Shown here: in pieces, positions 1 through 46,759 of the stretch | Numbering within the stretch: the first letter of the stretch is position 1 | How the letters are laid out: the number at the start of each line of letters is the position of its first letter | Source: a virus | Taxonomy: Duplodnaviria > Caudoviricetes | Length of the DNA: 46,759 bases | IMG/VR virus record: IMGVR_UViG_3300016667_000311 | Span: 1 to 46,759 of that record | Direction: 5' to 3' (one strand) | Translations under genes and position numbers: made by a program | The notes under the pieces: generated by a model | Seen by the model: the letters and a program-made list of their open reading frames with translations, nothing else | Database searches by the model: none | What the model was told of the DNA's origin: nothing

Positions 1-1181
1 GACTCGACCTCGGCAGGGCCTTTTGTGTCCAGCGACAGGAAGAGGTCATCGTACTTTTTGTCCGAATGGGAGGAAAGCATGTAGTTCCTACTACGGATAG
101 TGGATGTAATTGAGGCTCCACTATCGGTAGTGCCTTCGTTCAGCAGGTAAACTTTTCCTTCTGCTTTGTTGATTCCCCAGAGTCTAATCGAGCCGTTCTT
201 ACGACCAGTGGCCAAGATGTCGATTGAGTAAGGGTAGACATAGACAGACTCAAATGGGGTCTTGCTATACGGATTAATGACCAGCACGACAGATTTGTTG
301 AAAGAGCCAAGCAACGGCAATGAAAAGTAAGCCCTTCCATTAACACCTACCGCAGTGACTTCATGCAACTTGGCAGGGTCGATTTCCCTGAAGATGTCCT
401 CGATTTGGTTGGAAATGGGTGCGTTTCCTTCTTCATAGGAGGCTTGTGCACCATTGTACTTTGCCATCTTGATGCCGTCGTAGTCCATGAAGAGGACATT
501 CGAGCCTAACCTGCAAACCCCGTCTTTGGACGCCAATCCGTCTACAGTGGAGATTTTCTGAATTTTGTGAAATACCTCCATGCTAGGCTGACGCTTGATG
601 TTCCCCTGTCTGCCTAGGCCAGCCTTTACCTCGTAGATGCTTCTTTTTCCAAAAACCAGCATTGCGTTGGCATCTGGCAGGATGGCCTGAATGTCGTCAT
701 AGGTGCCTTGCACCAGATAAGCGGCATCTGGCTCATAGCCTTGGTTGCCAGTGTAGAGCGTGAAATTGAGTTTATCGCCTTTTGCCGTAACCAGCCGCTC
801 GACGATGTTTGCACCAGCCGTGAAGTCCGTATCGGCGGTCTCCATGGTGATGGCGTCCTGATAACCTTGACCACGGGCTTTTACCTTAGCCGCCAGATTG
901 ACCGAAGTGAGCGTTCCGTTTTGGCAGTTGAAACGCTGGTTGGCTCCCCACAGCAAGATGCTGTCTCCGTTGGTTCCAGAGGCCGAGCATGCGTAGGTGA
1001 TGGGTGCTGAGGCGGTTGCCGCAGTGACGCTACCCTTGCGTGGGCTTGCTACACCCTCCACCAGTTCCATGTTCTCGGAGTACTCCAAGATGCCAGCCTC
1101 CGCAGAGAAGGCGGCACTGTTAGGGTAAGAGGCAAATCCTTCAAACCTGAGGTCGCCATCTGGTTTGATTTCCTTAGGCAT
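1..1181 (-). CDS. Tail nozzle / tail tubular protein B-like, 5' part (continues across the origin into 46555..46759)
   Basis: Not in the ORF track because it has no stop inside the linear window. ATG at 1181 gives MPKEIKPDGDLRFEGFASYPNS. The segments I translated (1..420) are open and read PISNQIEDIFREID...GRAYFSLP and ITSTIRSRNY, which resemble podovirus nozzle proteins. It lies downstream of the capsid and adaptor genes. Confidence 0.75.
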   Translation of the reverse strand, partial: MPKEIKPDGDLRFEGFASYPNSAAFSAEAGILEYSENMELVEGVASPRKGSVTAATASAPITYACSASGTNGDSILLWGANQRFNCQNGTLTSVNLAAKVKARGQGYQDAITMETADTDFTAGANIVERLVTAKGDKLNFTLYTGNQGYEPDAAYLVQGTYDDIQAILPDANAMLVFGKRSIYEVKAGLGRQGNIKRQPSMEVFHKIQKISTVDGLASKDGVCRLGSNVLFMDYDGIKMAKYNGAQASYEEGNAPISNQIEDIFREIDPAKLHEVTAVGVNGRAYFSLPLLGSFNKSVVLVINPYSKTPFESVYVYPYSIDILATGRKNGSIRLWGINKAEGKVYLLNEGTTDSGASITSTIRSRNYMLSSHSDKKYDDLFLSLDTKGPAEVE

Positions 1182-1437
1182 CTTGCATCCCTTCGTACAT
1201 TGGGTAAAATTGAATTTGGTCTAAATTCAAAGTCAGGGACCTAATTGGGTTTGTTCCACCTCCGACACCGCCACCAGATAAAATCAAAGGTCCAGCCCAG
1301 TATGAGCCCCAAGCGATGTATGGCTGGTCATCTGGAGGAGGAATGATTGAGCCACGTGAGGATAGTTTATGCACAAACCCTTCAGGAGTGTGAATAGCCC
1401 TGTGGCCTCTAGTAATCTGGTGCTTACGGAGTGCCAT
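1174..1437 (-). CDS. Hypothetical protein (tail module)
   Basis: 87-aa ORF that overlaps the stop of the upstream gene and the start of the nozzle gene, suggesting translational coupling. Confidence 0.55.
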   Translation of the reverse strand: MALRKHQITRGHRAIHTPEGFVHKLSSRGSIIPPPDDQPYIAWGSYWAGPLILSGGGVGGGTNPIRSLTLNLDQIQFYPMYEGMQDA

Positions 1438-2273
1438 CAGGTTCTGTATCCGCCACTACCATCCCAGTAGTAGTCAGTCCCGTCGTAGTTGGTGATAAAA
1501 GTCCCGTCTGGGTAAAGTCCGCTGTATCGGAATACGCCAACTCCGTTTCCGTCCCATTCCCACCTATTGTCATTTCCGTCAAAGTAGTAGTTACCAGAGC
1601 CAGATGGGACTTCTACAGACGAGTCTGGGGCATCTACGATGAACGTTCCATCAGGATAATGCTGTCCAGTTACGAATTCGGCACTGGTGCTCATTGAGAT
1701 TACGCCATTGGGCTGACCTTCCATCTCTCCCCAGATGAGCGTATTTCCGTATGCAATCCCAGTATCGTAGGTCCCATAGCCTTCGATTGTGTATGTCTGG
1801 TATGATACAGTGGAGAATGGTGCGTTTACCACTGGGGTGTTTGCTGGGAAGTAACTTCCGATGGTTACGTCTTCCTCCCAGTAACTTCCGTATCCATCTG
1901 CCAAGGCCCATTTGACGATTGTCTTCCCATTTGGGAACTGCAACTCAGTGCCATCGTTCACATAAGTGGAATACTGAATTCTTGCATCCCATTGTGAACT
2001 TCCAAGCCTAGTACCAGCCTGAGGGTATTGAGTGTAATTTACGACCTCGTACGTACCTCCTACTCCGTCTGCGTAATTGGAATAGTTTTCTAACCCGCTT
2101 GAAACAACTTCTGGAGGAGTTGCCTGTTGAATCGTGATACTTAAAGACCTCGTAAATGGTCCAGAAACAAAAGTGCCATACGGAGGGACGCTGTTGTCCT
2201 CGTCCGCTGTTCCATTCAGGGATACCTCGTTATCGTGAGGGCCACCCAGTCGGCTGTCGCCCTTGAATGGCAT
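1437..2273 (-). CDS. Putative tail fibre / receptor-binding protein, G/Y/T-rich
   Basis: 278 aa with a composition typical of beta-rich proteins. Repeats YPDGTFI twice and several YxxDGxG-like units. Located in the tail module. Confidence 0.5.
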   Translation of the reverse strand: MPFKGDSRLGGPHDNEVSLNGTADEDNSVPPYGTFVSGPFTRSLSITIQQATPPEVVSSGLENYSNYADGVGGTYEVVNYTQYPQAGTRLGSSQWDARIQYSTYVNDGTELQFPNGKTIVKWALADGYGSYWEEDVTIGSYFPANTPVVNAPFSTVSYQTYTIEGYGTYDTGIAYGNTLIWGEMEGQPNGVISMSTSAEFVTGQHYPDGTFIVDAPDSSVEVPSGSGNYYFDGNDNRWEWDGNGVGVFRYSGLYPDGTFITNYDGTDYYWDGSGGYRT

Positions 2274-2572
2274 TACTGTGCGTGGTGGTAGACGTAACCT
2301 TCGCCATCAACCCAGACCTCGCCATTGTAGCCGTTCAATTCGAAGGAGCCGCCGTCATGCTTGTTGGCGTTCTTTTCATGAGTAAGGACGATGGGGGAGC
2401 CAGCACCATCGGGCTGGAGGTAGATGTACAGAAGGGTATCGGAAGAGGTGTTGACGATTCCGAAAACACGTCTGTTTCTGACGCCTTCGAGGACCTTAAT
2501 CTTGGTGCCGATGCTGTTGAACACAGTCACATCGACGCTGGGGATGTTCTGGGGCTGGTGGATGTGGGACAT
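2273..2572 (-). CDS. Small virion structural protein (hypothetical)
   Basis: 99-aa ORF tightly coupled between the adaptor and fibre genes. Confidence 0.6.
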   Translation of the reverse strand: MSHIHQPQNIPSVDVTVFNSIGTKIKVLEGVRNRRVFGIVNTSSDTLLYIYLQPDGAGSPIVLTHEKNANKHDGGSFELNGYNGEVWVDGEGYVYHHAQ

Positions 2573-2573
2573 T

Positions 2574-3320
2574 TTAGTAGTTTCTGAAGTTGATACGCCT
2601 TACTTGGCCTTGTTGCCTAAGGACTTGGTCGAGGGCTTGGTCGAGGGCCGTCTGGGCGTCGGCTTCAGCCGCTTGGGCGAGTTCCGTCTGGCCTTGGGAG
2701 CGTTGGTAATCGGCGTGAACGCCGTGGATGAGATAGGAGCCGAACAGTCGTGGGACTTGAACAATTTGCCAAGAACCGAGAGTAGGGATTGAGCCAGTGC
2801 CTGAAGGCGATTCGCCAGTGTATTCATAAAAATTGCCCACGACGGGGCTTCCGCTGACAGGTACTAGGGAACTAGTGCCACTGCCAGCATCAAAATAGAC
2901 CTGTGCACCCTTTTTGTAGGACACCGCAGTGTCCCAAGGGTCGCCGAACAACTTAGGAGCGTCGCTCCTGTACTCCACCCAGACGTTTTGGTCGGCGTTG
3001 TTCATCAGGAAGCAGTCGCTTCCGTTAAGAACGAAGTCCTTTTCGATGGAGTTGTGGGCAAGAGGGTCCTTGGTCCATACGGCAAGAACCTGACCTACGT
3101 CGCTGGGAAGGATGACCTTGTTTCGTTCGCTGACGATGCCAGTAGGGCACTGCTGAAACTTCTTGAGTTCAGGCCATTCGTGCTGTTCCCAGACAGTCTG
3201 CATGCGTCTGGATGCAAAATCCCTTACAGTAGCGAACCTATCAGGGGTCGTCAGGTTCCTATCCAGACCGCAGAGTTGCAGTGCGGTATGCAGGATTTCG
3301 CTGAAGTTGATGGTACGCAT
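2574..3320 (-). CDS. Tail adaptor / tail tubular protein A-like, with a CBM-like insertion
   Basis: Position after the capsid gene. N-terminal RRMQTVWEQHEWPEL and C-terminal VPRLFGSYLIHGVHADY resemble adaptor proteins. WDTAVSYKKGAQVYF resembles a carbohydrate-binding (CBM5/12-like) repeat. Confidence 0.65.
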   Translation of the reverse strand: MRTINFSEILHTALQLCGLDRNLTTPDRFATVRDFASRRMQTVWEQHEWPELKKFQQCPTGIVSERNKVILPSDVGQVLAVWTKDPLAHNSIEKDFVLNGSDCFLMNNADQNVWVEYRSDAPKLFGDPWDTAVSYKKGAQVYFDAGSGTSSLVPVSGSPVVGNFYEYTGESPSGTGSIPTLGSWQIVQVPRLFGSYLIHGVHADYQRSQGQTELAQAAEADAQTALDQALDQVLRQQGQVRRINFRNY

Positions 3321-3598
3321 TACTCAGGAGGCTGTAAGTTGAGCCCTTTTGCTTCTGGCCTACGCCAAGTAGACTTAGCCTTAAGAGTGGTAACTCCATC
3401 GAGCGATACAGTCGTAAGCGTGTCCCTGCCCATGCTTCTAATTCTAGACATCTCGGCCTCGTAAGCCTTTTGCCCAGCGTAAGTAGTCCTATCGAACTTA
3501 AGTTCAGGACCCTCGGGGCCAGCGTACTGTGCAGGTGGCTTTGGCGGAGTTGCTCCTTTGGGCCTAGATGCCTGTTTATTGTACGGGGTGTATGCCAT
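3320..3598 (-). CDS. Hypothetical protein
   Basis: 92-aa ORF sharing single-base stop/start overlaps with both neighbours. Confidence 0.6.
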   Translation of the reverse strand: MAYTPYNKQASRPKGATPPKPPAQYAGPEGPELKFDRTTYAGQKAYEAEMSRIRSMGRDTLTTVSLDGVTTLKAKSTWRRPEAKGLNLQPPE

Positions 3599-3969
3599 TA
3601 TGAAATTGCCCTACCGAACTGGTCGAACAGGCCTTTAGTCCCGTTGACCAGCAGAGTGGTGTTCTCCGCTTTGGAGTTTACCTTGCACTCAGGGTTGTCT
3701 CTAAGGAAGTCTTTGACGAATCCCTTGTCTTTCCAACAGGCGTATCCGAGACGCTGGCCCCAGTAGTGGTAGGAGTCCACTGGGATTCGCATGGATAACT
3801 GACCTAGTCCGTCTACGTGCTTGTGAAGTTGCTGATTGAGTTGACCAATCAGTTTCTTCTGGGCGTGTGCTTGGACCTTACGGAGTTCCCACCCCGTCCG
3901 AAACTCCTCAAGCATAGGCTTAAGAAGGTCGGACGGGATGGCTTCATGGATGGGTTGGATTCCAGCCAT
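3598..3969 (-). CDS. Hypothetical head-module protein
   Basis: 123 aa, directly after the capsid gene. RIPVDSYHYW...CWKDKGFVKDFLRDNPE resembles small proteins found after DUF5309-type capsids. Confidence 0.7.
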   Translation of the reverse strand: MAGIQPIHEAIPSDLLKPMLEEFRTGWELRKVQAHAQKKLIGQLNQQLHKHVDGLGQLSMRIPVDSYHYWGQRLGYACWKDKGFVKDFLRDNPECKVNSKAENTTLLVNGTKGLFDQFGRAIS

Positions 3970-3981
3970 GCTCCGTTCCGC

Positions 3982-5376
3982 TTAGGACAGCAGACCGCCG
4001 TTGGAGGTAGCCGCCTTGTAGTCCAGCATGCCGAACGTAAGGGGCGACTGGACGACGAGAGCCGCCATCGCTTCCATCATTCTGCGGGGACCACCGCCGT
4101 TTTCGGTAAGTTCACGGACCTGAGCGATGTTGCCGCCGTAGCGGATTTCGAGCATGTCCCAAGGGATGATGAAGCCCTTGCACTTAGCGTTGTTGGCGTG
4201 GAGGTTGACGTAGTTCTTGGCTTCGGCCTCGGTGGCAAAACGGGCAGGAACGGCATTAGCGGTGCCATAAGCGACACGCTCATACTTATTCGTGGTGGCG
4301 TCCTTGAGCCAGACGAGGTTCTTGCCAGAGCCGTTAAGGCCAGCACCATTGGAGGTCACGTCGGCGGCGGCGTAGACGCCATCGACAACAGCGTAACGGC
4401 CAGTGGCCGAGTAGGAGGCACCAGTGGCACCAGAACCGCAATCGACGATGCGGTAGGGGTTGACACCCGCATGGAGGAACTGGGTCGGAATGAGAGCCAA
4501 CTTACCGAAGTCGCCCTCGAAGTAGTCCACGGACACCTTGATGCTGTCGGAGTTAGCATCTCTGTTGTTCTGGATTCTGGAGGTAAGCGAGGGTTCGGAC
4601 TTCGTGTAGACGAGGTTGGTGAACTGACGCTTGAGGGCGGTGCCGACGACGGCTTCGTGGTTCTTGAACTGGCCAGTCTGCTCATAGACCGAGGTCATGA
4701 GGTCCTGAACAGTGTTTTCACCCAACTGGTCAACAGTCTCACCAGTGCCGACGATGGACGAGGCAGGGGTGCGAAAGTTCTCGCCGATGGGACGGATGGG
4801 CTGGGCCTGAGAACCATACTTCTGCTGGGTGTTGTAAGAGGCACCAAGGAGGTCGTTCTTAATCCAAGCCGTAAGACAGCGGGTGCGATAGGGGGTAGCA
4901 CCATCGTCGATAGCGGGGAGGACGTCAGAGGTGAAGGTCATTTCCATCGAACGCTTGAGGTCGATGGTGGCCTTGCCCAACTGGCGGCTGAGTTCGTCCT
5001 TAACGCCAGCGATGTTGAGGATGTCCTGCGTCAGGTTAGACACGTGAACGGCTCTGCGGAACATGTGGATGTTGTTTTCCACTTCTTCTCTGTAGCCGAT
5101 AGTGTACTGCTTGAAGTCGGAGTTGTCCTTCGGATTGGTCGGGTCAACGTCGGCACCATCGAGAACGCCGAGTTCAATCGACGGGTCGGGGTGGCGGTCA
5201 ACCTGCCATCTGAAGGTCGTATTGCCAGGCTTGGAGCCACGCTTGGCCATCGAGGTGATGGGCGTGTCCTTGGCATCGACGTTGGCGATGAGGTCAGAGA
5301 GTTCTTCTCTGATACCGACTCTGGCACCCGTAAGGGGGCGAGTGTTCTGGAATTGTCTTTCGAATAGGGAGGCCAT
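3982..5376 (-). CDS. Major capsid protein (DUF5309 / SU10-like, HK97 fold)
   Basis: Motifs GIREELSDLIANVDAKDTPITSM, TTFRWQVD, ENNIHMFRRAVHVS, DLKRSME and VDYFEGDFG. Follows the portal and scaffold genes. Confidence 0.9.
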   Translation of the reverse strand: MASLFERQFQNTRPLTGARVGIREELSDLIANVDAKDTPITSMAKRGSKPGNTTFRWQVDRHPDPSIELGVLDGADVDPTNPKDNSDFKQYTIGYREEVENNIHMFRRAVHVSNLTQDILNIAGVKDELSRQLGKATIDLKRSMEMTFTSDVLPAIDDGATPYRTRCLTAWIKNDLLGASYNTQQKYGSQAQPIRPIGENFRTPASSIVGTGETVDQLGENTVQDLMTSVYEQTGQFKNHEAVVGTALKRQFTNLVYTKSEPSLTSRIQNNRDANSDSIKVSVDYFEGDFGKLALIPTQFLHAGVNPYRIVDCGSGATGASYSATGRYAVVDGVYAAADVTSNGAGLNGSGKNLVWLKDATTNKYERVAYGTANAVPARFATEAEAKNYVNLHANNAKCKGFIIPWDMLEIRYGGNIAQVRELTENGGGPRRMMEAMAALVVQSPLTFGMLDYKAATSNGGLLS

Positions 5377-5391
5377 GATAGTTTTGTAGGA

Positions 5392-6399
5392 TTAGATGAA
5401 CTTGCTCTTAAACACTTCGGCTAAGTCATCGACAGAACCTGAGCGGCGGAAGCGGTCCATGCTCTCCTTCGCCTTCGCCTCGTCCACACGCATGGCGGGA
5501 CGGGGTGCCGAGGAAGTCTGAGTAGGCTGGACTTGGACAGTGGGATTGGGGACGAAGTTACGTGCGTTCTTCTTCTGGGCATTGTACGAGACCATGCCCA
5601 TGGCCAACTGTGCCGCATACAGTTCATAGTCAGGGAACTTCTTGATTTCGGGCACCGCTTCGACGAACTTCTTGGCGGTAGACGCACGGGCATCCGTGGG
5701 GTCGTCGAGCCAAGGGAACTCCTTACGGGCCAGATTTCTGTATTCTCTGGACGACTGAACGTATTGGGCTTGCTGGGGAAGAAACTCTTCGATGGCTCTG
5801 AGTGCCCCGACCTTCGCCTTGGCAATCTCGTCCTTCGAGACGTTCTTTTCCTCGCTATCACCATCGTAGTAACCATCTGGGTAACGTTCGCAGAACAGTC
5901 GAATCTTTCTCTGTCGCTCGTACTCGGCCTTGATTTTGTCTTCCGTGTCTAACTCCGCATAAGGGTTATTTGTAGCGGGTTTGACTGGAGCGGCCTGTTG
6001 ACGCTTGAGCGACTCGAGTTCTTCTTCGAGTTTCTTTGCACGTTCCTCTGCTTCACGCCGAAGGGCCGTCAGTTTATTCAGACGCTTCTGGACTCCTCTC
6101 GGAGTGCCGTCGTCATCGGAACGAACCTCGTCGGTTTCCGCCTCGGTGGTCGCTTCGGCTTGGGGTTCTTCGGCTTGTTCGGCCTCGGTCTCCTGAGCCT
6201 CTGCTTCGGATTCTTTATTTTCGGAGTATCCGCTCTCCGTCTTCATCTGCCCGTCAGATAAGGCTCGCATGAAAAAATCAGCGAGTTTGTCGTTTGCCGA
6301 GGAGTCGGGTGTAACCTCGGTGGTGTTATCAGGCATGGGGGTATTAACCTCGGTCCCAAGTTCGAGGTCAGCGGTGGGCTGATTGGTGTTTTCTTCCAT
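5392..6399 (-). CDS. Capsid scaffolding protein
   Basis: Acidic disordered N-terminus, coiled coil GVQKRLNKLTALRREAEE, C-terminal RFRRSGSVDDLA. Lies between portal and capsid. Confidence 0.8.
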   Translation of the reverse strand: MEENTNQPTADLELGTEVNTPMPDNTTEVTPDSSANDKLADFFMRALSDGQMKTESGYSENKESEAEAQETEAEQAEEPQAEATTEAETDEVRSDDDGTPRGVQKRLNKLTALRREAEERAKKLEEELESLKRQQAAPVKPATNNPYAELDTEDKIKAEYERQRKIRLFCERYPDGYYDGDSEEKNVSKDEIAKAKVGALRAIEEFLPQQAQYVQSSREYRNLARKEFPWLDDPTDARASTAKKFVEAVPEIKKFPDYELYAAQLAMGMVSYNAQKKNARNFVPNPTVQVQPTQTSSAPRPAMRVDEAKAKESMDRFRRSGSVDDLAEVFKSKFI

Positions 6400-6500
6400 A
6401 GTCAGGGTTTAGTGCTCCCAGAAGCATTGAAAGTTGACCCCCTTTTCGTTCGCCCAGCAAGCGTCGTGATGTCCTCACTACGCTTTGAGTCGCTTTTCTC

Positions 6501-6746
6501 TTAAGACTGGTCCGATTTAGCCTCTTCCCTGAGCCTTTGAATCTCAAGAAGCATGTCGTTGATTGCGTCCATCCTGCCAGCGGAGTGGATTCTGGCCTCT
6601 CCGAGGGTATTCGGAGACATCACCTTCGACATCTCGATTTGAAGGGCCAAGTCGCACACGACCAAGACGGCCTTGTAGAGGTCTTCTCCTTCGTGAGTCC
6701 TGAATTGGAAGGACTTCACGATTTTCTTACGTTCTTCGGACATCAT
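6501..6746 (-). CDS. Small helical protein after portal (hypothetical)
   Basis: 81 aa, overlaps the portal stop; a common position for a small gene in podovirus head modules. Confidence 0.65.
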   Translation of the reverse strand: MMSEERKKIVKSFQFRTHEGEDLYKAVLVVCDLALQIEMSKVMSPNTLGEARIHSAGRMDAINDMLLEIQRLREEAKSDQS

Positions 6747-8983
6747 GCGATGGGAGCGTTGACGTTAATGGTGGTGTTTTGGGTCTGCTGGGGCGGCGGG
6801 GCGGCCTGTTGCTGGGCCTTAACTTCGCCGAATTCCTTTTGAATCTCCTCGGAAGCGGGGGAAACGCCGATTCTGCCAATTTGCTTGTTCTTTTCTTGGT
6901 CAACCGAGAACTGTAACTGCTTCGTGTAGTTGTCGAAGAGGATTTGGAAGATTCTGTCGCTCTGGAGGGCTTGCTGAGCCTTGGGGTTCTTCTGGATGAT
7001 GTCCTGAGCGAACTGCAACTTGCTGGAAGCGGCTGGGTCCATCTCGGTGTACAGGGCTTCGTTGCCGAGCATCATCATTCCGATGTCGCTGACGACGTCC
7101 TTGTACAGTTTCTGGGACGCAGTGGCTTGGTCGATGACCAGTTCTCTGGCGGCATCAGGGCTGATGGACTCGATGACCAGTTTGACCAACTTGTTCCTGT
7201 CGATGATGCCACCGCTGTCGAGTGGCACGACAGTCTTGATGATGGCTTCCAGTTTCTTCTGGACGAACTCGGGGTCGGTATCACGTACGTCGAAGCGTAC
7301 GTTGAAGTCGAACTGGCTATGGATGTCCTGCATGCCCTGCTTGAGGGGGCTACCAGTGATTCGGATGATTTCTTCCTCGGACATGAACTGGAGGCTGAGC
7401 GAGAACATCTGGGTGTAGACCCTGTTCCAGAACATAAGCCATCCGTCCACCTGAAGTTGCTTCAGCATCTGTACCTTCTGGGGGTCGATGAGTTCACCCA
7501 CGGCGAAGCCGTAGTAGTTGCCCAAGTTCTGCTCGACCTGCTGGATGACTTGGAAGGCCATGCCAGCGTCGCTTCTCGGCGACTCAAGCCAAGTGTAGTC
7601 GTCCTTGCTTGAGACGGGTAGAACCTGTGCGGGGGCGATTCTGTTGAGTGCACCGATACGCTTGACAACCTTGACGGGGGGAAGCACCTCGAAGGCGGTT
7701 CGGTCCCTGATGGCGTCGTGCTGTGCCTTTACTTCGTCCTGCTCGGTCTTGTTGATTTCTGGGATTCCTCTGGACTCGGCGACTGCCCTTCTGTTTCTTT
7801 CACGCCTGTACTCGACGAACGGGTACTCCCCGTGTGCGTAGTTCAGGATGTCCTGCTTGGCGTACAGGTCGGCACCGCAGTGCGGGTTGAAGACAGTGTA
7901 GTAGATGGCAGGAACATCGCTTGCGTCCAACTGCCTGTAGTATGCCCACACCACCTCGATGAGGTTGTTGCCCCTCTCGATGTTCGAGTTGAGCATGGTG
8001 GTGGTGGGAATCAGGTTAGGGTCGTTGAAGTAGTAGTGGTTGCCCATGCTGTTCACGGCCTTTTCCACCCATTCTTCGTTCCAGCCAGCAATCTTGGCGG
8101 TAGAGCGGAGTTCGACCTCGGTCATGTACTGCCTACGGAAAATGACACGGGCTTTTTGAAGGTCGGCTGTCTCGGGAGGGAAGCATACTTCGTCAAAAGG
8201 CTTGAGTGCCTCTACGTGGGGCAGGTTTTTTTGGACGTAGATTTCAGGGATTTCGCCGATTCCGTTCTCTCTCATGCCCTTGACGAATTTCTTCATGTCT
8301 CTCTGCTTCATCTGTGGCATGACGTCCTTGAGCAGGGCGATGGCGTATTCTTCCTTTGAGGGGTCTACCACAGCGTTGAACAGTTTTCCAAATGTGCCCT
8401 CCCCTCCGTTGACGTTGCCCTCTTGCTTCTCAATCATGGCCATGTTCTGGAGTTCGTCCAGTTTCATGCTGTTCACTCTGGTGCCCATCTGTTGCTCCCA
8501 AGTGACCTGCACGACGGACCAGCCGTAAGTAAGGGCGTAATCAGCGGCGAGTTCCGCCTCCCTGTGGAGTTCGTTCTTAATCTTGGTCTCAACCATCCAA
8601 CGCATGAGCGTTGTGGCGGAAGCGGCGGACATGGTGTCGGTGATTTCTGTACCGCCCACTTTAAGGGTGCACCCCTTGAAGGCCGTCAGAAGGAGGGCTT
8701 TCTGGTCATTGATGAGCCTGTCTACGAGCCTGATGCGGACATCCGACGCACCTTCGAAAGGGAAGGCAGGGTCGCCGTCAGGTCTCGCCCAAGAGTGCTT
8801 CTTCCCGTCGTCGGTCTGGCCAGTCCATCTGGTGAGCCTGATGTCGTCGGCGTAGTTCATCTTCGACACCATGGTGCCATGGAAGGCGGACCGCTGGTAT
8901 TCGGTGAGAAGCAGTTCGATGTCTGGCTTCTCGGCGTGGTACGCCAGTTTATCAGCGTGAGGAGTCGGGCTTTTGAAGTTCAT
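6743..8983 (-). CDS. Portal protein
   Basis: 746 aa between terminase and scaffold. Motifs FPFEGASDVRIRLVD, HGEYPFVEYRRE and SRGIPE; Q-rich tail. Confidence 0.85.
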   Translation of the reverse strand: MNFKSPTPHADKLAYHAEKPDIELLLTEYQRSAFHGTMVSKMNYADDIRLTRWTGQTDDGKKHSWARPDGDPAFPFEGASDVRIRLVDRLINDQKALLLTAFKGCTLKVGGTEITDTMSAASATTLMRWMVETKIKNELHREAELAADYALTYGWSVVQVTWEQQMGTRVNSMKLDELQNMAMIEKQEGNVNGGEGTFGKLFNAVVDPSKEEYAIALLKDVMPQMKQRDMKKFVKGMRENGIGEIPEIYVQKNLPHVEALKPFDEVCFPPETADLQKARVIFRRQYMTEVELRSTAKIAGWNEEWVEKAVNSMGNHYYFNDPNLIPTTTMLNSNIERGNNLIEVVWAYYRQLDASDVPAIYYTVFNPHCGADLYAKQDILNYAHGEYPFVEYRRERNRRAVAESRGIPEINKTEQDEVKAQHDAIRDRTAFEVLPPVKVVKRIGALNRIAPAQVLPVSSKDDYTWLESPRSDAGMAFQVIQQVEQNLGNYYGFAVGELIDPQKVQMLKQLQVDGWLMFWNRVYTQMFSLSLQFMSEEEIIRITGSPLKQGMQDIHSQFDFNVRFDVRDTDPEFVQKKLEAIIKTVVPLDSGGIIDRNKLVKLVIESISPDAARELVIDQATASQKLYKDVVSDIGMMMLGNEALYTEMDPAASSKLQFAQDIIQKNPKAQQALQSDRIFQILFDNYTKQLQFSVDQEKNKQIGRIGVSPASEEIQKEFGEVKAQQQAAPPPQQTQNTTINVNAPIA

Positions 8984-9164
8984 GGGTATTCTGGTTGATA
9001 AAGTTGATGATTTCGTCCCTGAAGTACATGTGCTGTCCTCCTAGGGTCTTGAAAGTCTTAATCGCCCCCTTGTTCCTGAGCCTCAGGAGGGTGGACTTTG
9101 ACAGGTTGAAGATTCTGGCGGCGTCCGCCAGTCTTAGCAGTGGGGGTGTTTCTTTGGGGAGCAT
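8952..9164 (-). CDS. Helix-turn-helix DNA-binding protein (HTH_17 / excisionase-MerR-like)
   Basis: LLRLADAARIFNLSKSTLLRLRNKGAIKTFKTLGGQHMYFRDEI matches the HTH_17 pattern. Confidence 0.8.
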   Translation of the reverse strand: MLPKETPPLLRLADAARIFNLSKSTLLRLRNKGAIKTFKTLGGQHMYFRDEIINFINQNTHELQKPDSSR

Positions 9165-9165
9165 T

Positions 9166-10809
9166 TTAGTAAGAGCCTCCTCCGATAGCCTTGTAGGTGT
9201 CAGAGCCCCCGTACATGGGGTCCATGACTGCCAGATACCGAAGGGTGTCTATGGGGTCCTTGCTGGCACCCTTTTCGGCGTCCAGCCCAGTCCATTCCCT
9301 GAGGCACCAAATCAAGTTGTGGCATTTTTCGGAGATGAAAAGTTTTGGCAGGTTTACCAAAGAGACTGGCTGATTTGGGTCGTAAGAAAACCAGTCGTTG
9401 ATGATGGAAATACCTTCTTCAAGCCTGAGTCCTGCGGCTGGGGTGAAGAACATCGGGTTTTCTCCGTCGTCCAGCAATTGAATGAGAGTGGTCCCGCCTT
9501 CCTTCTGGATAATGGTGGTTCCGCCAGCACGTGGGTCGATGTACCTGTCGGCTATGACTTCGCCGTTTTCTAGGTCTAGGATGTGACGTTTGATTTCATC
9601 CAGACCCATGCCAGCACCTTGACGCTGGGCTGGCCCAGCCTTTCCGTCGTGCTTCTCTCCAGCCATCGCCCATTCGCCCATGCTGATGTCGGGCCATTCC
9701 CTGTAGATGAACTTAGAGCCGTCTGGCATCACTCTCATCCAGAGCATGAACCAATTTCTGGCACCAGCAGGGTCAACGGCCATGTAGTTCGTTCCATCGT
9801 CAGGAATTAGGTCATCTGGGATGATGCAAGCCTCGCCAAATCTGGGGAATTGTGAGCCAGAAAGCGACTCAGCCCATCCGTATGCACGAATTTTTACCTC
9901 GTAGGGCCCCCTTCCTCTAAGTGCTAACTTGATTTGTTCGAAGGGGGAGTACTTATTGAGGATTGAATGAAACCAGATTACATTGGCAGAACCCTTGCTG
10001 CATTCTGCAACGTAGGGCATGTGCCCCTTGGGGATGCTTGGGACATTCTGCGTATCTGGCAGAAGGTCTGCAAAGAGCGTTTTCTTAATCCTGCACCCAG
10101 CGACGTAGTCCTTGACGACAGGCGTGAAGCCAGTGATGGGCGTGAAGGTAAGAATCATCTTACCAGAGCGTGTGACTAGTCGGTAGCGGAGCGTCTCAAT
10201 CCAGTCCTGCGGCACAAGTTCGTCGCACCAGATGAAGTCGGGTTCGCCACCTTCGATGACCTTCTTCTCCTGCCCGTAGTTCATGAAGAAGATTTGCGAC
10301 CTATTCGGAAGGACGAACGTAGCGTCAGTGAACCCGTTTTTCTGGGAATACTGGATGTTCGTGACCTTGGTCTTCTTGGCGTTCTTGAACTCAGGGGGCA
10401 TGTACTTCCAGATGACCGCCTGTTGCATCTGGATGGAAGTCTGGGAAGTCGTGTGAAGGCACCAGACACGGCTTTCTGGCCTACTGCACAGAAGTTGCAT
10501 GACACGCTTGGCGGCATACTCGGTCTTACCCGCTCGGTTTCCACCCATGATAAGGAGTTCGTTTCCAGACATCAGGAGCCTGTCGGCTTCCGCCCAACTT
10601 TCTGGCTCGTAGCCATGTCGGTACGGGTCGTTCTGTTCGGCCTGAATCTTCTCCTCACGGCGTTTCAGGATTTCGGATACCGACTCTGCTCCCAGTTCCT
10701 GAGCCAAGTCCAAGACTTCCGCCTCGGTTGGCATCTTGATAACTGGGTGTTTTGTCAGTTCTATGCCGCAGACTGTTTCTTTTTCAAATGCCATCAGACC
10801 GCCCCCCAA
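9166..10809 (-). CDS. terL: Terminase large subunit (start may be the second Met, MAFEKE)
   Basis: Walker A GGNRAGKT, Walker B IWCDE, coupling motif LTFTP, RNase H-like nuclease AVDPAG ... KDPIDTLRY. Confidence 0.93.
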   Translation of the reverse strand: MGGGLMAFEKETVCGIELTKHPVIKMPTEAEVLDLAQELGAESVSEILKRREEKIQAEQNDPYRHGYEPESWAEADRLLMSGNELLIMGGNRAGKTEYAAKRVMQLLCSRPESRVWCLHTTSQTSIQMQQAVIWKYMPPEFKNAKKTKVTNIQYSQKNGFTDATFVLPNRSQIFFMNYGQEKKVIEGGEPDFIWCDELVPQDWIETLRYRLVTRSGKMILTFTPITGFTPVVKDYVAGCRIKKTLFADLLPDTQNVPSIPKGHMPYVAECSKGSANVIWFHSILNKYSPFEQIKLALRGRGPYEVKIRAYGWAESLSGSQFPRFGEACIIPDDLIPDDGTNYMAVDPAGARNWFMLWMRVMPDGSKFIYREWPDISMGEWAMAGEKHDGKAGPAQRQGAGMGLDEIKRHILDLENGEVIADRYIDPRAGGTTIIQKEGGTTLIQLLDDGENPMFFTPAAGLRLEEGISIINDWFSYDPNQPVSLVNLPKLFISEKCHNLIWCLREWTGLDAEKGASKDPIDTLRYLAVMDPMYGGSDTYKAIGGGSY

Positions 10810-11411
10810 GTGTCATCCAGACGAATAGGCATGCCTAGGTTAATAGCCTCTTGTGCGGTAGTCTGATAGACGCCGCCAGTAGTAGCGTACAAGTTCACCC
10901 TGACTGGGCCACAGATGTTAGGATTTCCGTACCCAATCCAAGGGTTGATTCCTCCAGCAATCGGGCTTGCGGCTGTTTTAAGGGATGTGCTGTTAAATTT
11001 AATCTGGCCGTATTGCGGGGAAACAGATGAGGAGATTTGAGACTTCTTCGATGGCTTGTTCTTGGTCTTACCATACATGTCCATCGTCTCGCCCCTGTTG
11101 TACTTTCCCCAAGTACGTTCGGTGATTCCAGCCCTCTCCATTCTTGTCTGTTCCTTGGTTTGGTATCCTTTCGTTGACTTGTATCCGATGTTTCTAAGAA
11201 CACCGCTGTCTCCAATCTCGTAGCCCTCTGGGACTATCTTGCTACTCAGCAGTCCAGCCATGCCAGCCGCCTGACTGGCATTGAAGTCATTGATTTCCTT
11301 TAGTCTAGAAGCACTAATAGCCGACAGAGAGACAGACTGCCCAGATGGCCCTTTGGTTGGGTCTAACTTGGGGTTCCCTTGTGACGGAACGTATTTGTCG
11401 TCTTCCGCCAT
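10794..11411 (-). CDS. Hypothetical protein
   Basis: 205-aa ORF co-oriented with terL and overlapping its 5' end. Confidence 0.65.
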   Translation of the reverse strand: MAEDDKYVPSQGNPKLDPTKGPSGQSVSLSAISASRLKEINDFNASQAAGMAGLLSSKIVPEGYEIGDSGVLRNIGYKSTKGYQTKEQTRMERAGITERTWGKYNRGETMDMYGKTKNKPSKKSQISSSVSPQYGQIKFNSTSLKTAASPIAGGINPWIGYGNPNICGPVRVNLYATTGGVYQTTAQEAINLGMPIRLDDTWGAV

Positions 11412-11423
11412 GTCTTGCGGGGG

Positions 11424-11933
11424 TTACTGTCCTCCCCTAGTGGCATCCTTGGCCTTAGACCAAGCGGTTCTAAACTGGTTGTTTGCGTTTGCCTGTTCAG
11501 CCTTGGAGGCTAGGTCGATTTTTTCCTGAACGCTGGAGAGTTCTTTTCCAATTTTATCGGACCTAGACTTAACCTTCTTGAGCCTCTGCTCCATTTCGCC
11601 GTACTTAGACCTGTACTCAGGGTCAAGGACCTGATGGCCGTAGTCGGCAATCTCTCTCGCCGACTTGGCTTCTTCAAAGGCATTTCTCGCCCTCATGGTG
11701 CCGCCGTTATGAGTCTCTTCGCCCATGACTTCCTTGTAAAAGTCGCTTCTGAATCGTGCGGACTGTGCCTTCACTTCTGCGTCGCCGACTCTCCCTTGGA
11801 GGCCCTTAATGAATTCGGCGTTCTTTTCCTGACCCTTGGCAAGGCCAGCGTCCACGATACGCTTTCTTTCGGAAAGCGACTCTGCAATCTTTTGCAAAGC
11901 GGACTTAGCCGCCTTTCTTTGGGCTTCGCTCAT
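11424..11933 (-). CDS. Hypothetical coiled-coil protein
   Basis: The track starts at 12008. ATG 11933 (MSEAQRK), 1 nt after the upstream stop, is the more likely start. Confidence 0.65.
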   Translation of the reverse strand: MSEAQRKAAKSALQKIAESLSERKRIVDAGLAKGQEKNAEFIKGLQGRVGDAEVKAQSARFRSDFYKEVMGEETHNGGTMRARNAFEEAKSAREIADYGHQVLDPEYRSKYGEMEQRLKKVKSRSDKIGKELSSVQEKIDLASKAEQANANNQFRTAWSKAKDATRGGQ

Positions 11934-11934
11934 C

Positions 11935-12486
11935 TTACTTGTTCTCGTTTTTCTTCTGCGTCCAGTAAGAATGGGCGGCGGCGGCGGAAGCACCAGCGGC
12001 ACCACCAAGCGTCACGGAACGACCAGCGGCGATTTCGGCCTGAGTCGGGGGAACTCTGCTGGGGTAGGGATTCATGTTCTCTTCCATCTGCTTTCTCCAA
12101 TTGCTCATCACGCCGTCTACCTTGTCGGACTTGTTGTAATCTGGAAACGAGGAAATACCTCGGTTTCTAATCAGGTCTCTTTGCTTCTTGGGCGTGTCGT
12201 AATTGTTCGATTCGAAATAAGCCTTATTTCTGGAGATTCTATCGGCATCGGGCTTGTTGCCAATCTTGCCCATGCCCTGCTCCTTCCAAATCTGCATGGC
12301 CTTGGTCATGTCTTCGGGAGAGTATTCGTCAGGCTGGAGTGCCTTTGGCAACTTACTGCCGAGTTTGTCGGCGGCGTCGAGAACTCCACGGCCAAGATTT
12401 CCGTGGAAGGTTCTTTCTGCACCAGAGACACCTTCTTTGATTTTCTTAAGGATTTCTCTGATGCCCTTTTTTTGAGGTTCTTGCAT
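11935..12486 (-). CDS. Hypothetical basic protein
   Basis: 183 aa, preceded by an A/C-rich leader (aaacaccccatcaccccaATG). Confidence 0.65.
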   Translation of the reverse strand: MQEPQKKGIREILKKIKEGVSGAERTFHGNLGRGVLDAADKLGSKLPKALQPDEYSPEDMTKAMQIWKEQGMGKIGNKPDADRISRNKAYFESNNYDTPKKQRDLIRNRGISSFPDYNKSDKVDGVMSNWRKQMEENMNPYPSRVPPTQAEIAAGRSVTLGGAAGASAAAAHSYWTQKKNENK

Positions 12487-12520
12487 TGGGGTGATGGGGT
12501 GTTTTTATTTGCGGGGAAAT

Positions 12521-12655
12521 TTAGCAACGCTTGCCGCCCCTCTGGGGCTTTTTACCTTTGGAGCGGTATTCGGGCTCGGTTTTGGCCCTACGCTCATAGG
12601 CTTCATACTTTGCAGTCTCTGCCTTCTCATGCTTCGTGTCATTCTTGTACTTCAT
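12521..12655 (-). CDS. Small basic protein, 44 aa (not in ORF track)
   Basis: Hand translation MKYKNDTKHEKAETAKYEAYERRAKTEPEYRSKGKKPQRGGKRC*. Fills the gap between co-oriented genes. Confidence 0.6.
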   Translation of the reverse strand: MKYKNDTKHEKAETAKYEAYERRAKTEPEYRSKGKKPQRGGKRC

Positions 12656-13094
12656 TTGATTTGGATTTAGTGGAAGTGCTGAAGAGTCTCTGTGCGGAGA
12701 TTGGGCGTTGCGAGCAAAAAAACGCGTTTCCCTTCATCTGAACTACAATCTCGGCACCTCGGTAGAACAGGCGGGAGTCGTACGTCTGCACTGTAATGGG
12801 GTTTCCCTTACCTTCGACGAGGGCGGTCATCAAGCGGCGATTCGGGAAGTCACACCTAACCACCTTCGCTTTGAAGGTGGTTGGGTCGATTTCGGCTGGC
12901 TTGGCCTCCTTAACGCCGAATTTCTCCAGAACCTTAGCCTTCCCCGAAGGGGAAAAAATTACAGGACACAGTTTCTCGGGCTTATCGCCCACCTGTTGCT
13001 TATCCCAGTCCACGCCTCTGGTGAGCGTCAGGCGGAAAGCCCTCAGTTCCTCCTTGGGGATGCCATAGGCCTTAATCAGTTCACTTTCCTTCAT
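12639..13094 (-). CDS. Hypothetical protein
   Basis: 151 aa, overlaps the rusA stop and the next small ORF. Confidence 0.65.
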   Translation of the reverse strand: MKESELIKAYGIPKEELRAFRLTLTRGVDWDKQQVGDKPEKLCPVIFSPSGKAKVLEKFGVKEAKPAEIDPTTFKAKVVRCDFPNRRLMTALVEGKGNPITVQTYDSRLFYRGAEIVVQMKGNAFFCSQRPISAQRLFSTSTKSKSNEVQE

Positions 13095-13572
13095 TGAGGT
13101 GCTTGCGGATTTGCTCGCAGTATTCGGAATCTATGAATTTGCAGGGTTTCACCCAGACGCCGACGAACGGCATCTTGGTGCGGAATTTCATCACCTTGCC
13201 AAAGACTATCTGGGAGTCGTCCTTCCAGAAGTTCATCTTGGTCAGGGTATCGACCATGGACTTGGCTAGGTTGTCGAAGTCGGGCTTGGTGGTCATAGGG
13301 GCGTCCTTGCCCTTGTCGGACTTGATGAGGGGGAACCCGAAATAGAGGGTGACCTCAAGGGGGCCCTCGAAGGGGACGTCGGGGGTGAAGTGGGTTGCAC
13401 GATTGGCAAACTCCTTCATCCACTTGACCACCTCGGACTTGGAGGTCTTCCCGACGAACTGGCGTCCGTCCTTGGTCCGCAGGATGCGAAGGTCTGACTG
13501 GTGGGTGGTTCGGATGGGGACAAGGTCCACCATGAACTTACGTTCGAAATAGTCGCAGTGTACGTCAGGCAC
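13081..13572 (-). CDS. rusA: RusA-family Holliday junction resolvase
   Basis: FEGPLEVTLYF, KPDFDNLAKSMVDTL and WKDDSQIV are RusA catalytic motifs. GTG 13572 is chosen as start because the longer track ORF overlaps the divergent gene. Confidence 0.88.
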   Translation of the reverse strand: MPDVHCDYFERKFMVDLVPIRTTHQSDLRILRTKDGRQFVGKTSKSEVVKWMKEFANRATHFTPDVPFEGPLEVTLYFGFPLIKSDKGKDAPMTTKPDFDNLAKSMVDTLTKMNFWKDDSQIVFGKVMKFRTKMPFVGVWVKPCKFIDSEYCEQIRKHLNEGK

Positions 13573-13573
13573 A

Positions 13574-13608
13574 GTTGACAGGTGGTTCAATGGCACATAG
13601 GAGTCAAC
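13574..13608. promoter_or_regulatory. Possible overlapping divergent promoters
   Basis: GTTGAC (13574-79) and GTCAAC (13603-08) place a TTGAC -35-like element on each strand in the 37-bp gap between divergent starts. The -10 boxes are poor. Confidence 0.35.
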
Positions 13609-13609
13609 C

Positions 13610-14230
13610 ATGGATAACGAGCGATTGAGCACTAACCCCTCTTCCCAGCATAAAGCCTCCAAGGTGCCCAAAGAGCGTAAAGCCAAGGCAGAGGCACTCC
13701 TGAGGGAAGGTAAGCCAATCCTCGAAATCGCCAAGGAGGCCAAGATGTCGCCAAATAACGTCATGGCGGTCAAAAGGGCCATGCCCGAGTCAACTGGCCT
13801 TCAGGACGAATTCAAGGCCACCACTGTCCGAAACCTCAAGAACTTCGTTCAGTCGGCTTCCCGTAAATTGGTCGATGAACTGGACAATCTGCACGTCTCC
13901 CAGATACCCATCGCCATGGGCATCGCCATCGACAAGATTCAGACCCTACAGGACCAGCCCCAAAGCGTCGTAGAACACCGATTCAGTATCTCGCATGATA
14001 CTATCAATAAACTACTTACGGAACGTGGAGAGGCCCTAAAAAAGGCCAAAGAACAGGCTATTGACGCAGAGGTTGTCGTTGAGAAGCCTGTTTCGACTCA
14101 GGCTTTTCTGGCTTGGTCTAAAAATCCGAAGAATTCCTTTTTGCCCCCACAGGAAATGTCTCCTAACCCGTTCGGCCCCAGCGGTCTAGCGGCTGAAGGA
14201 CCCCCCCGCCCCCTGAATCCTGACCAATAG
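13610..14230 (+). CDS. HTH protein, probable terminase small subunit
   Basis: N-terminal HTH (ALLREGKPILEIAKEAKMSPNNVMAVK), helical core IPIAMGIAIDKIQTL, disordered tail. I saw no other TerS candidate. Confidence 0.55.
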   Translation: MDNERLSTNPSSQHKASKVPKERKAKAEALLREGKPILEIAKEAKMSPNNVMAVKRAMPESTGLQDEFKATTVRNLKNFVQSASRKLVDELDNLHVSQIPIAMGIAIDKIQTLQDQPQSVVEHRFSISHDTINKLLTERGEALKKAKEQAIDAEVVVEKPVSTQAFLAWSKNPKNSFLPPQEMSPNPFGPSGLAAEGPPRPLNPDQ

Positions 14231-14433
14231 ACGTCGGATTCGATTTCGCACAACATGAATTATGTCTAATTGGTCCTCAATGTGAGGCCAATAGGTCAGG
14301 CTTAGACGTAATGTCAGTCAAACCAGTCATGATACCAGTTGGGGACTTGACATGGGGTGTGCTTTGTTAGGTATTACCAGTGCCCTACGCGACGCATTAA
14401 ATCGACCTAACCTAATCACGTCGTCTAAGGGGT

Positions 14434-14871
14434 CTAGGATTGGCTAGGAGGGCTTGGGTTGGCTGACATAGGCAAGGTATGGCAACTAATCCTCCAAAGG
14501 GCTTGGATGGGCACTAGGATGACCTCTGCGGCATTGTCATCTCCGCCTGATACGACACGGGAGCCATGAAGCCCCTTGGTCGAATGGCACATCCTGAGGA
14601 ACATCCTGAGGTCTTCGGTAGGCCAGACCATGGTCATGCAGTGCTTGCCGCCTAGCATGAAGTTGTGAACCCAGAAGTCGGACGTGGTGACGGCTATGCC
14701 TGAGGCCTTGCCTCGGCATCTGAACTCGAACACGGCGTTGCCTGTGGTGGCCCAAGTATCACGCTCGGTCTTCACCTCGACCTTGGCTTGGTCGGTGCCT
14801 AGCCACGTCAGCCACTTCTCACCTGCCTGACCATACTGGAGGTCGATGTCGAACTTGGCTCTGTCGCTCAT
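14434..14871 (-). CDS. PD-(D/E)xK-fold putative endonuclease
   Basis: KFDIDLQYGQAGE ... VEVKTE ... TGNAVFEF ... SGIAVTTSDFW, a pattern common in phage nuclease-like proteins. Confidence 0.7.
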   Translation of the reverse strand: MSDRAKFDIDLQYGQAGEKWLTWLGTDQAKVEVKTERDTWATTGNAVFEFRCRGKASGIAVTTSDFWVHNFMLGGKHCMTMVWPTEDLRMFLRMCHSTKGLHGSRVVSGGDDNAAEVILVPIQALWRISCHTLPMSANPSPPSQS

Positions 14872-15407
14872 TGGATTAGAGGTATGCCAAGGTCACGCAT
14901 GGAGACGTAGTGGGCAACTATCAAATCCTCGTATCGCTTGCCCTGAGAGGCCTTACGTTTGGAGAGGCTGGTCGAATAGCCCATGGCCCAGAGCGTGGCC
15001 TCGATGGAAGGACTCACCAGCAAGCGGTCAGGAGCGAAGCCGATGGGCCTTACGCCGACCATGCACTGTATCTTGGGAATGACGCTGGGCCCGAGCGAAT
15101 AGCAGACGTAGAGCAGGGAGGGGCTTGGACGGCATCCGTGATACCTGATGAACTCGTCGGTGATGGCGTCGATGAGCGTGGCCGCATAGGACTCGGCTGA
15201 CGTACGCTTGTATGCGTCATGATACGGATAGATGGGTTGGCCCTTGGCCTTGCGTAGTTTGCTGATGTCCATCCATGCGGACTGGTGTATCTGGAAGCGG
15301 CCTAGTGCTGGTCCGTCCTGATGCTTCCTGTCGCCTACCGCCAAATCGTTGTTTCCAGACTCCACCATGGAGATGCCTCCCAGAAGTATGTGCTTGTCGT
15401 AGTTCAT
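14868..15407 (-). CDS. Lysozyme-like / lytic transglycosylase (destabilase-like), candidate endolysin
   Basis: ISMVESG (catalytic Glu) ... AVGD ... ALGRFQI. Start taken at ATG 15407 (MNYDK). Confidence 0.7.
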   Translation of the reverse strand: MNYDKHILLGGISMVESGNNDLAVGDRKHQDGPALGRFQIHQSAWMDISKLRKAKGQPIYPYHDAYKRTSAESYAATLIDAITDEFIRYHGCRPSPSLLYVCYSLGPSVIPKIQCMVGVRPIGFAPDRLLVSPSIEATLWAMGYSTSLSKRKASQGKRYEDLIVAHYVSMRDLGIPLIQ

Positions 15408-15450
15408 TCTCAAGTTGCCCTGTGCATGCAGTGTGCCCAAACATTCACAC

Positions 15451-15846
15451 ATGGCGAAGAAAAAGAACAAGACGTTCAAACTGCCGAAGAGTGCTCTGGG
15501 CGAACTCATCGACGAATTCTCTGAGGCTGAAGGTGCGGTCATGTCTGTGCTGGAGCCGAGGAAATGGTATGACCACGCAATCGTGGACGTAGTGCAAGAC
15601 CCAAAGGATTGGTCGTATCACGTAATCTATGACAGGGTGATGCTGGTCTATTGGCACACGCTCATGACGTTGTATCAGGAAAACAAATACAAGACGTTCA
15701 GGTCGTTGGAAGATGGATACGCAAATGCGGACGAGCACTTCCACGACTCATGCGTTGAGTTCGTGGAGTACAACTGCATCCGTGGAATGGCCTATCAGGG
15801 GCATAATAGACCCATAATCAGGCCCAATTTGGTGAGTTTGCTTTAA
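15451..15846 (+). CDS. Hypothetical protein
   Basis: Start MAKKKNK at 15451 after the recurring cacacATG leader; divergent from the lysozyme-like gene. Confidence 0.7.
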   Translation: MAKKKNKTFKLPKSALGELIDEFSEAEGAVMSVLEPRKWYDHAIVDVVQDPKDWSYHVIYDRVMLVYWHTLMTLYQENKYKTFRSLEDGYANADEHFHDSCVEFVEYNCIRGMAYQGHNRPIIRPNLVSLL

Positions 15847-15853
15847 GTTTATT

Positions 15854-15874
15854 TCGCTGATTATCAGCGACTTA
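15854..15874. promoter_or_regulatory. Palindrome with IHF-like binding site
   Basis: TCGCTGAT-T-ATCAGCGA is a perfect inverted repeat. TATCAGCGACTTA (15862-74) fits the IHF consensus WATCARnnnnTTR. Upstream of the putative early promoter. Confidence 0.5.
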
Positions 15875-15906
15875 CGTAAATCTTCAAAGAAACAACACTT
15901 TGGAGG

Positions 15907-15934
15907 TTGCATGAGGCAACTGGACCTGCATGGT
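15907..15934 (+). promoter_or_regulatory. Putative early promoter
   Basis: TTGCAT-16 nt-CATGGT after an A-rich tract and just before a structured leader. Confidence 0.3.
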
Positions 15935-15941
15935 TGTCTGT

Positions 15942-16012
15942 GTTGGCCGCTGGGTAACACCAGTAACTGAGTAAGTCGCAAACATAGGGTTGCCATTCGG
16001 ACTCAAGCCAAC
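15942..16012 (+). ncRNA. Structured leader RNA element A
   Basis: Closing stem GTTGGC/GCCAAC with internal stems CTGG/CCAG, TGAGT/ACTCA and GCAA/TTGC. Confidence 0.45.
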
Positions 16013-16014
16013 CT

Positions 16015-16026
16015 CGCTCTTTCAAA
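16015..16026 (+). promoter_or_regulatory. boxA-like antitermination element
   Basis: CGCTCTTTCAAA versus the lambda/rrn boxA consensus YGCTCTTTAACA; lies between a structured leader and a tRNA. Confidence 0.55.
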
Positions 16027-16053
16027 TCAACAGTTCATGTAACAATTACCAAT

Positions 16054-16128
16054 GACTCGGTCGTCTAACGGATAGGACCTCTGGCTACGAACCAGATAAT
16101 GAGAGTTCGATTCTCTCCTGAGTCACCA
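16054..16128 (+). tRNA. tRNA-Arg (anticodon ACG), CCA encoded
   Basis: Acceptor GACTCGG/CTGAGTC, D arm GTCT..GGAC, anticodon arm TCTGG-CTACGAA-CCAGA, T arm GAGAG-TTCGATT-CTCTC, then ACCA. Confidence 0.95.
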
Positions 16129-16151
16129 TTTCTCACACACATGAGTACAAC

Positions 16152-16217
16152 AGGCTGGGGCCTCTGATAGTGCAAAGAGGTAAGAAGATGGGGTCATCCC
16201 ATCACCCAAGCCTACCA
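16152..16217 (+). ncRNA. Structured RNA element B (three-way junction ending in ACCA)
   Basis: Closing stem AGGCT-GGG/CCC-A-AGCCT followed by ACCA; arms CCTCT/AGAGG and GATGGG/CCCATC. Confidence 0.5.
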
Positions 16218-16293
16218 ATTAGGGCGGTCTTAGAAACTGTCCTTGGCTAACACCCTCGGGTGGCCAAAACGCCTCCATCGGAGGCTCAAATTT

Positions 16294-16357
16294 GAGGTTC
16301 CCCGCCGTGTAATGGTAGCACTACGGGACGCAAGTCGGTCTAGCATAGCCGAGCCTC
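16294..16357 (+). ncRNA. Structured RNA element D
   Basis: Closing stem GAGGTT/AGCCTC. One arm contains the tRNA D-arm-like GTGTAATGGTAGCAC; another is TCGGT/GCCGA. Confidence 0.4.
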
Positions 16358-16396
16358 TTGCAATCACCGCCAGCAATGGCACAACCAAACAACAAC

Positions 16397-16495
16397 ATGA
16401 ACAAGCACCAAATCGGCACCCTTTGGGTCGTCGCTCTAGTCCTCGACACGGCGTTTCTTATCGCCCTCTGCGTGACTATCGGCCTCCTCTGGTAA
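16397..16495 (+). CDS. 32-aa single-pass membrane peptide (not in ORF track)
   Basis: MNKHQIGTLWVVALVLDTAFLIALCVTIGLLW*. Has an A/C-rich leader after a GCCA-GCAA-TGGC hairpin and is followed by a GCCCC-TTCG-GGGGC hairpin. Confidence 0.65.
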   Translation: MNKHQIGTLWVVALVLDTAFLIALCVTIGLLW

Positions 16496-16522
16496 ATGCC
16501 AGCCCCTTCGGGGGCATCACTT

Positions 16523-16597
16523 TGTAGGTCAGACGGACGGCGTAGGGGTATGGCGTCCGTGTATGCGTAAGTCATCTCATCAATGAGCCTACATCCA
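16523..16597 (+). ncRNA. Structured RNA element E (75 nt, ends in TCCA)
   Basis: Closing stem TGTAGG/CCTACA followed by TCCA; 7-bp arm ACGGACG/CGTCCGT; CTCAT/ATGAG. Confidence 0.5.
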
Positions 16598-16617
16598 CTT
16601 TCCAAACCAACACACAC

Positions 16618-16815
16618 ATGGCTAAACACAAATACATCAAACCCTCTGCTATCAAAGCACTGGTCAAAGCACAAAGCGGCAAGAGGGTCTCCTCCAGTTT
16701 CCTGCTAGTGCTCGACGCCTACGTCGAAAAGAAAGTCATTCTGGCATCGCAGTTGCACAACGGCGGAGCCAAGACTGTCGGAGTAGACTCCGCTGGATAC
16801 TCGGGCATCAGATAA
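16618..16815 (+). CDS. Putative bacterial-type histone-fold protein
   Basis: 65 aa, basic. Helix 1 KPSAIKALVK, loop GKRVS, long helix SSFLLVLDAYVEKKVILASQLH, loop GAKTV..D. This parallels the RVS...RKTV...D pattern of HMf/Bd0055-like histones. Confidence 0.65.
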   Translation: MAKHKYIKPSAIKALVKAQSGKRVSSSFLLVLDAYVEKKVILASQLHNGGAKTVGVDSAGYSGIR

Positions 16816-16836
16816 TCTCACCAACCAAACACACAC

Positions 16837-17322
16837 ATGAAATACCAAATAGACATCAACAACATCAAGGTCACCAACGCTATCGCTAGCGTCATCAATG
16901 GTGCCTTCGAGACGGGCATCAACCCTGCGTGGTTCGAAGTCAAGTCGCTCTCCAAGGGCGGCTTCCTCGACGCCGCCTTCTCTGGGCCCAGCCTCGACGC
17001 CACCGCCAGCGGCAAGCCAGCCATTAAGGACTGGGTCGTCGAAGGCAGACTGAACTGCGAAGGCTACAAGTCCAAGTGGACCAAGGTCACGCCTCAGTTG
17101 GCCGTCGATGAGTGGACCAAGTACGTCGAGACTACCAAGGACAAGTTCCTGCCTACCAAGGTGGAAGCCTACCTCAAGTATCTGGACTACATGTCCAAGC
17201 CCGACCATGACGAAGACAGGCTCGACGACATCCTGATGAGGGAATACGAACCTGATGGCGTACATGACGATGCCATGGCTCAAATCGTCTTCAGCAACGG
17301 GGAGGGCGTCGTCTTCGGATGA
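16837..17322 (+). CDS. Hypothetical early protein
   Basis: 161 aa, cacacacATG leader, phage-like codon usage. Confidence 0.8.
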   Translation: MKYQIDINNIKVTNAIASVINGAFETGINPAWFEVKSLSKGGFLDAAFSGPSLDATASGKPAIKDWVVEGRLNCEGYKSKWTKVTPQLAVDEWTKYVETTKDKFLPTKVEAYLKYLDYMSKPDHDEDRLDDILMREYEPDGVHDDAMAQIVFSNGEGVVFG

Positions 17323-17417
17323 AGGTCCTCTCCATCAAGGGCTGGCTGGGCGGCAACATCTGCGACTACTGCGGTGCCATCTGCCCATACGGCATCTGCC
17401 ACATCTGCAACAAATGA
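17319..17417 (+). CDS. 32-aa Cys-rich zinc-ribbon peptide (not in ORF track)
   Basis: MKVLSIKGWLGGNICDYCGAICPYGICHICNK*, with ATGA overlaps to both neighbours. Confidence 0.7.
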   Translation: MKVLSIKGWLGGNICDYCGAICPYGICHICNK

Positions 17418-17890
17418 ATAAGGAAGCAATCAAGCAGAGGAAACTGCTCGTCCAGAAACTCAAAGAAAGGGGCGTGTCCGTCACCAACCCCCTCTTTGAG
17501 CATGGCGTGAAGGTTGAAAGGATTTCCTCAAACCTAAGCAGGGTGCCTCGTAACAAACTGAGGGGCAGGTCATGCAACTCTAGGGCGGCGTATGGTGCCC
17601 ATAGCAAAGGACGTCATGGTCACATGGCATCCACTTCTCAGGCCAAGGTCATCATCAAGCATCTGCCTGTGACCCTGAGCATAGCGGAACTGTCGAAAGC
17701 GACTGGCATGTTCAAGGGCACTGGAGGAACCCCAAGGGGTACCCAGAAGAACGTAGTGGCAGATGAGTTCGAAAAGGCCAACCCAGATGAGTCTAGAAAG
17801 ACCCAGAACAAGATGCAGTATTACTACGTCAAGTTTGGTAAAGGCTGGAAGAAAAATACCAATAAGCCTGTTGACTCTCCTGAGTCCTGA
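17414..17890 (+). CDS. Hypothetical basic protein
   Basis: Start MNKEAIK at 17414 overlaps the zinc-ribbon stop (the track ORF starts at 17255). Confidence 0.65.
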   Translation: MNKEAIKQRKLLVQKLKERGVSVTNPLFEHGVKVERISSNLSRVPRNKLRGRSCNSRAAYGAHSKGRHGHMASTSQAKVIIKHLPVTLSIAELSKATGMFKGTGGTPRGTQKNVVADEFEKANPDESRKTQNKMQYYYVKFGKGWKKNTNKPVDSPES

Positions 17891-17913
17891 TGGACACTCG
17901 CAACCGAACCAAC

Positions 17914-18084
17914 ATGAAATCCGCTAAGCATCACAAACTTGAGCATGCACTCGCATTGAGCGAGGACAAGGCTCGTAGAATCGCATGGAAGGCCTACAGG
18001 CTCCTGTGCTATCACCAGCCCAATGGCATGGACGACGTCAAGGCGTTGCTCCTTAAGTCCATCGAACTTCAAACCCAGAAATAA
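17914..18084 (+). CDS. Hypothetical protein
   Basis: MKSAKHHKL... after an A/C-rich leader; possible promoter TTGACT-16-GACACT at 17871-17898. Confidence 0.6.
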   Translation: MKSAKHHKLEHALALSEDKARRIAWKAYRLLCYHQPNGMDDVKALLLKSIELQTQK

Positions 18085-18087
18085 CAC

Positions 18088-18978
18088 ATGATTAACTATC
18101 AAGACATCCTGAACGCCAGCGACCCCAAGGTCATCTTCCTCAAGTGCGAAAGGCACGTCATCGAGGACGCCGACTACAGGGCCATGGACGGCCTGAACCA
18201 GTCCTACCTCAAGAAGGTGTACACGCATGGCGTGCCCCACGCTGAGAACCAGAGACTCAACCCGATGGAGAAGACTCCAGCCCTAGTCATGGGCAGTCTG
18301 TTCCACACGCTCGTCCTTGAAGAGGACCAATTCTCTTCCAGATACGCCGTGCTCCCTGACATCGACAGACGTACCAAGGAGGGCAAACTGCTGTATGCCG
18401 AATTCGAGGCGGCGGCTGGTGGCAAGGACCTCATCAAGGAGGCCGACCTCAATACCGCAATGCGTATGCGTGACAGTGCCGTGCCTCTCATGTACGAGGG
18501 CATCAGGCCCGACAAGACCAATGCCATGAACGAGATTTCGTATTCGGGCATCCTTGAAATCGAATACAAATGGGAGGGTGAAGACGAGCGTCTGGAACTG
18601 CCGTTCAAGATTAGGTGCGACATGGTCGCTCTTGTGGACGAGGGTAACGGCAAGGTCATCGAAATCCGTGACATAAAATCGCTGGCTTCCCTGTCCGATA
18701 GCGACGTCATAGGCTCGGCCAAGTCCCATCTCTGGTCCATGCAGTGTGCGTTCTACAGGGACGTGGTGTTCGCCCACGAACCCAAGCCCAGCAAGTTCGT
18801 TTATGTGGCCACCGAGAAGGAGGCTCCTAACATGAGCCGTAGGTATGTGTGCTCCGAAGAGATGTACCAGCGTGGCAGGGCCCAGTACAAGCATGCCCTC
18901 GTCAAGTACGCCCAGTGGCTAAAGGCTGGCAAGCCCAGCACCGCAGACTATGTCGGAGAGTCCATCCTCAACGCCTAA
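18088..18978 (+). CDS. RecE/exonuclease VIII-like PD-(D/E)xK exonuclease (DUF3799-like)
   Basis: YRAMDGLNQSYLK, TPALVMGSLFHTLVLE, DRRTKEGK, KIRCD, DIKS, QCAFY, FVYVATEKEAP. Confidence 0.88.
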   Translation: MINYQDILNASDPKVIFLKCERHVIEDADYRAMDGLNQSYLKKVYTHGVPHAENQRLNPMEKTPALVMGSLFHTLVLEEDQFSSRYAVLPDIDRRTKEGKLLYAEFEAAAGGKDLIKEADLNTAMRMRDSAVPLMYEGIRPDKTNAMNEISYSGILEIEYKWEGEDERLELPFKIRCDMVALVDEGNGKVIEIRDIKSLASLSDSDVIGSAKSHLWSMQCAFYRDVVFAHEPKPSKFVYVATEKEAPNMSRRYVCSEEMYQRGRAQYKHALVKYAQWLKAGKPSTADYVGESILNA

Positions 18979-19615
18979 CTTCCCCTTCAAGGGGGTATGG
19001 ATACCAGCCAAGGTCTTCACCGACCAGAGGCTTACCCACTCGGACAAGTTCCTGTGGTCCATCGTGCACATTCTCTCGAACGAGAAGGGTTGCTACGCCA
19101 CCAAGGAGACGCTTGCGACCTACATGGGCTCGTCCGTACGCAACATCCAGTACTCCCTGTCTAGGCTGGCCGAGGCTGGCTTGGTTATCAGGGCTGGAGG
19201 CAACGTCTGGGACGTGGTCACCAAGGCTCTGGAGGGTGAAGCCGTTTGCACCCCAGACGTGAAGAATTCTTCACCCCAAGTAGGAAAGGAATTTCACCCA
19301 AATAGAAACAAGGAGATAGAAACTAAGAAAGTAAAGGAGGCTACGCCTCCGACTGAAGACTTCATCAGGTCTGATGCTGAACTTTCTAGGGTATGGGACG
19401 AGTATCTGGCTTGGCGTAGAGCCGCCAAGAAGTCCGTGAACTCCCTGTACATCACCCGTTGGAACGCCGAGTTCAAGAACTGGGGGGTGTTCGACGCCAC
19501 TAGGGCTGTCGAGTCCAGCCTCAGGAACGGCTACCAAGGCATCTTTAGGCCTCAGGCAGGGATGAAGCCTCGTCCCCAAGCAAAGGGCCCCAACGACCAC
19601 GCCAATGGCTTCTGA
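18950..19615 (+). CDS. Replication initiator protein (N-terminal winged HTH)
   Basis: FKGVWIPAKVFTDQRLT...CYATKETLATYMG...LSRLAEAGLV, and C-terminal WDEYLAWR...NGYQGIF. Directly upstream of a DnaC-like ATPase. Confidence 0.8.
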   Translation: MSESPSSTPNFPFKGVWIPAKVFTDQRLTHSDKFLWSIVHILSNEKGCYATKETLATYMGSSVRNIQYSLSRLAEAGLVIRAGGNVWDVVTKALEGEAVCTPDVKNSSPQVGKEFHPNRNKEIETKKVKEATPPTEDFIRSDAELSRVWDEYLAWRRAAKKSVNSLYITRWNAEFKNWGVFDATRAVESSLRNGYQGIFRPQAGMKPRPQAKGPNDHANGF

Positions 19616-20282
19616 AGCACCGCTCTGTCGCAACTTCAACTGCAACAACCCCGCACACATTCGGGAGTACGCAGAGAACATTCCCGTCTACGAGACCCTC
19701 TGCAAGCCTTGCATGGTCGCTTGGGATAAGATGGTGCTGTCCGCTGGCATGCCCAAGAAGCCAAAGCCCGAGACTCCCATGCCTGAGTTGTTTGCCGACA
19801 CCGACCCTAAGAGGCTTGGTGAACTGGGCATGGTGGCCACGAACTACCTGCCCAACGGCAAAGGCCTGTTGATTCACGGCTCGACCCGCAAGGGCAAGAC
19901 CCGCACCGCATGGTACATAGCCAACAGGCTTTGGAACGAGGACAACTACAAGTACAAGTACCTGTTCCTGACCATGTTTGAACTGGAGGCCCGTATCGCC
20001 GCATCATGGGGTAACAGCACGTGGGACAAGACCATGCTCCACATGACCAACGTCCCGCTCCTGTTCCTCGACGACATGGGCAAGGAGAAGATGACTGACC
20101 GCATGGCATCGTGCCTGTTCGCACTCATCGACCAGCGTACCATGCACAAGCGTCCGACTATCATCACCACCAATCTGACTGGCGAGACCCTGCTGGAGCG
20201 TTTCCACGACAAGGAGACTGGTGCGGCGTTCGTCGCTCGCCTTAAGGACAATGACCTGTTTGAAAGGGTGGCCGCAAAATGA
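19605..20282 (+). CDS. DnaC/IstB-like AAA+ helicase loader
   Basis: GLLIHGSTRKGKT (Walker A), LLFLDDMGKE (Walker B), PTIITTN; N-terminal Cys cluster. Confidence 0.9.
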   Translation: MASEAPLCRNFNCNNPAHIREYAENIPVYETLCKPCMVAWDKMVLSAGMPKKPKPETPMPELFADTDPKRLGELGMVATNYLPNGKGLLIHGSTRKGKTRTAWYIANRLWNEDNYKYKYLFLTMFELEARIAASWGNSTWDKTMLHMTNVPLLFLDDMGKEKMTDRMASCLFALIDQRTMHKRPTIITTNLTGETLLERFHDKETGAAFVARLKDNDLFERVAAK

Positions 20283-20452
20283 GCGACATAATCAAACTGC
20301 TGGCCGATAACGCCAGCCTCAAGGCCGAGGTCGAGCGTCTGAAGCAACAAGTGCAATACTGGAAAGTCGAGGCAGAGTGTGACCATGGACGTTGGTTGCG
20401 TTGCCTAGAGGACCTTGAGAAACTTCGTAAGGAAAGCATACCTAAACAATGA
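20279..20452 (+). CDS. Small coiled-coil protein, 57 aa (not in ORF track)
   Basis: MSDIIKLLADNASLKAEVERLKQQVQYW..., with ATGA overlaps at both ends. Confidence 0.7.
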   Translation: MSDIIKLLADNASLKAEVERLKQQVQYWKVEAECDHGRWLRCLEDLEKLRKESIPKQ

Positions 20453-20694
20453 ACGAAGCAATCAACAGGCTCGGCTTCGACGCATGGGCCGACAACAAGA
20501 TGATGAACGCCATCGAGGACCACGTGTATCAGGGAGTTGGATACGTTCAGCGTGAAGCCGACGATTACAACCTGCACATCAAGTGGGACGACAAGCACAT
20601 CACCTGCGTAATCCGTGCCCACACCGACGCTGGCTGGAAGACCTACGAGAAGCAGATTAAGAGATGCCACAGAAGCGTAGACCAGAACGCCTGA
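20449..20694 (+). CDS. Hypothetical protein
   Basis: 81-aa coupled ORF. Confidence 0.7.
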   Translation: MNEAINRLGFDAWADNKMMNAIEDHVYQGVGYVQREADDYNLHIKWDDKHITCVIRAHTDAGWKTYEKQIKRCHRSVDQNA

Positions 20695-20822
20695 AGCCCA
20701 GCCTCAAACTGCTGACGCCACACGAACAAAAAATCGTCGTCTTGCACGGCCACAAGGTCCAAGAAATGTGGAAGTGGTTGTTCTCCAAGAACAAGTGGAA
20801 GCCTCAGGAACCTAAAAAATAA
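20664..20822 (+). CDS. Small basic protein, 52 aa (not in ORF track)
   Basis: MPQKRRPERLKPSLKLLTPHEQKIV...WKPQEPKK*; fills the gap before the next putative promoter. Confidence 0.55.
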   Translation: MPQKRRPERLKPSLKLLTPHEQKIVVLHGHKVQEMWKWLFSKNKWKPQEPKK

Positions 20823-20834
20823 TCATTTATCTTG

Positions 20835-20890
20835 TTGCAGGACGCCTATCAGGGTGTTCTACTTCACCTACGACTCAGTTAAACCTGAGT
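20835..20890 (+). promoter_or_regulatory. Putative promoter with a 5' hairpin
   Basis: TTGCAG-17 nt-TCTACT with TG at the extended -10 position, then the hairpin ACTCAG/CTGAGT and an A/C-rich leader. Confidence 0.4.
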
Positions 20891-20917
20891 AGAACCAACC
20901 AACCAACAACCAACACC

Positions 20918-21157
20918 ATGAGCGAAATCAACATCAACGCCGTCAATGCTCGTCTCGACGACCTCCAGAAGGAAATCGACGTCATCAAGGCCGAGAAGGC
21001 GAACCTCGAAAACCCGACCATCAAAGGTCTGGGAATCAAGTTCTCCGAACTCGACCTGAGCAAGGCCTCTGCTGTCATTCACCTTCACAACGCTGTCCTA
21101 GAGCGTCTCGAAGAACTGACTGCCAAGGTCGCCGCCCTCGAACAGAAGGCTAAGTAA
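20918..21157 (+). CDS. Coiled-coil hypothetical protein
   Basis: 79 aa with a heptad pattern and a strong A/C leader. Confidence 0.75.
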   Translation: MSEININAVNARLDDLQKEIDVIKAEKANLENPTIKGLGIKFSELDLSKASAVIHLHNAVLERLEELTAKVAALEQKAK

Positions 21158-21197
21158 TCCATCGGGGGAGAAAGGCCCCCACCAATTTTTCACACAC

Positions 21198-21506
21198 ATG
21201 AAATCACCGACTAACATCACCAAGCCCAAGTCTATCGACGAGCCGTACCACGGCTGGGCTAACTACGATACCTACTGGACCGCCCACGTCATCGCCAACG
21301 ACGAGAACCTGTACAACCTGTGCAAGGAACTCTGGACCGACGGCTACAAGTCTTGGGGCTCCCTCTCCAACAAGATGAGGGAATACGGCTCCAAATGGCA
21401 GTCCAACTACACTGGCCTCAACTACGTCTGCTGGAAGAACCCCAAGGTAAGGGGTGCCGAAGTGACGAAGCATCTGGCTGAACTTTTCACCACCACCACG
21501 AAATGA
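21198..21506 (+). CDS. Conserved phage hypothetical protein (YxGWxNYxT type)
   Basis: YHGWANYDTYWTAHVIANDENLYN resembles a widespread uncharacterised phage family. Confidence 0.75.
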   Translation: MKSPTNITKPKSIDEPYHGWANYDTYWTAHVIANDENLYNLCKELWTDGYKSWGSLSNKMREYGSKWQSNYTGLNYVCWKNPKVRGAEVTKHLAELFTTTTK

Positions 21507-21700
21507 AAGATAACAAAACCCACCGCCTCATCTGGATTAAAGTCCCGACGGCAAACGCCAAACGCTTGGACGAACTCGCCAAGAACTGGGACCTGACCAG
21601 AGCCTCGCTCTGCCGTCTCGTCGTCACCCAGTTCCTCAACGACAAGAATCCGACCATCAACATCAACTCCACCAACACCACCAATGACCAGTCCAACTAA
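21503..21700 (+). CDS. Ribbon-helix-helix (CopG-like) regulator
   Basis: LIWIKVP-ANAKRLDELAK-LTRASLCRLVV gives a beta-alpha-alpha pattern. Confidence 0.7.
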   Translation: MKDNKTHRLIWIKVPTANAKRLDELAKNWDLTRASLCRLVVTQFLNDKNPTININSTNTTNDQSN

Positions 21701-22427
21701 TCCCACCTACGTGTACGACATCAGGCCCGAACTCGCCGCCGCTTTGGTGGCCGCAGTCAGCGAAACGAGGGACGTGGCTCCCGATGCGGAGAACCCGTTC
21801 CACCACTCGTCCTATGCGACCCTGAGTGCCCACATTCAGGCCACCAAGGAAATCTTCGCCAAGCATGGTCTGGCCATCATCCAGTTCCCCATCGGTTCGG
21901 CTGAGTCCGTAGGTATCCGTACCTGCATCGTCCACAAGAGCGGCGGTCAGATTGGCTACACCTGCGAACTGCCCGTCGATAAGGAGAAGTTCAAAGGTCA
22001 GGATGCTGGCTCCCTGTTCTCGTATTTGAGACGTTACGCCATCGCCTCCGTGGCAAATCTTGCTACGGCTGATGACGACGCAGAAGCCGACAGGGCTTCC
22101 AAGGCTCCTGCCGCCAAGTACATTCCCAACCCGTCCGTCGCCGCTCCCAAGGCCGCTCCTTCTCCTGCTCCCAAGGCCGTAGCCAAGGACCCTGAGACTG
22201 TCGGAGACGCCATGAGGACTGTCCTGCACTTCGGCAAGAACAAGGGCAAGGCCCTCTTCGAACTGCCCAGCAACTCGCTGGAGTGGTACATCAAGGAGTT
22301 CCAGCCCAAGGGCTATAAGGACAACCCTCCCAGCCCTCAGGACATCGCCCTTCGTGCCGCTCTGGACGCCATCCAGAACGCCAAGGGAAAGGCCTCTGAG
22401 CCCACCAGCGACGACGTCCCGTTCTAA
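21684..22427 (+). CDS. erf: ERF-family ssDNA annealing protein with extra C-terminal domain and SSB-like tail
   Basis: NPFHHSSYATL, KHGLAIIQ, HKSG, QDAGSLFSYLRRYAI and DDDAE are ERF motifs. They are followed by a PA-rich linker, an FGKNKGK..LP..LEW domain and a DDVPF end. Confidence 0.9.
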   Translation: MTSPTNPTYVYDIRPELAAALVAAVSETRDVAPDAENPFHHSSYATLSAHIQATKEIFAKHGLAIIQFPIGSAESVGIRTCIVHKSGGQIGYTCELPVDKEKFKGQDAGSLFSYLRRYAIASVANLATADDDAEADRASKAPAAKYIPNPSVAAPKAAPSPAPKAVAKDPETVGDAMRTVLHFGKNKGKALFELPSNSLEWYIKEFQPKGYKDNPPSPQDIALRAALDAIQNAKGKASEPTSDDVPF

Positions 22428-22433
22428 TCCTCT

Positions 22434-22505
22434 GCTCCCTTAGTTCAACGGATAGAACAACCGCCTTCTAAGCGGTGAATCTAGGTTCGATTCCTAGAGG
22501 GAGCA
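22434..22505 (+). tRNA. tRNA-Arg (anticodon TCT), CCA not encoded
   Basis: Acceptor GCTCCCT/AGGGAGC, D arm GTTC/GAAC, anticodon arm ACCGC-CTTCTAA-GCGGT, T arm CTAGG-TTCGATT-CCTAG. Confidence 0.95.
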
Positions 22506-22544
22506 ACTTTAGCCCGTCAGGGCATAACCAAAAAAACACAACAC

Positions 22545-22865
22545 ATGAAGAAGAAAACCCGCAACATCAAGCACGGGGCCGTCAAGTCGGTCATCGGCGA
22601 AGGCATCGTCTGCACCAACGTCTCGAAGGACTTGGTCAAGGACATCGACGCCCTCGCTGAAATCGAAGGCGTGAGCCGTTCTGATTTCATCCGTGTCGCC
22701 ATCATCCGTGAAGTGGCGTTCCGTTCCTACATCAGGGAACGTGACATCGCTTCTGCCGAAATCGGCGGTGGCTTCGAATACGGAACCAGAGCGAAGGACA
22801 AGCAGTACGCCGAGCAGATTGCCGTAGCGTACAAAGCGTTCAACGCCGCCCTAGCCCTGAAGTAA
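22545..22865 (+). CDS. Ribbon-helix-helix regulator
   Basis: VCTNVSKDLVKDIDALAEIEGVSRSDFIRVAI, a CopG/NikR-like RHH pattern. Confidence 0.8.
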   Translation: MKKKTRNIKHGAVKSVIGEGIVCTNVSKDLVKDIDALAEIEGVSRSDFIRVAIIREVAFRSYIRERDIASAEIGGGFEYGTRAKDKQYAEQIAVAYKAFNAALALK

Positions 22866-22885
22866 TCCTCAGGTCAGGCGATAAC

Positions 22886-22914
22886 AGGAGCATCCAATCG
22901 GGTGCTCCTTTTTT
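22886..22914 (+). terminator. Intrinsic terminator ending the early operon
   Basis: AGGAGCATCC-AATC-GGGTGCTCCT followed by a T run, at the convergence with the virion/lysis operon. Confidence 0.85.
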
Positions 22915-22999
22915 GTGTCTGTGGGCCGTAGGGACAGAACCAACTGTGACCCCCGTTTAACCTCTCGGCACCCTCACAACACATGATTACTAGCAGGAC

Positions 23000-23755
23000 T
23001 CAGGTTGCTGTCTTGTCCTGAGAGGTCAAGCGGACCTTGACGTGCCTATGATGACCATAAGCCTCCCAAGCGAACGCAATAGCACTCAACACAACGACAA
23101 CCCCGACTCCAATTTTGAACCACAAGGCATTGACCACGTCCTGTATCACGAAGGGGGAGGCGAAGCACAGGACGGCAATCAACAGCATGATGGCTCCGCC
23201 CTTCTTGGGCAGACCTAGGACGCTGGCACCGACAAGCAATAGCCCTCCTCCTATGGTGAACCATGAGCCGAGTGTGAAGCACTTGGCCCTGAGTTCGGCG
23301 AACGCCTGTTCCTTGCGGATGGCCTCGTTCTCGTCCCTGAGGGACTGGTTCTCGATGTCCTTGATGTCGATGAGTTCCAGCAGGGCCGACGTCTCAGCAT
23401 CCACCTTGCCAGCCTTGTCCTCGGCCTTCTTCAGTTCCTTGGCGTCGCCTAGCGTAGCCTTGAAGGCATCCACCTGCTTCTGGCTGGGTGGTTTGATGCC
23501 ATCCAGCCTGACGATGGTAAGGTCAACCAACTTGGAGTGAGGCGGGGTCACGCCGTCCTTCGCAACCTTGAGGGCGGCGGAGGCTTCCGAGGCTTCGTGC
23601 TCGATGCGGGTGATGTACTTGTCCTTCTCTGGGTTATCCACGACCTTGACCACAGGTGGCAAAGGCTCGCAGGTGCAACCAATCAGAACAAGACAGACAA
23701 AGCCAGCCCAACAACGAGACCAATGGTGAACCAGCGGATTGTTGGGTTTGCCCAT
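23000..23755 (-). CDS. Membrane lipoprotein, spanin-like
   Basis: N-terminal lipobox LIGC, central coiled coil, about three C-terminal hydrophobic segments; directly after the holin. Confidence 0.55.
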   Translation of the reverse strand: MGKPNNPLVHHWSRCWAGFVCLVLIGCTCEPLPPVVKVVDNPEKDKYITRIEHEASEASAALKVAKDGVTPPHSKLVDLTIVRLDGIKPPSQKQVDAFKATLGDAKELKKAEDKAGKVDAETSALLELIDIKDIENQSLRDENEAIRKEQAFAELRAKCFTLGSWFTIGGGLLLVGASVLGLPKKGGAIMLLIAVLCFASPFVIQDVVNALWFKIGVGVVVVLSAIAFAWEAYGHHRHVKVRLTSQDKTAT

Positions 23756-23761
23756 AGGTAG

Positions 23762-24079
23762 TTAGCGATTTCTTTGATTTTTTCCATTACTGTTGATGAT
23801 TCCGATGATGAGGGAGATTAGTTCAGGGGTGGCAGAGCCGCAGGACGAATAGATGATGGCTTCGTAGATTGGCTCCACGTGACCATGCACTGCGAAGTAG
23901 CACAGGACGCCGACGATTCCTCCTGCTATGATACGCCTTACCCATAGCCACCAAGGAACATCCTCCCTCGTTAGAAGCAACCTGCAAAGTGCACCAGCGG
24001 AGCCAAGCATGGCCACAATCCAGCCGCCCTTCTTGAGGTCTTCGGCTGTCTGTAGGAGTCCGTTATCTGGAGGATTCAT
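23762..24079 (-). CDS. Holin (LydA-like)
   Basis: About 105 aa from MNPPDNG with 2-3 TM segments and a basic C-terminus. The start overlaps the giant gene's 3' end. Confidence 0.7.
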   Translation of the reverse strand: MNPPDNGLLQTAEDLKKGGWIVAMLGSAGALCRLLLTREDVPWWLWVRRIIAGGIVGVLCYFAVHGHVEPIYEAIIYSSCGSATPELISLIIGIINSNGKNQRNR

Positions 24080-27000
24080 CTTCGTCTTGGAGGGCTTCGC
24101 CCTGAGTGGGAATCTTGCGTCCTTGGGTAGTCTTGGAGAACCACTTGTAAATCCTAGAGAGAGTCTCAAGGGTGGCCGTATCAGCCTTTGGCTTACCTAG
24201 ACCGCCATCGGCTGGCATTAGGAGGGCAATGCCTTCGACAATCTTCTTCCTGAATGCCGCCTTGTGGGCTTCGCTGGGGAACTTGGGCTTGAACCTGAGG
24301 ACAGGACCGCCGCTGGTTGCAATGGTGGTCAGTGCGTTGCTAACGGCGTCCGAGTCGGTGACGTCCACCTTCATGACGTGCTTGAACCAAATCTTGTAGC
24401 CAAGTTGGGTGGACAAGTACCCAGTAGGCGACATGGGCTTGGTGGGTGCGTTGGCAAACGTGCCTCCTCCAGTTCCAGTAGCGGTGTTGCCGAGCAGATT
24501 GGGGGCTTGATTCCTGTATGAAGACCTTCTCTTTTGGATTCCAGTTGGGTCGAGACTGCCTTCATCGAATCCGAAGTGTCTGCTCCATTCGACATTGTCG
24601 GAGCCAGTGACGCTTCCATTGGAGTGTCCGAGCGTGACGTAGCCCCCGACGGGGCCCCACTGCTTAACGAACTGTCCGATGTAGGGCAGACTGCCGACGT
24701 ATTCCGAGTTCTGCAACATGGCCTCCTTGAGCATCTGAATGTCCCTGATTCCTTCCATGATGGTCTGTCCAGTCTTGGAATTGATGATGGCGTAGGTCCC
24801 GTCATCCCTGAGGACGGCGTTGGGCCTGATGAATGCGTCGGTGGCGAACTTCTGGAGGTTTTTCTTGGACTGGCCCCACATGATGGACTCCATGAACCAA
24901 GAGGGAGCACCATACTGGGAGACATAGCCCATGGCGTCGCCACGCTCGAACCAGAAGTGGTATCTTCCGATGTTGGCTAGGCCGTTGTCAATTGCTCTCT
25001 GGCTTCCATTCTTCTTCTCCCCGACGATTTGCTTTCCGTAGTACTGTTGCATGAACAGCGTGGACAGGTCCCTAGGCTTGAGGGGCTTTCCGTCTGGGTC
25101 TACTAGGAAGGAGTCTCCTTTAAAGGAAGAATCAGAGAAGGTTACCTCGTCCTTGATGCTTTCTATGTTACCATCAGAGAGTGCCTTCCAGACTTCCCTG
25201 AGTCCGTTATCGGCAGGAACGTCGTCAATGGAGATGCCTTCGGTGAACAGGTGAGGCATTGCATCCTTGAGGGTCAGCAACAGGTGTACGTTGTAGGGTG
25301 CATTGACCCCGTTGTGTTCGAACGCCTGTCTGTTTCTGAAATAACCCCTGAACTCATCTGGACCGAAGTTGGCCATTCTGGCCATGAATCCTCCGTGCAA
25401 CTGGTAGGTGAGCCAGTCAGGGAGCATGTTGAGGTATGACAACAGGAAAGCCTTAGGATTGTCCTGACCCATGTACATTATGTGCGACTGCCTTCCGACG
25501 AGCATGGCTGCCGCCGTATCCATGCTGTGGCCTCTGTTCACCTGATGTCTTGCGTCGGCATAGGTGATGGCACTGAGGCCAGCGTTGGCCGCTCTCATCA
25601 CAGTCCCGTTGAGCGAGATGGGCTTGTAGACGTCTTCGACGCCGAACGGAAGCGAGTTGAGGATGGCGGGGTCTCTTCCGCTGGGCATGACGGGAAGGAC
25701 CTTGGCCAGTTCCGTGATGTCCTTCTCGATTTGCTTAAGCCTTTCGGGGGCATCGGCGGCGGAGGACATCAGGGCAATCAGGGGCTGGACGCTGTTGGCG
25801 ACCATGTTGCCGAGAGCCGTGGCACCGACCCTGTACTGGAGGAAATGATTCATGTTCATCTCCTCGAACTCCTTCGTGCCGATTTCGAAGGTTCTTGTTC
25901 CAGCGATTCCGCTGGGTGTCTTGCCAACGAAGGTCTCCAAGTCATTGTTTACGCCTCTCTGGCTCGGGAAGAGTCTTCCGCCTACGCCGCTCTTGTAGGC
26001 ATGGGGAGGGGTGATGACCCTGAAAGATTCCTTGTTTGAGAAAACATGCTTCTGCAAGTCGTTGTACTCGTCCATCCCAGTGTATTGCCATTCCAAGAAC
26101 TTTTCATGGTCAACGATGATAGCAGAAGACCTGTTCTGCGGAGAAGAAATCCATTCTTCGTAGGAGTCCATGAGGGCGTCGAAGAACTTAATCTTGGCGT
26201 ACTTGGTGTAAGTATCCCCAGTCTCCCTGTTGATGATTTCTTCCCTTCTGGCCTTGAGCCTGTCCAAGGTTCTTCTGGCCACGGAGTCCCAGTCGATTCC
26301 CTTGTAGGGGAGGATGTCCTTGTTGGCCTTCTCGATTTCGATGGACTTGGAGATTACCTCTTCGTCGGCAAGTGCGGACAGGGCGAAGATGAGCGAAGGA
26401 GTGATTGCTCTGGACGAACTGCTGTAGTTGCCCATCTGGATTGAATTGAACGAATCTTCCAGAGAATGCATCCCTACCTTTTCGGGAAGCAGACCAGCCA
26501 ATACGCTCTGTCCTGCCACATACATGAGTTCGTTGGACACCTTCTGGGCAATCTCATGGCTGTACCCTTCCTTGCTCATGAAGCCGCCCTCCTTGTATTC
26601 CGAGATGTCTGGGAATTCGAAGACTGGGATTCTCGACAGGTTGTTCGTGTACTTCCTCATGTTCTCTGGTACTTCCACAGTTCTGCCGCTGTCAATCAGT
26701 CCGAGGTCAGTCCTGAGCAAGAATCTTTCGATTGGACTGAGCGAGCCGAGCAGTCTGACGGCGTAGTTGGCGTTTAGTTCGACGTCGCCGTATCCGTATT
26801 GGGACAACCTATGGATGTTGGTGCCAATCATGCCTCCGACATTATGTAGGACAGACCTCAACTTATCCCTGCTTTCTATCAGTTTGGCCATGTCTCCAGA
26901 ACGCTTGAATCCTTCCACCTGCTCCAAGGAATCTGGGAGTGCCTTTTCTGGCGTGCTTGGAACACCGAACGAATGGTACTGGAACGAGTCGGACTGGATT

Positions 27001-30000
27001 TCTTCGATGGCCAGCACGACCTCAGGGTCGTAGGTGTATCCGTAGACGGAATCTTCGGCGTGGTAATTAGGAGTCTTCGGGTCGCCGAATCCGTATTCGC
27101 CGCTCAGGATTGTCTGGGTAGTTCTGACGTGGCCAATCTGGAAAGTGCCATGGTCGTTATCGCTGTAATGGCCGAAATCGCCGAGCGTGTGGCCAGCCTT
27201 AATCATCTCTCTGACCTCGAACACCCTGTTGATGTTGCTGATGATGCTCTCGTACTTGGCTTTGGTCGCATTATCACTGGCTCCCTCGATTCTCTGCCTC
27301 AGGATTTTGACTGCGGCGTCACGCTCGGCCTTGATTCTCCTGTTGCTGTACTCGGTGAAGATAGGATTGGACTGGTAGTAGCCAGTGAACGAAGCCCAAG
27401 AAGAATGGTAGTTGCCTCCATGGTAATAGAAGTTCTGTGCCTGATAGAGCGGGAACAGGGGTGTGCTTGAGTCGTAACTCGAACTCATCGGACCGACCCC
27501 CTGATTGAGGGAAGTGGCGTATTGTCCTCTATCCCCGTTAGTCATGAGGACGGAGAACGGATTCACGTTGCTCGACGTATCTGCGTACTGGATAGAGTAG
27601 GGATTGATTAGACCCAAGTCGCCGATTGCGGTCTCGATGGTCCTGTACTGGTCCCCAGTCCTGCCGAAGATGCTGTCAGCCATGACGTACTCAAGGATGG
27701 CAGGTCTTACCTTTCTGCTCTCGCCTCGGTATCCTCCGATTGTGTAGGCGGTGACGTCCCTTCCCTCCTGATAGAGGTTCCTAAGGTGATTGATAGCCGT
27801 AGTAAGGTCCGTGAGTCCAGTCAGGGAATTGGGGGCACCCATCTCCGCCACAGTGTACTCGATGGACTTCATGATGGCGTTCTTCAACGCTTCTGCGTCC
27901 GCCCTCTTGGTATCGTCCTGCAATGACTCCTCGATGAGTCCAGCGACGGACTCTAGGTTGTTGAGGTGGGTCTTGATTACGAAATCCTCCTTGGTCTGAA
28001 GGTCTTCAAGGTATGGCATGTCATAGACTCCACTGAGAGAGCCAGTCTTGACCCTGCTTACCTCAGGGCCGATGTCTCTTTGAGTAGTTCTGGCCTGTCT
28101 GGAAGTCCTCGGGTATACAGTGTAGATGAACTCGGCCAAGTCCCTTCTAGTGAGGTGAGTTTCGGCGTTGTCGTGCAGGAGGTATGCGATGCCCGACATT
28201 CTGATTTCATCCTTGGAAACCGAGTTCTCCTTGAGGAACTTGAACCATTCAAGACCAGTCATGGAGTCAGGGTACTTGTCCCTTCCCGTCTTCCTCTTGC
28301 CGTAGGCCACGACTCGCATCATCTTGGACACGAACTCGATGGGGCCCTGACCGAAGCCGAAGTTAAGTTTACGTCTCAGCATGCCTTCCAGTTCTCTGGC
28401 GTCGGCGTTGCCAATCATCAGATTGGCCCTTCCTACCTCTACGGGCGGAATCTTGGTCTGAAGCACCGACCTGCTACCGAGGGCGGCGGACAGGGCGGTG
28501 GCCTCTGCCTTGGACAGGTTGAGGTCGAGGTCTCCGACAGTGAAGGTCCCGTCGTTGACCATAGCGAGGTTTCCAGCCTGACGCTCGGAGTATCCGAGGT
28601 GCTTGTTGGCCCTGACTGAGACATCGACGTTGTCGTTTTCGCTCATGACGCCGTCCTTGACTACGGCCTGACCAGAACCAGCGGAGACGAGTGCCTGAGC
28701 GAGGATTGCCTTGCTGGCACTGGTGCCGTACTTGTTCCTGAGTGCTTCCGCTTCCACCAAGGTCTTAACAGGGACGACCTTTCTGGAATACATGGGCTCA
28801 CCGCTATCGGTCACGCCAGTCTGGATGTCGTAGGTGACGAAATAGCCAGTGGGCTTGGCCTTGGGTCCTCTGTGGACGATGCTTACCCCGTTCGTTTCCT
28901 TGCCGTCCCAAGCGAACTGTTGCAGTTCGGGCCTGTTCGGGAACATGTGCTGGATGGATACGGCGAGGTCGCCGTTCTTTGCCAGATGCCTTTCTGCGTC
29001 GGGCAGGATGTATCCATGGTCGGCACCGACGGCGGCTGATGCGATGCGTTCGATGTCTGGAATGATGTCTTGGCTTCTGGAAATTATCTGGTCGGCACGT
29101 TTTTCGAATCCAGCCCTAGCCTCGTCTGGAGTCCTGCCGCCCTCCTTGATGGAATCACTTCCGCCCAAGGCGAGGATTTCAGGAATTTCTGTGGCGTTCA
29201 CAGTCCTGCCGATGTCGGGCACCCTCTGTCCCATGATTTGCTCGAGCCTAGACTGAGGCCCAGAGAGGTAGTAGGCATTGGAGCCGCTGAGTTTCAGAAG
29301 TTCCATGATTTTCTCCCCGTCGCCGAGGTAGGGGTTCATGTCACTGCCTTGTCTTTCGTACACCCTGTTCCAGATGCTCTGCATCAATTCCGCACCTTGG
29401 CCCTGAACCATCACCGCCATGAGCACGGCCTTAATCATGTCAGGGTTGGCCTCCTCAGGGCTGAAGGTAAGCGTGATGTGCTGTGCACCAGTCTTGTGTC
29501 CGTTGATTGCCAGTGCGAGAGCGACGACGTCTTTGTCGTTATGGGCGTTCTCAGAATTAACCAACGCCTCATAGACGTTGAAGTTGATGTAATTGCTGGA
29601 ATTTCTGATTCCCTCTCTGTTGGAGGAGGTTCCTTCATAGGAGGGCCTCACGGCGTCCCCATACTTCAGCCTGTTCCTAGCGGCGGCCACAATCTGCTTC
29701 CTCCAATCCTCTCCTCCGATTCTGAAGTATCTCTGCAAGCCAGCCGCACCCATTCCGCCAAGGGAGGCGGTCTGCATGCCGAACAGCGTGATGTAAGGAT
29801 TGGCGTTTGAGATTTCCCCGCTACGAGGGTCGTAGCCAAGGCTTTCCCTGATGCTGAACCCAGTCGGGAGTTTTTGTACCCTCGAAGGGTCTATCCTCGT
29901 CTGATTGCCCAGATAACCAGCCTTGTAGCCAGTGATGTCGCCGCTGATGTTGAGAACTAGGCTACCATCTTCCAGCCTCTTCCAAGCGAACCCTCTCATC

Positions 30001-33000
30001 GGCTCGGTAAGGGCCACTCTGGGCGGAACGATGTTCTGGGATGTTTGGGTGCCTGATTCGTTCTTGGTAATAAGGGTGTACGGGCCGAACAGGTTGTTGG
30101 ACACCCCATAGGCGTGTGCCCTGAAGGCGACACCTTCCCTAGAGCCAGCAGTACTGCTCTCAAAGTTTCTCTGGATGGAACTGCTGATTAATCTTCCGCT
30201 GAGCCTCATTCTGGCTGGCTCGATTGAGACAACGTCGGTCTTGGACTTGCGAGCCTGTCTGATGATGGAATCCACCATCTGCTTTCTGGTAAGTTTAGCA
30301 CTGACGGGCGAACCTCTCATGCCGACGTCGATTCTGGAAGCACCGATGACAGGCGACGATGTGTTCTGCGGTACGGCATTGACATCCGCCACGTAGTTGG
30401 TGCTCGTCTTGAGGGGGTCGATTGGCTCGAACAGGGATTCCGCAAGGCCAGTCTCAGTCGGCTCAAGAAGGTGATGGTCGTACACCCTGTCTCCGCCACG
30501 GAATTCGCTCGGAGTGCTGGCAAGAGAATGCACAGGGTCGCCAATGGCGGTGGTGATGTTGTGGCTATCGGTCAGCACCTTTTCGGTTCCGATTACGGCG
30601 AACACTCTTCTCGGGTAGACAGTATGGATGTCAGCGTAAGGCTTGTCAGGGAAGTCCTGAAGAAGGTTCTGCTTGTATCCGTTTCTGTAGTAATGCGGAT
30701 AATCGTGCTTGGACGGGTCCCCAGACTTGATTACAGTCCTGTATCCGCTCGCATGCTGGTCCATGAGCGACCACACTCCCAACAGGAGGTGTCTGTTGAG
30801 TTCATTGCCCATGATGCTACTGTACATCGCTTGCATCCAAAGTCTGCCAGAGTTGCCCTGAACGAGCCTAGTCCTTCCCATCGGACCTTCGCTGTTGCCT
30901 TTCTCAAAGAGGTATCTGCCTTCAGACAAATACTTGCCGATTTCTTCGACCAAGAGTTCCTTGGTGCCCCTGCCGAACATGGCGTCCATGGCTGGTGCTT
31001 CAGGGAGTCTGCGTATCATGGACATGGCCTCATAGGCACCGCAAAGTGCGGAGAACGTAATCTCAGAGTTGGCGGTGTCCAAGTGGCCGAACATCAGACC
31101 ATGCTGTTTCTCGCTGATGGACTGGAAGAATGCGTCGGAGGCGGCTTTTTGCTCAGGCGTCGGGGTGGAACCCGTGTCCATGGAGAAGTCCCTGTAGGCA
31201 TCTCTGGCGTTCTTGAGCAGTTGTCTCTGCTCTGGAAGAAGATGGTCAACGATAGTGAGTTTCCCGCTCCTGACGCCTACCTGCTTCGGGGAAAAAGCGG
31301 CGGCGATGAGAGGAGCCATGGCGGGGACGTACGAGGCGGCACTTACGTCCGATGCCCCATTGACGCCAGCCCTGAGGTTTGGCCAGTTCATGCCCCAAGT
31401 CTCGTAGAAATCCTTGGAAGCACCCAACGCCCCGTTGATTTCGGTATGCTTGCCCAATCTGGCCGTGCCCACGTAGACGGCGGAGTGCAAGGCATGGAGT
31501 CCGTTGACTGTGTTCTTCACTGATACGCTCTCATAGGCGGCGACGTTATCGAACGAGATTGCTGGCGTCGTGCTAACCCTGAACTGTTCTACGAAATCGG
31601 AAATCGGGGCAATGTATTCCAGAGGACTCTGGGTGCTGTCGCCTTCCCTGATTTCACCGAAAAGAACAGTTCTGACGGCGATGTCCCTAGCGATGAGGCT
31701 GGAGACGGCGGAGGTCACGAACGCTGGATTAGCCGCTACGGAGGGAACGCCGCTTCCGTCGAAGTAGGGCATGCTGACGAGGCCTTTCAGTTGCACCGAG
31801 GATACTGTATTGGCCGTCTTCGTCTCGCCGACGACGATGCTACCATCCTTGCCGACGTAGCCCTTGAGCAGGAAAGATTCCTGTGCGATTCTTTGTGCAA
31901 CTCCGTCGATGTAAGACTGTCCAGTGATTACGTTTCTGGACGGAGCGTCCGAATGGGATTCCTTGTTGTCTCCGATGAGAGAGGTCGTTCTTTCTTCGAC
32001 CTGTGAGAGCCTGCCTGAGATGTCATTAATCAGCCTGACCTTGTTCAACTTGTCGATGGTGGCCTCGCCGTCCCAAGCACTCTCAGCCATGTCGAGAATT
32101 TCACGTGCAACCCCAGCCAAATCCTTAGTGACAGAGATGATTTGATGAAGGTGTTCAAAGGTCCTATTGGACATCCTTTCTTGGTCGTGGGCATTTTCCC
32201 TGAATAAGTACCTCATCGTGCCTTCATCCCAAGTCGATGCGTCGTAGTTTCTGGATTCCTCTGAGCCACCCCTGACAAAGGTCCTGTTCTGCCTGTAGTC
32301 AGGCATGGTAGGTCCTACTGCCGTCTGGATGGTCTGGAGTTCGATGAATCCAGAGCCGCCGCTCAGGTCGTTTCCGCTACCGACGAGGGCCAAGGTCATG
32401 CCGAATCTTGCGGAAGGGCCCTTGCTGAAATCAGCCGCGAAATCACCAGCAGAACCACCAAGAATGACGCCCTGAGTGTTACTGAGGGATGAGGCGGAAG
32501 TGTATTCCCTCATTGCTTCGAGTTCAGGCTCAATCATCGCCTTGGTCATTTCGTCCAGAAGCCTCACTTTGATGTGTCTGGCGTTTTGGTCATTTGCACT
32601 GTCGATGACCCCCATGACACGCTCATAGAAGGGCTTAATCAGGAACAACTTTCTCCTGATTCTCTTGTTCATCTCGATGGCCAGAGCCTGTGCCGCCGAC
32701 ACTTCCGCATCGCCGAGATTGCTGCCCTTCATCGAAACCCTGTAAAAGAATGAGCCTTGATTGAAGTATCCCTTCTTTTCCAGCCTTTGAACGATGGCGT
32801 CGAAATCTTCATTGGACATCCATGTAGGCTTGGAGAATGGACTAAACTGTACTGTGTCAGACCTGAGATTCTGATTCTCTACGAAGTTAGCGATGCCGAT
32901 TCTGGGACCTCCTTCTGAACGAAGCGTGGTCTGTTCGCTCTCAGCCAAATCGAACATGGAGCCAGTCCTTTCGTAGATGAAGGAGCGTAGCGGGTCTGAT

Positions 33001-36000
33001 TCATGAGAGCCCTGTTGCTCGATTGCCGTGATGAGCCTTTCTGGGGTTACTTGAGACGTATCAATGTTGACTCCTCGGAACTTTTGAACGCCCTCGGTGG
33101 TGGACACGATTCTTTCGTTGACGTACTGCTTGTGGAATACGGCGAGAAGGTTGGCCAGTTCGTACTTGGTCAATTCCAGAGAGCCGTATTTTCTTGAGCG
33201 TCCGTTTTCCTCAACGAAGAAGGCACCGATGTTGGCCATGGTAATTCCGTCTTCGCTCACTCCCCTGTCCCTGAGGACCTTTTCGAGTTCGGATACCCTG
33301 ACGACGGACGGGAAGTCATCACGAAGGATGGCGTCCATCGCCTCGGTTGGAGTCCTGATTTCCCACTCATTGGTCACGATGCCGTCAATGATTCTGGCGA
33401 TGTCCTCCATGGTGACAGTCCTTTCGCCAGAGCCCCAGATTGCGTTGGTGACGTGCACCTTGTCTTCGTCGTCCAAATAGTAGACAGGACCCCTGCCAGA
33501 CTGCGGGTCGTCAGGAATGCCACTGACGATGTCTTCGCCCATCTTGCGGAATTCCTTCCTAGGCTTCTTCATGTCCAACTGGATGGTTGCCGTCTTGGCT
33601 ACCAGTTTGACGCTTCCGTCTTCCGCGACTTCCCAGCCCCTGCCGATGATTGCCACCCTGTCTAGGGAATCCAGTTCGTTCTTGAGTTGCCTGATGGTCC
33701 AAGAAATCAGGGAAGTCCTAGCCAGAAGGGAAATGACATCCTTGTTCCTGACGCTGTGGGACGGGTCCTTGCTACCGACGCCGCCAATCATGAGGTCAGC
33801 GACCCTGACTCTCTGCTTGTTCCTCAGTGCGATGCCGATGTTCCTGAGCGTGTTGCCCTTGTATCCGATGTCCATGGCACCAGAGATGGTGTCTAGGAGG
33901 GTTTTGCGTGAGCCGTCGGGATTGAGGCCAGTGGAATTCAGTTCGGCCTGAGTCATCCTAGACCTCTTTTCGGTCAGGTTGGCCTCGATTTCGTGACGCT
34001 GGCTGAGATAGTGCATGCCAGCGAGGTTGTTGAACACCTGCCTGAGTTTCGTGGAAGCGAGGATGACGTCCCCGTTAAGCCCGTCCCTTTCGGCCATCTT
34101 GGCTATGAACTCGAATCCGTCCAGTGCCTCGATGGAGCGATGAAGGTACTTTTCTACGTTATCGAGATGGTCGTACAGTTTGTAGCCGAGCACCGACTTA
34201 TCCAAGAACATGGAGTTCCTGACTTGGGTGATTCTCTTGATGAATCTGGAGGCCAGACCGCTGTCCAAGTCGCACATCATCGACTTAAATGCGTCCTCGC
34301 TGATTTCTCCCCTACTAAACCTATCGGCCAATTCCTTCGCCTCATTACGCATGGCGACAATGGACTTTACGGCGGACTCGGCGTTGCGTCTGGCGGGGTG
34401 GGCAGGAGGGTGATGGAGGTGTGCGTCGGTGAGGGCGTTGATTGCCTCGTTGCTGACCCTCATGAATGCAGGGTAAGCAATCTGACGCAGGTGCTTGTGC
34501 ATCGGGGTGTTGCCAAGCCTGTAGATGGACCTGAGCGTCTCGGCGTCCGAGAAATTGGTCGGGGCTCTGGTCGGGTCATCGGAGTAGATGAGAGTGCCAG
34601 CCTCGTTGACGACCTTTCCCCTGCCAGATTCGGCAATGGTCCTTCCAGCGACGCCAGAGATGTTGGCTGCCATGATGGGGCCGCCTACGGATTGGGGACC
34701 TGCGGTGAGTGCATACGAGTCTGTCCACATCTCACGCATCTGGATGGCATGCTGAATTTCGTGGAGCAGGGTCTCGGTGGCGTATCTCTGCCCTTCGTGA
34801 CCGAACGAAGCATGAGTCCTGTAGTCAGGACTGCGACGGCTAGACATCTCGTCGCCGATGAACGTGTCTATGCCAAGCCTGATGACGTCGCTGTCGGGGT
34901 TGTAGTCGGCACCATAGCCTTCCTTCCACTGCACGACCACGTTCTTGAGGCTCGGGTAATGCAGATAGAGCAACCTATGGTCCAAGATGTCGCCAAGTTT
35001 CACGGAGTTGGTGTCCATGAACACGGCATTGAGGCCCATCTCTGTGTTCCTTACGAACGTCTCGAAGCCCTTTTCCCCGTCTTCCATGAACGGAACGAGG
35101 TGCATCTTGCCGCCAACCTTTTCAAGCAGGAGGGTCGCATCCTTGTCAGAGAACTCGAAGGCCTTGTAAGTCCTGCCGCTGTCCGTCTTGACAAGACGCA
35201 TAGCACCAGTCTCAAGCATGTCCCGCTCCTTGGCGGTGGAATTAGTAAACCCACCGAGCATCAACTGACCCTTGGTTTCGTAATTTCTGGGAACAGACTT
35301 AGAAAGGTTGTAACCCAAGGCCTTGTATTGGTTCACCATTGCCGTGATAGCACTGGCTACCTTAGGCGTGTTTTTATGGTGACCGAATACGTCTCCTTTT
35401 ACGTTCAATGACGCACTTACGATAGAAGAGGTACTTGCCAGTGCTAACTTAGCCTTAGGATTGATGCCTTTTTTGGTGGGCTTGGTAGCAAGCGAGTCCA
35501 TCGAAGCATTGACGCCAGTGTGGATAATCTTTGCGTAACCCCTGTTGGCGATGGCTTTTGCGAAATCGTTGGGAGCAACGTTTCTCCAGTTCACGGGCAT
35601 GCTACCCTTGGCGGTAGCGAAGGTGCCCATCATCTTGGAGAAGTAGTTGTTAGGGTCGCCAGCGATTATGCTCTTGGCGATTTCGGCCATCATCGCACCA
35701 GTCGCCACGCCGTGCAGGTAGACTAGGTCAGCACTGTCTAGGCCCTTTGAGTAGAGCATTCTGGTGAACGCTTGCAGTCCCTGTGCCGTCCCGTCCTTGG
35801 CTTGGTCGAAAGGAATCTTGATGGACTTTGCGATGTCTTCGACGTGCGAGACGTGCCATCCAGTGTCGAAGTTCTTGTACATCGTTCCTCTTCCGCTGAT
35901 TCCAGAGAAGGGCACGATTCCCAAGATTGTGGCCTCAAGGTCCGTCGGCATCTCTATCTGGCCGTCTTGGCCCAGAAGAGTGTGCATCGGGTTTTCGAGT

Positions 36001-39000
36001 CCGCTTGCTGGGTCAGTGGTGAACGGCAAGACGACGCCCTTTGCGGTTACGGAGCCCATCAGGGTGAGTTTCTCGGTCACGACATACGTCTTCGAGCCAG
36101 CCAAATCGGAAATTCCAGTGAAAACCAACGTTTTCCCGTCCATGCCATGGAGGAATCTGGCCACCTGCTTGGGCGTGTCCGACCTCTCGGCCTTGAATTC
36201 GATTGGGTTGCCAGCAGGGTCGAACGCAGTAGGGAAGGAGCCAATAGTGTCCTTGGATGCGGCTACGTTTTCTGCGATGAACAGTTCCGTTCTGTGCTTT
36301 CCTAGGCTCTTGATGGTCTGCCTATCCCCCATCTTGGAGAACGCATGAGCGGCCCAAAGGTTTTCCTTGTATGCTTCGATGATGGCCGAGTAAGCCCCGA
36401 CCCTTTCCTGAACGCCGAAGGATTCGAAAGTGGGAAGGTTTTTCTGGTCGTGCTGGCTTAAGAAACTCTGGACGTCCGCAGGAAGTTCCCATTTGTCGGC
36501 ACGGACTTGTGCCACGAACTGAGGGCCAGCGGAAAAGACTCTTGCTTGCCCGTTGAGGAAAGATTCGGCAAGTCCTACGGCCCAATCGTTGAGCGAGACC
36601 TTGATTGGGTCTGGCATCAATGCGAGCAGGTCGATTCTATTGCCAGTCGCATCCAGAGACCTGCTTGTGGAGAACCTATTGAACAGGGCCTGAGCGTATC
36701 TAGGCAACTGTCCAAATCTGGTGTTAATTACGCCTCCGCTCACCCATTTAGGGATTTTTCCTGCGACGATTGGTTGCCCATTGGGGCCGAAGTCGGCGAG
36801 GATTCCGACAGCCATCTGGTCGTACATCTCATCCTGTCTGCCCTGAAGCCATGCGTCGAAGTTGGACGAGTCCTTTATTGGATACGTGGTGTCAGCGTTG
36901 AATTCGGTGTAGAAATGACCGAGTGTCACGCCAGACCTGTAAACAGACATGAAGTCTCCGTCCATGTCCGCAAAAGCGGTTCTAATCGCACCAGCCCTCT
37001 TGTTCTTGAAGTCGAGCAGTCCTTGGAGATGGATGCCCATGAGAGTGACAGTTGACTTTAGGTCGCCAGCGGTTGCGAAAGCATGCTCGGAAACCGCGAA
37101 CTGTCTCGCACCCTGAGGGCCTCCCATGAGGCCAGCGGTAAGACCGCCAGAGAAGTCGGACCTAGGGTCATAGACGACCTCAAGGAAGTCGAAAACGGGA
37201 CCAAGTGCCTTTCTCCATTCACCAGCATTGGACACCAATTTGCTAATCTTGATGGATGGGACGTCTGCTGGACCTTGGGTCTTCCCATTAATCCTTACGT
37301 CATGGACATGCTGTAGTATCTGTCCGTTGAACTTTTTGACTTCTAGGTCCCCGTGGTCGATTGCCAGCGGGAGGAATCTAGGACGCCCCCTGCTGTCGAG
37401 AGAAACCATCAGGTTCGCCGAGCCGCTATAGACGGCGGACGAATCCATAGGCTCCATGACGATGTCTTCCCTGATTGCCACATCGCCGAAGTCGTTGAGC
37501 GTGGGTGCCAGTTCGGCTGGATTGACTGTCTTGAGATTCTTTTCTACGGCTGACTGTGCTTTGGCGAAAGTCTTGAACACGCCGACAAGGTTGCCGAACG
37601 GATTGAACAACTTGAGGGAAGGTTCTTCCCCTCTGATTTCGTACCCGTTGGCGTCGGTGTAGAACCTGCGTCCGTTGTTGAGTTCACGCTGTACGAAGCC
37701 GCCGACCATGGCGTTTCTACGCATCGGCTCATAGGCGACGCCTTCCCTGAATCTGAGGCCCATGACCTGCCCTCTGAACGCCTCTGGGAAAATCTGGGAC
37801 TGTCTCTGGAGATTCGCCATGAGGTCGAACCTCAGGGAATGAATCGGGTAAAGAGGTCCGTCCCTGCCGCCAGCGTATCCTTCTGGCACGTTGATGTAGG
37901 ACTCGTCGTTGCGTTTTCTTCCGCCCCAAGTCTCGTACATGACATCTCTGACCCGTTCGGCATTCTTTCCGAATTCGGGCCTGAGGAACTCAGCCGAGGG
38001 CTTTCTCTGGCTCGGGTCCAAGGAGAACTGCTCGAACCATTCCAAGAAGGTCTCGGTGTAGTGTCCGAAGTCCTTGAACAGGGACTTGACGTCCGTCCTC
38101 TGCCACATGTTCATCTTGCGTCTGTTCAGGACGTTGATGTCCATGGCATGGACAGTGATGTGTGAACGTGGCGTCCTGAGCGGATTACCGAGTTCGTCGA
38201 ACTTGCTTACGATGAGTTCGATGTCGAATGGTGCGAAGTGTCTGAAAGTGATTGGTACCTGACGGCCTTTTAGTCTTTCTCCTAGGGCGGCTTCGACGAC
38301 CTGCTGGCTCCATCCGAGATACTGGGCGGTGAAGGTGTTGAACACTGGCTTGCCAGCCTCAACCTGCTTCATGACGTCAACCATGCCCTTGAGGTTGTTG
38401 AATTCCTCCCTAGAGTAGACGCCAGTGTCGTAGATTGCTTGCCAAGCCTCCTGATTGAGTTCCGTCAGTTTGATTCTCTTGTTCCCACCAGCGGAGGTCT
38501 GGAACTTGGGTCTTACGGACTCGGGAAGGGATTCGATTGCGGCGGCGATGGCGTCGGCGTCTTGCGTGATTTGCTCTTCGACCTCCTTCTTGTTCTTCAT
38601 CCTTCCTCCACTGAGGAATCTGGTCTTGTGGGCTTGCTTGAGGTAGGCCTCCTGTCTCTCTGGGGAGAGGGTGGATACATGGACGTCTCCGTATCTCATG
38701 ACGTCCCTCATCACCTGCGTTGACCACTTCTCAAGCATCGGGAACGCCTGATACTTCCCATCATCCCAGAAGATAGCCTCAAGGAGGGTGTCATACTCGC
38801 CTTCCTTGTTCCTGATTAGGACGCCAGCCGTCTCAAGGTCGTTGACCTTACGCTGGTTCATCAAGGTGAACCAGTTCTCCATGGTGGCCCTGATGGACTT
38901 GAACTGGGGATTCCTTAGGAATACGTCAGGGGACTTCAGGAGGAGGCTGTTCGACTGGTTGTAGGCGAAGGTCTCATGCATGAGCCTCTTGAGGAGGGGG

Positions 39001-41252
39001 AACTCCTTGAAGACCAGATAATCGGCTCCGCCCTGATAGTCCAAGTCAAACATCTTGACGGGGTCCTGCTTGAGCCTATCCCTGAGCCTTCTGATTTGTG
39101 CTCTGGCGTATGCGATGTTTCCGAAGTCTCTCATGACTATCGTGCCGAGGCCCTTGGTAGAGATTTGACTTCCTCCCACCACGACGGGATTGCCGTCCTT
39201 GTCTACGAAGTATGCGACTGGGGATTCATCTGGGCTTTCCAGCCAAGCCTTGGCCGCATTCTTGTCTCCGCCGAAGAGATGGATGTATCTCCCCATGCTG
39301 TAGTGAGCGATGAAAGCGGCGAGCACCTCGTCGGGGACGACGCCAGAGTTTTCTTCTCCGCCGATGAACGACCTGATTGCCTCCTTGGCGGAGCCGTCGT
39401 TTCTGCTGAAAAGGATGTCCAAGAACCTGTGTCCGTACTCATGCAGACCAGTCTCGGGAGTGGCGGCGTTCGGATTAAGCCAAACGTAACGCTTGCCGCC
39501 GAAATTGAGTTCACCGCCTTTTGCGTTATTGGCGGCGGTAAGGTCTGTGCCAAGTTCCCTGATTACCTCGACGAGTCCGAACTCCTTCACCAATGCGTTT
39601 ACGTCTGCATGCCTGACCTGAGTGTCAGGGTCGGTGTGCCAGCCCATCATGAACTGGGCCCTGACTGCGGCGGAGACTCTTGCGTCTCCCTTGGAGTCAA
39701 CGAACTTCAGGAACGAGCGTACGTTGTCGGCGTGTACTGGGCTGGACTTTCCAATCTCAAGGATGACCCCGTTGTCGAAGTTCTTGATGATGTTGGTCTG
39801 GGCGATTTCCTGAGAATAGACGTTATGGATGTGCCTGATGGCACCAGAGAAGCCACCCCAAGCGAAGCCCATGCCAGTACCCTGAGAAAAGCCCTCTCCT
39901 CTGGCGTTGAGCGAACCGAGGACGCCCATGTAAGCGGCGTCTCCGACGGCCCTCTTGAGGGCTGGGAAGGCCATAGATGCTGGCCATCCGACGACGACGT
40001 TGGCGAACTTGGCTACGGCCTGTCCTTCCTTGCTGAGCGGGATTCTTCCGCCATTCAGGGCGAGGCGACCCATCAGGTCTTGGCCAGCGTAAGCCGACGG
40101 GACCTTGACCACGCCTTGGGCGGCGTCAATTAATTCATTGCCGAGTACGCTGACATACTCAGCGATAGGCTTGACGCCGAGGGAGAACAGGACGCCTCTG
40201 ACAGGGGAGAGTTCCTTGCCACCAACGCTACCCGACACGTCCGTGAGGAAGGTGGAAGCCCCATTGGAAATCTCGTTAGGGATGTGTCCGACTCTGGACT
40301 CGATTTCGGCAGAGCCTCGGAGAATTCTCTCCTTGATGAATTCATACGGAGCAGAGGCTACGGCGGCGGTGCCGACCATCGTCTCCCCCGTGATTTTCAG
40401 GGACAGTTCCCTGAACTTTCTGGCGGAGTTGGAGAACCAGTCCTCGGTTGCGGCGGCGTTTTCGGCGGCTGTCTTGTGGAGGAGTTTGGAATCTTCCAAG
40501 GCATCGACCAACGCTGGGCCACCCTTGAAAGCCTTCACGGACGCCTTGAGTCCCTGCTTTCTGAAGGCGGATGCTATGAACTCAGGAGCGTCAAGGCCGA
40601 TGTACGAAAGGGCGTTGGCGAACTTGGGGTCAATGAGGCTTTTGGCGAACTCCTTGTAGTTGTCAGGCACCCAATGCTCCAGAATCGTGTCCCTGCCTTC
40701 CTCAAGTTCATTGCTCCTGTTGTTCCACCATCTGGCTTCGTTGAACTGCTTGATTCTGTCTTCTACAGTGCCAGTGCCCTTGATGAGGTCCTTGAACCTG
40801 AATAGGGGAGAGGAAGGGTCTTCAGACTGCCAAAGCAGTCCAGCCAAGTCTCTGGCGTCTCTCAAGATGCCGTCCGCAAGGGAGGCGACAGTCCTGTCTG
40901 GTCTGGTGGTGAATACGCCCTTGAAGATGTCTACGGGGACTTTTGCGATTCCGACAGCCGTCTCCTTGAGGAGATTAAGGGATACGTTGTTTCTTCTAGC
41001 GTTGGCTTCTTCAAACCTGAGATACAGTTCCCTTCCCTCCCTCGTCGTATGGTCGAAGGTCCTGTCCCTGTTTTCCTTGATGAAATCATAGATGTCATCG
41101 TTGGTCAGGGTGTACGGGTCCTCGTTGCCTTGCTCGGAATTAATCGAGGGTCTGGCAAGGTGCGAGAACTCCAGAGCCTCTCCGCTAGCAATCTGGCTAG
41201 CGGCTCTGTTGATTAGTTCTTCGGACGGGTCTTGGGGTTGGTTGGGTTCCAT
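24063..41252 (-). CDS. Giant 5,729-aa polyvalent-type virion/ejection protein with two HExxH metallopeptidase motifs (one LPD23-like)
   Basis: Uninterrupted 17.19-kb ORF at the end of the internal-virion block. HEYGH at 39429-43. LPD23-like KLGDILDH..LY..YPSL...LLHEIQHAIQ (34749-63)...HEIEA. C-terminal GHVR...IEEIQSD module. Confidence 0.9.
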   Translation of the reverse strand: MEPNQPQDPSEELINRAASQIASGEALEFSHLARPSINSEQGNEDPYTLTNDDIYDFIKENRDRTFDHTTREGRELYLRFEEANARRNNVSLNLLKETAVGIAKVPVDIFKGVFTTRPDRTVASLADGILRDARDLAGLLWQSEDPSSPLFRFKDLIKGTGTVEDRIKQFNEARWWNNRSNELEEGRDTILEHWVPDNYKEFAKSLIDPKFANALSYIGLDAPEFIASAFRKQGLKASVKAFKGGPALVDALEDSKLLHKTAAENAAATEDWFSNSARKFRELSLKITGETMVGTAAVASAPYEFIKERILRGSAEIESRVGHIPNEISNGASTFLTDVSGSVGGKELSPVRGVLFSLGVKPIAEYVSVLGNELIDAAQGVVKVPSAYAGQDLMGRLALNGGRIPLSKEGQAVAKFANVVVGWPASMAFPALKRAVGDAAYMGVLGSLNARGEGFSQGTGMGFAWGGFSGAIRHIHNVYSQEIAQTNIIKNFDNGVILEIGKSSPVHADNVRSFLKFVDSKGDARVSAAVRAQFMMGWHTDPDTQVRHADVNALVKEFGLVEVIRELGTDLTAANNAKGGELNFGGKRYVWLNPNAATPETGLHEYGHRFLDILFSRNDGSAKEAIRSFIGGEENSGVVPDEVLAAFIAHYSMGRYIHLFGGDKNAAKAWLESPDESPVAYFVDKDGNPVVVGGSQISTKGLGTIVMRDFGNIAYARAQIRRLRDRLKQDPVKMFDLDYQGGADYLVFKEFPLLKRLMHETFAYNQSNSLLLKSPDVFLRNPQFKSIRATMENWFTLMNQRKVNDLETAGVLIRNKEGEYDTLLEAIFWDDGKYQAFPMLEKWSTQVMRDVMRYGDVHVSTLSPERQEAYLKQAHKTRFLSGGRMKNKKEVEEQITQDADAIAAAIESLPESVRPKFQTSAGGNKRIKLTELNQEAWQAIYDTGVYSREEFNNLKGMVDVMKQVEAGKPVFNTFTAQYLGWSQQVVEAALGERLKGRQVPITFRHFAPFDIELIVSKFDELGNPLRTPRSHITVHAMDINVLNRRKMNMWQRTDVKSLFKDFGHYTETFLEWFEQFSLDPSQRKPSAEFLRPEFGKNAERVRDVMYETWGGRKRNDESYINVPEGYAGGRDGPLYPIHSLRFDLMANLQRQSQIFPEAFRGQVMGLRFREGVAYEPMRRNAMVGGFVQRELNNGRRFYTDANGYEIRGEEPSLKLFNPFGNLVGVFKTFAKAQSAVEKNLKTVNPAELAPTLNDFGDVAIREDIVMEPMDSSAVYSGSANLMVSLDSRGRPRFLPLAIDHGDLEVKKFNGQILQHVHDVRINGKTQGPADVPSIKISKLVSNAGEWRKALGPVFDFLEVVYDPRSDFSGGLTAGLMGGPQGARQFAVSEHAFATAGDLKSTVTLMGIHLQGLLDFKNKRAGAIRTAFADMDGDFMSVYRSGVTLGHFYTEFNADTTYPIKDSSNFDAWLQGRQDEMYDQMAVGILADFGPNGQPIVAGKIPKWVSGGVINTRFGQLPRYAQALFNRFSTSRSLDATGNRIDLLALMPDPIKVSLNDWAVGLAESFLNGQARVFSAGPQFVAQVRADKWELPADVQSFLSQHDQKNLPTFESFGVQERVGAYSAIIEAYKENLWAAHAFSKMGDRQTIKSLGKHRTELFIAENVAASKDTIGSFPTAFDPAGNPIEFKAERSDTPKQVARFLHGMDGKTLVFTGISDLAGSKTYVVTEKLTLMGSVTAKGVVLPFTTDPASGLENPMHTLLGQDGQIEMPTDLEATILGIVPFSGISGRGTMYKNFDTGWHVSHVEDIAKSIKIPFDQAKDGTAQGLQAFTRMLYSKGLDSADLVYLHGVATGAMMAEIAKSIIAGDPNNYFSKMMGTFATAKGSMPVNWRNVAPNDFAKAIANRGYAKIIHTGVNASMDSLATKPTKKGINPKAKLALASTSSIVSASLNVKGDVFGHHKNTPKVASAITAMVNQYKALGYNLSKSVPRNYETKGQLMLGGFTNSTAKERDMLETGAMRLVKTDSGRTYKAFEFSDKDATLLLEKVGGKMHLVPFMEDGEKGFETFVRNTEMGLNAVFMDTNSVKLGDILDHRLLYLHYPSLKNVVVQWKEGYGADYNPDSDVIRLGIDTFIGDEMSSRRSPDYRTHASFGHEGQRYATETLLHEIQHAIQMREMWTDSYALTAGPQSVGGPIMAANISGVAGRTIAESGRGKVVNEAGTLIYSDDPTRAPTNFSDAETLRSIYRLGNTPMHKHLRQIAYPAFMRVSNEAINALTDAHLHHPPAHPARRNAESAVKSIVAMRNEAKELADRFSRGEISEDAFKSMMCDLDSGLASRFIKRITQVRNSMFLDKSVLGYKLYDHLDNVEKYLHRSIEALDGFEFIAKMAERDGLNGDVILASTKLRQVFNNLAGMHYLSQRHEIEANLTEKRSRMTQAELNSTGLNPDGSRKTLLDTISGAMDIGYKGNTLRNIGIALRNKQRVRVADLMIGGVGSKDPSHSVRNKDVISLLARTSLISWTIRQLKNELDSLDRVAIIGRGWEVAEDGSVKLVAKTATIQLDMKKPRKEFRKMGEDIVSGIPDDPQSGRGPVYYLDDEDKVHVTNAIWGSGERTVTMEDIARIIDGIVTNEWEIRTPTEAMDAILRDDFPSVVRVSELEKVLRDRGVSEDGITMANIGAFFVEENGRSRKYGSLELTKYELANLLAVFHKQYVNERIVSTTEGVQKFRGVNIDTSQVTPERLITAIEQQGSHESDPLRSFIYERTGSMFDLAESEQTTLRSEGGPRIGIANFVENQNLRSDTVQFSPFSKPTWMSNEDFDAIVQRLEKKGYFNQGSFFYRVSMKGSNLGDAEVSAAQALAIEMNKRIRRKLFLIKPFYERVMGVIDSANDQNARHIKVRLLDEMTKAMIEPELEAMREYTSASSLSNTQGVILGGSAGDFAADFSKGPSARFGMTLALVGSGNDLSGGSGFIELQTIQTAVGPTMPDYRQNRTFVRGGSEESRNYDASTWDEGTMRYLFRENAHDQERMSNRTFEHLHQIISVTKDLAGVAREILDMAESAWDGEATIDKLNKVRLINDISGRLSQVEERTTSLIGDNKESHSDAPSRNVITGQSYIDGVAQRIAQESFLLKGYVGKDGSIVVGETKTANTVSSVQLKGLVSMPYFDGSGVPSVAANPAFVTSAVSSLIARDIAVRTVLFGEIREGDSTQSPLEYIAPISDFVEQFRVSTTPAISFDNVAAYESVSVKNTVNGLHALHSAVYVGTARLGKHTEINGALGASKDFYETWGMNWPNLRAGVNGASDVSAASYVPAMAPLIAAAFSPKQVGVRSGKLTIVDHLLPEQRQLLKNARDAYRDFSMDTGSTPTPEQKAASDAFFQSISEKQHGLMFGHLDTANSEITFSALCGAYEAMSMIRRLPEAPAMDAMFGRGTKELLVEEIGKYLSEGRYLFEKGNSEGPMGRTRLVQGNSGRLWMQAMYSSIMGNELNRHLLLGVWSLMDQHASGYRTVIKSGDPSKHDYPHYYRNGYKQNLLQDFPDKPYADIHTVYPRRVFAVIGTEKVLTDSHNITTAIGDPVHSLASTPSEFRGGDRVYDHHLLEPTETGLAESLFEPIDPLKTSTNYVADVNAVPQNTSSPVIGASRIDVGMRGSPVSAKLTRKQMVDSIIRQARKSKTDVVSIEPARMRLSGRLISSSIQRNFESSTAGSREGVAFRAHAYGVSNNLFGPYTLITKNESGTQTSQNIVPPRVALTEPMRGFAWKRLEDGSLVLNISGDITGYKAGYLGNQTRIDPSRVQKLPTGFSIRESLGYDPRSGEISNANPYITLFGMQTASLGGMGAAGLQRYFRIGGEDWRKQIVAAARNRLKYGDAVRPSYEGTSSNREGIRNSSNYINFNVYEALVNSENAHNDKDVVALALAINGHKTGAQHITLTFSPEEANPDMIKAVLMAVMVQGQGAELMQSIWNRVYERQGSDMNPYLGDGEKIMELLKLSGSNAYYLSGPQSRLEQIMGQRVPDIGRTVNATEIPEILALGGSDSIKEGGRTPDEARAGFEKRADQIISRSQDIIPDIERIASAAVGADHGYILPDAERHLAKNGDLAVSIQHMFPNRPELQQFAWDGKETNGVSIVHRGPKAKPTGYFVTYDIQTGVTDSGEPMYSRKVVPVKTLVEAEALRNKYGTSASKAILAQALVSAGSGQAVVKDGVMSENDNVDVSVRANKHLGYSERQAGNLAMVNDGTFTVGDLDLNLSKAEATALSAALGSRSVLQTKIPPVEVGRANLMIGNADARELEGMLRRKLNFGFGQGPIEFVSKMMRVVAYGKRKTGRDKYPDSMTGLEWFKFLKENSVSKDEIRMSGIAYLLHDNAETHLTRRDLAEFIYTVYPRTSRQARTTQRDIGPEVSRVKTGSLSGVYDMPYLEDLQTKEDFVIKTHLNNLESVAGLIEESLQDDTKRADAEALKNAIMKSIEYTVAEMGAPNSLTGLTDLTTAINHLRNLYQEGRDVTAYTIGGYRGESRKVRPAILEYVMADSIFGRTGDQYRTIETAIGDLGLINPYSIQYADTSSNVNPFSVLMTNGDRGQYATSLNQGVGPMSSSYDSSTPLFPLYQAQNFYYHGGNYHSSWASFTGYYQSNPIFTEYSNRRIKAERDAAVKILRQRIEGASDNATKAKYESIISNINRVFEVREMIKAGHTLGDFGHYSDNDHGTFQIGHVRTTQTILSGEYGFGDPKTPNYHAEDSVYGYTYDPEVVLAIEEIQSDSFQYHSFGVPSTPEKALPDSLEQVEGFKRSGDMAKLIESRDKLRSVLHNVGGMIGTNIHRLSQYGYGDVELNANYAVRLLGSLSPIERFLLRTDLGLIDSGRTVEVPENMRKYTNNLSRIPVFEFPDISEYKEGGFMSKEGYSHEIAQKVSNELMYVAGQSVLAGLLPEKVGMHSLEDSFNSIQMGNYSSSSRAITPSLIFALSALADEEVISKSIEIEKANKDILPYKGIDWDSVARRTLDRLKARREEIINRETGDTYTKYAKIKFFDALMDSYEEWISSPQNRSSAIIVDHEKFLEWQYTGMDEYNDLQKHVFSNKESFRVITPPHAYKSGVGGRLFPSQRGVNNDLETFVGKTPSGIAGTRTFEIGTKEFEEMNMNHFLQYRVGATALGNMVANSVQPLIALMSSAADAPERLKQIEKDITELAKVLPVMPSGRDPAILNSLPFGVEDVYKPISLNGTVMRAANAGLSAITYADARHQVNRGHSMDTAAAMLVGRQSHIMYMGQDNPKAFLLSYLNMLPDWLTYQLHGGFMARMANFGPDEFRGYFRNRQAFEHNGVNAPYNVHLLLTLKDAMPHLFTEGISIDDVPADNGLREVWKALSDGNIESIKDEVTFSDSSFKGDSFLVDPDGKPLKPRDLSTLFMQQYYGKQIVGEKKNGSQRAIDNGLANIGRYHFWFERGDAMGYVSQYGAPSWFMESIMWGQSKKNLQKFATDAFIRPNAVLRDDGTYAIINSKTGQTIMEGIRDIQMLKEAMLQNSEYVGSLPYIGQFVKQWGPVGGYVTLGHSNGSVTGSDNVEWSRHFGFDEGSLDPTGIQKRRSSYRNQAPNLLGNTATGTGGGTFANAPTKPMSPTGYLSTQLGYKIWFKHVMKVDVTDSDAVSNALTTIATSGGPVLRFKPKFPSEAHKAAFRKKIVEGIALLMPADGGLGKPKADTATLETLSRIYKWFSKTTQGRKIPTQGEALQDEDESSR

Positions 41253-42196
41253 TATCGACGCTGTACAGTGGATTGCATGAGGGCTCTACGCTTAGCATCC
41301 ATGCGTGTGTCGATTAGGTCCAATCCGTTGTTTCCTGCAACCTCCTTTAACTTCAGGAGCACGTTTTCTCTGGTGCTGTCGAGGATAGACATTTCATTTC
41401 CGCCGAGCCTGAAGAATGCGTTGCTCGCTCTCTGGGGAACCATGCTCTCAGCGATTGCCATGTCGTTGTCTGACACGTTGCCGCCCATGCCCTTCATGTC
41501 CTTCATGATGCTCAGGTAGTCCATCTTGAGGTTAGACTCGATGGCTCTGGCCATGGCTGAGTCATTGGAAGGGTCTAAAGAGCCAAGGTAGATGTTGTTC
41601 TTGTAGATTTTTTTCAACTGATTGGATAATGCATAGAACCTCTGCACCCTGCCAGCGAGGGTTCTGAATTCTTGAGCCTTCATGTCTCCGCCCTTAAACG
41701 CAACGGAGCGAACGCCCATTCTCTTGGCGATTGCCATGGCTGGGATGCTAGCACTTCCGCCATTGCCGTCTGGGACCGAATAGTTGCCCTTGGGAGACGC
41801 CAAGAAACTGAACTGACTCTTGTTTCCACGCTCATCCTCGTCTTCGAAGTCAAAGTTTTCCCCGATTTGGAAAAGAGCGGGACCTTTGCTCTTCATGATG
41901 GACTCGACGGCACTGAAATCTCCGATTCCAGCGTAGAACCTTGCGTCGTTAATCCTGAAATCTGCGTTCTGGCCCTCTCTGGATGCCTTTCTTTGCTCGG
42001 AAGCCATCTGTGCCCTAGCCTTAACGTACTGTTCGGTGGGCTCAAGGTGTGCAGACGGGTTGAACCCGAGCGACATGTTTAATTCCTCGATGCTTTTGGG
42101 GCGTTGGCTTTCTTGGCCAAACATCTGCCCAACTGTCAGGTTTGCCTGACCCTTGACGTCGTCGGCGTACTGGGAATAGTCGGTGTTATCTTCCAT
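41252..42196 (-). CDS. Probable internal virion protein
   Basis: 314 aa, helical, with a GGNVSDNDMA motif; directly upstream of the giant gene. Confidence 0.65.
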   Translation of the reverse strand: MEDNTDYSQYADDVKGQANLTVGQMFGQESQRPKSIEELNMSLGFNPSAHLEPTEQYVKARAQMASEQRKASREGQNADFRINDARFYAGIGDFSAVESIMKSKGPALFQIGENFDFEDEDERGNKSQFSFLASPKGNYSVPDGNGGSASIPAMAIAKRMGVRSVAFKGGDMKAQEFRTLAGRVQRFYALSNQLKKIYKNNIYLGSLDPSNDSAMARAIESNLKMDYLSIMKDMKGMGGNVSDNDMAIAESMVPQRASNAFFRLGGNEMSILDSTRENVLLKLKEVAGNNGLDLIDTRMDAKRRALMQSTVQRR

Positions 42197-43711
42197 TTAT
42201 TTGGTCTCGTTTTGAGGAGCGTCCACGCCTCCAAGGCCCTTAGGAGGGGTGAACGTGATTGCTTGGTCTCTCTTGAGCCCCCTTTGGCTTACATTGATGT
42301 ATGCAACCATCGTCTTGGGCTTATCAGGGTCTTCTGGCTTAAGAGCATTAGTCATGGTCTGAGGGGTGCCAGTAGCGGTAAGCCCAGAAGGCTCACCAGC
42401 CTTTCTGCCTTGGTGAATGATGACAGGAAGGTATCTGTTTCCGTCATCCGCCATCCACCCAAATTCCTTGCCTCCACCTTTGTCTGGTCTGGTGTCGTTT
42501 GTAATCGGGAACGGGATGACAAAAGGTTCTCCCTTGGCAATCATGGCAGAAGGACTGAAGTTCTTGAGCGGCGTAGTAACCACCTTGCCCTTTTCGTCGT
42601 ATCTTGGCTTGTTGTCCTTTCCGTAGACTGGGACCTTGTTGTCGTGGAATTTTTCAGAAGAAAGCCTTCTGTAGGCGGATTCCCAGTGTCTGAGGAAGTC
42701 ATCAGGCTTGTTAGCCGTGATGATGGACAGCGGGTCACCTTTGTAACCGCTCTGAATTGCTTGGTCTGCGGCGTGGTTCGCGACTAGTTCGGAGTAGATT
42801 CCCTTGTTCGGGTCTGCGTTTCCAGCCGTAATGGCTTCATAGAGCGTAGGGTCAGTAAAGTCGCTTCCAAGGAGTTTGTCCGCAATAATGGCTCTCTGGG
42901 CGGCAACTTTTTCCGCTTCGGCCTTTTCCTTGTTCTTTTGTTGTGTGGCAGAATCCTCTCCAGAGATGGCTCTTCCAGCGAGGTAACCGCCACCGCCAAG
43001 GGTGCCCCAAGACGTACTCCCCTTGATAATTTTACCCATGGTGCCGCTGTTTGCCGCCCATCCTTCCCCAGCCAGCGTTCTGAAAAAGTTTCCTAGAACG
43101 GGAACACTAGGCTCAGAGTGGACCCATTCTTGGAACGCTTTCGGCAATGTGTATCCACCTGCCGTAGAAGGAATGGTTTCGCTTACCACGCCTTCTCTTG
43201 GAAAATCAGCGGCCTTGTTTTCAACCCTTACAGTCTTGCCCTTGTCCTTGGGGACCACCTCGACGTAGGTCGGCTTCTTTGTCTTTTTGGCGGCGGCGAC
43301 CTGCTTTGGGTCGAACTCGACTTGTTTGTTTTTGAAGAGTTCCGTGAGGGATTTGAATTCAAACTGGTCTTTAGTGTCAGGACTACTGCCTTCATCGGAA
43401 AACCAGTCGAGCCACGAACCCTTCTTGCCCTCAGTTCCAAGACCGACCACCTGATTGTCGTCGAACCTCATCTTGCCATTCTCGTCAAAGGTGACTTTGA
43501 CCCTTTTGTTGAGGCCAGCGGCTTCTACGATGTCTCCCCAGTTTTCTTCTACGACTGGAGCGATGTTCTCGTCGATGACCCTAGGATTGCCAGCCTTGAC
43601 CCCGATAGGAAGGGCTCCGCCCTTTGTGCCAGAGGAGGATGGTGCGACGTCGTCGATTTTGGCTAGGATTTTCCTAACCACTTTCTTTTGCTGTTCAGTA
43701 GCCATGTCCAA
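42197..43711 (-). CDS. Hypothetical (probable internal virion) protein
   Basis: 504-aa ORF contiguous with its neighbours in the virion operon. Confidence 0.7.
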   Translation of the reverse strand: MDMATEQQKKVVRKILAKIDDVAPSSSGTKGGALPIGVKAGNPRVIDENIAPVVEENWGDIVEAAGLNKRVKVTFDENGKMRFDDNQVVGLGTEGKKGSWLDWFSDEGSSPDTKDQFEFKSLTELFKNKQVEFDPKQVAAAKKTKKPTYVEVVPKDKGKTVRVENKAADFPREGVVSETIPSTAGGYTLPKAFQEWVHSEPSVPVLGNFFRTLAGEGWAANSGTMGKIIKGSTSWGTLGGGGYLAGRAISGEDSATQQKNKEKAEAEKVAAQRAIIADKLLGSDFTDPTLYEAITAGNADPNKGIYSELVANHAADQAIQSGYKGDPLSIITANKPDDFLRHWESAYRRLSSEKFHDNKVPVYGKDNKPRYDEKGKVVTTPLKNFSPSAMIAKGEPFVIPFPITNDTRPDKGGGKEFGWMADDGNRYLPVIIHQGRKAGEPSGLTATGTPQTMTNALKPEDPDKPKTMVAYINVSQRGLKRDQAITFTPPKGLGGVDAPQNETK

Positions 43712-44771
43712 ATCCTTTGCTTGTAGGTGTATTCTTTTTGTTTTTGGTTCTAAAATTCATGATGCCTTCCCAGTCAGTTTTTCCTCTCATCGACTTGGGA
43801 CCTGCGGCAAGCCTTTCAAGTTCTTCGAGGCTTAAATGCCTTGCTTCGGCTTCTTTTCTTGCTCCAAGGTTCTCAAGTTTCCCGTAGACGCCGCTTAATT
43901 TTTCATTTCCTAGGGAATCAATGGCCTTGAGCACCCTGCTGTCTATTGTGGAGATGCTCTTGTCCCCTCTCGCAACTGCGTTCAGTTGGTTTCTGTACAT
44001 TTCAAGTGCTTCGCTAATCCCGTCTGCATCCCCAGATTCGATAAGGCTGATTATTCTGTCGTCCAGTTTGGCCTTATGCCCAGACCAGAACCCTTCGTCC
44101 TTGGATGAGCGTTGAAGGCTTCCACCAGCGATGTGCCTGTATGCGTTGAGCGGCAAAGTAGAGGCTCCTCCGACTACGGCACCAGTGCCACCAGCAATAG
44201 AACCCATGCCAACCCCGTGGGAAAATGTTCTGGTGTCATCCGAGGCCATGTCCAGTTTATGGATTCTGTCTAAAATCTTGTCGGCAAGGTCATACCTGCC
44301 TCTGAATCTTGCCGACTTGACGGCATCCATCATTCTGTCGGCATCACTGCGTTGCGTGTCTGCTATGGCATCCATAGCAAGGGTGGCACCCATTACTCCG
44401 CCAGCACCAGCCAAGTTTCCTTTAATCGTGGTGGCCCCGTAGGATGGGTTCACGAACGCATTTACGAGCGGAGCGGCCCTTCCGAATCGAGTGGCCACGG
44501 CGGCCTTTTGTGCTTCTGGCAGGAACATCGTGGCGTTATTCGCCATGTCGATGCCGTACAGAATGTTGTCACCCAAGGACTGACCAGAGCCCTTGATGTC
44601 GTAGATAGGCGAGTACGTAGTCTCTTTTGTCTCTGGGTCCGTTACAGTAGGCGTATTTTTTTCCCTGAATGCTGGAGGCGTGAATCCAGCAACGTCAGAT
44701 ACAACCTTTCCGAAGGCTAGTACGTCCTCAGGGTTTACGTATGGCTTAACTTGGCCAGTGAGAATTGCCAT
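43695..44771 (-). CDS. Probable internal virion protein with glycine-zipper-like segments
   Basis: 358 aa; GNLAGAGGVMGAT and GVGMGSIAGGTGAVVGG. Confidence 0.65.
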   Translation of the reverse strand: MAILTGQVKPYVNPEDVLAFGKVVSDVAGFTPPAFREKNTPTVTDPETKETTYSPIYDIKGSGQSLGDNILYGIDMANNATMFLPEAQKAAVATRFGRAAPLVNAFVNPSYGATTIKGNLAGAGGVMGATLAMDAIADTQRSDADRMMDAVKSARFRGRYDLADKILDRIHKLDMASDDTRTFSHGVGMGSIAGGTGAVVGGASTLPLNAYRHIAGGSLQRSSKDEGFWSGHKAKLDDRIISLIESGDADGISEALEMYRNQLNAVARGDKSISTIDSRVLKAIDSLGNEKLSGVYGKLENLGARKEAEARHLSLEELERLAAGPKSMRGKTDWEGIMNFRTKNKKNTPTSKGFGHGY

Positions 44772-45641
44772 TTACTTTGCGTATTTCTTGTTCAGGTCTA
44801 TCGGCTCAGTCGTGTTAGTAGCCTGCCCAGTAATTGTATTGGTCTTGGTGCTGTTGTTTGACTTGGAGAAATCTACCCTGTCTGGCGTAACGCCCTCCTT
44901 GATTGCCGCAACATCACCTGCTGGCTGTTGAGTCTGCGGCTTAATCGTGAAATTAGAACCAGCCTTTCCAGGGGTCATCGCCTTGATTCTGGAAATGATT
45001 GCGGTAATTTCATTCTGGTCGAACGGATTGGCTGGGTTGATAAGGCCCCTGATTCTATCGTACTCTGCTTGATACTGTTGCTTCAGGGAAGGGTCGGTGA
45101 TGGTGCTAATGTAGTTGACCCACTGACTGTGCCAATCTGCCAAATCAAGTTCGTTTGTAGCCCTTTGCTCATTCCTGATTTCTTCCTCTGTCTTAGGAAC
45201 CTTACCAGCCGCAAGGGCGGCAGCCCTTATTCTTTCAAGTTCTCTGTCATGTGCCAACTTTGCTTCCTCACCTCTAAGTTTTGCGGCAGCGGCGGCATCA
45301 TCGAGGCGAGCCTGTCTGTTGTTATTATCCCTAGTGTCTTGGTCTTTCTGGCTACGCTCATAGGCAACCTTATCAGCCTCCAGACGCTGGCTAAGAAGGT
45401 CTTGTTCTTTCTGCCTATTGAGCACACCTTCACGAATGGTAGTCTTGTCCCTGAGGATGGACTCTCTGTCCTGCTGGCCAATCTGCATAGCGGTACGCAT
45501 GGTGGCACCTACGCCTTGAACGCCAGTGGTAAATGCGGACTTGGCGAAGTCCAGTTGACTATCGAGGACGGGGTTTCTCTGACCCAGTGCGTAGTTGAGG
45601 GTATCTCTCTGCGACTGACCTCCGAGGAAGTTGAATTGCAT
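44772..45641 (-). CDS. Probable internal virion protein (coiled coil)
   Basis: Start at ATG 45641 (MQFNFLGG) just after the upstream stop; Q/R/E-rich helical sequence. Confidence 0.65.
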   Translation of the reverse strand: MQFNFLGGQSQRDTLNYALGQRNPVLDSQLDFAKSAFTTGVQGVGATMRTAMQIGQQDRESILRDKTTIREGVLNRQKEQDLLSQRLEADKVAYERSQKDQDTRDNNNRQARLDDAAAAAKLRGEEAKLAHDRELERIRAAALAAGKVPKTEEEIRNEQRATNELDLADWHSQWVNYISTITDPSLKQQYQAEYDRIRGLINPANPFDQNEITAIISRIKAMTPGKAGSNFTIKPQTQQPAGDVAAIKEGVTPDRVDFSKSNNSTKTNTITGQATNTTEPIDLNKKYAK

Positions 45642-45646
45642 GTTAG

Positions 45647-46555
45647 TTAAGTCTGTGAAGCGGCTCCGTGCTGGCCGAAGGCACCCATAAGGATTGAAGC
45701 ACCTTCCCAAGACTGGTTCTGCTGAACAGCCTTGTCATAGCCACGCATGACGCCACCAGCGGAACCGATTGTCTGCCTGATTTGCTGGTCTCTGATTTCG
45801 CCAGCGTTCTTGGCCTCGACTGCGGATGCATGGGCATCGGAGATAAGGGGAGACTCGAACGGAACTACAATCGGGATTCCAGCGGCCATGTTAAGGCAAG
45901 CGTTAGCCGCCTCTTGCAGTTGCTGTACGGAAAGGGAATTGGCTAGATAAGTTGTGTTTTGACCACCACCGCTGGCGGCACTGAGTCCGAGTACGAACTG
46001 ATTATTGCTGTCCTGATTGACCAACTTAGCCGAGTAGTAAGCGTATGCCGTATTGGCAGAAGTAACAGTCCTAGCGGTAAGATGCTGGGTGACTAGGTCG
46101 TCGGCGGCGGCGAACTCTTCCGAATTGGCCGAGTAAGCGTCAATCGTCTGTGCGATTTCCTTCTTCGGGTCTCTTCCGTAGAACTTGTACTGAGGGAGCG
46201 GAAGTGCGGTGGTGGACGCAAGGGCGGCTTCGGCCTCTGCGAGGGTGTTAAAGGCAAGTGGGAAGCCAGAACTGCCAGAAGAAGTGTAGGGTGCCGTCTT
46301 GGAGGTGACGAAAACAAGACCAAGATTGCCTCTCCAGATTTGGTATTTGGCATCTACAGTCCAGTCGGTGCCAGCAGGATAGACGTCGGTACTAGTCCAG
46401 ACTCCAGTGCCAGCATCAAGGTAGTGCCTGATGTCCGTCATGGTCTTGACGTAAAGTCCGCCATCTAAGCCCTTCAGGTCCTGCTCATGCACTGTCACAT
46501 ACGCCTGATTAGCATAAGGCGGATAAGTCTGCGGATTGGGGTCGGGAGTGGGCAT
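45647..46555 (-). CDS. Hypothetical virion protein
   Basis: 302 aa, sharing a TGATG overlap with the nozzle stop. Confidence 0.7.
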   Translation of the reverse strand: MPTPDPNPQTYPPYANQAYVTVHEQDLKGLDGGLYVKTMTDIRHYLDAGTGVWTSTDVYPAGTDWTVDAKYQIWRGNLGLVFVTSKTAPYTSSGSSGFPLAFNTLAEAEAALASTTALPLPQYKFYGRDPKKEIAQTIDAYSANSEEFAAADDLVTQHLTARTVTSANTAYAYYSAKLVNQDSNNQFVLGLSAASGGGQNTTYLANSLSVQQLQEAANACLNMAAGIPIVVPFESPLISDAHASAVEAKNAGEIRDQQIRQTIGSAGGVMRGYDKAVQQNQSWEGASILMGAFGQHGAASQT

Positions 46556-46759
46556 CAGAAGGAAGAGAAGATAGACTTACCTACAATGGACATCTCAATA
46601 CCTATGCTGTAAATGACTGGCCTTCCAGACTTTACGACAATTTCAATCTTACCACCCATCGACTTTTTGTTAGCCAAAGCACGTCTAACCGCAGTGCCAA
46701 GGTTGGCATTGAACTTGTCCATGAGCCATCTTCCGTCTGGGTTGACTGAGATGAAATAG
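46555..46759 (-). CDS. Tail nozzle-like protein, 3' part (continuation of 1..1181)
   Basis: Joining position 1 to 46759 gives codon TCC and the in-frame sequence ...KGPAEVES-YFISVNPDG...GRPVIYSIGIEMSIVGKSIFSSF*, about 461 aa in total. Confidence 0.85.
   Translation of the reverse strand, partial: YFISVNPDGRWLMDKFNANLGTAVRRALANKKSMGGKIEIVVKSGRPVIYSIGIEMSIVGKSIFSSF

Follow-up and report, generated by a model that had tools for sequence, protein, structure and literature searches.

A selected, modular cassette of tRNAs and folded non-tRNA RNAs at one site in a group of related uncultured phages

Results

A highly variable block at a fixed site

The folded RNAs arrayed around tRNA-Arg(ACG) in the window (the whole 46,759-nt stretch of virus record IMGVR_UViG_3300016667_000311) form a real, highly variable block that occupies the same site in 38 cassettes of related phages. 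The first-pass annotation had placed five folded units, A to E, around this tRNA, and both the tRNA and the units are confirmed where it put them. Its proposed search for homologues and covariation finds D/E and C in relatives, together with compensatory changes: the modules are under selection. A better fold than shuffled sequence is borne out to a modest degree, with z scores of −1.90 (A), −2.78 (B), −3.79 (C), −0.96 (D) and −1.83 (E) and a value of −1.49 for the real tRNA; B to D together give −2.40 and the whole stretch −2.50 (20 shuffles), and 3 of 62 control windows of the genome fold as well. We therefore judge the units real from the comparison with relatives and not from folding energy.

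As had been claimed, none of the five units is a tRNA or forms a cloverleaf with T-loop and anticodon arm: ARAGORN and Rfam call the tRNA at 16054..16128 alone. In the Rfam scan that had been suggested, A to E find no family at E ≤ 10, and only the genome's two tRNAs reach gathering scores. The second of these, a tRNA-Arg (TCT) at 22433-22507, lies at the far end of the rightward gene block.

The source phage is small, uncultured and lake-type, and its record (46.8 kb) is estimated to be 96% complete. It encodes an SU10-type capsid protein, a terminase, RusA, a RecE-like exonuclease, ERF, and O-like and DnaC-like proteins. A single 5729-aa ORF on the minus strand (24063-41252) takes up 37% of the genome. 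The cassette sits at the start of a block of short rightward genes, which we call early by inference from the gene layout. We found no close cultured phage, all cultured phages lying below 60% identity, and a search of the terminase against prokaryotic genomes gave one distant match; the members of its cluster carry no host names.

Relatives were collected by terminase and membrane-ORF searches (80, 21 and 16 loci, numbered with an L below), and 38 non-identical stretches spanning the site were mapped, several of them close to one another. Another branch of relatives (e.g., L050, L053, L072 and L074) has a tRNA-Met alone and no cassette. In the cassettes, the frame is fixed: a promoter-like site comes first, then a leader structure and a boxA-like word; the variable row of RNA units follows, and behind it stand a short hairpin, a membrane ORF and a UUCG hairpin. 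What the row contains, tRNAs and folded non-tRNA units that can be exchanged, differs from phage to phage. Among the 38 cassettes the tRNAs carry labels for 12 amino acids (at a relaxed ARAGORN threshold); tRNA-Arg(ACG) itself is duplicated in L002, and other tRNAs stand in its place in other relatives.

The relatives hold at least five more folded families that are not in the window, represented by L001:2834-2910, L036:2512-2588, L043:4530-4610, L107:1396-1463 and L064:2640-2715, and none of these families has an Rfam match in the loci scanned. One relatives-only family shows a conserved double internal loop in 9 distinct members. Sister cassettes also contain tRNA-like genes whose D arms are degenerate or whose anticodon arms are odd (L036:2684-2836, L041:3810-3886, L063:4507-4579, L067:910-990 and L080:2179-2250).

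Promoter-like site, leader and spacers

Expression first in infection had been proposed, and a promoter-like site at the head of the early operon, common to 37 of the 38 cassettes, agrees with this. In the window it reads TTGCAT-16 nt-CATGGT on the plus strand (15907..15934; all cassette features given below are on this strand), with a predicted transcription start near 15941. The pattern TTGnnn-(16-18)-nAnnnT, which heads those 37 cassettes with 16-nt spacing in 36, is loose and also occurs in 86 of 622 background windows, and a stricter consensus promoter scan did not report the site at 15907..15934. Upstream, a short inverted repeat (15854..15870, without strand) is followed by a conserved ACTTAC word; the pair (15854-15877) is present in nearly all relatives, including L072 and L074, which lack the cassette. 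It could be a terminator, an operator or a genome-end signal.

Unit A (15942..16012), which had been listed as a separate RNA, is not supported as one. It is a three-way junction at the predicted start, beginning about 7 nt past the −10-like word and ending 2 nt ahead of the boxA-like word, and more distant relatives have short simple hairpins in its place. From this spacing and the plain hairpins, A is best read as a leader, and probably forms the 5′ leader of the transcript. Its topology is the same in six of six close relatives, between which the third helix is freely replaced; a single compensatory pair in the two alignable helices does not exceed shuffles.

The word at 16015..16026, which we take to resemble the antitermination signal boxA, is found in 33 of 38 cassettes by a loose, post-hoc pattern counted without a background. 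Spacers of the CA(A/C)TTT type occur at 4.0 per kb in the cassettes versus 0.3 per kb in the adjacent early coding region.

D and E belong to one three-way-junction family

Units D (16294..16357) and E (16523..16597) are two copies of one three-way-junction family. In D, P1 (16294-98/16353-57) encloses P2 (16299-328), a linker (16329-34) and P3 (16335-52); in E, P1 (16523-29/16587-93) and the linker (16566-71) take the same places and TCCA follows. A pattern search over 1.2 Mb of loci gave 28 distinct candidates, 25 of which lie in a cassette or between nearby early genes. The other three score low, lie elsewhere and were excluded; inspection by eye added L067, for 26 members. In all 26, P1 ends in GG(U/C) paired with (G/A)CC, P2 is free, the linker is CGYAAG, which the search pattern required, and P3 follows; the other two joints contain no unpaired bases.

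In a MAFFT alignment of the family, 90.7% of cells are paired versus 73.7% in shuffles and 27-51% in slid controls, 10 of 13 pairs show compensatory changes, and the covariation score is 0.497 against 0.202. These figures overstate the significance of the pairing, because the search pattern demanded some of it and the rows are related rather than independent events. An independent test is provided by a covariance model trained on 13 members, the window's copies being left out: it gives 66.5 bits for D and 24.8 bits (E 8.7e-6) for E, the next match in the window reaching 11.4 bits. The same held-out model also matches units of L107 and L113 that form a sub-family with another linker. We note that the minimum-free-energy structures of both D and E differ from the one supported by covariation.

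The tRNA D-arm-like part of D recognized by the first-pass annotation is real. In fact, 12 nt at the tip of P2 are common to D and the D-arm of tRNA-Ala(UGC) genes in sister cassettes, and the tips of other members are unrelated. The loops of P2 and P3 are complementary over 2-5 bp in most D-type members, the longest run being 0-5 bp overall (counted without a null). In three-way junctions, a long A-rich linker serves folding by docking on tandem G-C pairs. The invariant bases may consequently provide a compact scaffold and are not necessarily a recognition site.

The family appears confined to this phage clade in the collections covered. An exact-pattern scan of viral contigs gave 13 loci, nine of them known contigs and four chance-looking matches in unrelated sequence, and the model matched 0 of 101 genomes of Bacteroidota, a phylum not shown to be the host's and scanned without a positive control; neither set yielded a member outside the clade.

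Units C and B and the small ORFs

Unit C (16222..16285) belongs to a conserved family of three hairpins in which the words UGGC and AA..GCC are invariant. Of the two folds offered for it, the three hairpins stand in an alignment of 12 members, with compensatory changes in 3 of 16 pairs, and the GGGCG/CGCCT closure is unsupported. The C model gives 15 matches, training rows included.

Unit B (16152..16217) is a three-way junction with a 6-nt A-rich linker and an NCCA end; its junction geometry is that of D/E. It is found in six close relatives, whose folds show two compensatory positions. At comparable sites, six distant units share the B-like junction and the 6-nt A-rich linker, and their sequences cannot be aligned with that of B.

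The description of this region as almost non-coding overlooked two ORFs. One is an 8-codon micro-ORF (16141..16167) that runs into B and stops within its second helix. It is present in all six B-bearing cassettes, has a CACACAC start context as in neighbouring genes, and keeps its stop as TGA or TAA, with TAA in a variant that has a different loop. The first helix of B begins 11 nt past the AUG, approximately the expected position of a ribosome's leading edge. Start codons in gene-like context just upstream of three-way junctions also occur at L021:4097, L057:4714 and in L116-L118; with the window's micro-ORF included, ORFs of this AUG-plus-junction kind span 8, 6 and 5 codons, and the stop is absent in L117/L118.

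The other, between D and E, encodes a 32-aa hydrophobic single-helix peptide with an invariant Asp (16397..16495), conserved across the clade and without a Pfam or PHROG match. This membrane peptide is the most constant gene of the cassette. A short hairpin of conserved position precedes it (16369..16380), and a UUCG hairpin that recurs between early genes follows its stop codon (16502..16515).

Downstream lies a 65-aa protein (16618..16815) that structure comparison assigns to the bacterial-type histone fold (TM 0.78 to a Bdellovibrionota histone cluster; sequence match weak, E 0.21; best PDB matches to Bdellovibrio HBb, probability 0.98, E 0.28). Related loci hold 11 further variants, and the closest solved structures are Bdellovibrio HBb and HTkC. 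A histone-like protein had been expected here and is indeed encoded; its supposed link to the cassette is not supported, other genes following several D/E-bearing cassettes.

CCA ends and anticodon-less units

Ends in NCCA had been put forward as a feature of the array. B does end in ACCA and E in TCCA; D has no CCA end, and as a general trait the proposal is not supported by comparison with relatives. CCA is encoded by 42 of 50 distinct tRNA genes, including tRNA-Arg(ACG), by B in six of six close relatives, and by 6 of 34 plain hairpins. Among D/E, an encoded NCCA is found in 6 of 26 members by the script's rule, or 7 with the window's E, a share barely above that of plain hairpins and well under that of tRNAs, against a background of 5.3% per position; CCA can also be added after transcription. 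For C, where the end pattern matched one row only, CCA was not counted. From these counts, encoded CCA is a tendency tied to the common spacer and not a defining trait.

Relatives also carry RNAs of 69-77 nt without an anticodon (L063, L064, L067, L100, L111, L113, L038, L031, L069 and L114; e.g., L100:1317-1394 and L128:456-525). They combine an alanine-type G3-U70 acceptor stem, a T arm, a conserved CGACAC word and, mostly, an encoded CCA. Their matches to the tmRNA model fall below the gathering score (E 7e-8 to 0.35), and true tRNA-Ala scores alike; an mRNA-like domain with a tag ORF is absent at this length, and ARAGORN finds no tmRNA in them. Being unable to decode, they fit a mimic role, and it is possible that they are minimal tmRNA/tRNA-Ala mimics.

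Exchange of modules between relatives

Identities of individual modules cross those of the terminase and the membrane ORF, which points to the exchange of whole modules between relatives. L064 shares 78.5% of the terminase and 66.7% of the membrane ORF with the window, yet its D is 92.2% identical; in L009, the terminase is 87.3% identical, D only 75.0%, and E is absent. Similarly, L100 is 92.2% identical in C and 73.7% in the membrane ORF. L001 has a whole extra unit ahead of E, and L002 a second tRNA-Arg and a different E.

Discussion

Released decoys, cis elements and other readings

The conserved pairing, the promoter-like site, the common spacers, and the gain, loss, duplication and exchange of modules are observed. 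On these we tentatively place the reading we favour, which in our judgement falls a little short of an even chance: the cassette would be a set of tRNA and folded-RNA modules at the head of an early operon, cut by RNases from one precursor, whose RNA modules act in trans as decoys against defence proteins and whose tRNAs replace host tRNAs under attack. We infer the following course: (I) one precursor would be transcribed from the promoter-like site, with antitermination at the boxA-like word; (II) host RNases would cut the U-rich spacers, as needed to free the tRNAs; (III) the A-rich linker would dock on the invariant P1 G-C pairs in a folding role, and modules with closed ends would accumulate as separate small stable RNAs; and (IV) these would bind or distract host RNA-binding or RNA-cutting defence proteins, while the cassette tRNAs stand in for those attacked.

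Several features are consistent with release in trans. The modules appear to be handled like tRNAs, with closed 5′ and 3′ ends, the same CA(A/C)TTT-type spacers, and a tRNA or other RNA unit as the next element after 10 of 26 D/E units. An arms race would produce the kind of turnover seen here in both modules and tRNA identities, and phage tRNAs are known to counter anticodon nucleases (PMC11555353). Metatranscriptome contigs of relatives, from 8 of 19 RNA runs that each match at most 0.19 of the sampled words, cover parts of the cassette, one of 212 nt running from the tRNA through C into D; such contigs could derive from DNA and carry no information on RNA ends, strand or level, and they favour none of the readings. 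Against the decoy view, a protein gene is the next element after 16 of 26 D/E units, and B shares sequence with the conserved micro-ORF. Searches of Rfam, 23S rRNA and Bacteroidota found no host RNA that the units mimic; with the one 23S rRNA used, the longest shared words are 8-11 nt and no model matches.

It is possible, if on balance rather doubtful, that the block is an RNA-only anti-defence island, in which the first transcript would deliver a hypervariable library of at least eight compact small-RNA families and each module would titrate a different host RNA-binding defence or translation-rescue protein. The library would then comprise three-way-junction scaffolds with exchangeable loops, anticodon-less tRNA-Ala/tmRNA mimics and odd tRNAs. 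Different units may well have different roles.

The main and serious rival to released decoys, though one we consider unlikely, is that the units act in cis on early mRNAs: A as an antitermination leader, D/E as 5′ stabilizers or translational controls of the next gene, B by engaging ribosomes via its micro-ORF, and C and the UUCG hairpins as 3′ protection. The D/E units that stand last before a protein gene agree with this, as do the lone copies between protein genes (the second copy of L063, and L100), the position of A at the predicted start before the boxA-like word, the recurrence of AUG-plus-junction arrangements in L021, L057 and L116-L118, and the retained stop of the micro-ORF. A cis role is harder to reconcile with the D/E units followed by other RNAs and with D-like copies in tandem, up to three in a row; in addition, the tRNAs between units must be excised, which would free their neighbours, and the same membrane ORF is retained in cassettes without D/E.

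Released RNAs might instead work on the ribosome or the translation factors of the host, for example as Alu-domain-like elongation brakes or as SmpB/EF-Tu sponges, and so redirect translation rather than serve as defence decoys. The D/E topology is that of the SRP small domain, and both the loop complementarity of most D-type members and the tmRNA-like acceptor/T-arm units of relatives would suit such a role. We nonetheless regard it as improbable: the linker is CGYAAG and not UGUNR, Rfam gives no SRP match, the loop pairing is short and absent in some members, and fast turnover suits variable targets better than a conserved ribosome.

That some units are self-cleaving ribozymes processing the precursor is very unlikely. 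They do lie between tRNAs, as theta ribozymes do in gut phages (PMC10879173), and D of L009/L087 has a hammerhead-like word order. No ribozyme family of Rfam matches at E ≤ 10, however, and our own loose HDV-like descriptor, applied to the 38 cassettes, matched tRNA-Ala genes only. Theta ribozymes combine an HDV-like fold with cleavage within 5 nt of a tRNA 3′ end in that account; no unit here starts within 5 nt of the 3′ end of tRNA-Arg, B beginning 24 nt past it. The hammerhead reading of the L009 variant was set aside, its words not being kept in other D members.

Finally, a block without RNA function, be it the remains of a tRNA island in decay or a series of boundaries for recombination, is hardly credible: the 12-nt D-arm shared with tRNA-Ala(UGC) genes, the weak folding scores of A, D and E, and the capacity of repeated hairpins to drive module shuffling, as described for PeSLs (PMC2839356), could be read this way, but compensatory changes in all three D/E helices around an invariant linker, and the same folds kept with wholly different sequence, largely refute it for D/E and C.

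Implications

Ever since species 1 and 2 of T4, it has been an open question what the stable non-tRNA RNAs of phage tRNA clusters do. The present cassettes offer modules of 50-80 nt whose folds are backed by covariation, which are naturally present in some close relatives and absent from others, and which have one promoter-like site in common; each can therefore be expressed, deleted or used as bait alone. Should they be decoys, RNA-based counter-defence would reach beyond CRISPR mimics, and the modules would point to unknown RNA-binding host defences. At the least, new RNA families are added: D/E, C and several found only in relatives.

Comparison with known systems

Some likenesses to well-known RNAs were considered and rejected. 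D presumably resembles the c-di-GMP-I riboswitch core, and we likewise take C to resemble type II-C tracrRNA tails and D/E to resemble flaviviral exonuclease-resistant RNAs; none of these has an Rfam match, and the words in common are not conserved throughout the families. We found no description of these elements in the literature. Fremin et al. 2023 (PMC10690425) report 10,006 viral candidate RNAs from IMG/VR, which may hold some of the units; their motifs and two contig ids are absent from supplementary files 3, 5 and 6 of that work.

The D/E topology recalls the SRP small (Alu) domain, a three-way junction in which a short conserved linker joins two hairpins, with loop-loop pairing that is possible in D/E as well (PMC2905702); D/E differ by the CGYAAG linker in place of a UGUNR U-turn and lack an S domain or Rfam match. 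Like RNA anti-CRISPRs (Racrs and viral sgRNAs; 10.64898/2026.06.01.729453), the units would be phage small RNAs acting as decoys for defence proteins. Unlike these, A to E have no CRISPR-repeat or tracrRNA match, no guide lies upstream of C, and the C model matched none of 11 Cas9 loci of Bacteroidota (the host may belong to another phylum). In T4-type PeSL cassettes, too, exchangeable modules of a hyperplastic early region are flanked by repeated stem-loops (PMC2839356), but here one promoter-like site serves the block, and RNAs as well as small ORFs are exchanged. The tRNA-rich region of T5 that acts against retron-Eco7 and PrrC is comparable in carrying tRNAs in a dispensable-looking variable region with a strong-looking promoter (PMC11555353); its counter-nuclease RNAs are true tRNAs with known targets, whereas A to E have neither an anticodon arm nor a known target.

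The closest precedent, already named for T4 by the first-pass annotation and upheld here, is that T4 and T5 make stable non-tRNA RNAs from their tRNA clusters. T4 has two such RNAs, whose roles are given as unknown in PMC3014915 and PMC12685909; rnaC and rnaD correspond to species 1 and 2, and the T5 record holds eight RNAs (RNA I, III, IV, 1, 2, 2H, 3 and X). The present units share with these RNAs a place as folded non-tRNA units among tRNAs, closed ends, and CCA in some (PMC3014915). The D/E and C models gave no match below E 1 in the T4 and T5 regions, and blastn, among the matches listed, hit only the tRNA. RNA IV of T5 (L137:8839-8941) has a 7-bp closing helix as in E (16523-16593), including a junction G-U pair; it lacks the CGYAAG linker and is missed by the D/E model, and the likeness of the helices may be chance. 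The units here also differ in size (47-80 nt versus 73-719 nt), in residing at the head of an early operon in a 47-kb phage, and in being swapped between close relatives. Non-tRNA structured units inside a phage tRNA cluster, a feature of the T4/T5 type, are present in these phages as well, and what we describe is a real, selected and modular RNA cassette, made of new RNA families within a known kind of arrangement.

Follow-up and report, generated by a model that had tools for sequence, protein, structure and literature searches.

A Recurring Word at the Module Borders of a Giant Phage Protein as a Probable Junction Code for Self-Processing

The Giant Protein and Its Genomic Setting

The window is the whole 46,759-nucleotide stretch of the virus record IMGVR_UViG_3300016667_000311 (Duplodnaviria; Caudoviricetes). 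Among its large genes, the minus-strand structural run ends with a giant open reading frame (24063..41252, minus strand) encoding a polyvalent-type protein of 5,729 aa (~633 kDa), as read from the ORF list and from full-length homologues of 5,600–6,500 aa. Pfam and PHROGs matches place the terminase large subunit, scaffold, and major capsid genes on the same strand, and the minus-strand virion gene run would reach the giant gene if the contig is taken as a circle. The gene thus stands among phage virion genes, and several disparate domains are carried on one polypeptide (seven segments and two zincins), as is characteristic of polyvalent proteins. By its gene position and by analogy with such proteins (PMC5512222), the giant protein may be packaged into the particle and injected.

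Neither Pfam nor PHROGs gave a match at the cut-offs for four pieces of the protein, nor did Pfam for 32 shorter pieces taken from it and from its homologues. The N-terminal module matched none of 50,697 phage records, i.e., no cultured relative was found there; the capsid protein of the same phage matched 47 of these records, all with <60% identity. Relatives sharing the N-terminal module carry GNAT, ART-PolyVal, LPD23, and LPD37.

Six Words in One Chain

A related seven-residue word occurs six times in the giant protein, in frame on the minus strand. Site 1 is RNAMVGG (residues 1179–1185, anchor Met1182; nt 37718–37698), and site 2, ANLMVSL (1279–1285, Met1282; nt 37418–37398), opens a variable segment. 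They are followed by GQLMLGG at site 3 (1995–2001, Met1998; nt 35270–35250), ADLMIGG at site 4 (2485–2491, Met2488; nt 33800–33780), and ANLMIGN at site 5 (4276–4282, Met4279; nt 28427–28407). Site 6, ALLMPAD (5676–5682, Met5679; nt 24227–24207), lies 50 residues from the C-terminus. The first-pass annotation had listed the same six words, with three of the ranges one codon short.

The segment between sites 2 and 3 (716 aa; 35259..37406, minus strand) is the most variable one; it was block-exchanged in the Met lineage and has no family match. The 490-aa segment between sites 3 and 4 (33789..35258, minus strand) combines an LPD23-related start with a zincin, MPTase-2. The segments between sites 4 and 5 (1,791 aa; 28416..33788, minus strand) and between sites 5 and 6 (1,400 aa; 24216..28415, minus strand) have a 74-column unit in common (profile comparison, probability 64.5, E 6e-5). 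The latter, which has no family match, contains the conserved word EEIQSD (residues 4750–4755; nt 27005–26988, minus strand). An EEIQSD module had been said to begin just after ANLMIGN; this is true of the 1,400-aa segment, but the EEIQSD word itself lies 471 residues downstream. The ESM Atlas gave no usable match for the site 5–6 and site 2–3 segments.

That the word recurs, as had been claimed, was confirmed at all six sites by shuffles, leave-one-out ranks, and homologues. LM[IVL]G[GN], a pattern picked post hoc, was observed three times vs 0.026 in shuffles, none of 2000 reaching three. When each site was left out of the profile in turn, the held-out site had a median rank of 1 among ~5,700 positions for sites 1–5, and about tenth for site 6 (17 Met-lineage proteins). 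A family-wide profile returned the six sites on which it had been trained as its six top peaks, the sixth and seventh peaks scoring 14.1 vs 6.0 in the Met lineage and 9.9 vs 5.9 in the Ser lineage. The motif signal is restricted to the giant protein, because the best score in the 24 other ORFs of the window (7,414 aa) was 11.4 vs 14.0–20.3 at the sites. The weak ALLMPAD site was backed by PLMSVKG-type words that stand in register in the site 6 homologues.

The expected location of the words in low-confidence linkers was observed at both sites that could be judged. In the predicted models, site 1 is coil with pLDDT <50 flanked by two confident domains, and site 3 is also coil with pLDDT <50. 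Low confidence at sites 2 and 4 is uninformative because both are close to the termini of the fragments that were folded. Internal starts at the motif Met were rejected as an explanation, as these positions hold no Met in the Ser lineage. A split of locus L001 at a motif site was likewise rejected; the split is a frame change at residue 2432.

Concerted Change in Full-Length Homologues

In 46 full-length homologues (excluding the partial P0018 and P0024), one lineage had Met as the anchor residue at 97% of its sites, and another had Ser at 96%. Among 134 fixed differences in 448 conserved columns, four were from Met to Ser, and all four fell on motif anchors. Anchors agreed within proteins (D = 0.317; 19 representatives with <60% identity) to an extent reached by none of 3000 random and none of 3000 matched column sets. 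Agreement was also found at offsets −2, +1, +2, and +4, and once more inside the Ser lineage alone. Gln-lineage proteins showed mixed Gln and Met anchors, with an ambiguous site 2. Some sites were placed by hand: site 2 of the Ser lineage and of P0048 was moved a fixed 5 residues from the aligned column, and site 5 of P0048 by 2 residues. Such concerted change requires one reader, which need not cut; we propose that the word drifts in concert because one enzyme reads all the sites.

Words in Distant Relatives

Out of 75 long distant proteins, 54 were kept and 21 were dropped because site 1 was unmappable; the word table omits three of the 54, whose anchors are His or Arg, leaving 51. The set had been selected for HExxH upstream of site 1, which bears on the co-occurrence of zincin and word. 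Site 1 was the sole site traceable into these relatives, in the form RN[FW][MSQK]P. In the 51 proteins, the protein's own word (F/W-M/S/Q/K-P) recurred about 4–10 times above expectation, with observed/expected counts of [FWY]-X-P words of 19/1.9 for Met, 21/4.5 for Ser, 50/4.9 for Gln, and 41/11.1 for Lys. The off-diagonal counts were not all background (Ser word in Gln proteins, 16/7.0).

The proposed position of the words at module borders was supported here. The lineage-specific words sit between recognizable cargo domains, and none of 40 word sites fell inside the 17 Pfam matches tested (GNAT, ART-PolyVal, LPD23, LPD37, and DUF6782; 11 proteins) vs 4.1 expected. The last site was located 51–70 residues from the end in 18 of the 45 distant relatives having a later site. 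Site 1 is followed by a small strand–strand–strand–helix unit, as is the last site of distant relatives.

Two Zincin-Like Domains

A second zincin, which the first-pass annotation had missed, lies at residues ~490–775 (MPTase-1; 38928..39785, minus strand). This candidate processing protease was recognized from motifs, predicted fold, and weak zincin matches. It has an HEYGH helix at 604–608 (His604, Glu605, His608) and Glu760 on a later helix, all conserved in homologues, which is the zincin arrangement of an HExxH or HExxxH helix plus a later-helix Glu. The His–Glu motif was found in 60 of 62 full-length rows, the exceptions being one N-truncated row and one with Asp. Ser-lineage rows have the HExxxH form (34 of 35), and the complete rows of the Met and Gln lineages all have HExxH (26 of 26). 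The predicted model has three strands preceding the HExxH helix (pLDDT ~80–90). The best structural matches were zincins, though weak, with Z <6 (best Z 5.9, rmsd 4.6, 147 aligned); PPEP-2, PprI/IrrE, and CapP were the neighbours (Z 4.5–5.9). Foldseek gave no match for the N-terminal model at E 0.001 (E 0.09). A conserved domain at residues ~940–1180 (37713..38435, minus strand) had no Pfam match and is weakly WYL-like, several WYL proteins aligning with Z 4.3–4.7 (rmsd 2.8–3.9, 82–100 aligned).

Lys578 (39519..39521, minus strand) stands immediately before a conserved Gly in what is predicted to be the edge strand of MPTase-1. In distant relatives, this column was the best covarying of 537 columns with the central residue of the word, being acidic in 15 of 17 Lys-word vs 3 of 34 other proteins. 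It followed the anchor (z 10.8), not the anchor's neighbours (z ≤3.7). The anchor switches at least 17 times on the N-terminal module tree; the tree-aware test of the column had 5 independent pairs only (3.6 the same way, 0.1 opposite, p 0.125). Within the close family, the column does not sort with the Met, Ser, and Gln anchors, and the window's protein has Lys vs Ala, Ser, or Asn in the distant Met-word proteins. The S1 subsite of collagenase G is shaped by the residue that opens the edge strand (PMC3985423). Residue 578 may map onto this position, which would make the anchor P1.

MPTase-2 contains HEIQH at 2164–2168, Glu2421, and a long helical insert. An LPD23-like peptidase had been placed in this region. 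By profile comparison, the site 3–4 segment aligns over 112 columns with the LPD23–zincin modules found in three relatives (probability 98.4, E 4e-15), but Pfam LPD23 (PF18838) matched neither the window's segment nor any of 13 homologous ones, even with E allowed to reach 1. For the same segment, solved sequences yielded nothing relevant, Foldseek gave no match for the model at E 0.001, and a wide structural search returned only helical bundles from the insert, with no confirmation of the zincin fold. HExQH was kept in 62 of 62 full-length rows, and the Glu helix in all 46 inspected. The active-site helix stayed constant while the word switched. MPTase-2 is probably cargo rather than the processing protease, because 51 of the 54 distant relatives carrying the code lack an LPD23-type zincin, which is present in only three. 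From these sequence comparisons, the N-terminal zincin, which occurs together with the code, is the better candidate. The original suggestion is thus supported in part: a recognition signal at module borders, most likely for self-processing, agrees with the concerted change, with the lineage-specific words between cargo domains, and with the coil at sites 1 and 3, although the peptidase named for it is probably the wrong one.

Weighing the Explanations

Because all six words change together across related phages, the word likely marks self-cut positions. In our preferred reading, the six words would probably be a junction code cut by the protein's own N-terminal zinc protease-like domain. A docking or threading signal, bound uncut and with one site gripping each module during packaging or ejection, would also change in concert, as this needs a single reader but not necessarily a cutter; the reader might be in the N-terminal module, the ejection channel, or a packaging chaperone. 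P0056, a full-length Ser-lineage protein with His–Asp for His–Glu, retains the word at all aligned sites. The small unit after site 1 and after the last site of distant relatives would fit docking too, as would the partial unfolding that crassvirus cargo must undergo through the tail (PMC10172136). We nevertheless consider docking unlikely, since the column that covaries best falls on the strand predicted to bind substrate in the N-terminal zincin, the catalytic Glu is retained in nearly all rows, and release of pieces would better explain why one site lies 50 residues from the C-terminus and two others are 100 apart. Cutting by MPTase-2, another phage protease, or a host protease seems still harder to support. 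MPTase-2 is absent in most code-bearing distant relatives and its active-site helix is static during the word switches, the window ORFs scanned (33 pieces with Pfam, 30 with PHROGs) matched no protease family, and the motif signal is confined to the giant protein. The invariant HExQH and Glu helix of MPTase-2 speak for this reading, and both zincins could serve in the close family.

We give little credence to the words being a structural relic, whether as the strand that opens repeated LPD23-like modules or as a DNA crossover patch homogenized during module exchange. The Pfam LPD23 match does start at the junction word in P0138 and P0139, and mosaic peaks occur near residues 1255 (site 2) and 1975 (site 3), in the Met lineage only. 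However, no such peak was found at sites 4 and 5 of that lineage, and only site 4 is high in the Ser lineage. The segments share no homology where they begin after each of the six sites, the sites use different synonymous codons, and coil is predicted at sites 1 and 3; a relic would also leave the covariation with the zincin column unexplained. Chance resemblance can practically be set aside. The pattern was picked post hoc, and the window by itself gives a weak signal at two of the sites, the other-lineage profile ranking site 2 tenth and site 6 sixth among 169 Met positions, but concerted change, profile scans, and own-word recurrence refute it.

Proposed Mechanism and Relation to Known Systems

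For a self-cut junction code, the N-terminal zincin would cut the chain at each word just after the Met (ANLM/IG). Full digestion would yield, from N to C, fragments of 1182, 100, 716, 490, 1791, 1400, and 50 residues (132, 11, 78, 55, 196, 156, and 6 kDa). Many activities would travel as one packaged chain and would then be freed as separate units, with cutting in the head or after entry. The proteolytic activity of MPTase-1, the cut, its register, and its timing are all predictions from sequence. It is doubtful that the WYL-like domain beside the protease senses nucleic acid and turns cutting on at ejection. Tentatively, and with less than even confidence, we suggest that this one N-terminal zincin family may be a natural series of retunable site-specific proteases. 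Which residue is accepted before the cut would depend in part on the edge-strand residue (Glu in enzymes with Lys words; others with Met, Gln, and Ser), enzyme and sites would co-switch repeatedly, and new cargo would be captured between two words.

Self-processing of polyvalent proteins into units by an MPTase was proposed in 2017 by Iyer et al. (PMC5512222), and we found no site code for such processing in the literature. The window's protein resembles their proteins as a very large multidomain phage protein with an LPD23-related module and with zincins (two here) having an HExxH or HExxxH and a Glu helix with a long insert. In contrast, no recognition site, linker word, or acting MPTase copy is named in the text of PMC5512222 available to us, whereas the present analysis maps six sites with a lineage-specific word and points to the N-terminal copy; Pfam and PHROGs matched none of the window's modules. 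The virion RNA polymerase of coliphage N4 is a giant ejected protein with an HExxH zincin-like domain (PMC13434306, PMC5512222); it is packaged uncut (PMC5512222), and unlike it, the window's protein matched no RNA polymerase family. Phage P1 DarA and DdrB and phi24B gp47 are packaged in the head, some of them processed (PMC5512222, PMC9024508, 10.64898/2026.04.10.717836), but the portions of these sources at hand describe no repeated site. Among these, gp47 (2,811 aa) is a polyvalent protein of the virion; the authors suggest a cell-wall role for its metallopeptidase domain (10.64898/2026.04.10.717836). Gluzincins such as clostridial collagenase G (PMC3985423) share HExxH, Glu as third ligand, and the non-prime-side edge strand. 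They differ in that the substrate of MPTase-1 would be the enzyme's own chain, its activity being predicted and its structural matches weak.

The self-cutting idea of 2017 had no named sites. The present family names exact candidate sites and predicts exact fragment sizes; it also sets two proteases of the same chain against each other and offers two residues to swap, which puts the question within reach of a construct of 1,300 residues. Domain borders can be drawn from the word both for a 633-kDa protein left unannotated by family libraries and for some hundred relatives. Should the switch in specificity be true, the family would be a source of orthogonal sequence-specific proteases.

The giant protein and its junction words

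Family matches in the 46,759-base phage contig identified, on the minus strand, the terminase large subunit (9166–10809), a scaffold-like protein, and the major capsid protein; genes for replication and recombination lie on the plus strand. The capsid protein had 47 matches in phage records, every one below 60% identity. A 746-residue ORF between terminase and scaffold (6743–8983, minus) is probably the portal, judging by position only. The giant ORF (41252 to 24063, minus; 5,729 residues) would form the end of the structural gene run when the contig is taken as a circle. Five ORFs of 302–504 residues directly ahead of it (41252–46555, minus), none of which matched Pfam or PHROGs at the cut-offs, are candidates for additional internal or ejected proteins.

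Six words, RNAMVGG, ANLMVSL, GQLMLGG, ADLMIGG, ANLMIGN, and ALLMPAD (sites 1–6), begin in frame at residues 1179, 1279, 1995, 2485, 4276, and 5676. LM[IVL]G[GN] occurred three times in the protein, as compared with 0.026 in 2000 shuffles, and the word was kept at all six places in 16 full-length homologues. At sites 2 and 3, it formed a conserved island in the homologue alignment, with flanks of only 20–35% identity. Profile scans covered 46 full-length proteins, including 17 of a Met and 28 of a Ser lineage, named for the central (anchor) residue that prevails in each. When one site was left out of the profile, its median rank in the Met lineage was first for sites 1–5 and tenth for site 6; the ranks in the Ser lineage were 1 to 6.5. 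The six sites were the peaks of the family-wide scan, which yielded no seventh peak of comparable height. They scored 14.0–20.3, against a maximum of 11.4 in the 24 other ORFs of the window. The recurring motif reported in the first-pass annotation is thus confirmed. The score of 11.4 belongs to IGMMMLGNE, at about residue 638 of the putative portal.

Concerted change of the anchor

Met occupied the anchor at 97% of sites in one lineage and Ser at 96% in the other, while a third lineage had Gln anchors mixed with Met. A second Met sub-lineage, from loci of two collections, carries N[LM]MVGG-like words. Each main lineage conserves a shared set of 448 columns, 134 of which hold different residues in the two; the Met-versus-Ser differences numbered four, and all four were anchors (sites 1, 3, 4, and 5), sites 2 and 6 being absent from this count owing to alignment shifts. 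Within-protein agreement was calculated for 19 representatives below 60% identity, only three of them from the Met lineage, with Ser-lineage site 2 positioned by a fixed shift. At offsets −2, 0, +1, +2, and +4, none of the 3000 random or 3000 matched column sets reached the agreement seen among a protein's own sites. The 15 Ser-lineage representatives alone again beat all column sets at −2, +1, +2, and +4. The six sites of the window use differing synonymous codons; therefore, the signal resides in the peptide.

A profile of residues 480–1300 collected 130 proteins, 75 of them distant and of at least 1,500 residues. We kept the 54 in which site 1 could be mapped 430–620 residues downstream of HExxH. 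Here, site 1 was mostly RN[FW]-X-[PV], with X being Lys (17), Gln (16), Met (10), Ser (8), His (2), or Arg (1). In the 51 proteins with the four common anchors, each protein's own [FWY]-X-P word recurred beyond expectation (observed/expected: Met 19/1.9, Ser 21/4.5, Gln 50/4.9, Lys 41/11.1). The non-own words were mostly about as frequent as expected, the biggest excesses being 16/7.0 and 7/3.0.

Position of the sites relative to domains

Pfam matches were found in 11 of 19 relatives scanned. None of 40 own-word sites fell within the 17 cargo matches (4.1 expected); one lay on the first residue of a match, and in two proteins the LPD23 match starts at the junction word itself. The structural test covered sites 1 and 3, sites 2 and 4 being too close to fragment ends. 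The model of residues 480–1300 (34 rows, mean pLDDT 74.9) showed three strands and two helices as in a zincin, with site 1 as a coil of pLDDT below 50 flanked by confident domains. Site 3 was likewise a low-confidence coil in the model of 1960–2520 (33 rows, mean pLDDT 61.1). Foldseek gave no match reaching threshold for either model. The fold search with the N-terminal zincin (MPTase-1) returned weak zincin matches (best Z 5.9), and residues 940–1180 weakly matched WYL proteins (PafBC, BrxR, CapW, and DriD; Z 4.3–4.7). This stretch (37713–38435, minus) is the most conserved of the N-terminal module, and the zincin next to it weakly resembles PprI and CapP.

Mosaic analysis of the Met lineage located the two strongest switches near residues 1975 and 1255, with no switch at sites 4 and 5; the Ser-lineage profile was noisy. 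After site 1, residues 1183–1282 (37407–37706, minus) form a small unit rich in strands, with a helix at its end. A similar unit is the C-terminal tail past the last site in distant relatives (P0067, P0079, P0096, P0105, P0115, and P0138). Residues 1331–1389, where the variable segment begins, bear a weak resemblance to the strands of the zincin between sites 3 and 4 (MPTase-2; E 0.004) but contain no HExxH, and are perhaps a dead zincin. The two largest segments have a common 74-column unit (residues 2632–2712 and 4305–4385; E 6e-5) and may be diverged duplicates. Some homologues have longer tails beyond site 6 (P0049, P0053, and P0036). Since P0036 has precomputed helix-turn-helix Pfam families and the P0049 tail looks similar, additional DNA-binding cargo may be set free at the last site in such proteins.

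The protease that may read the word

Both zincin motifs are present in the window protein: His604-Glu605-His608 with Glu760 in MPTase-1, and His2164-Glu2165-His2168 with Glu2421 in MPTase-2. The first-pass annotation had proposed either self-processing, with MPTase-2 as the candidate peptidase, or a repeated docking signal. The MPTase-2 motif is intact in 62/62 full-length rows, and the segment that holds it can be aligned with LPD23-zincin modules (E 4e-15); however, it was found in only 3 of the 54 distant relatives, which argues against it as the protease that would cut at the sites. In the related locus L001 (11293–11305), the giant gene shifts frame at residue 2432, within the last helix region of MPTase-2, through either an assembly error or a real break.

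MPTase-1 belongs to the module common to all of these proteins. Its motif takes the form HExxH in every complete row of the Met and Gln lineages (26) and HExxxH in 34 of 35 Ser-lineage rows. In P0056, Asp replaces the Glu, yet the sites are kept; the fragment P0144 also has His-Asp instead of His-Glu. A tree built from 82 N-terminal modules requires at least 17 changes of the anchor. The best association with it among 537 columns (51 distant rows; z 11.7) was the residue before a conserved Gly in the strand preceding the HExxH helix (Lys578 in the window), which is acidic in 15 of 17 Lys-word proteins versus 3 of the 34 others. This column tracks the anchor (z 10.8), not offsets −3 to +3 (z at most 3.7). 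Five independent pairs gave 3.6 the same way and 0.1 the other (p = 0.125), and the column does not sort with the anchor inside the close family. In collagenase G, the non-prime side is read by an edge strand whose first residue shapes S1, according to the available text of PMC3985423. If residue 578 is its equivalent, the anchor would be P1 and the cut would fall after it; this mapping is slightly favored over a cut before the anchor.

These findings point to a real, co-evolving junction code that is probably cut by a zincin within the chain, namely the N-terminal one; the self-processing part of the earlier proposal thus stands as likely, with a different peptidase. It is improbable that the word is an uncut docking signal, and a little less probable still that another protease is responsible. 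As far as the available text of PMC5512222 goes, the virion RNA polymerase of N4 is packaged uncut. That text defines polyvalent proteins with the MPTase as hub and proposes self-processing but, unlike the six words mapped here, names no site or linker word for it. Giant ejected proteins are described without such a code in the available portions of PMC13434306, PMC10172136, PMC9024508, and 10.64898/2026.04.10.717836. Our literature search, whose coverage mostly excluded subscription journals, yielded no publication that deals with a junction word of this recurring kind. The junction code makes the standing self-processing proposal directly testable.
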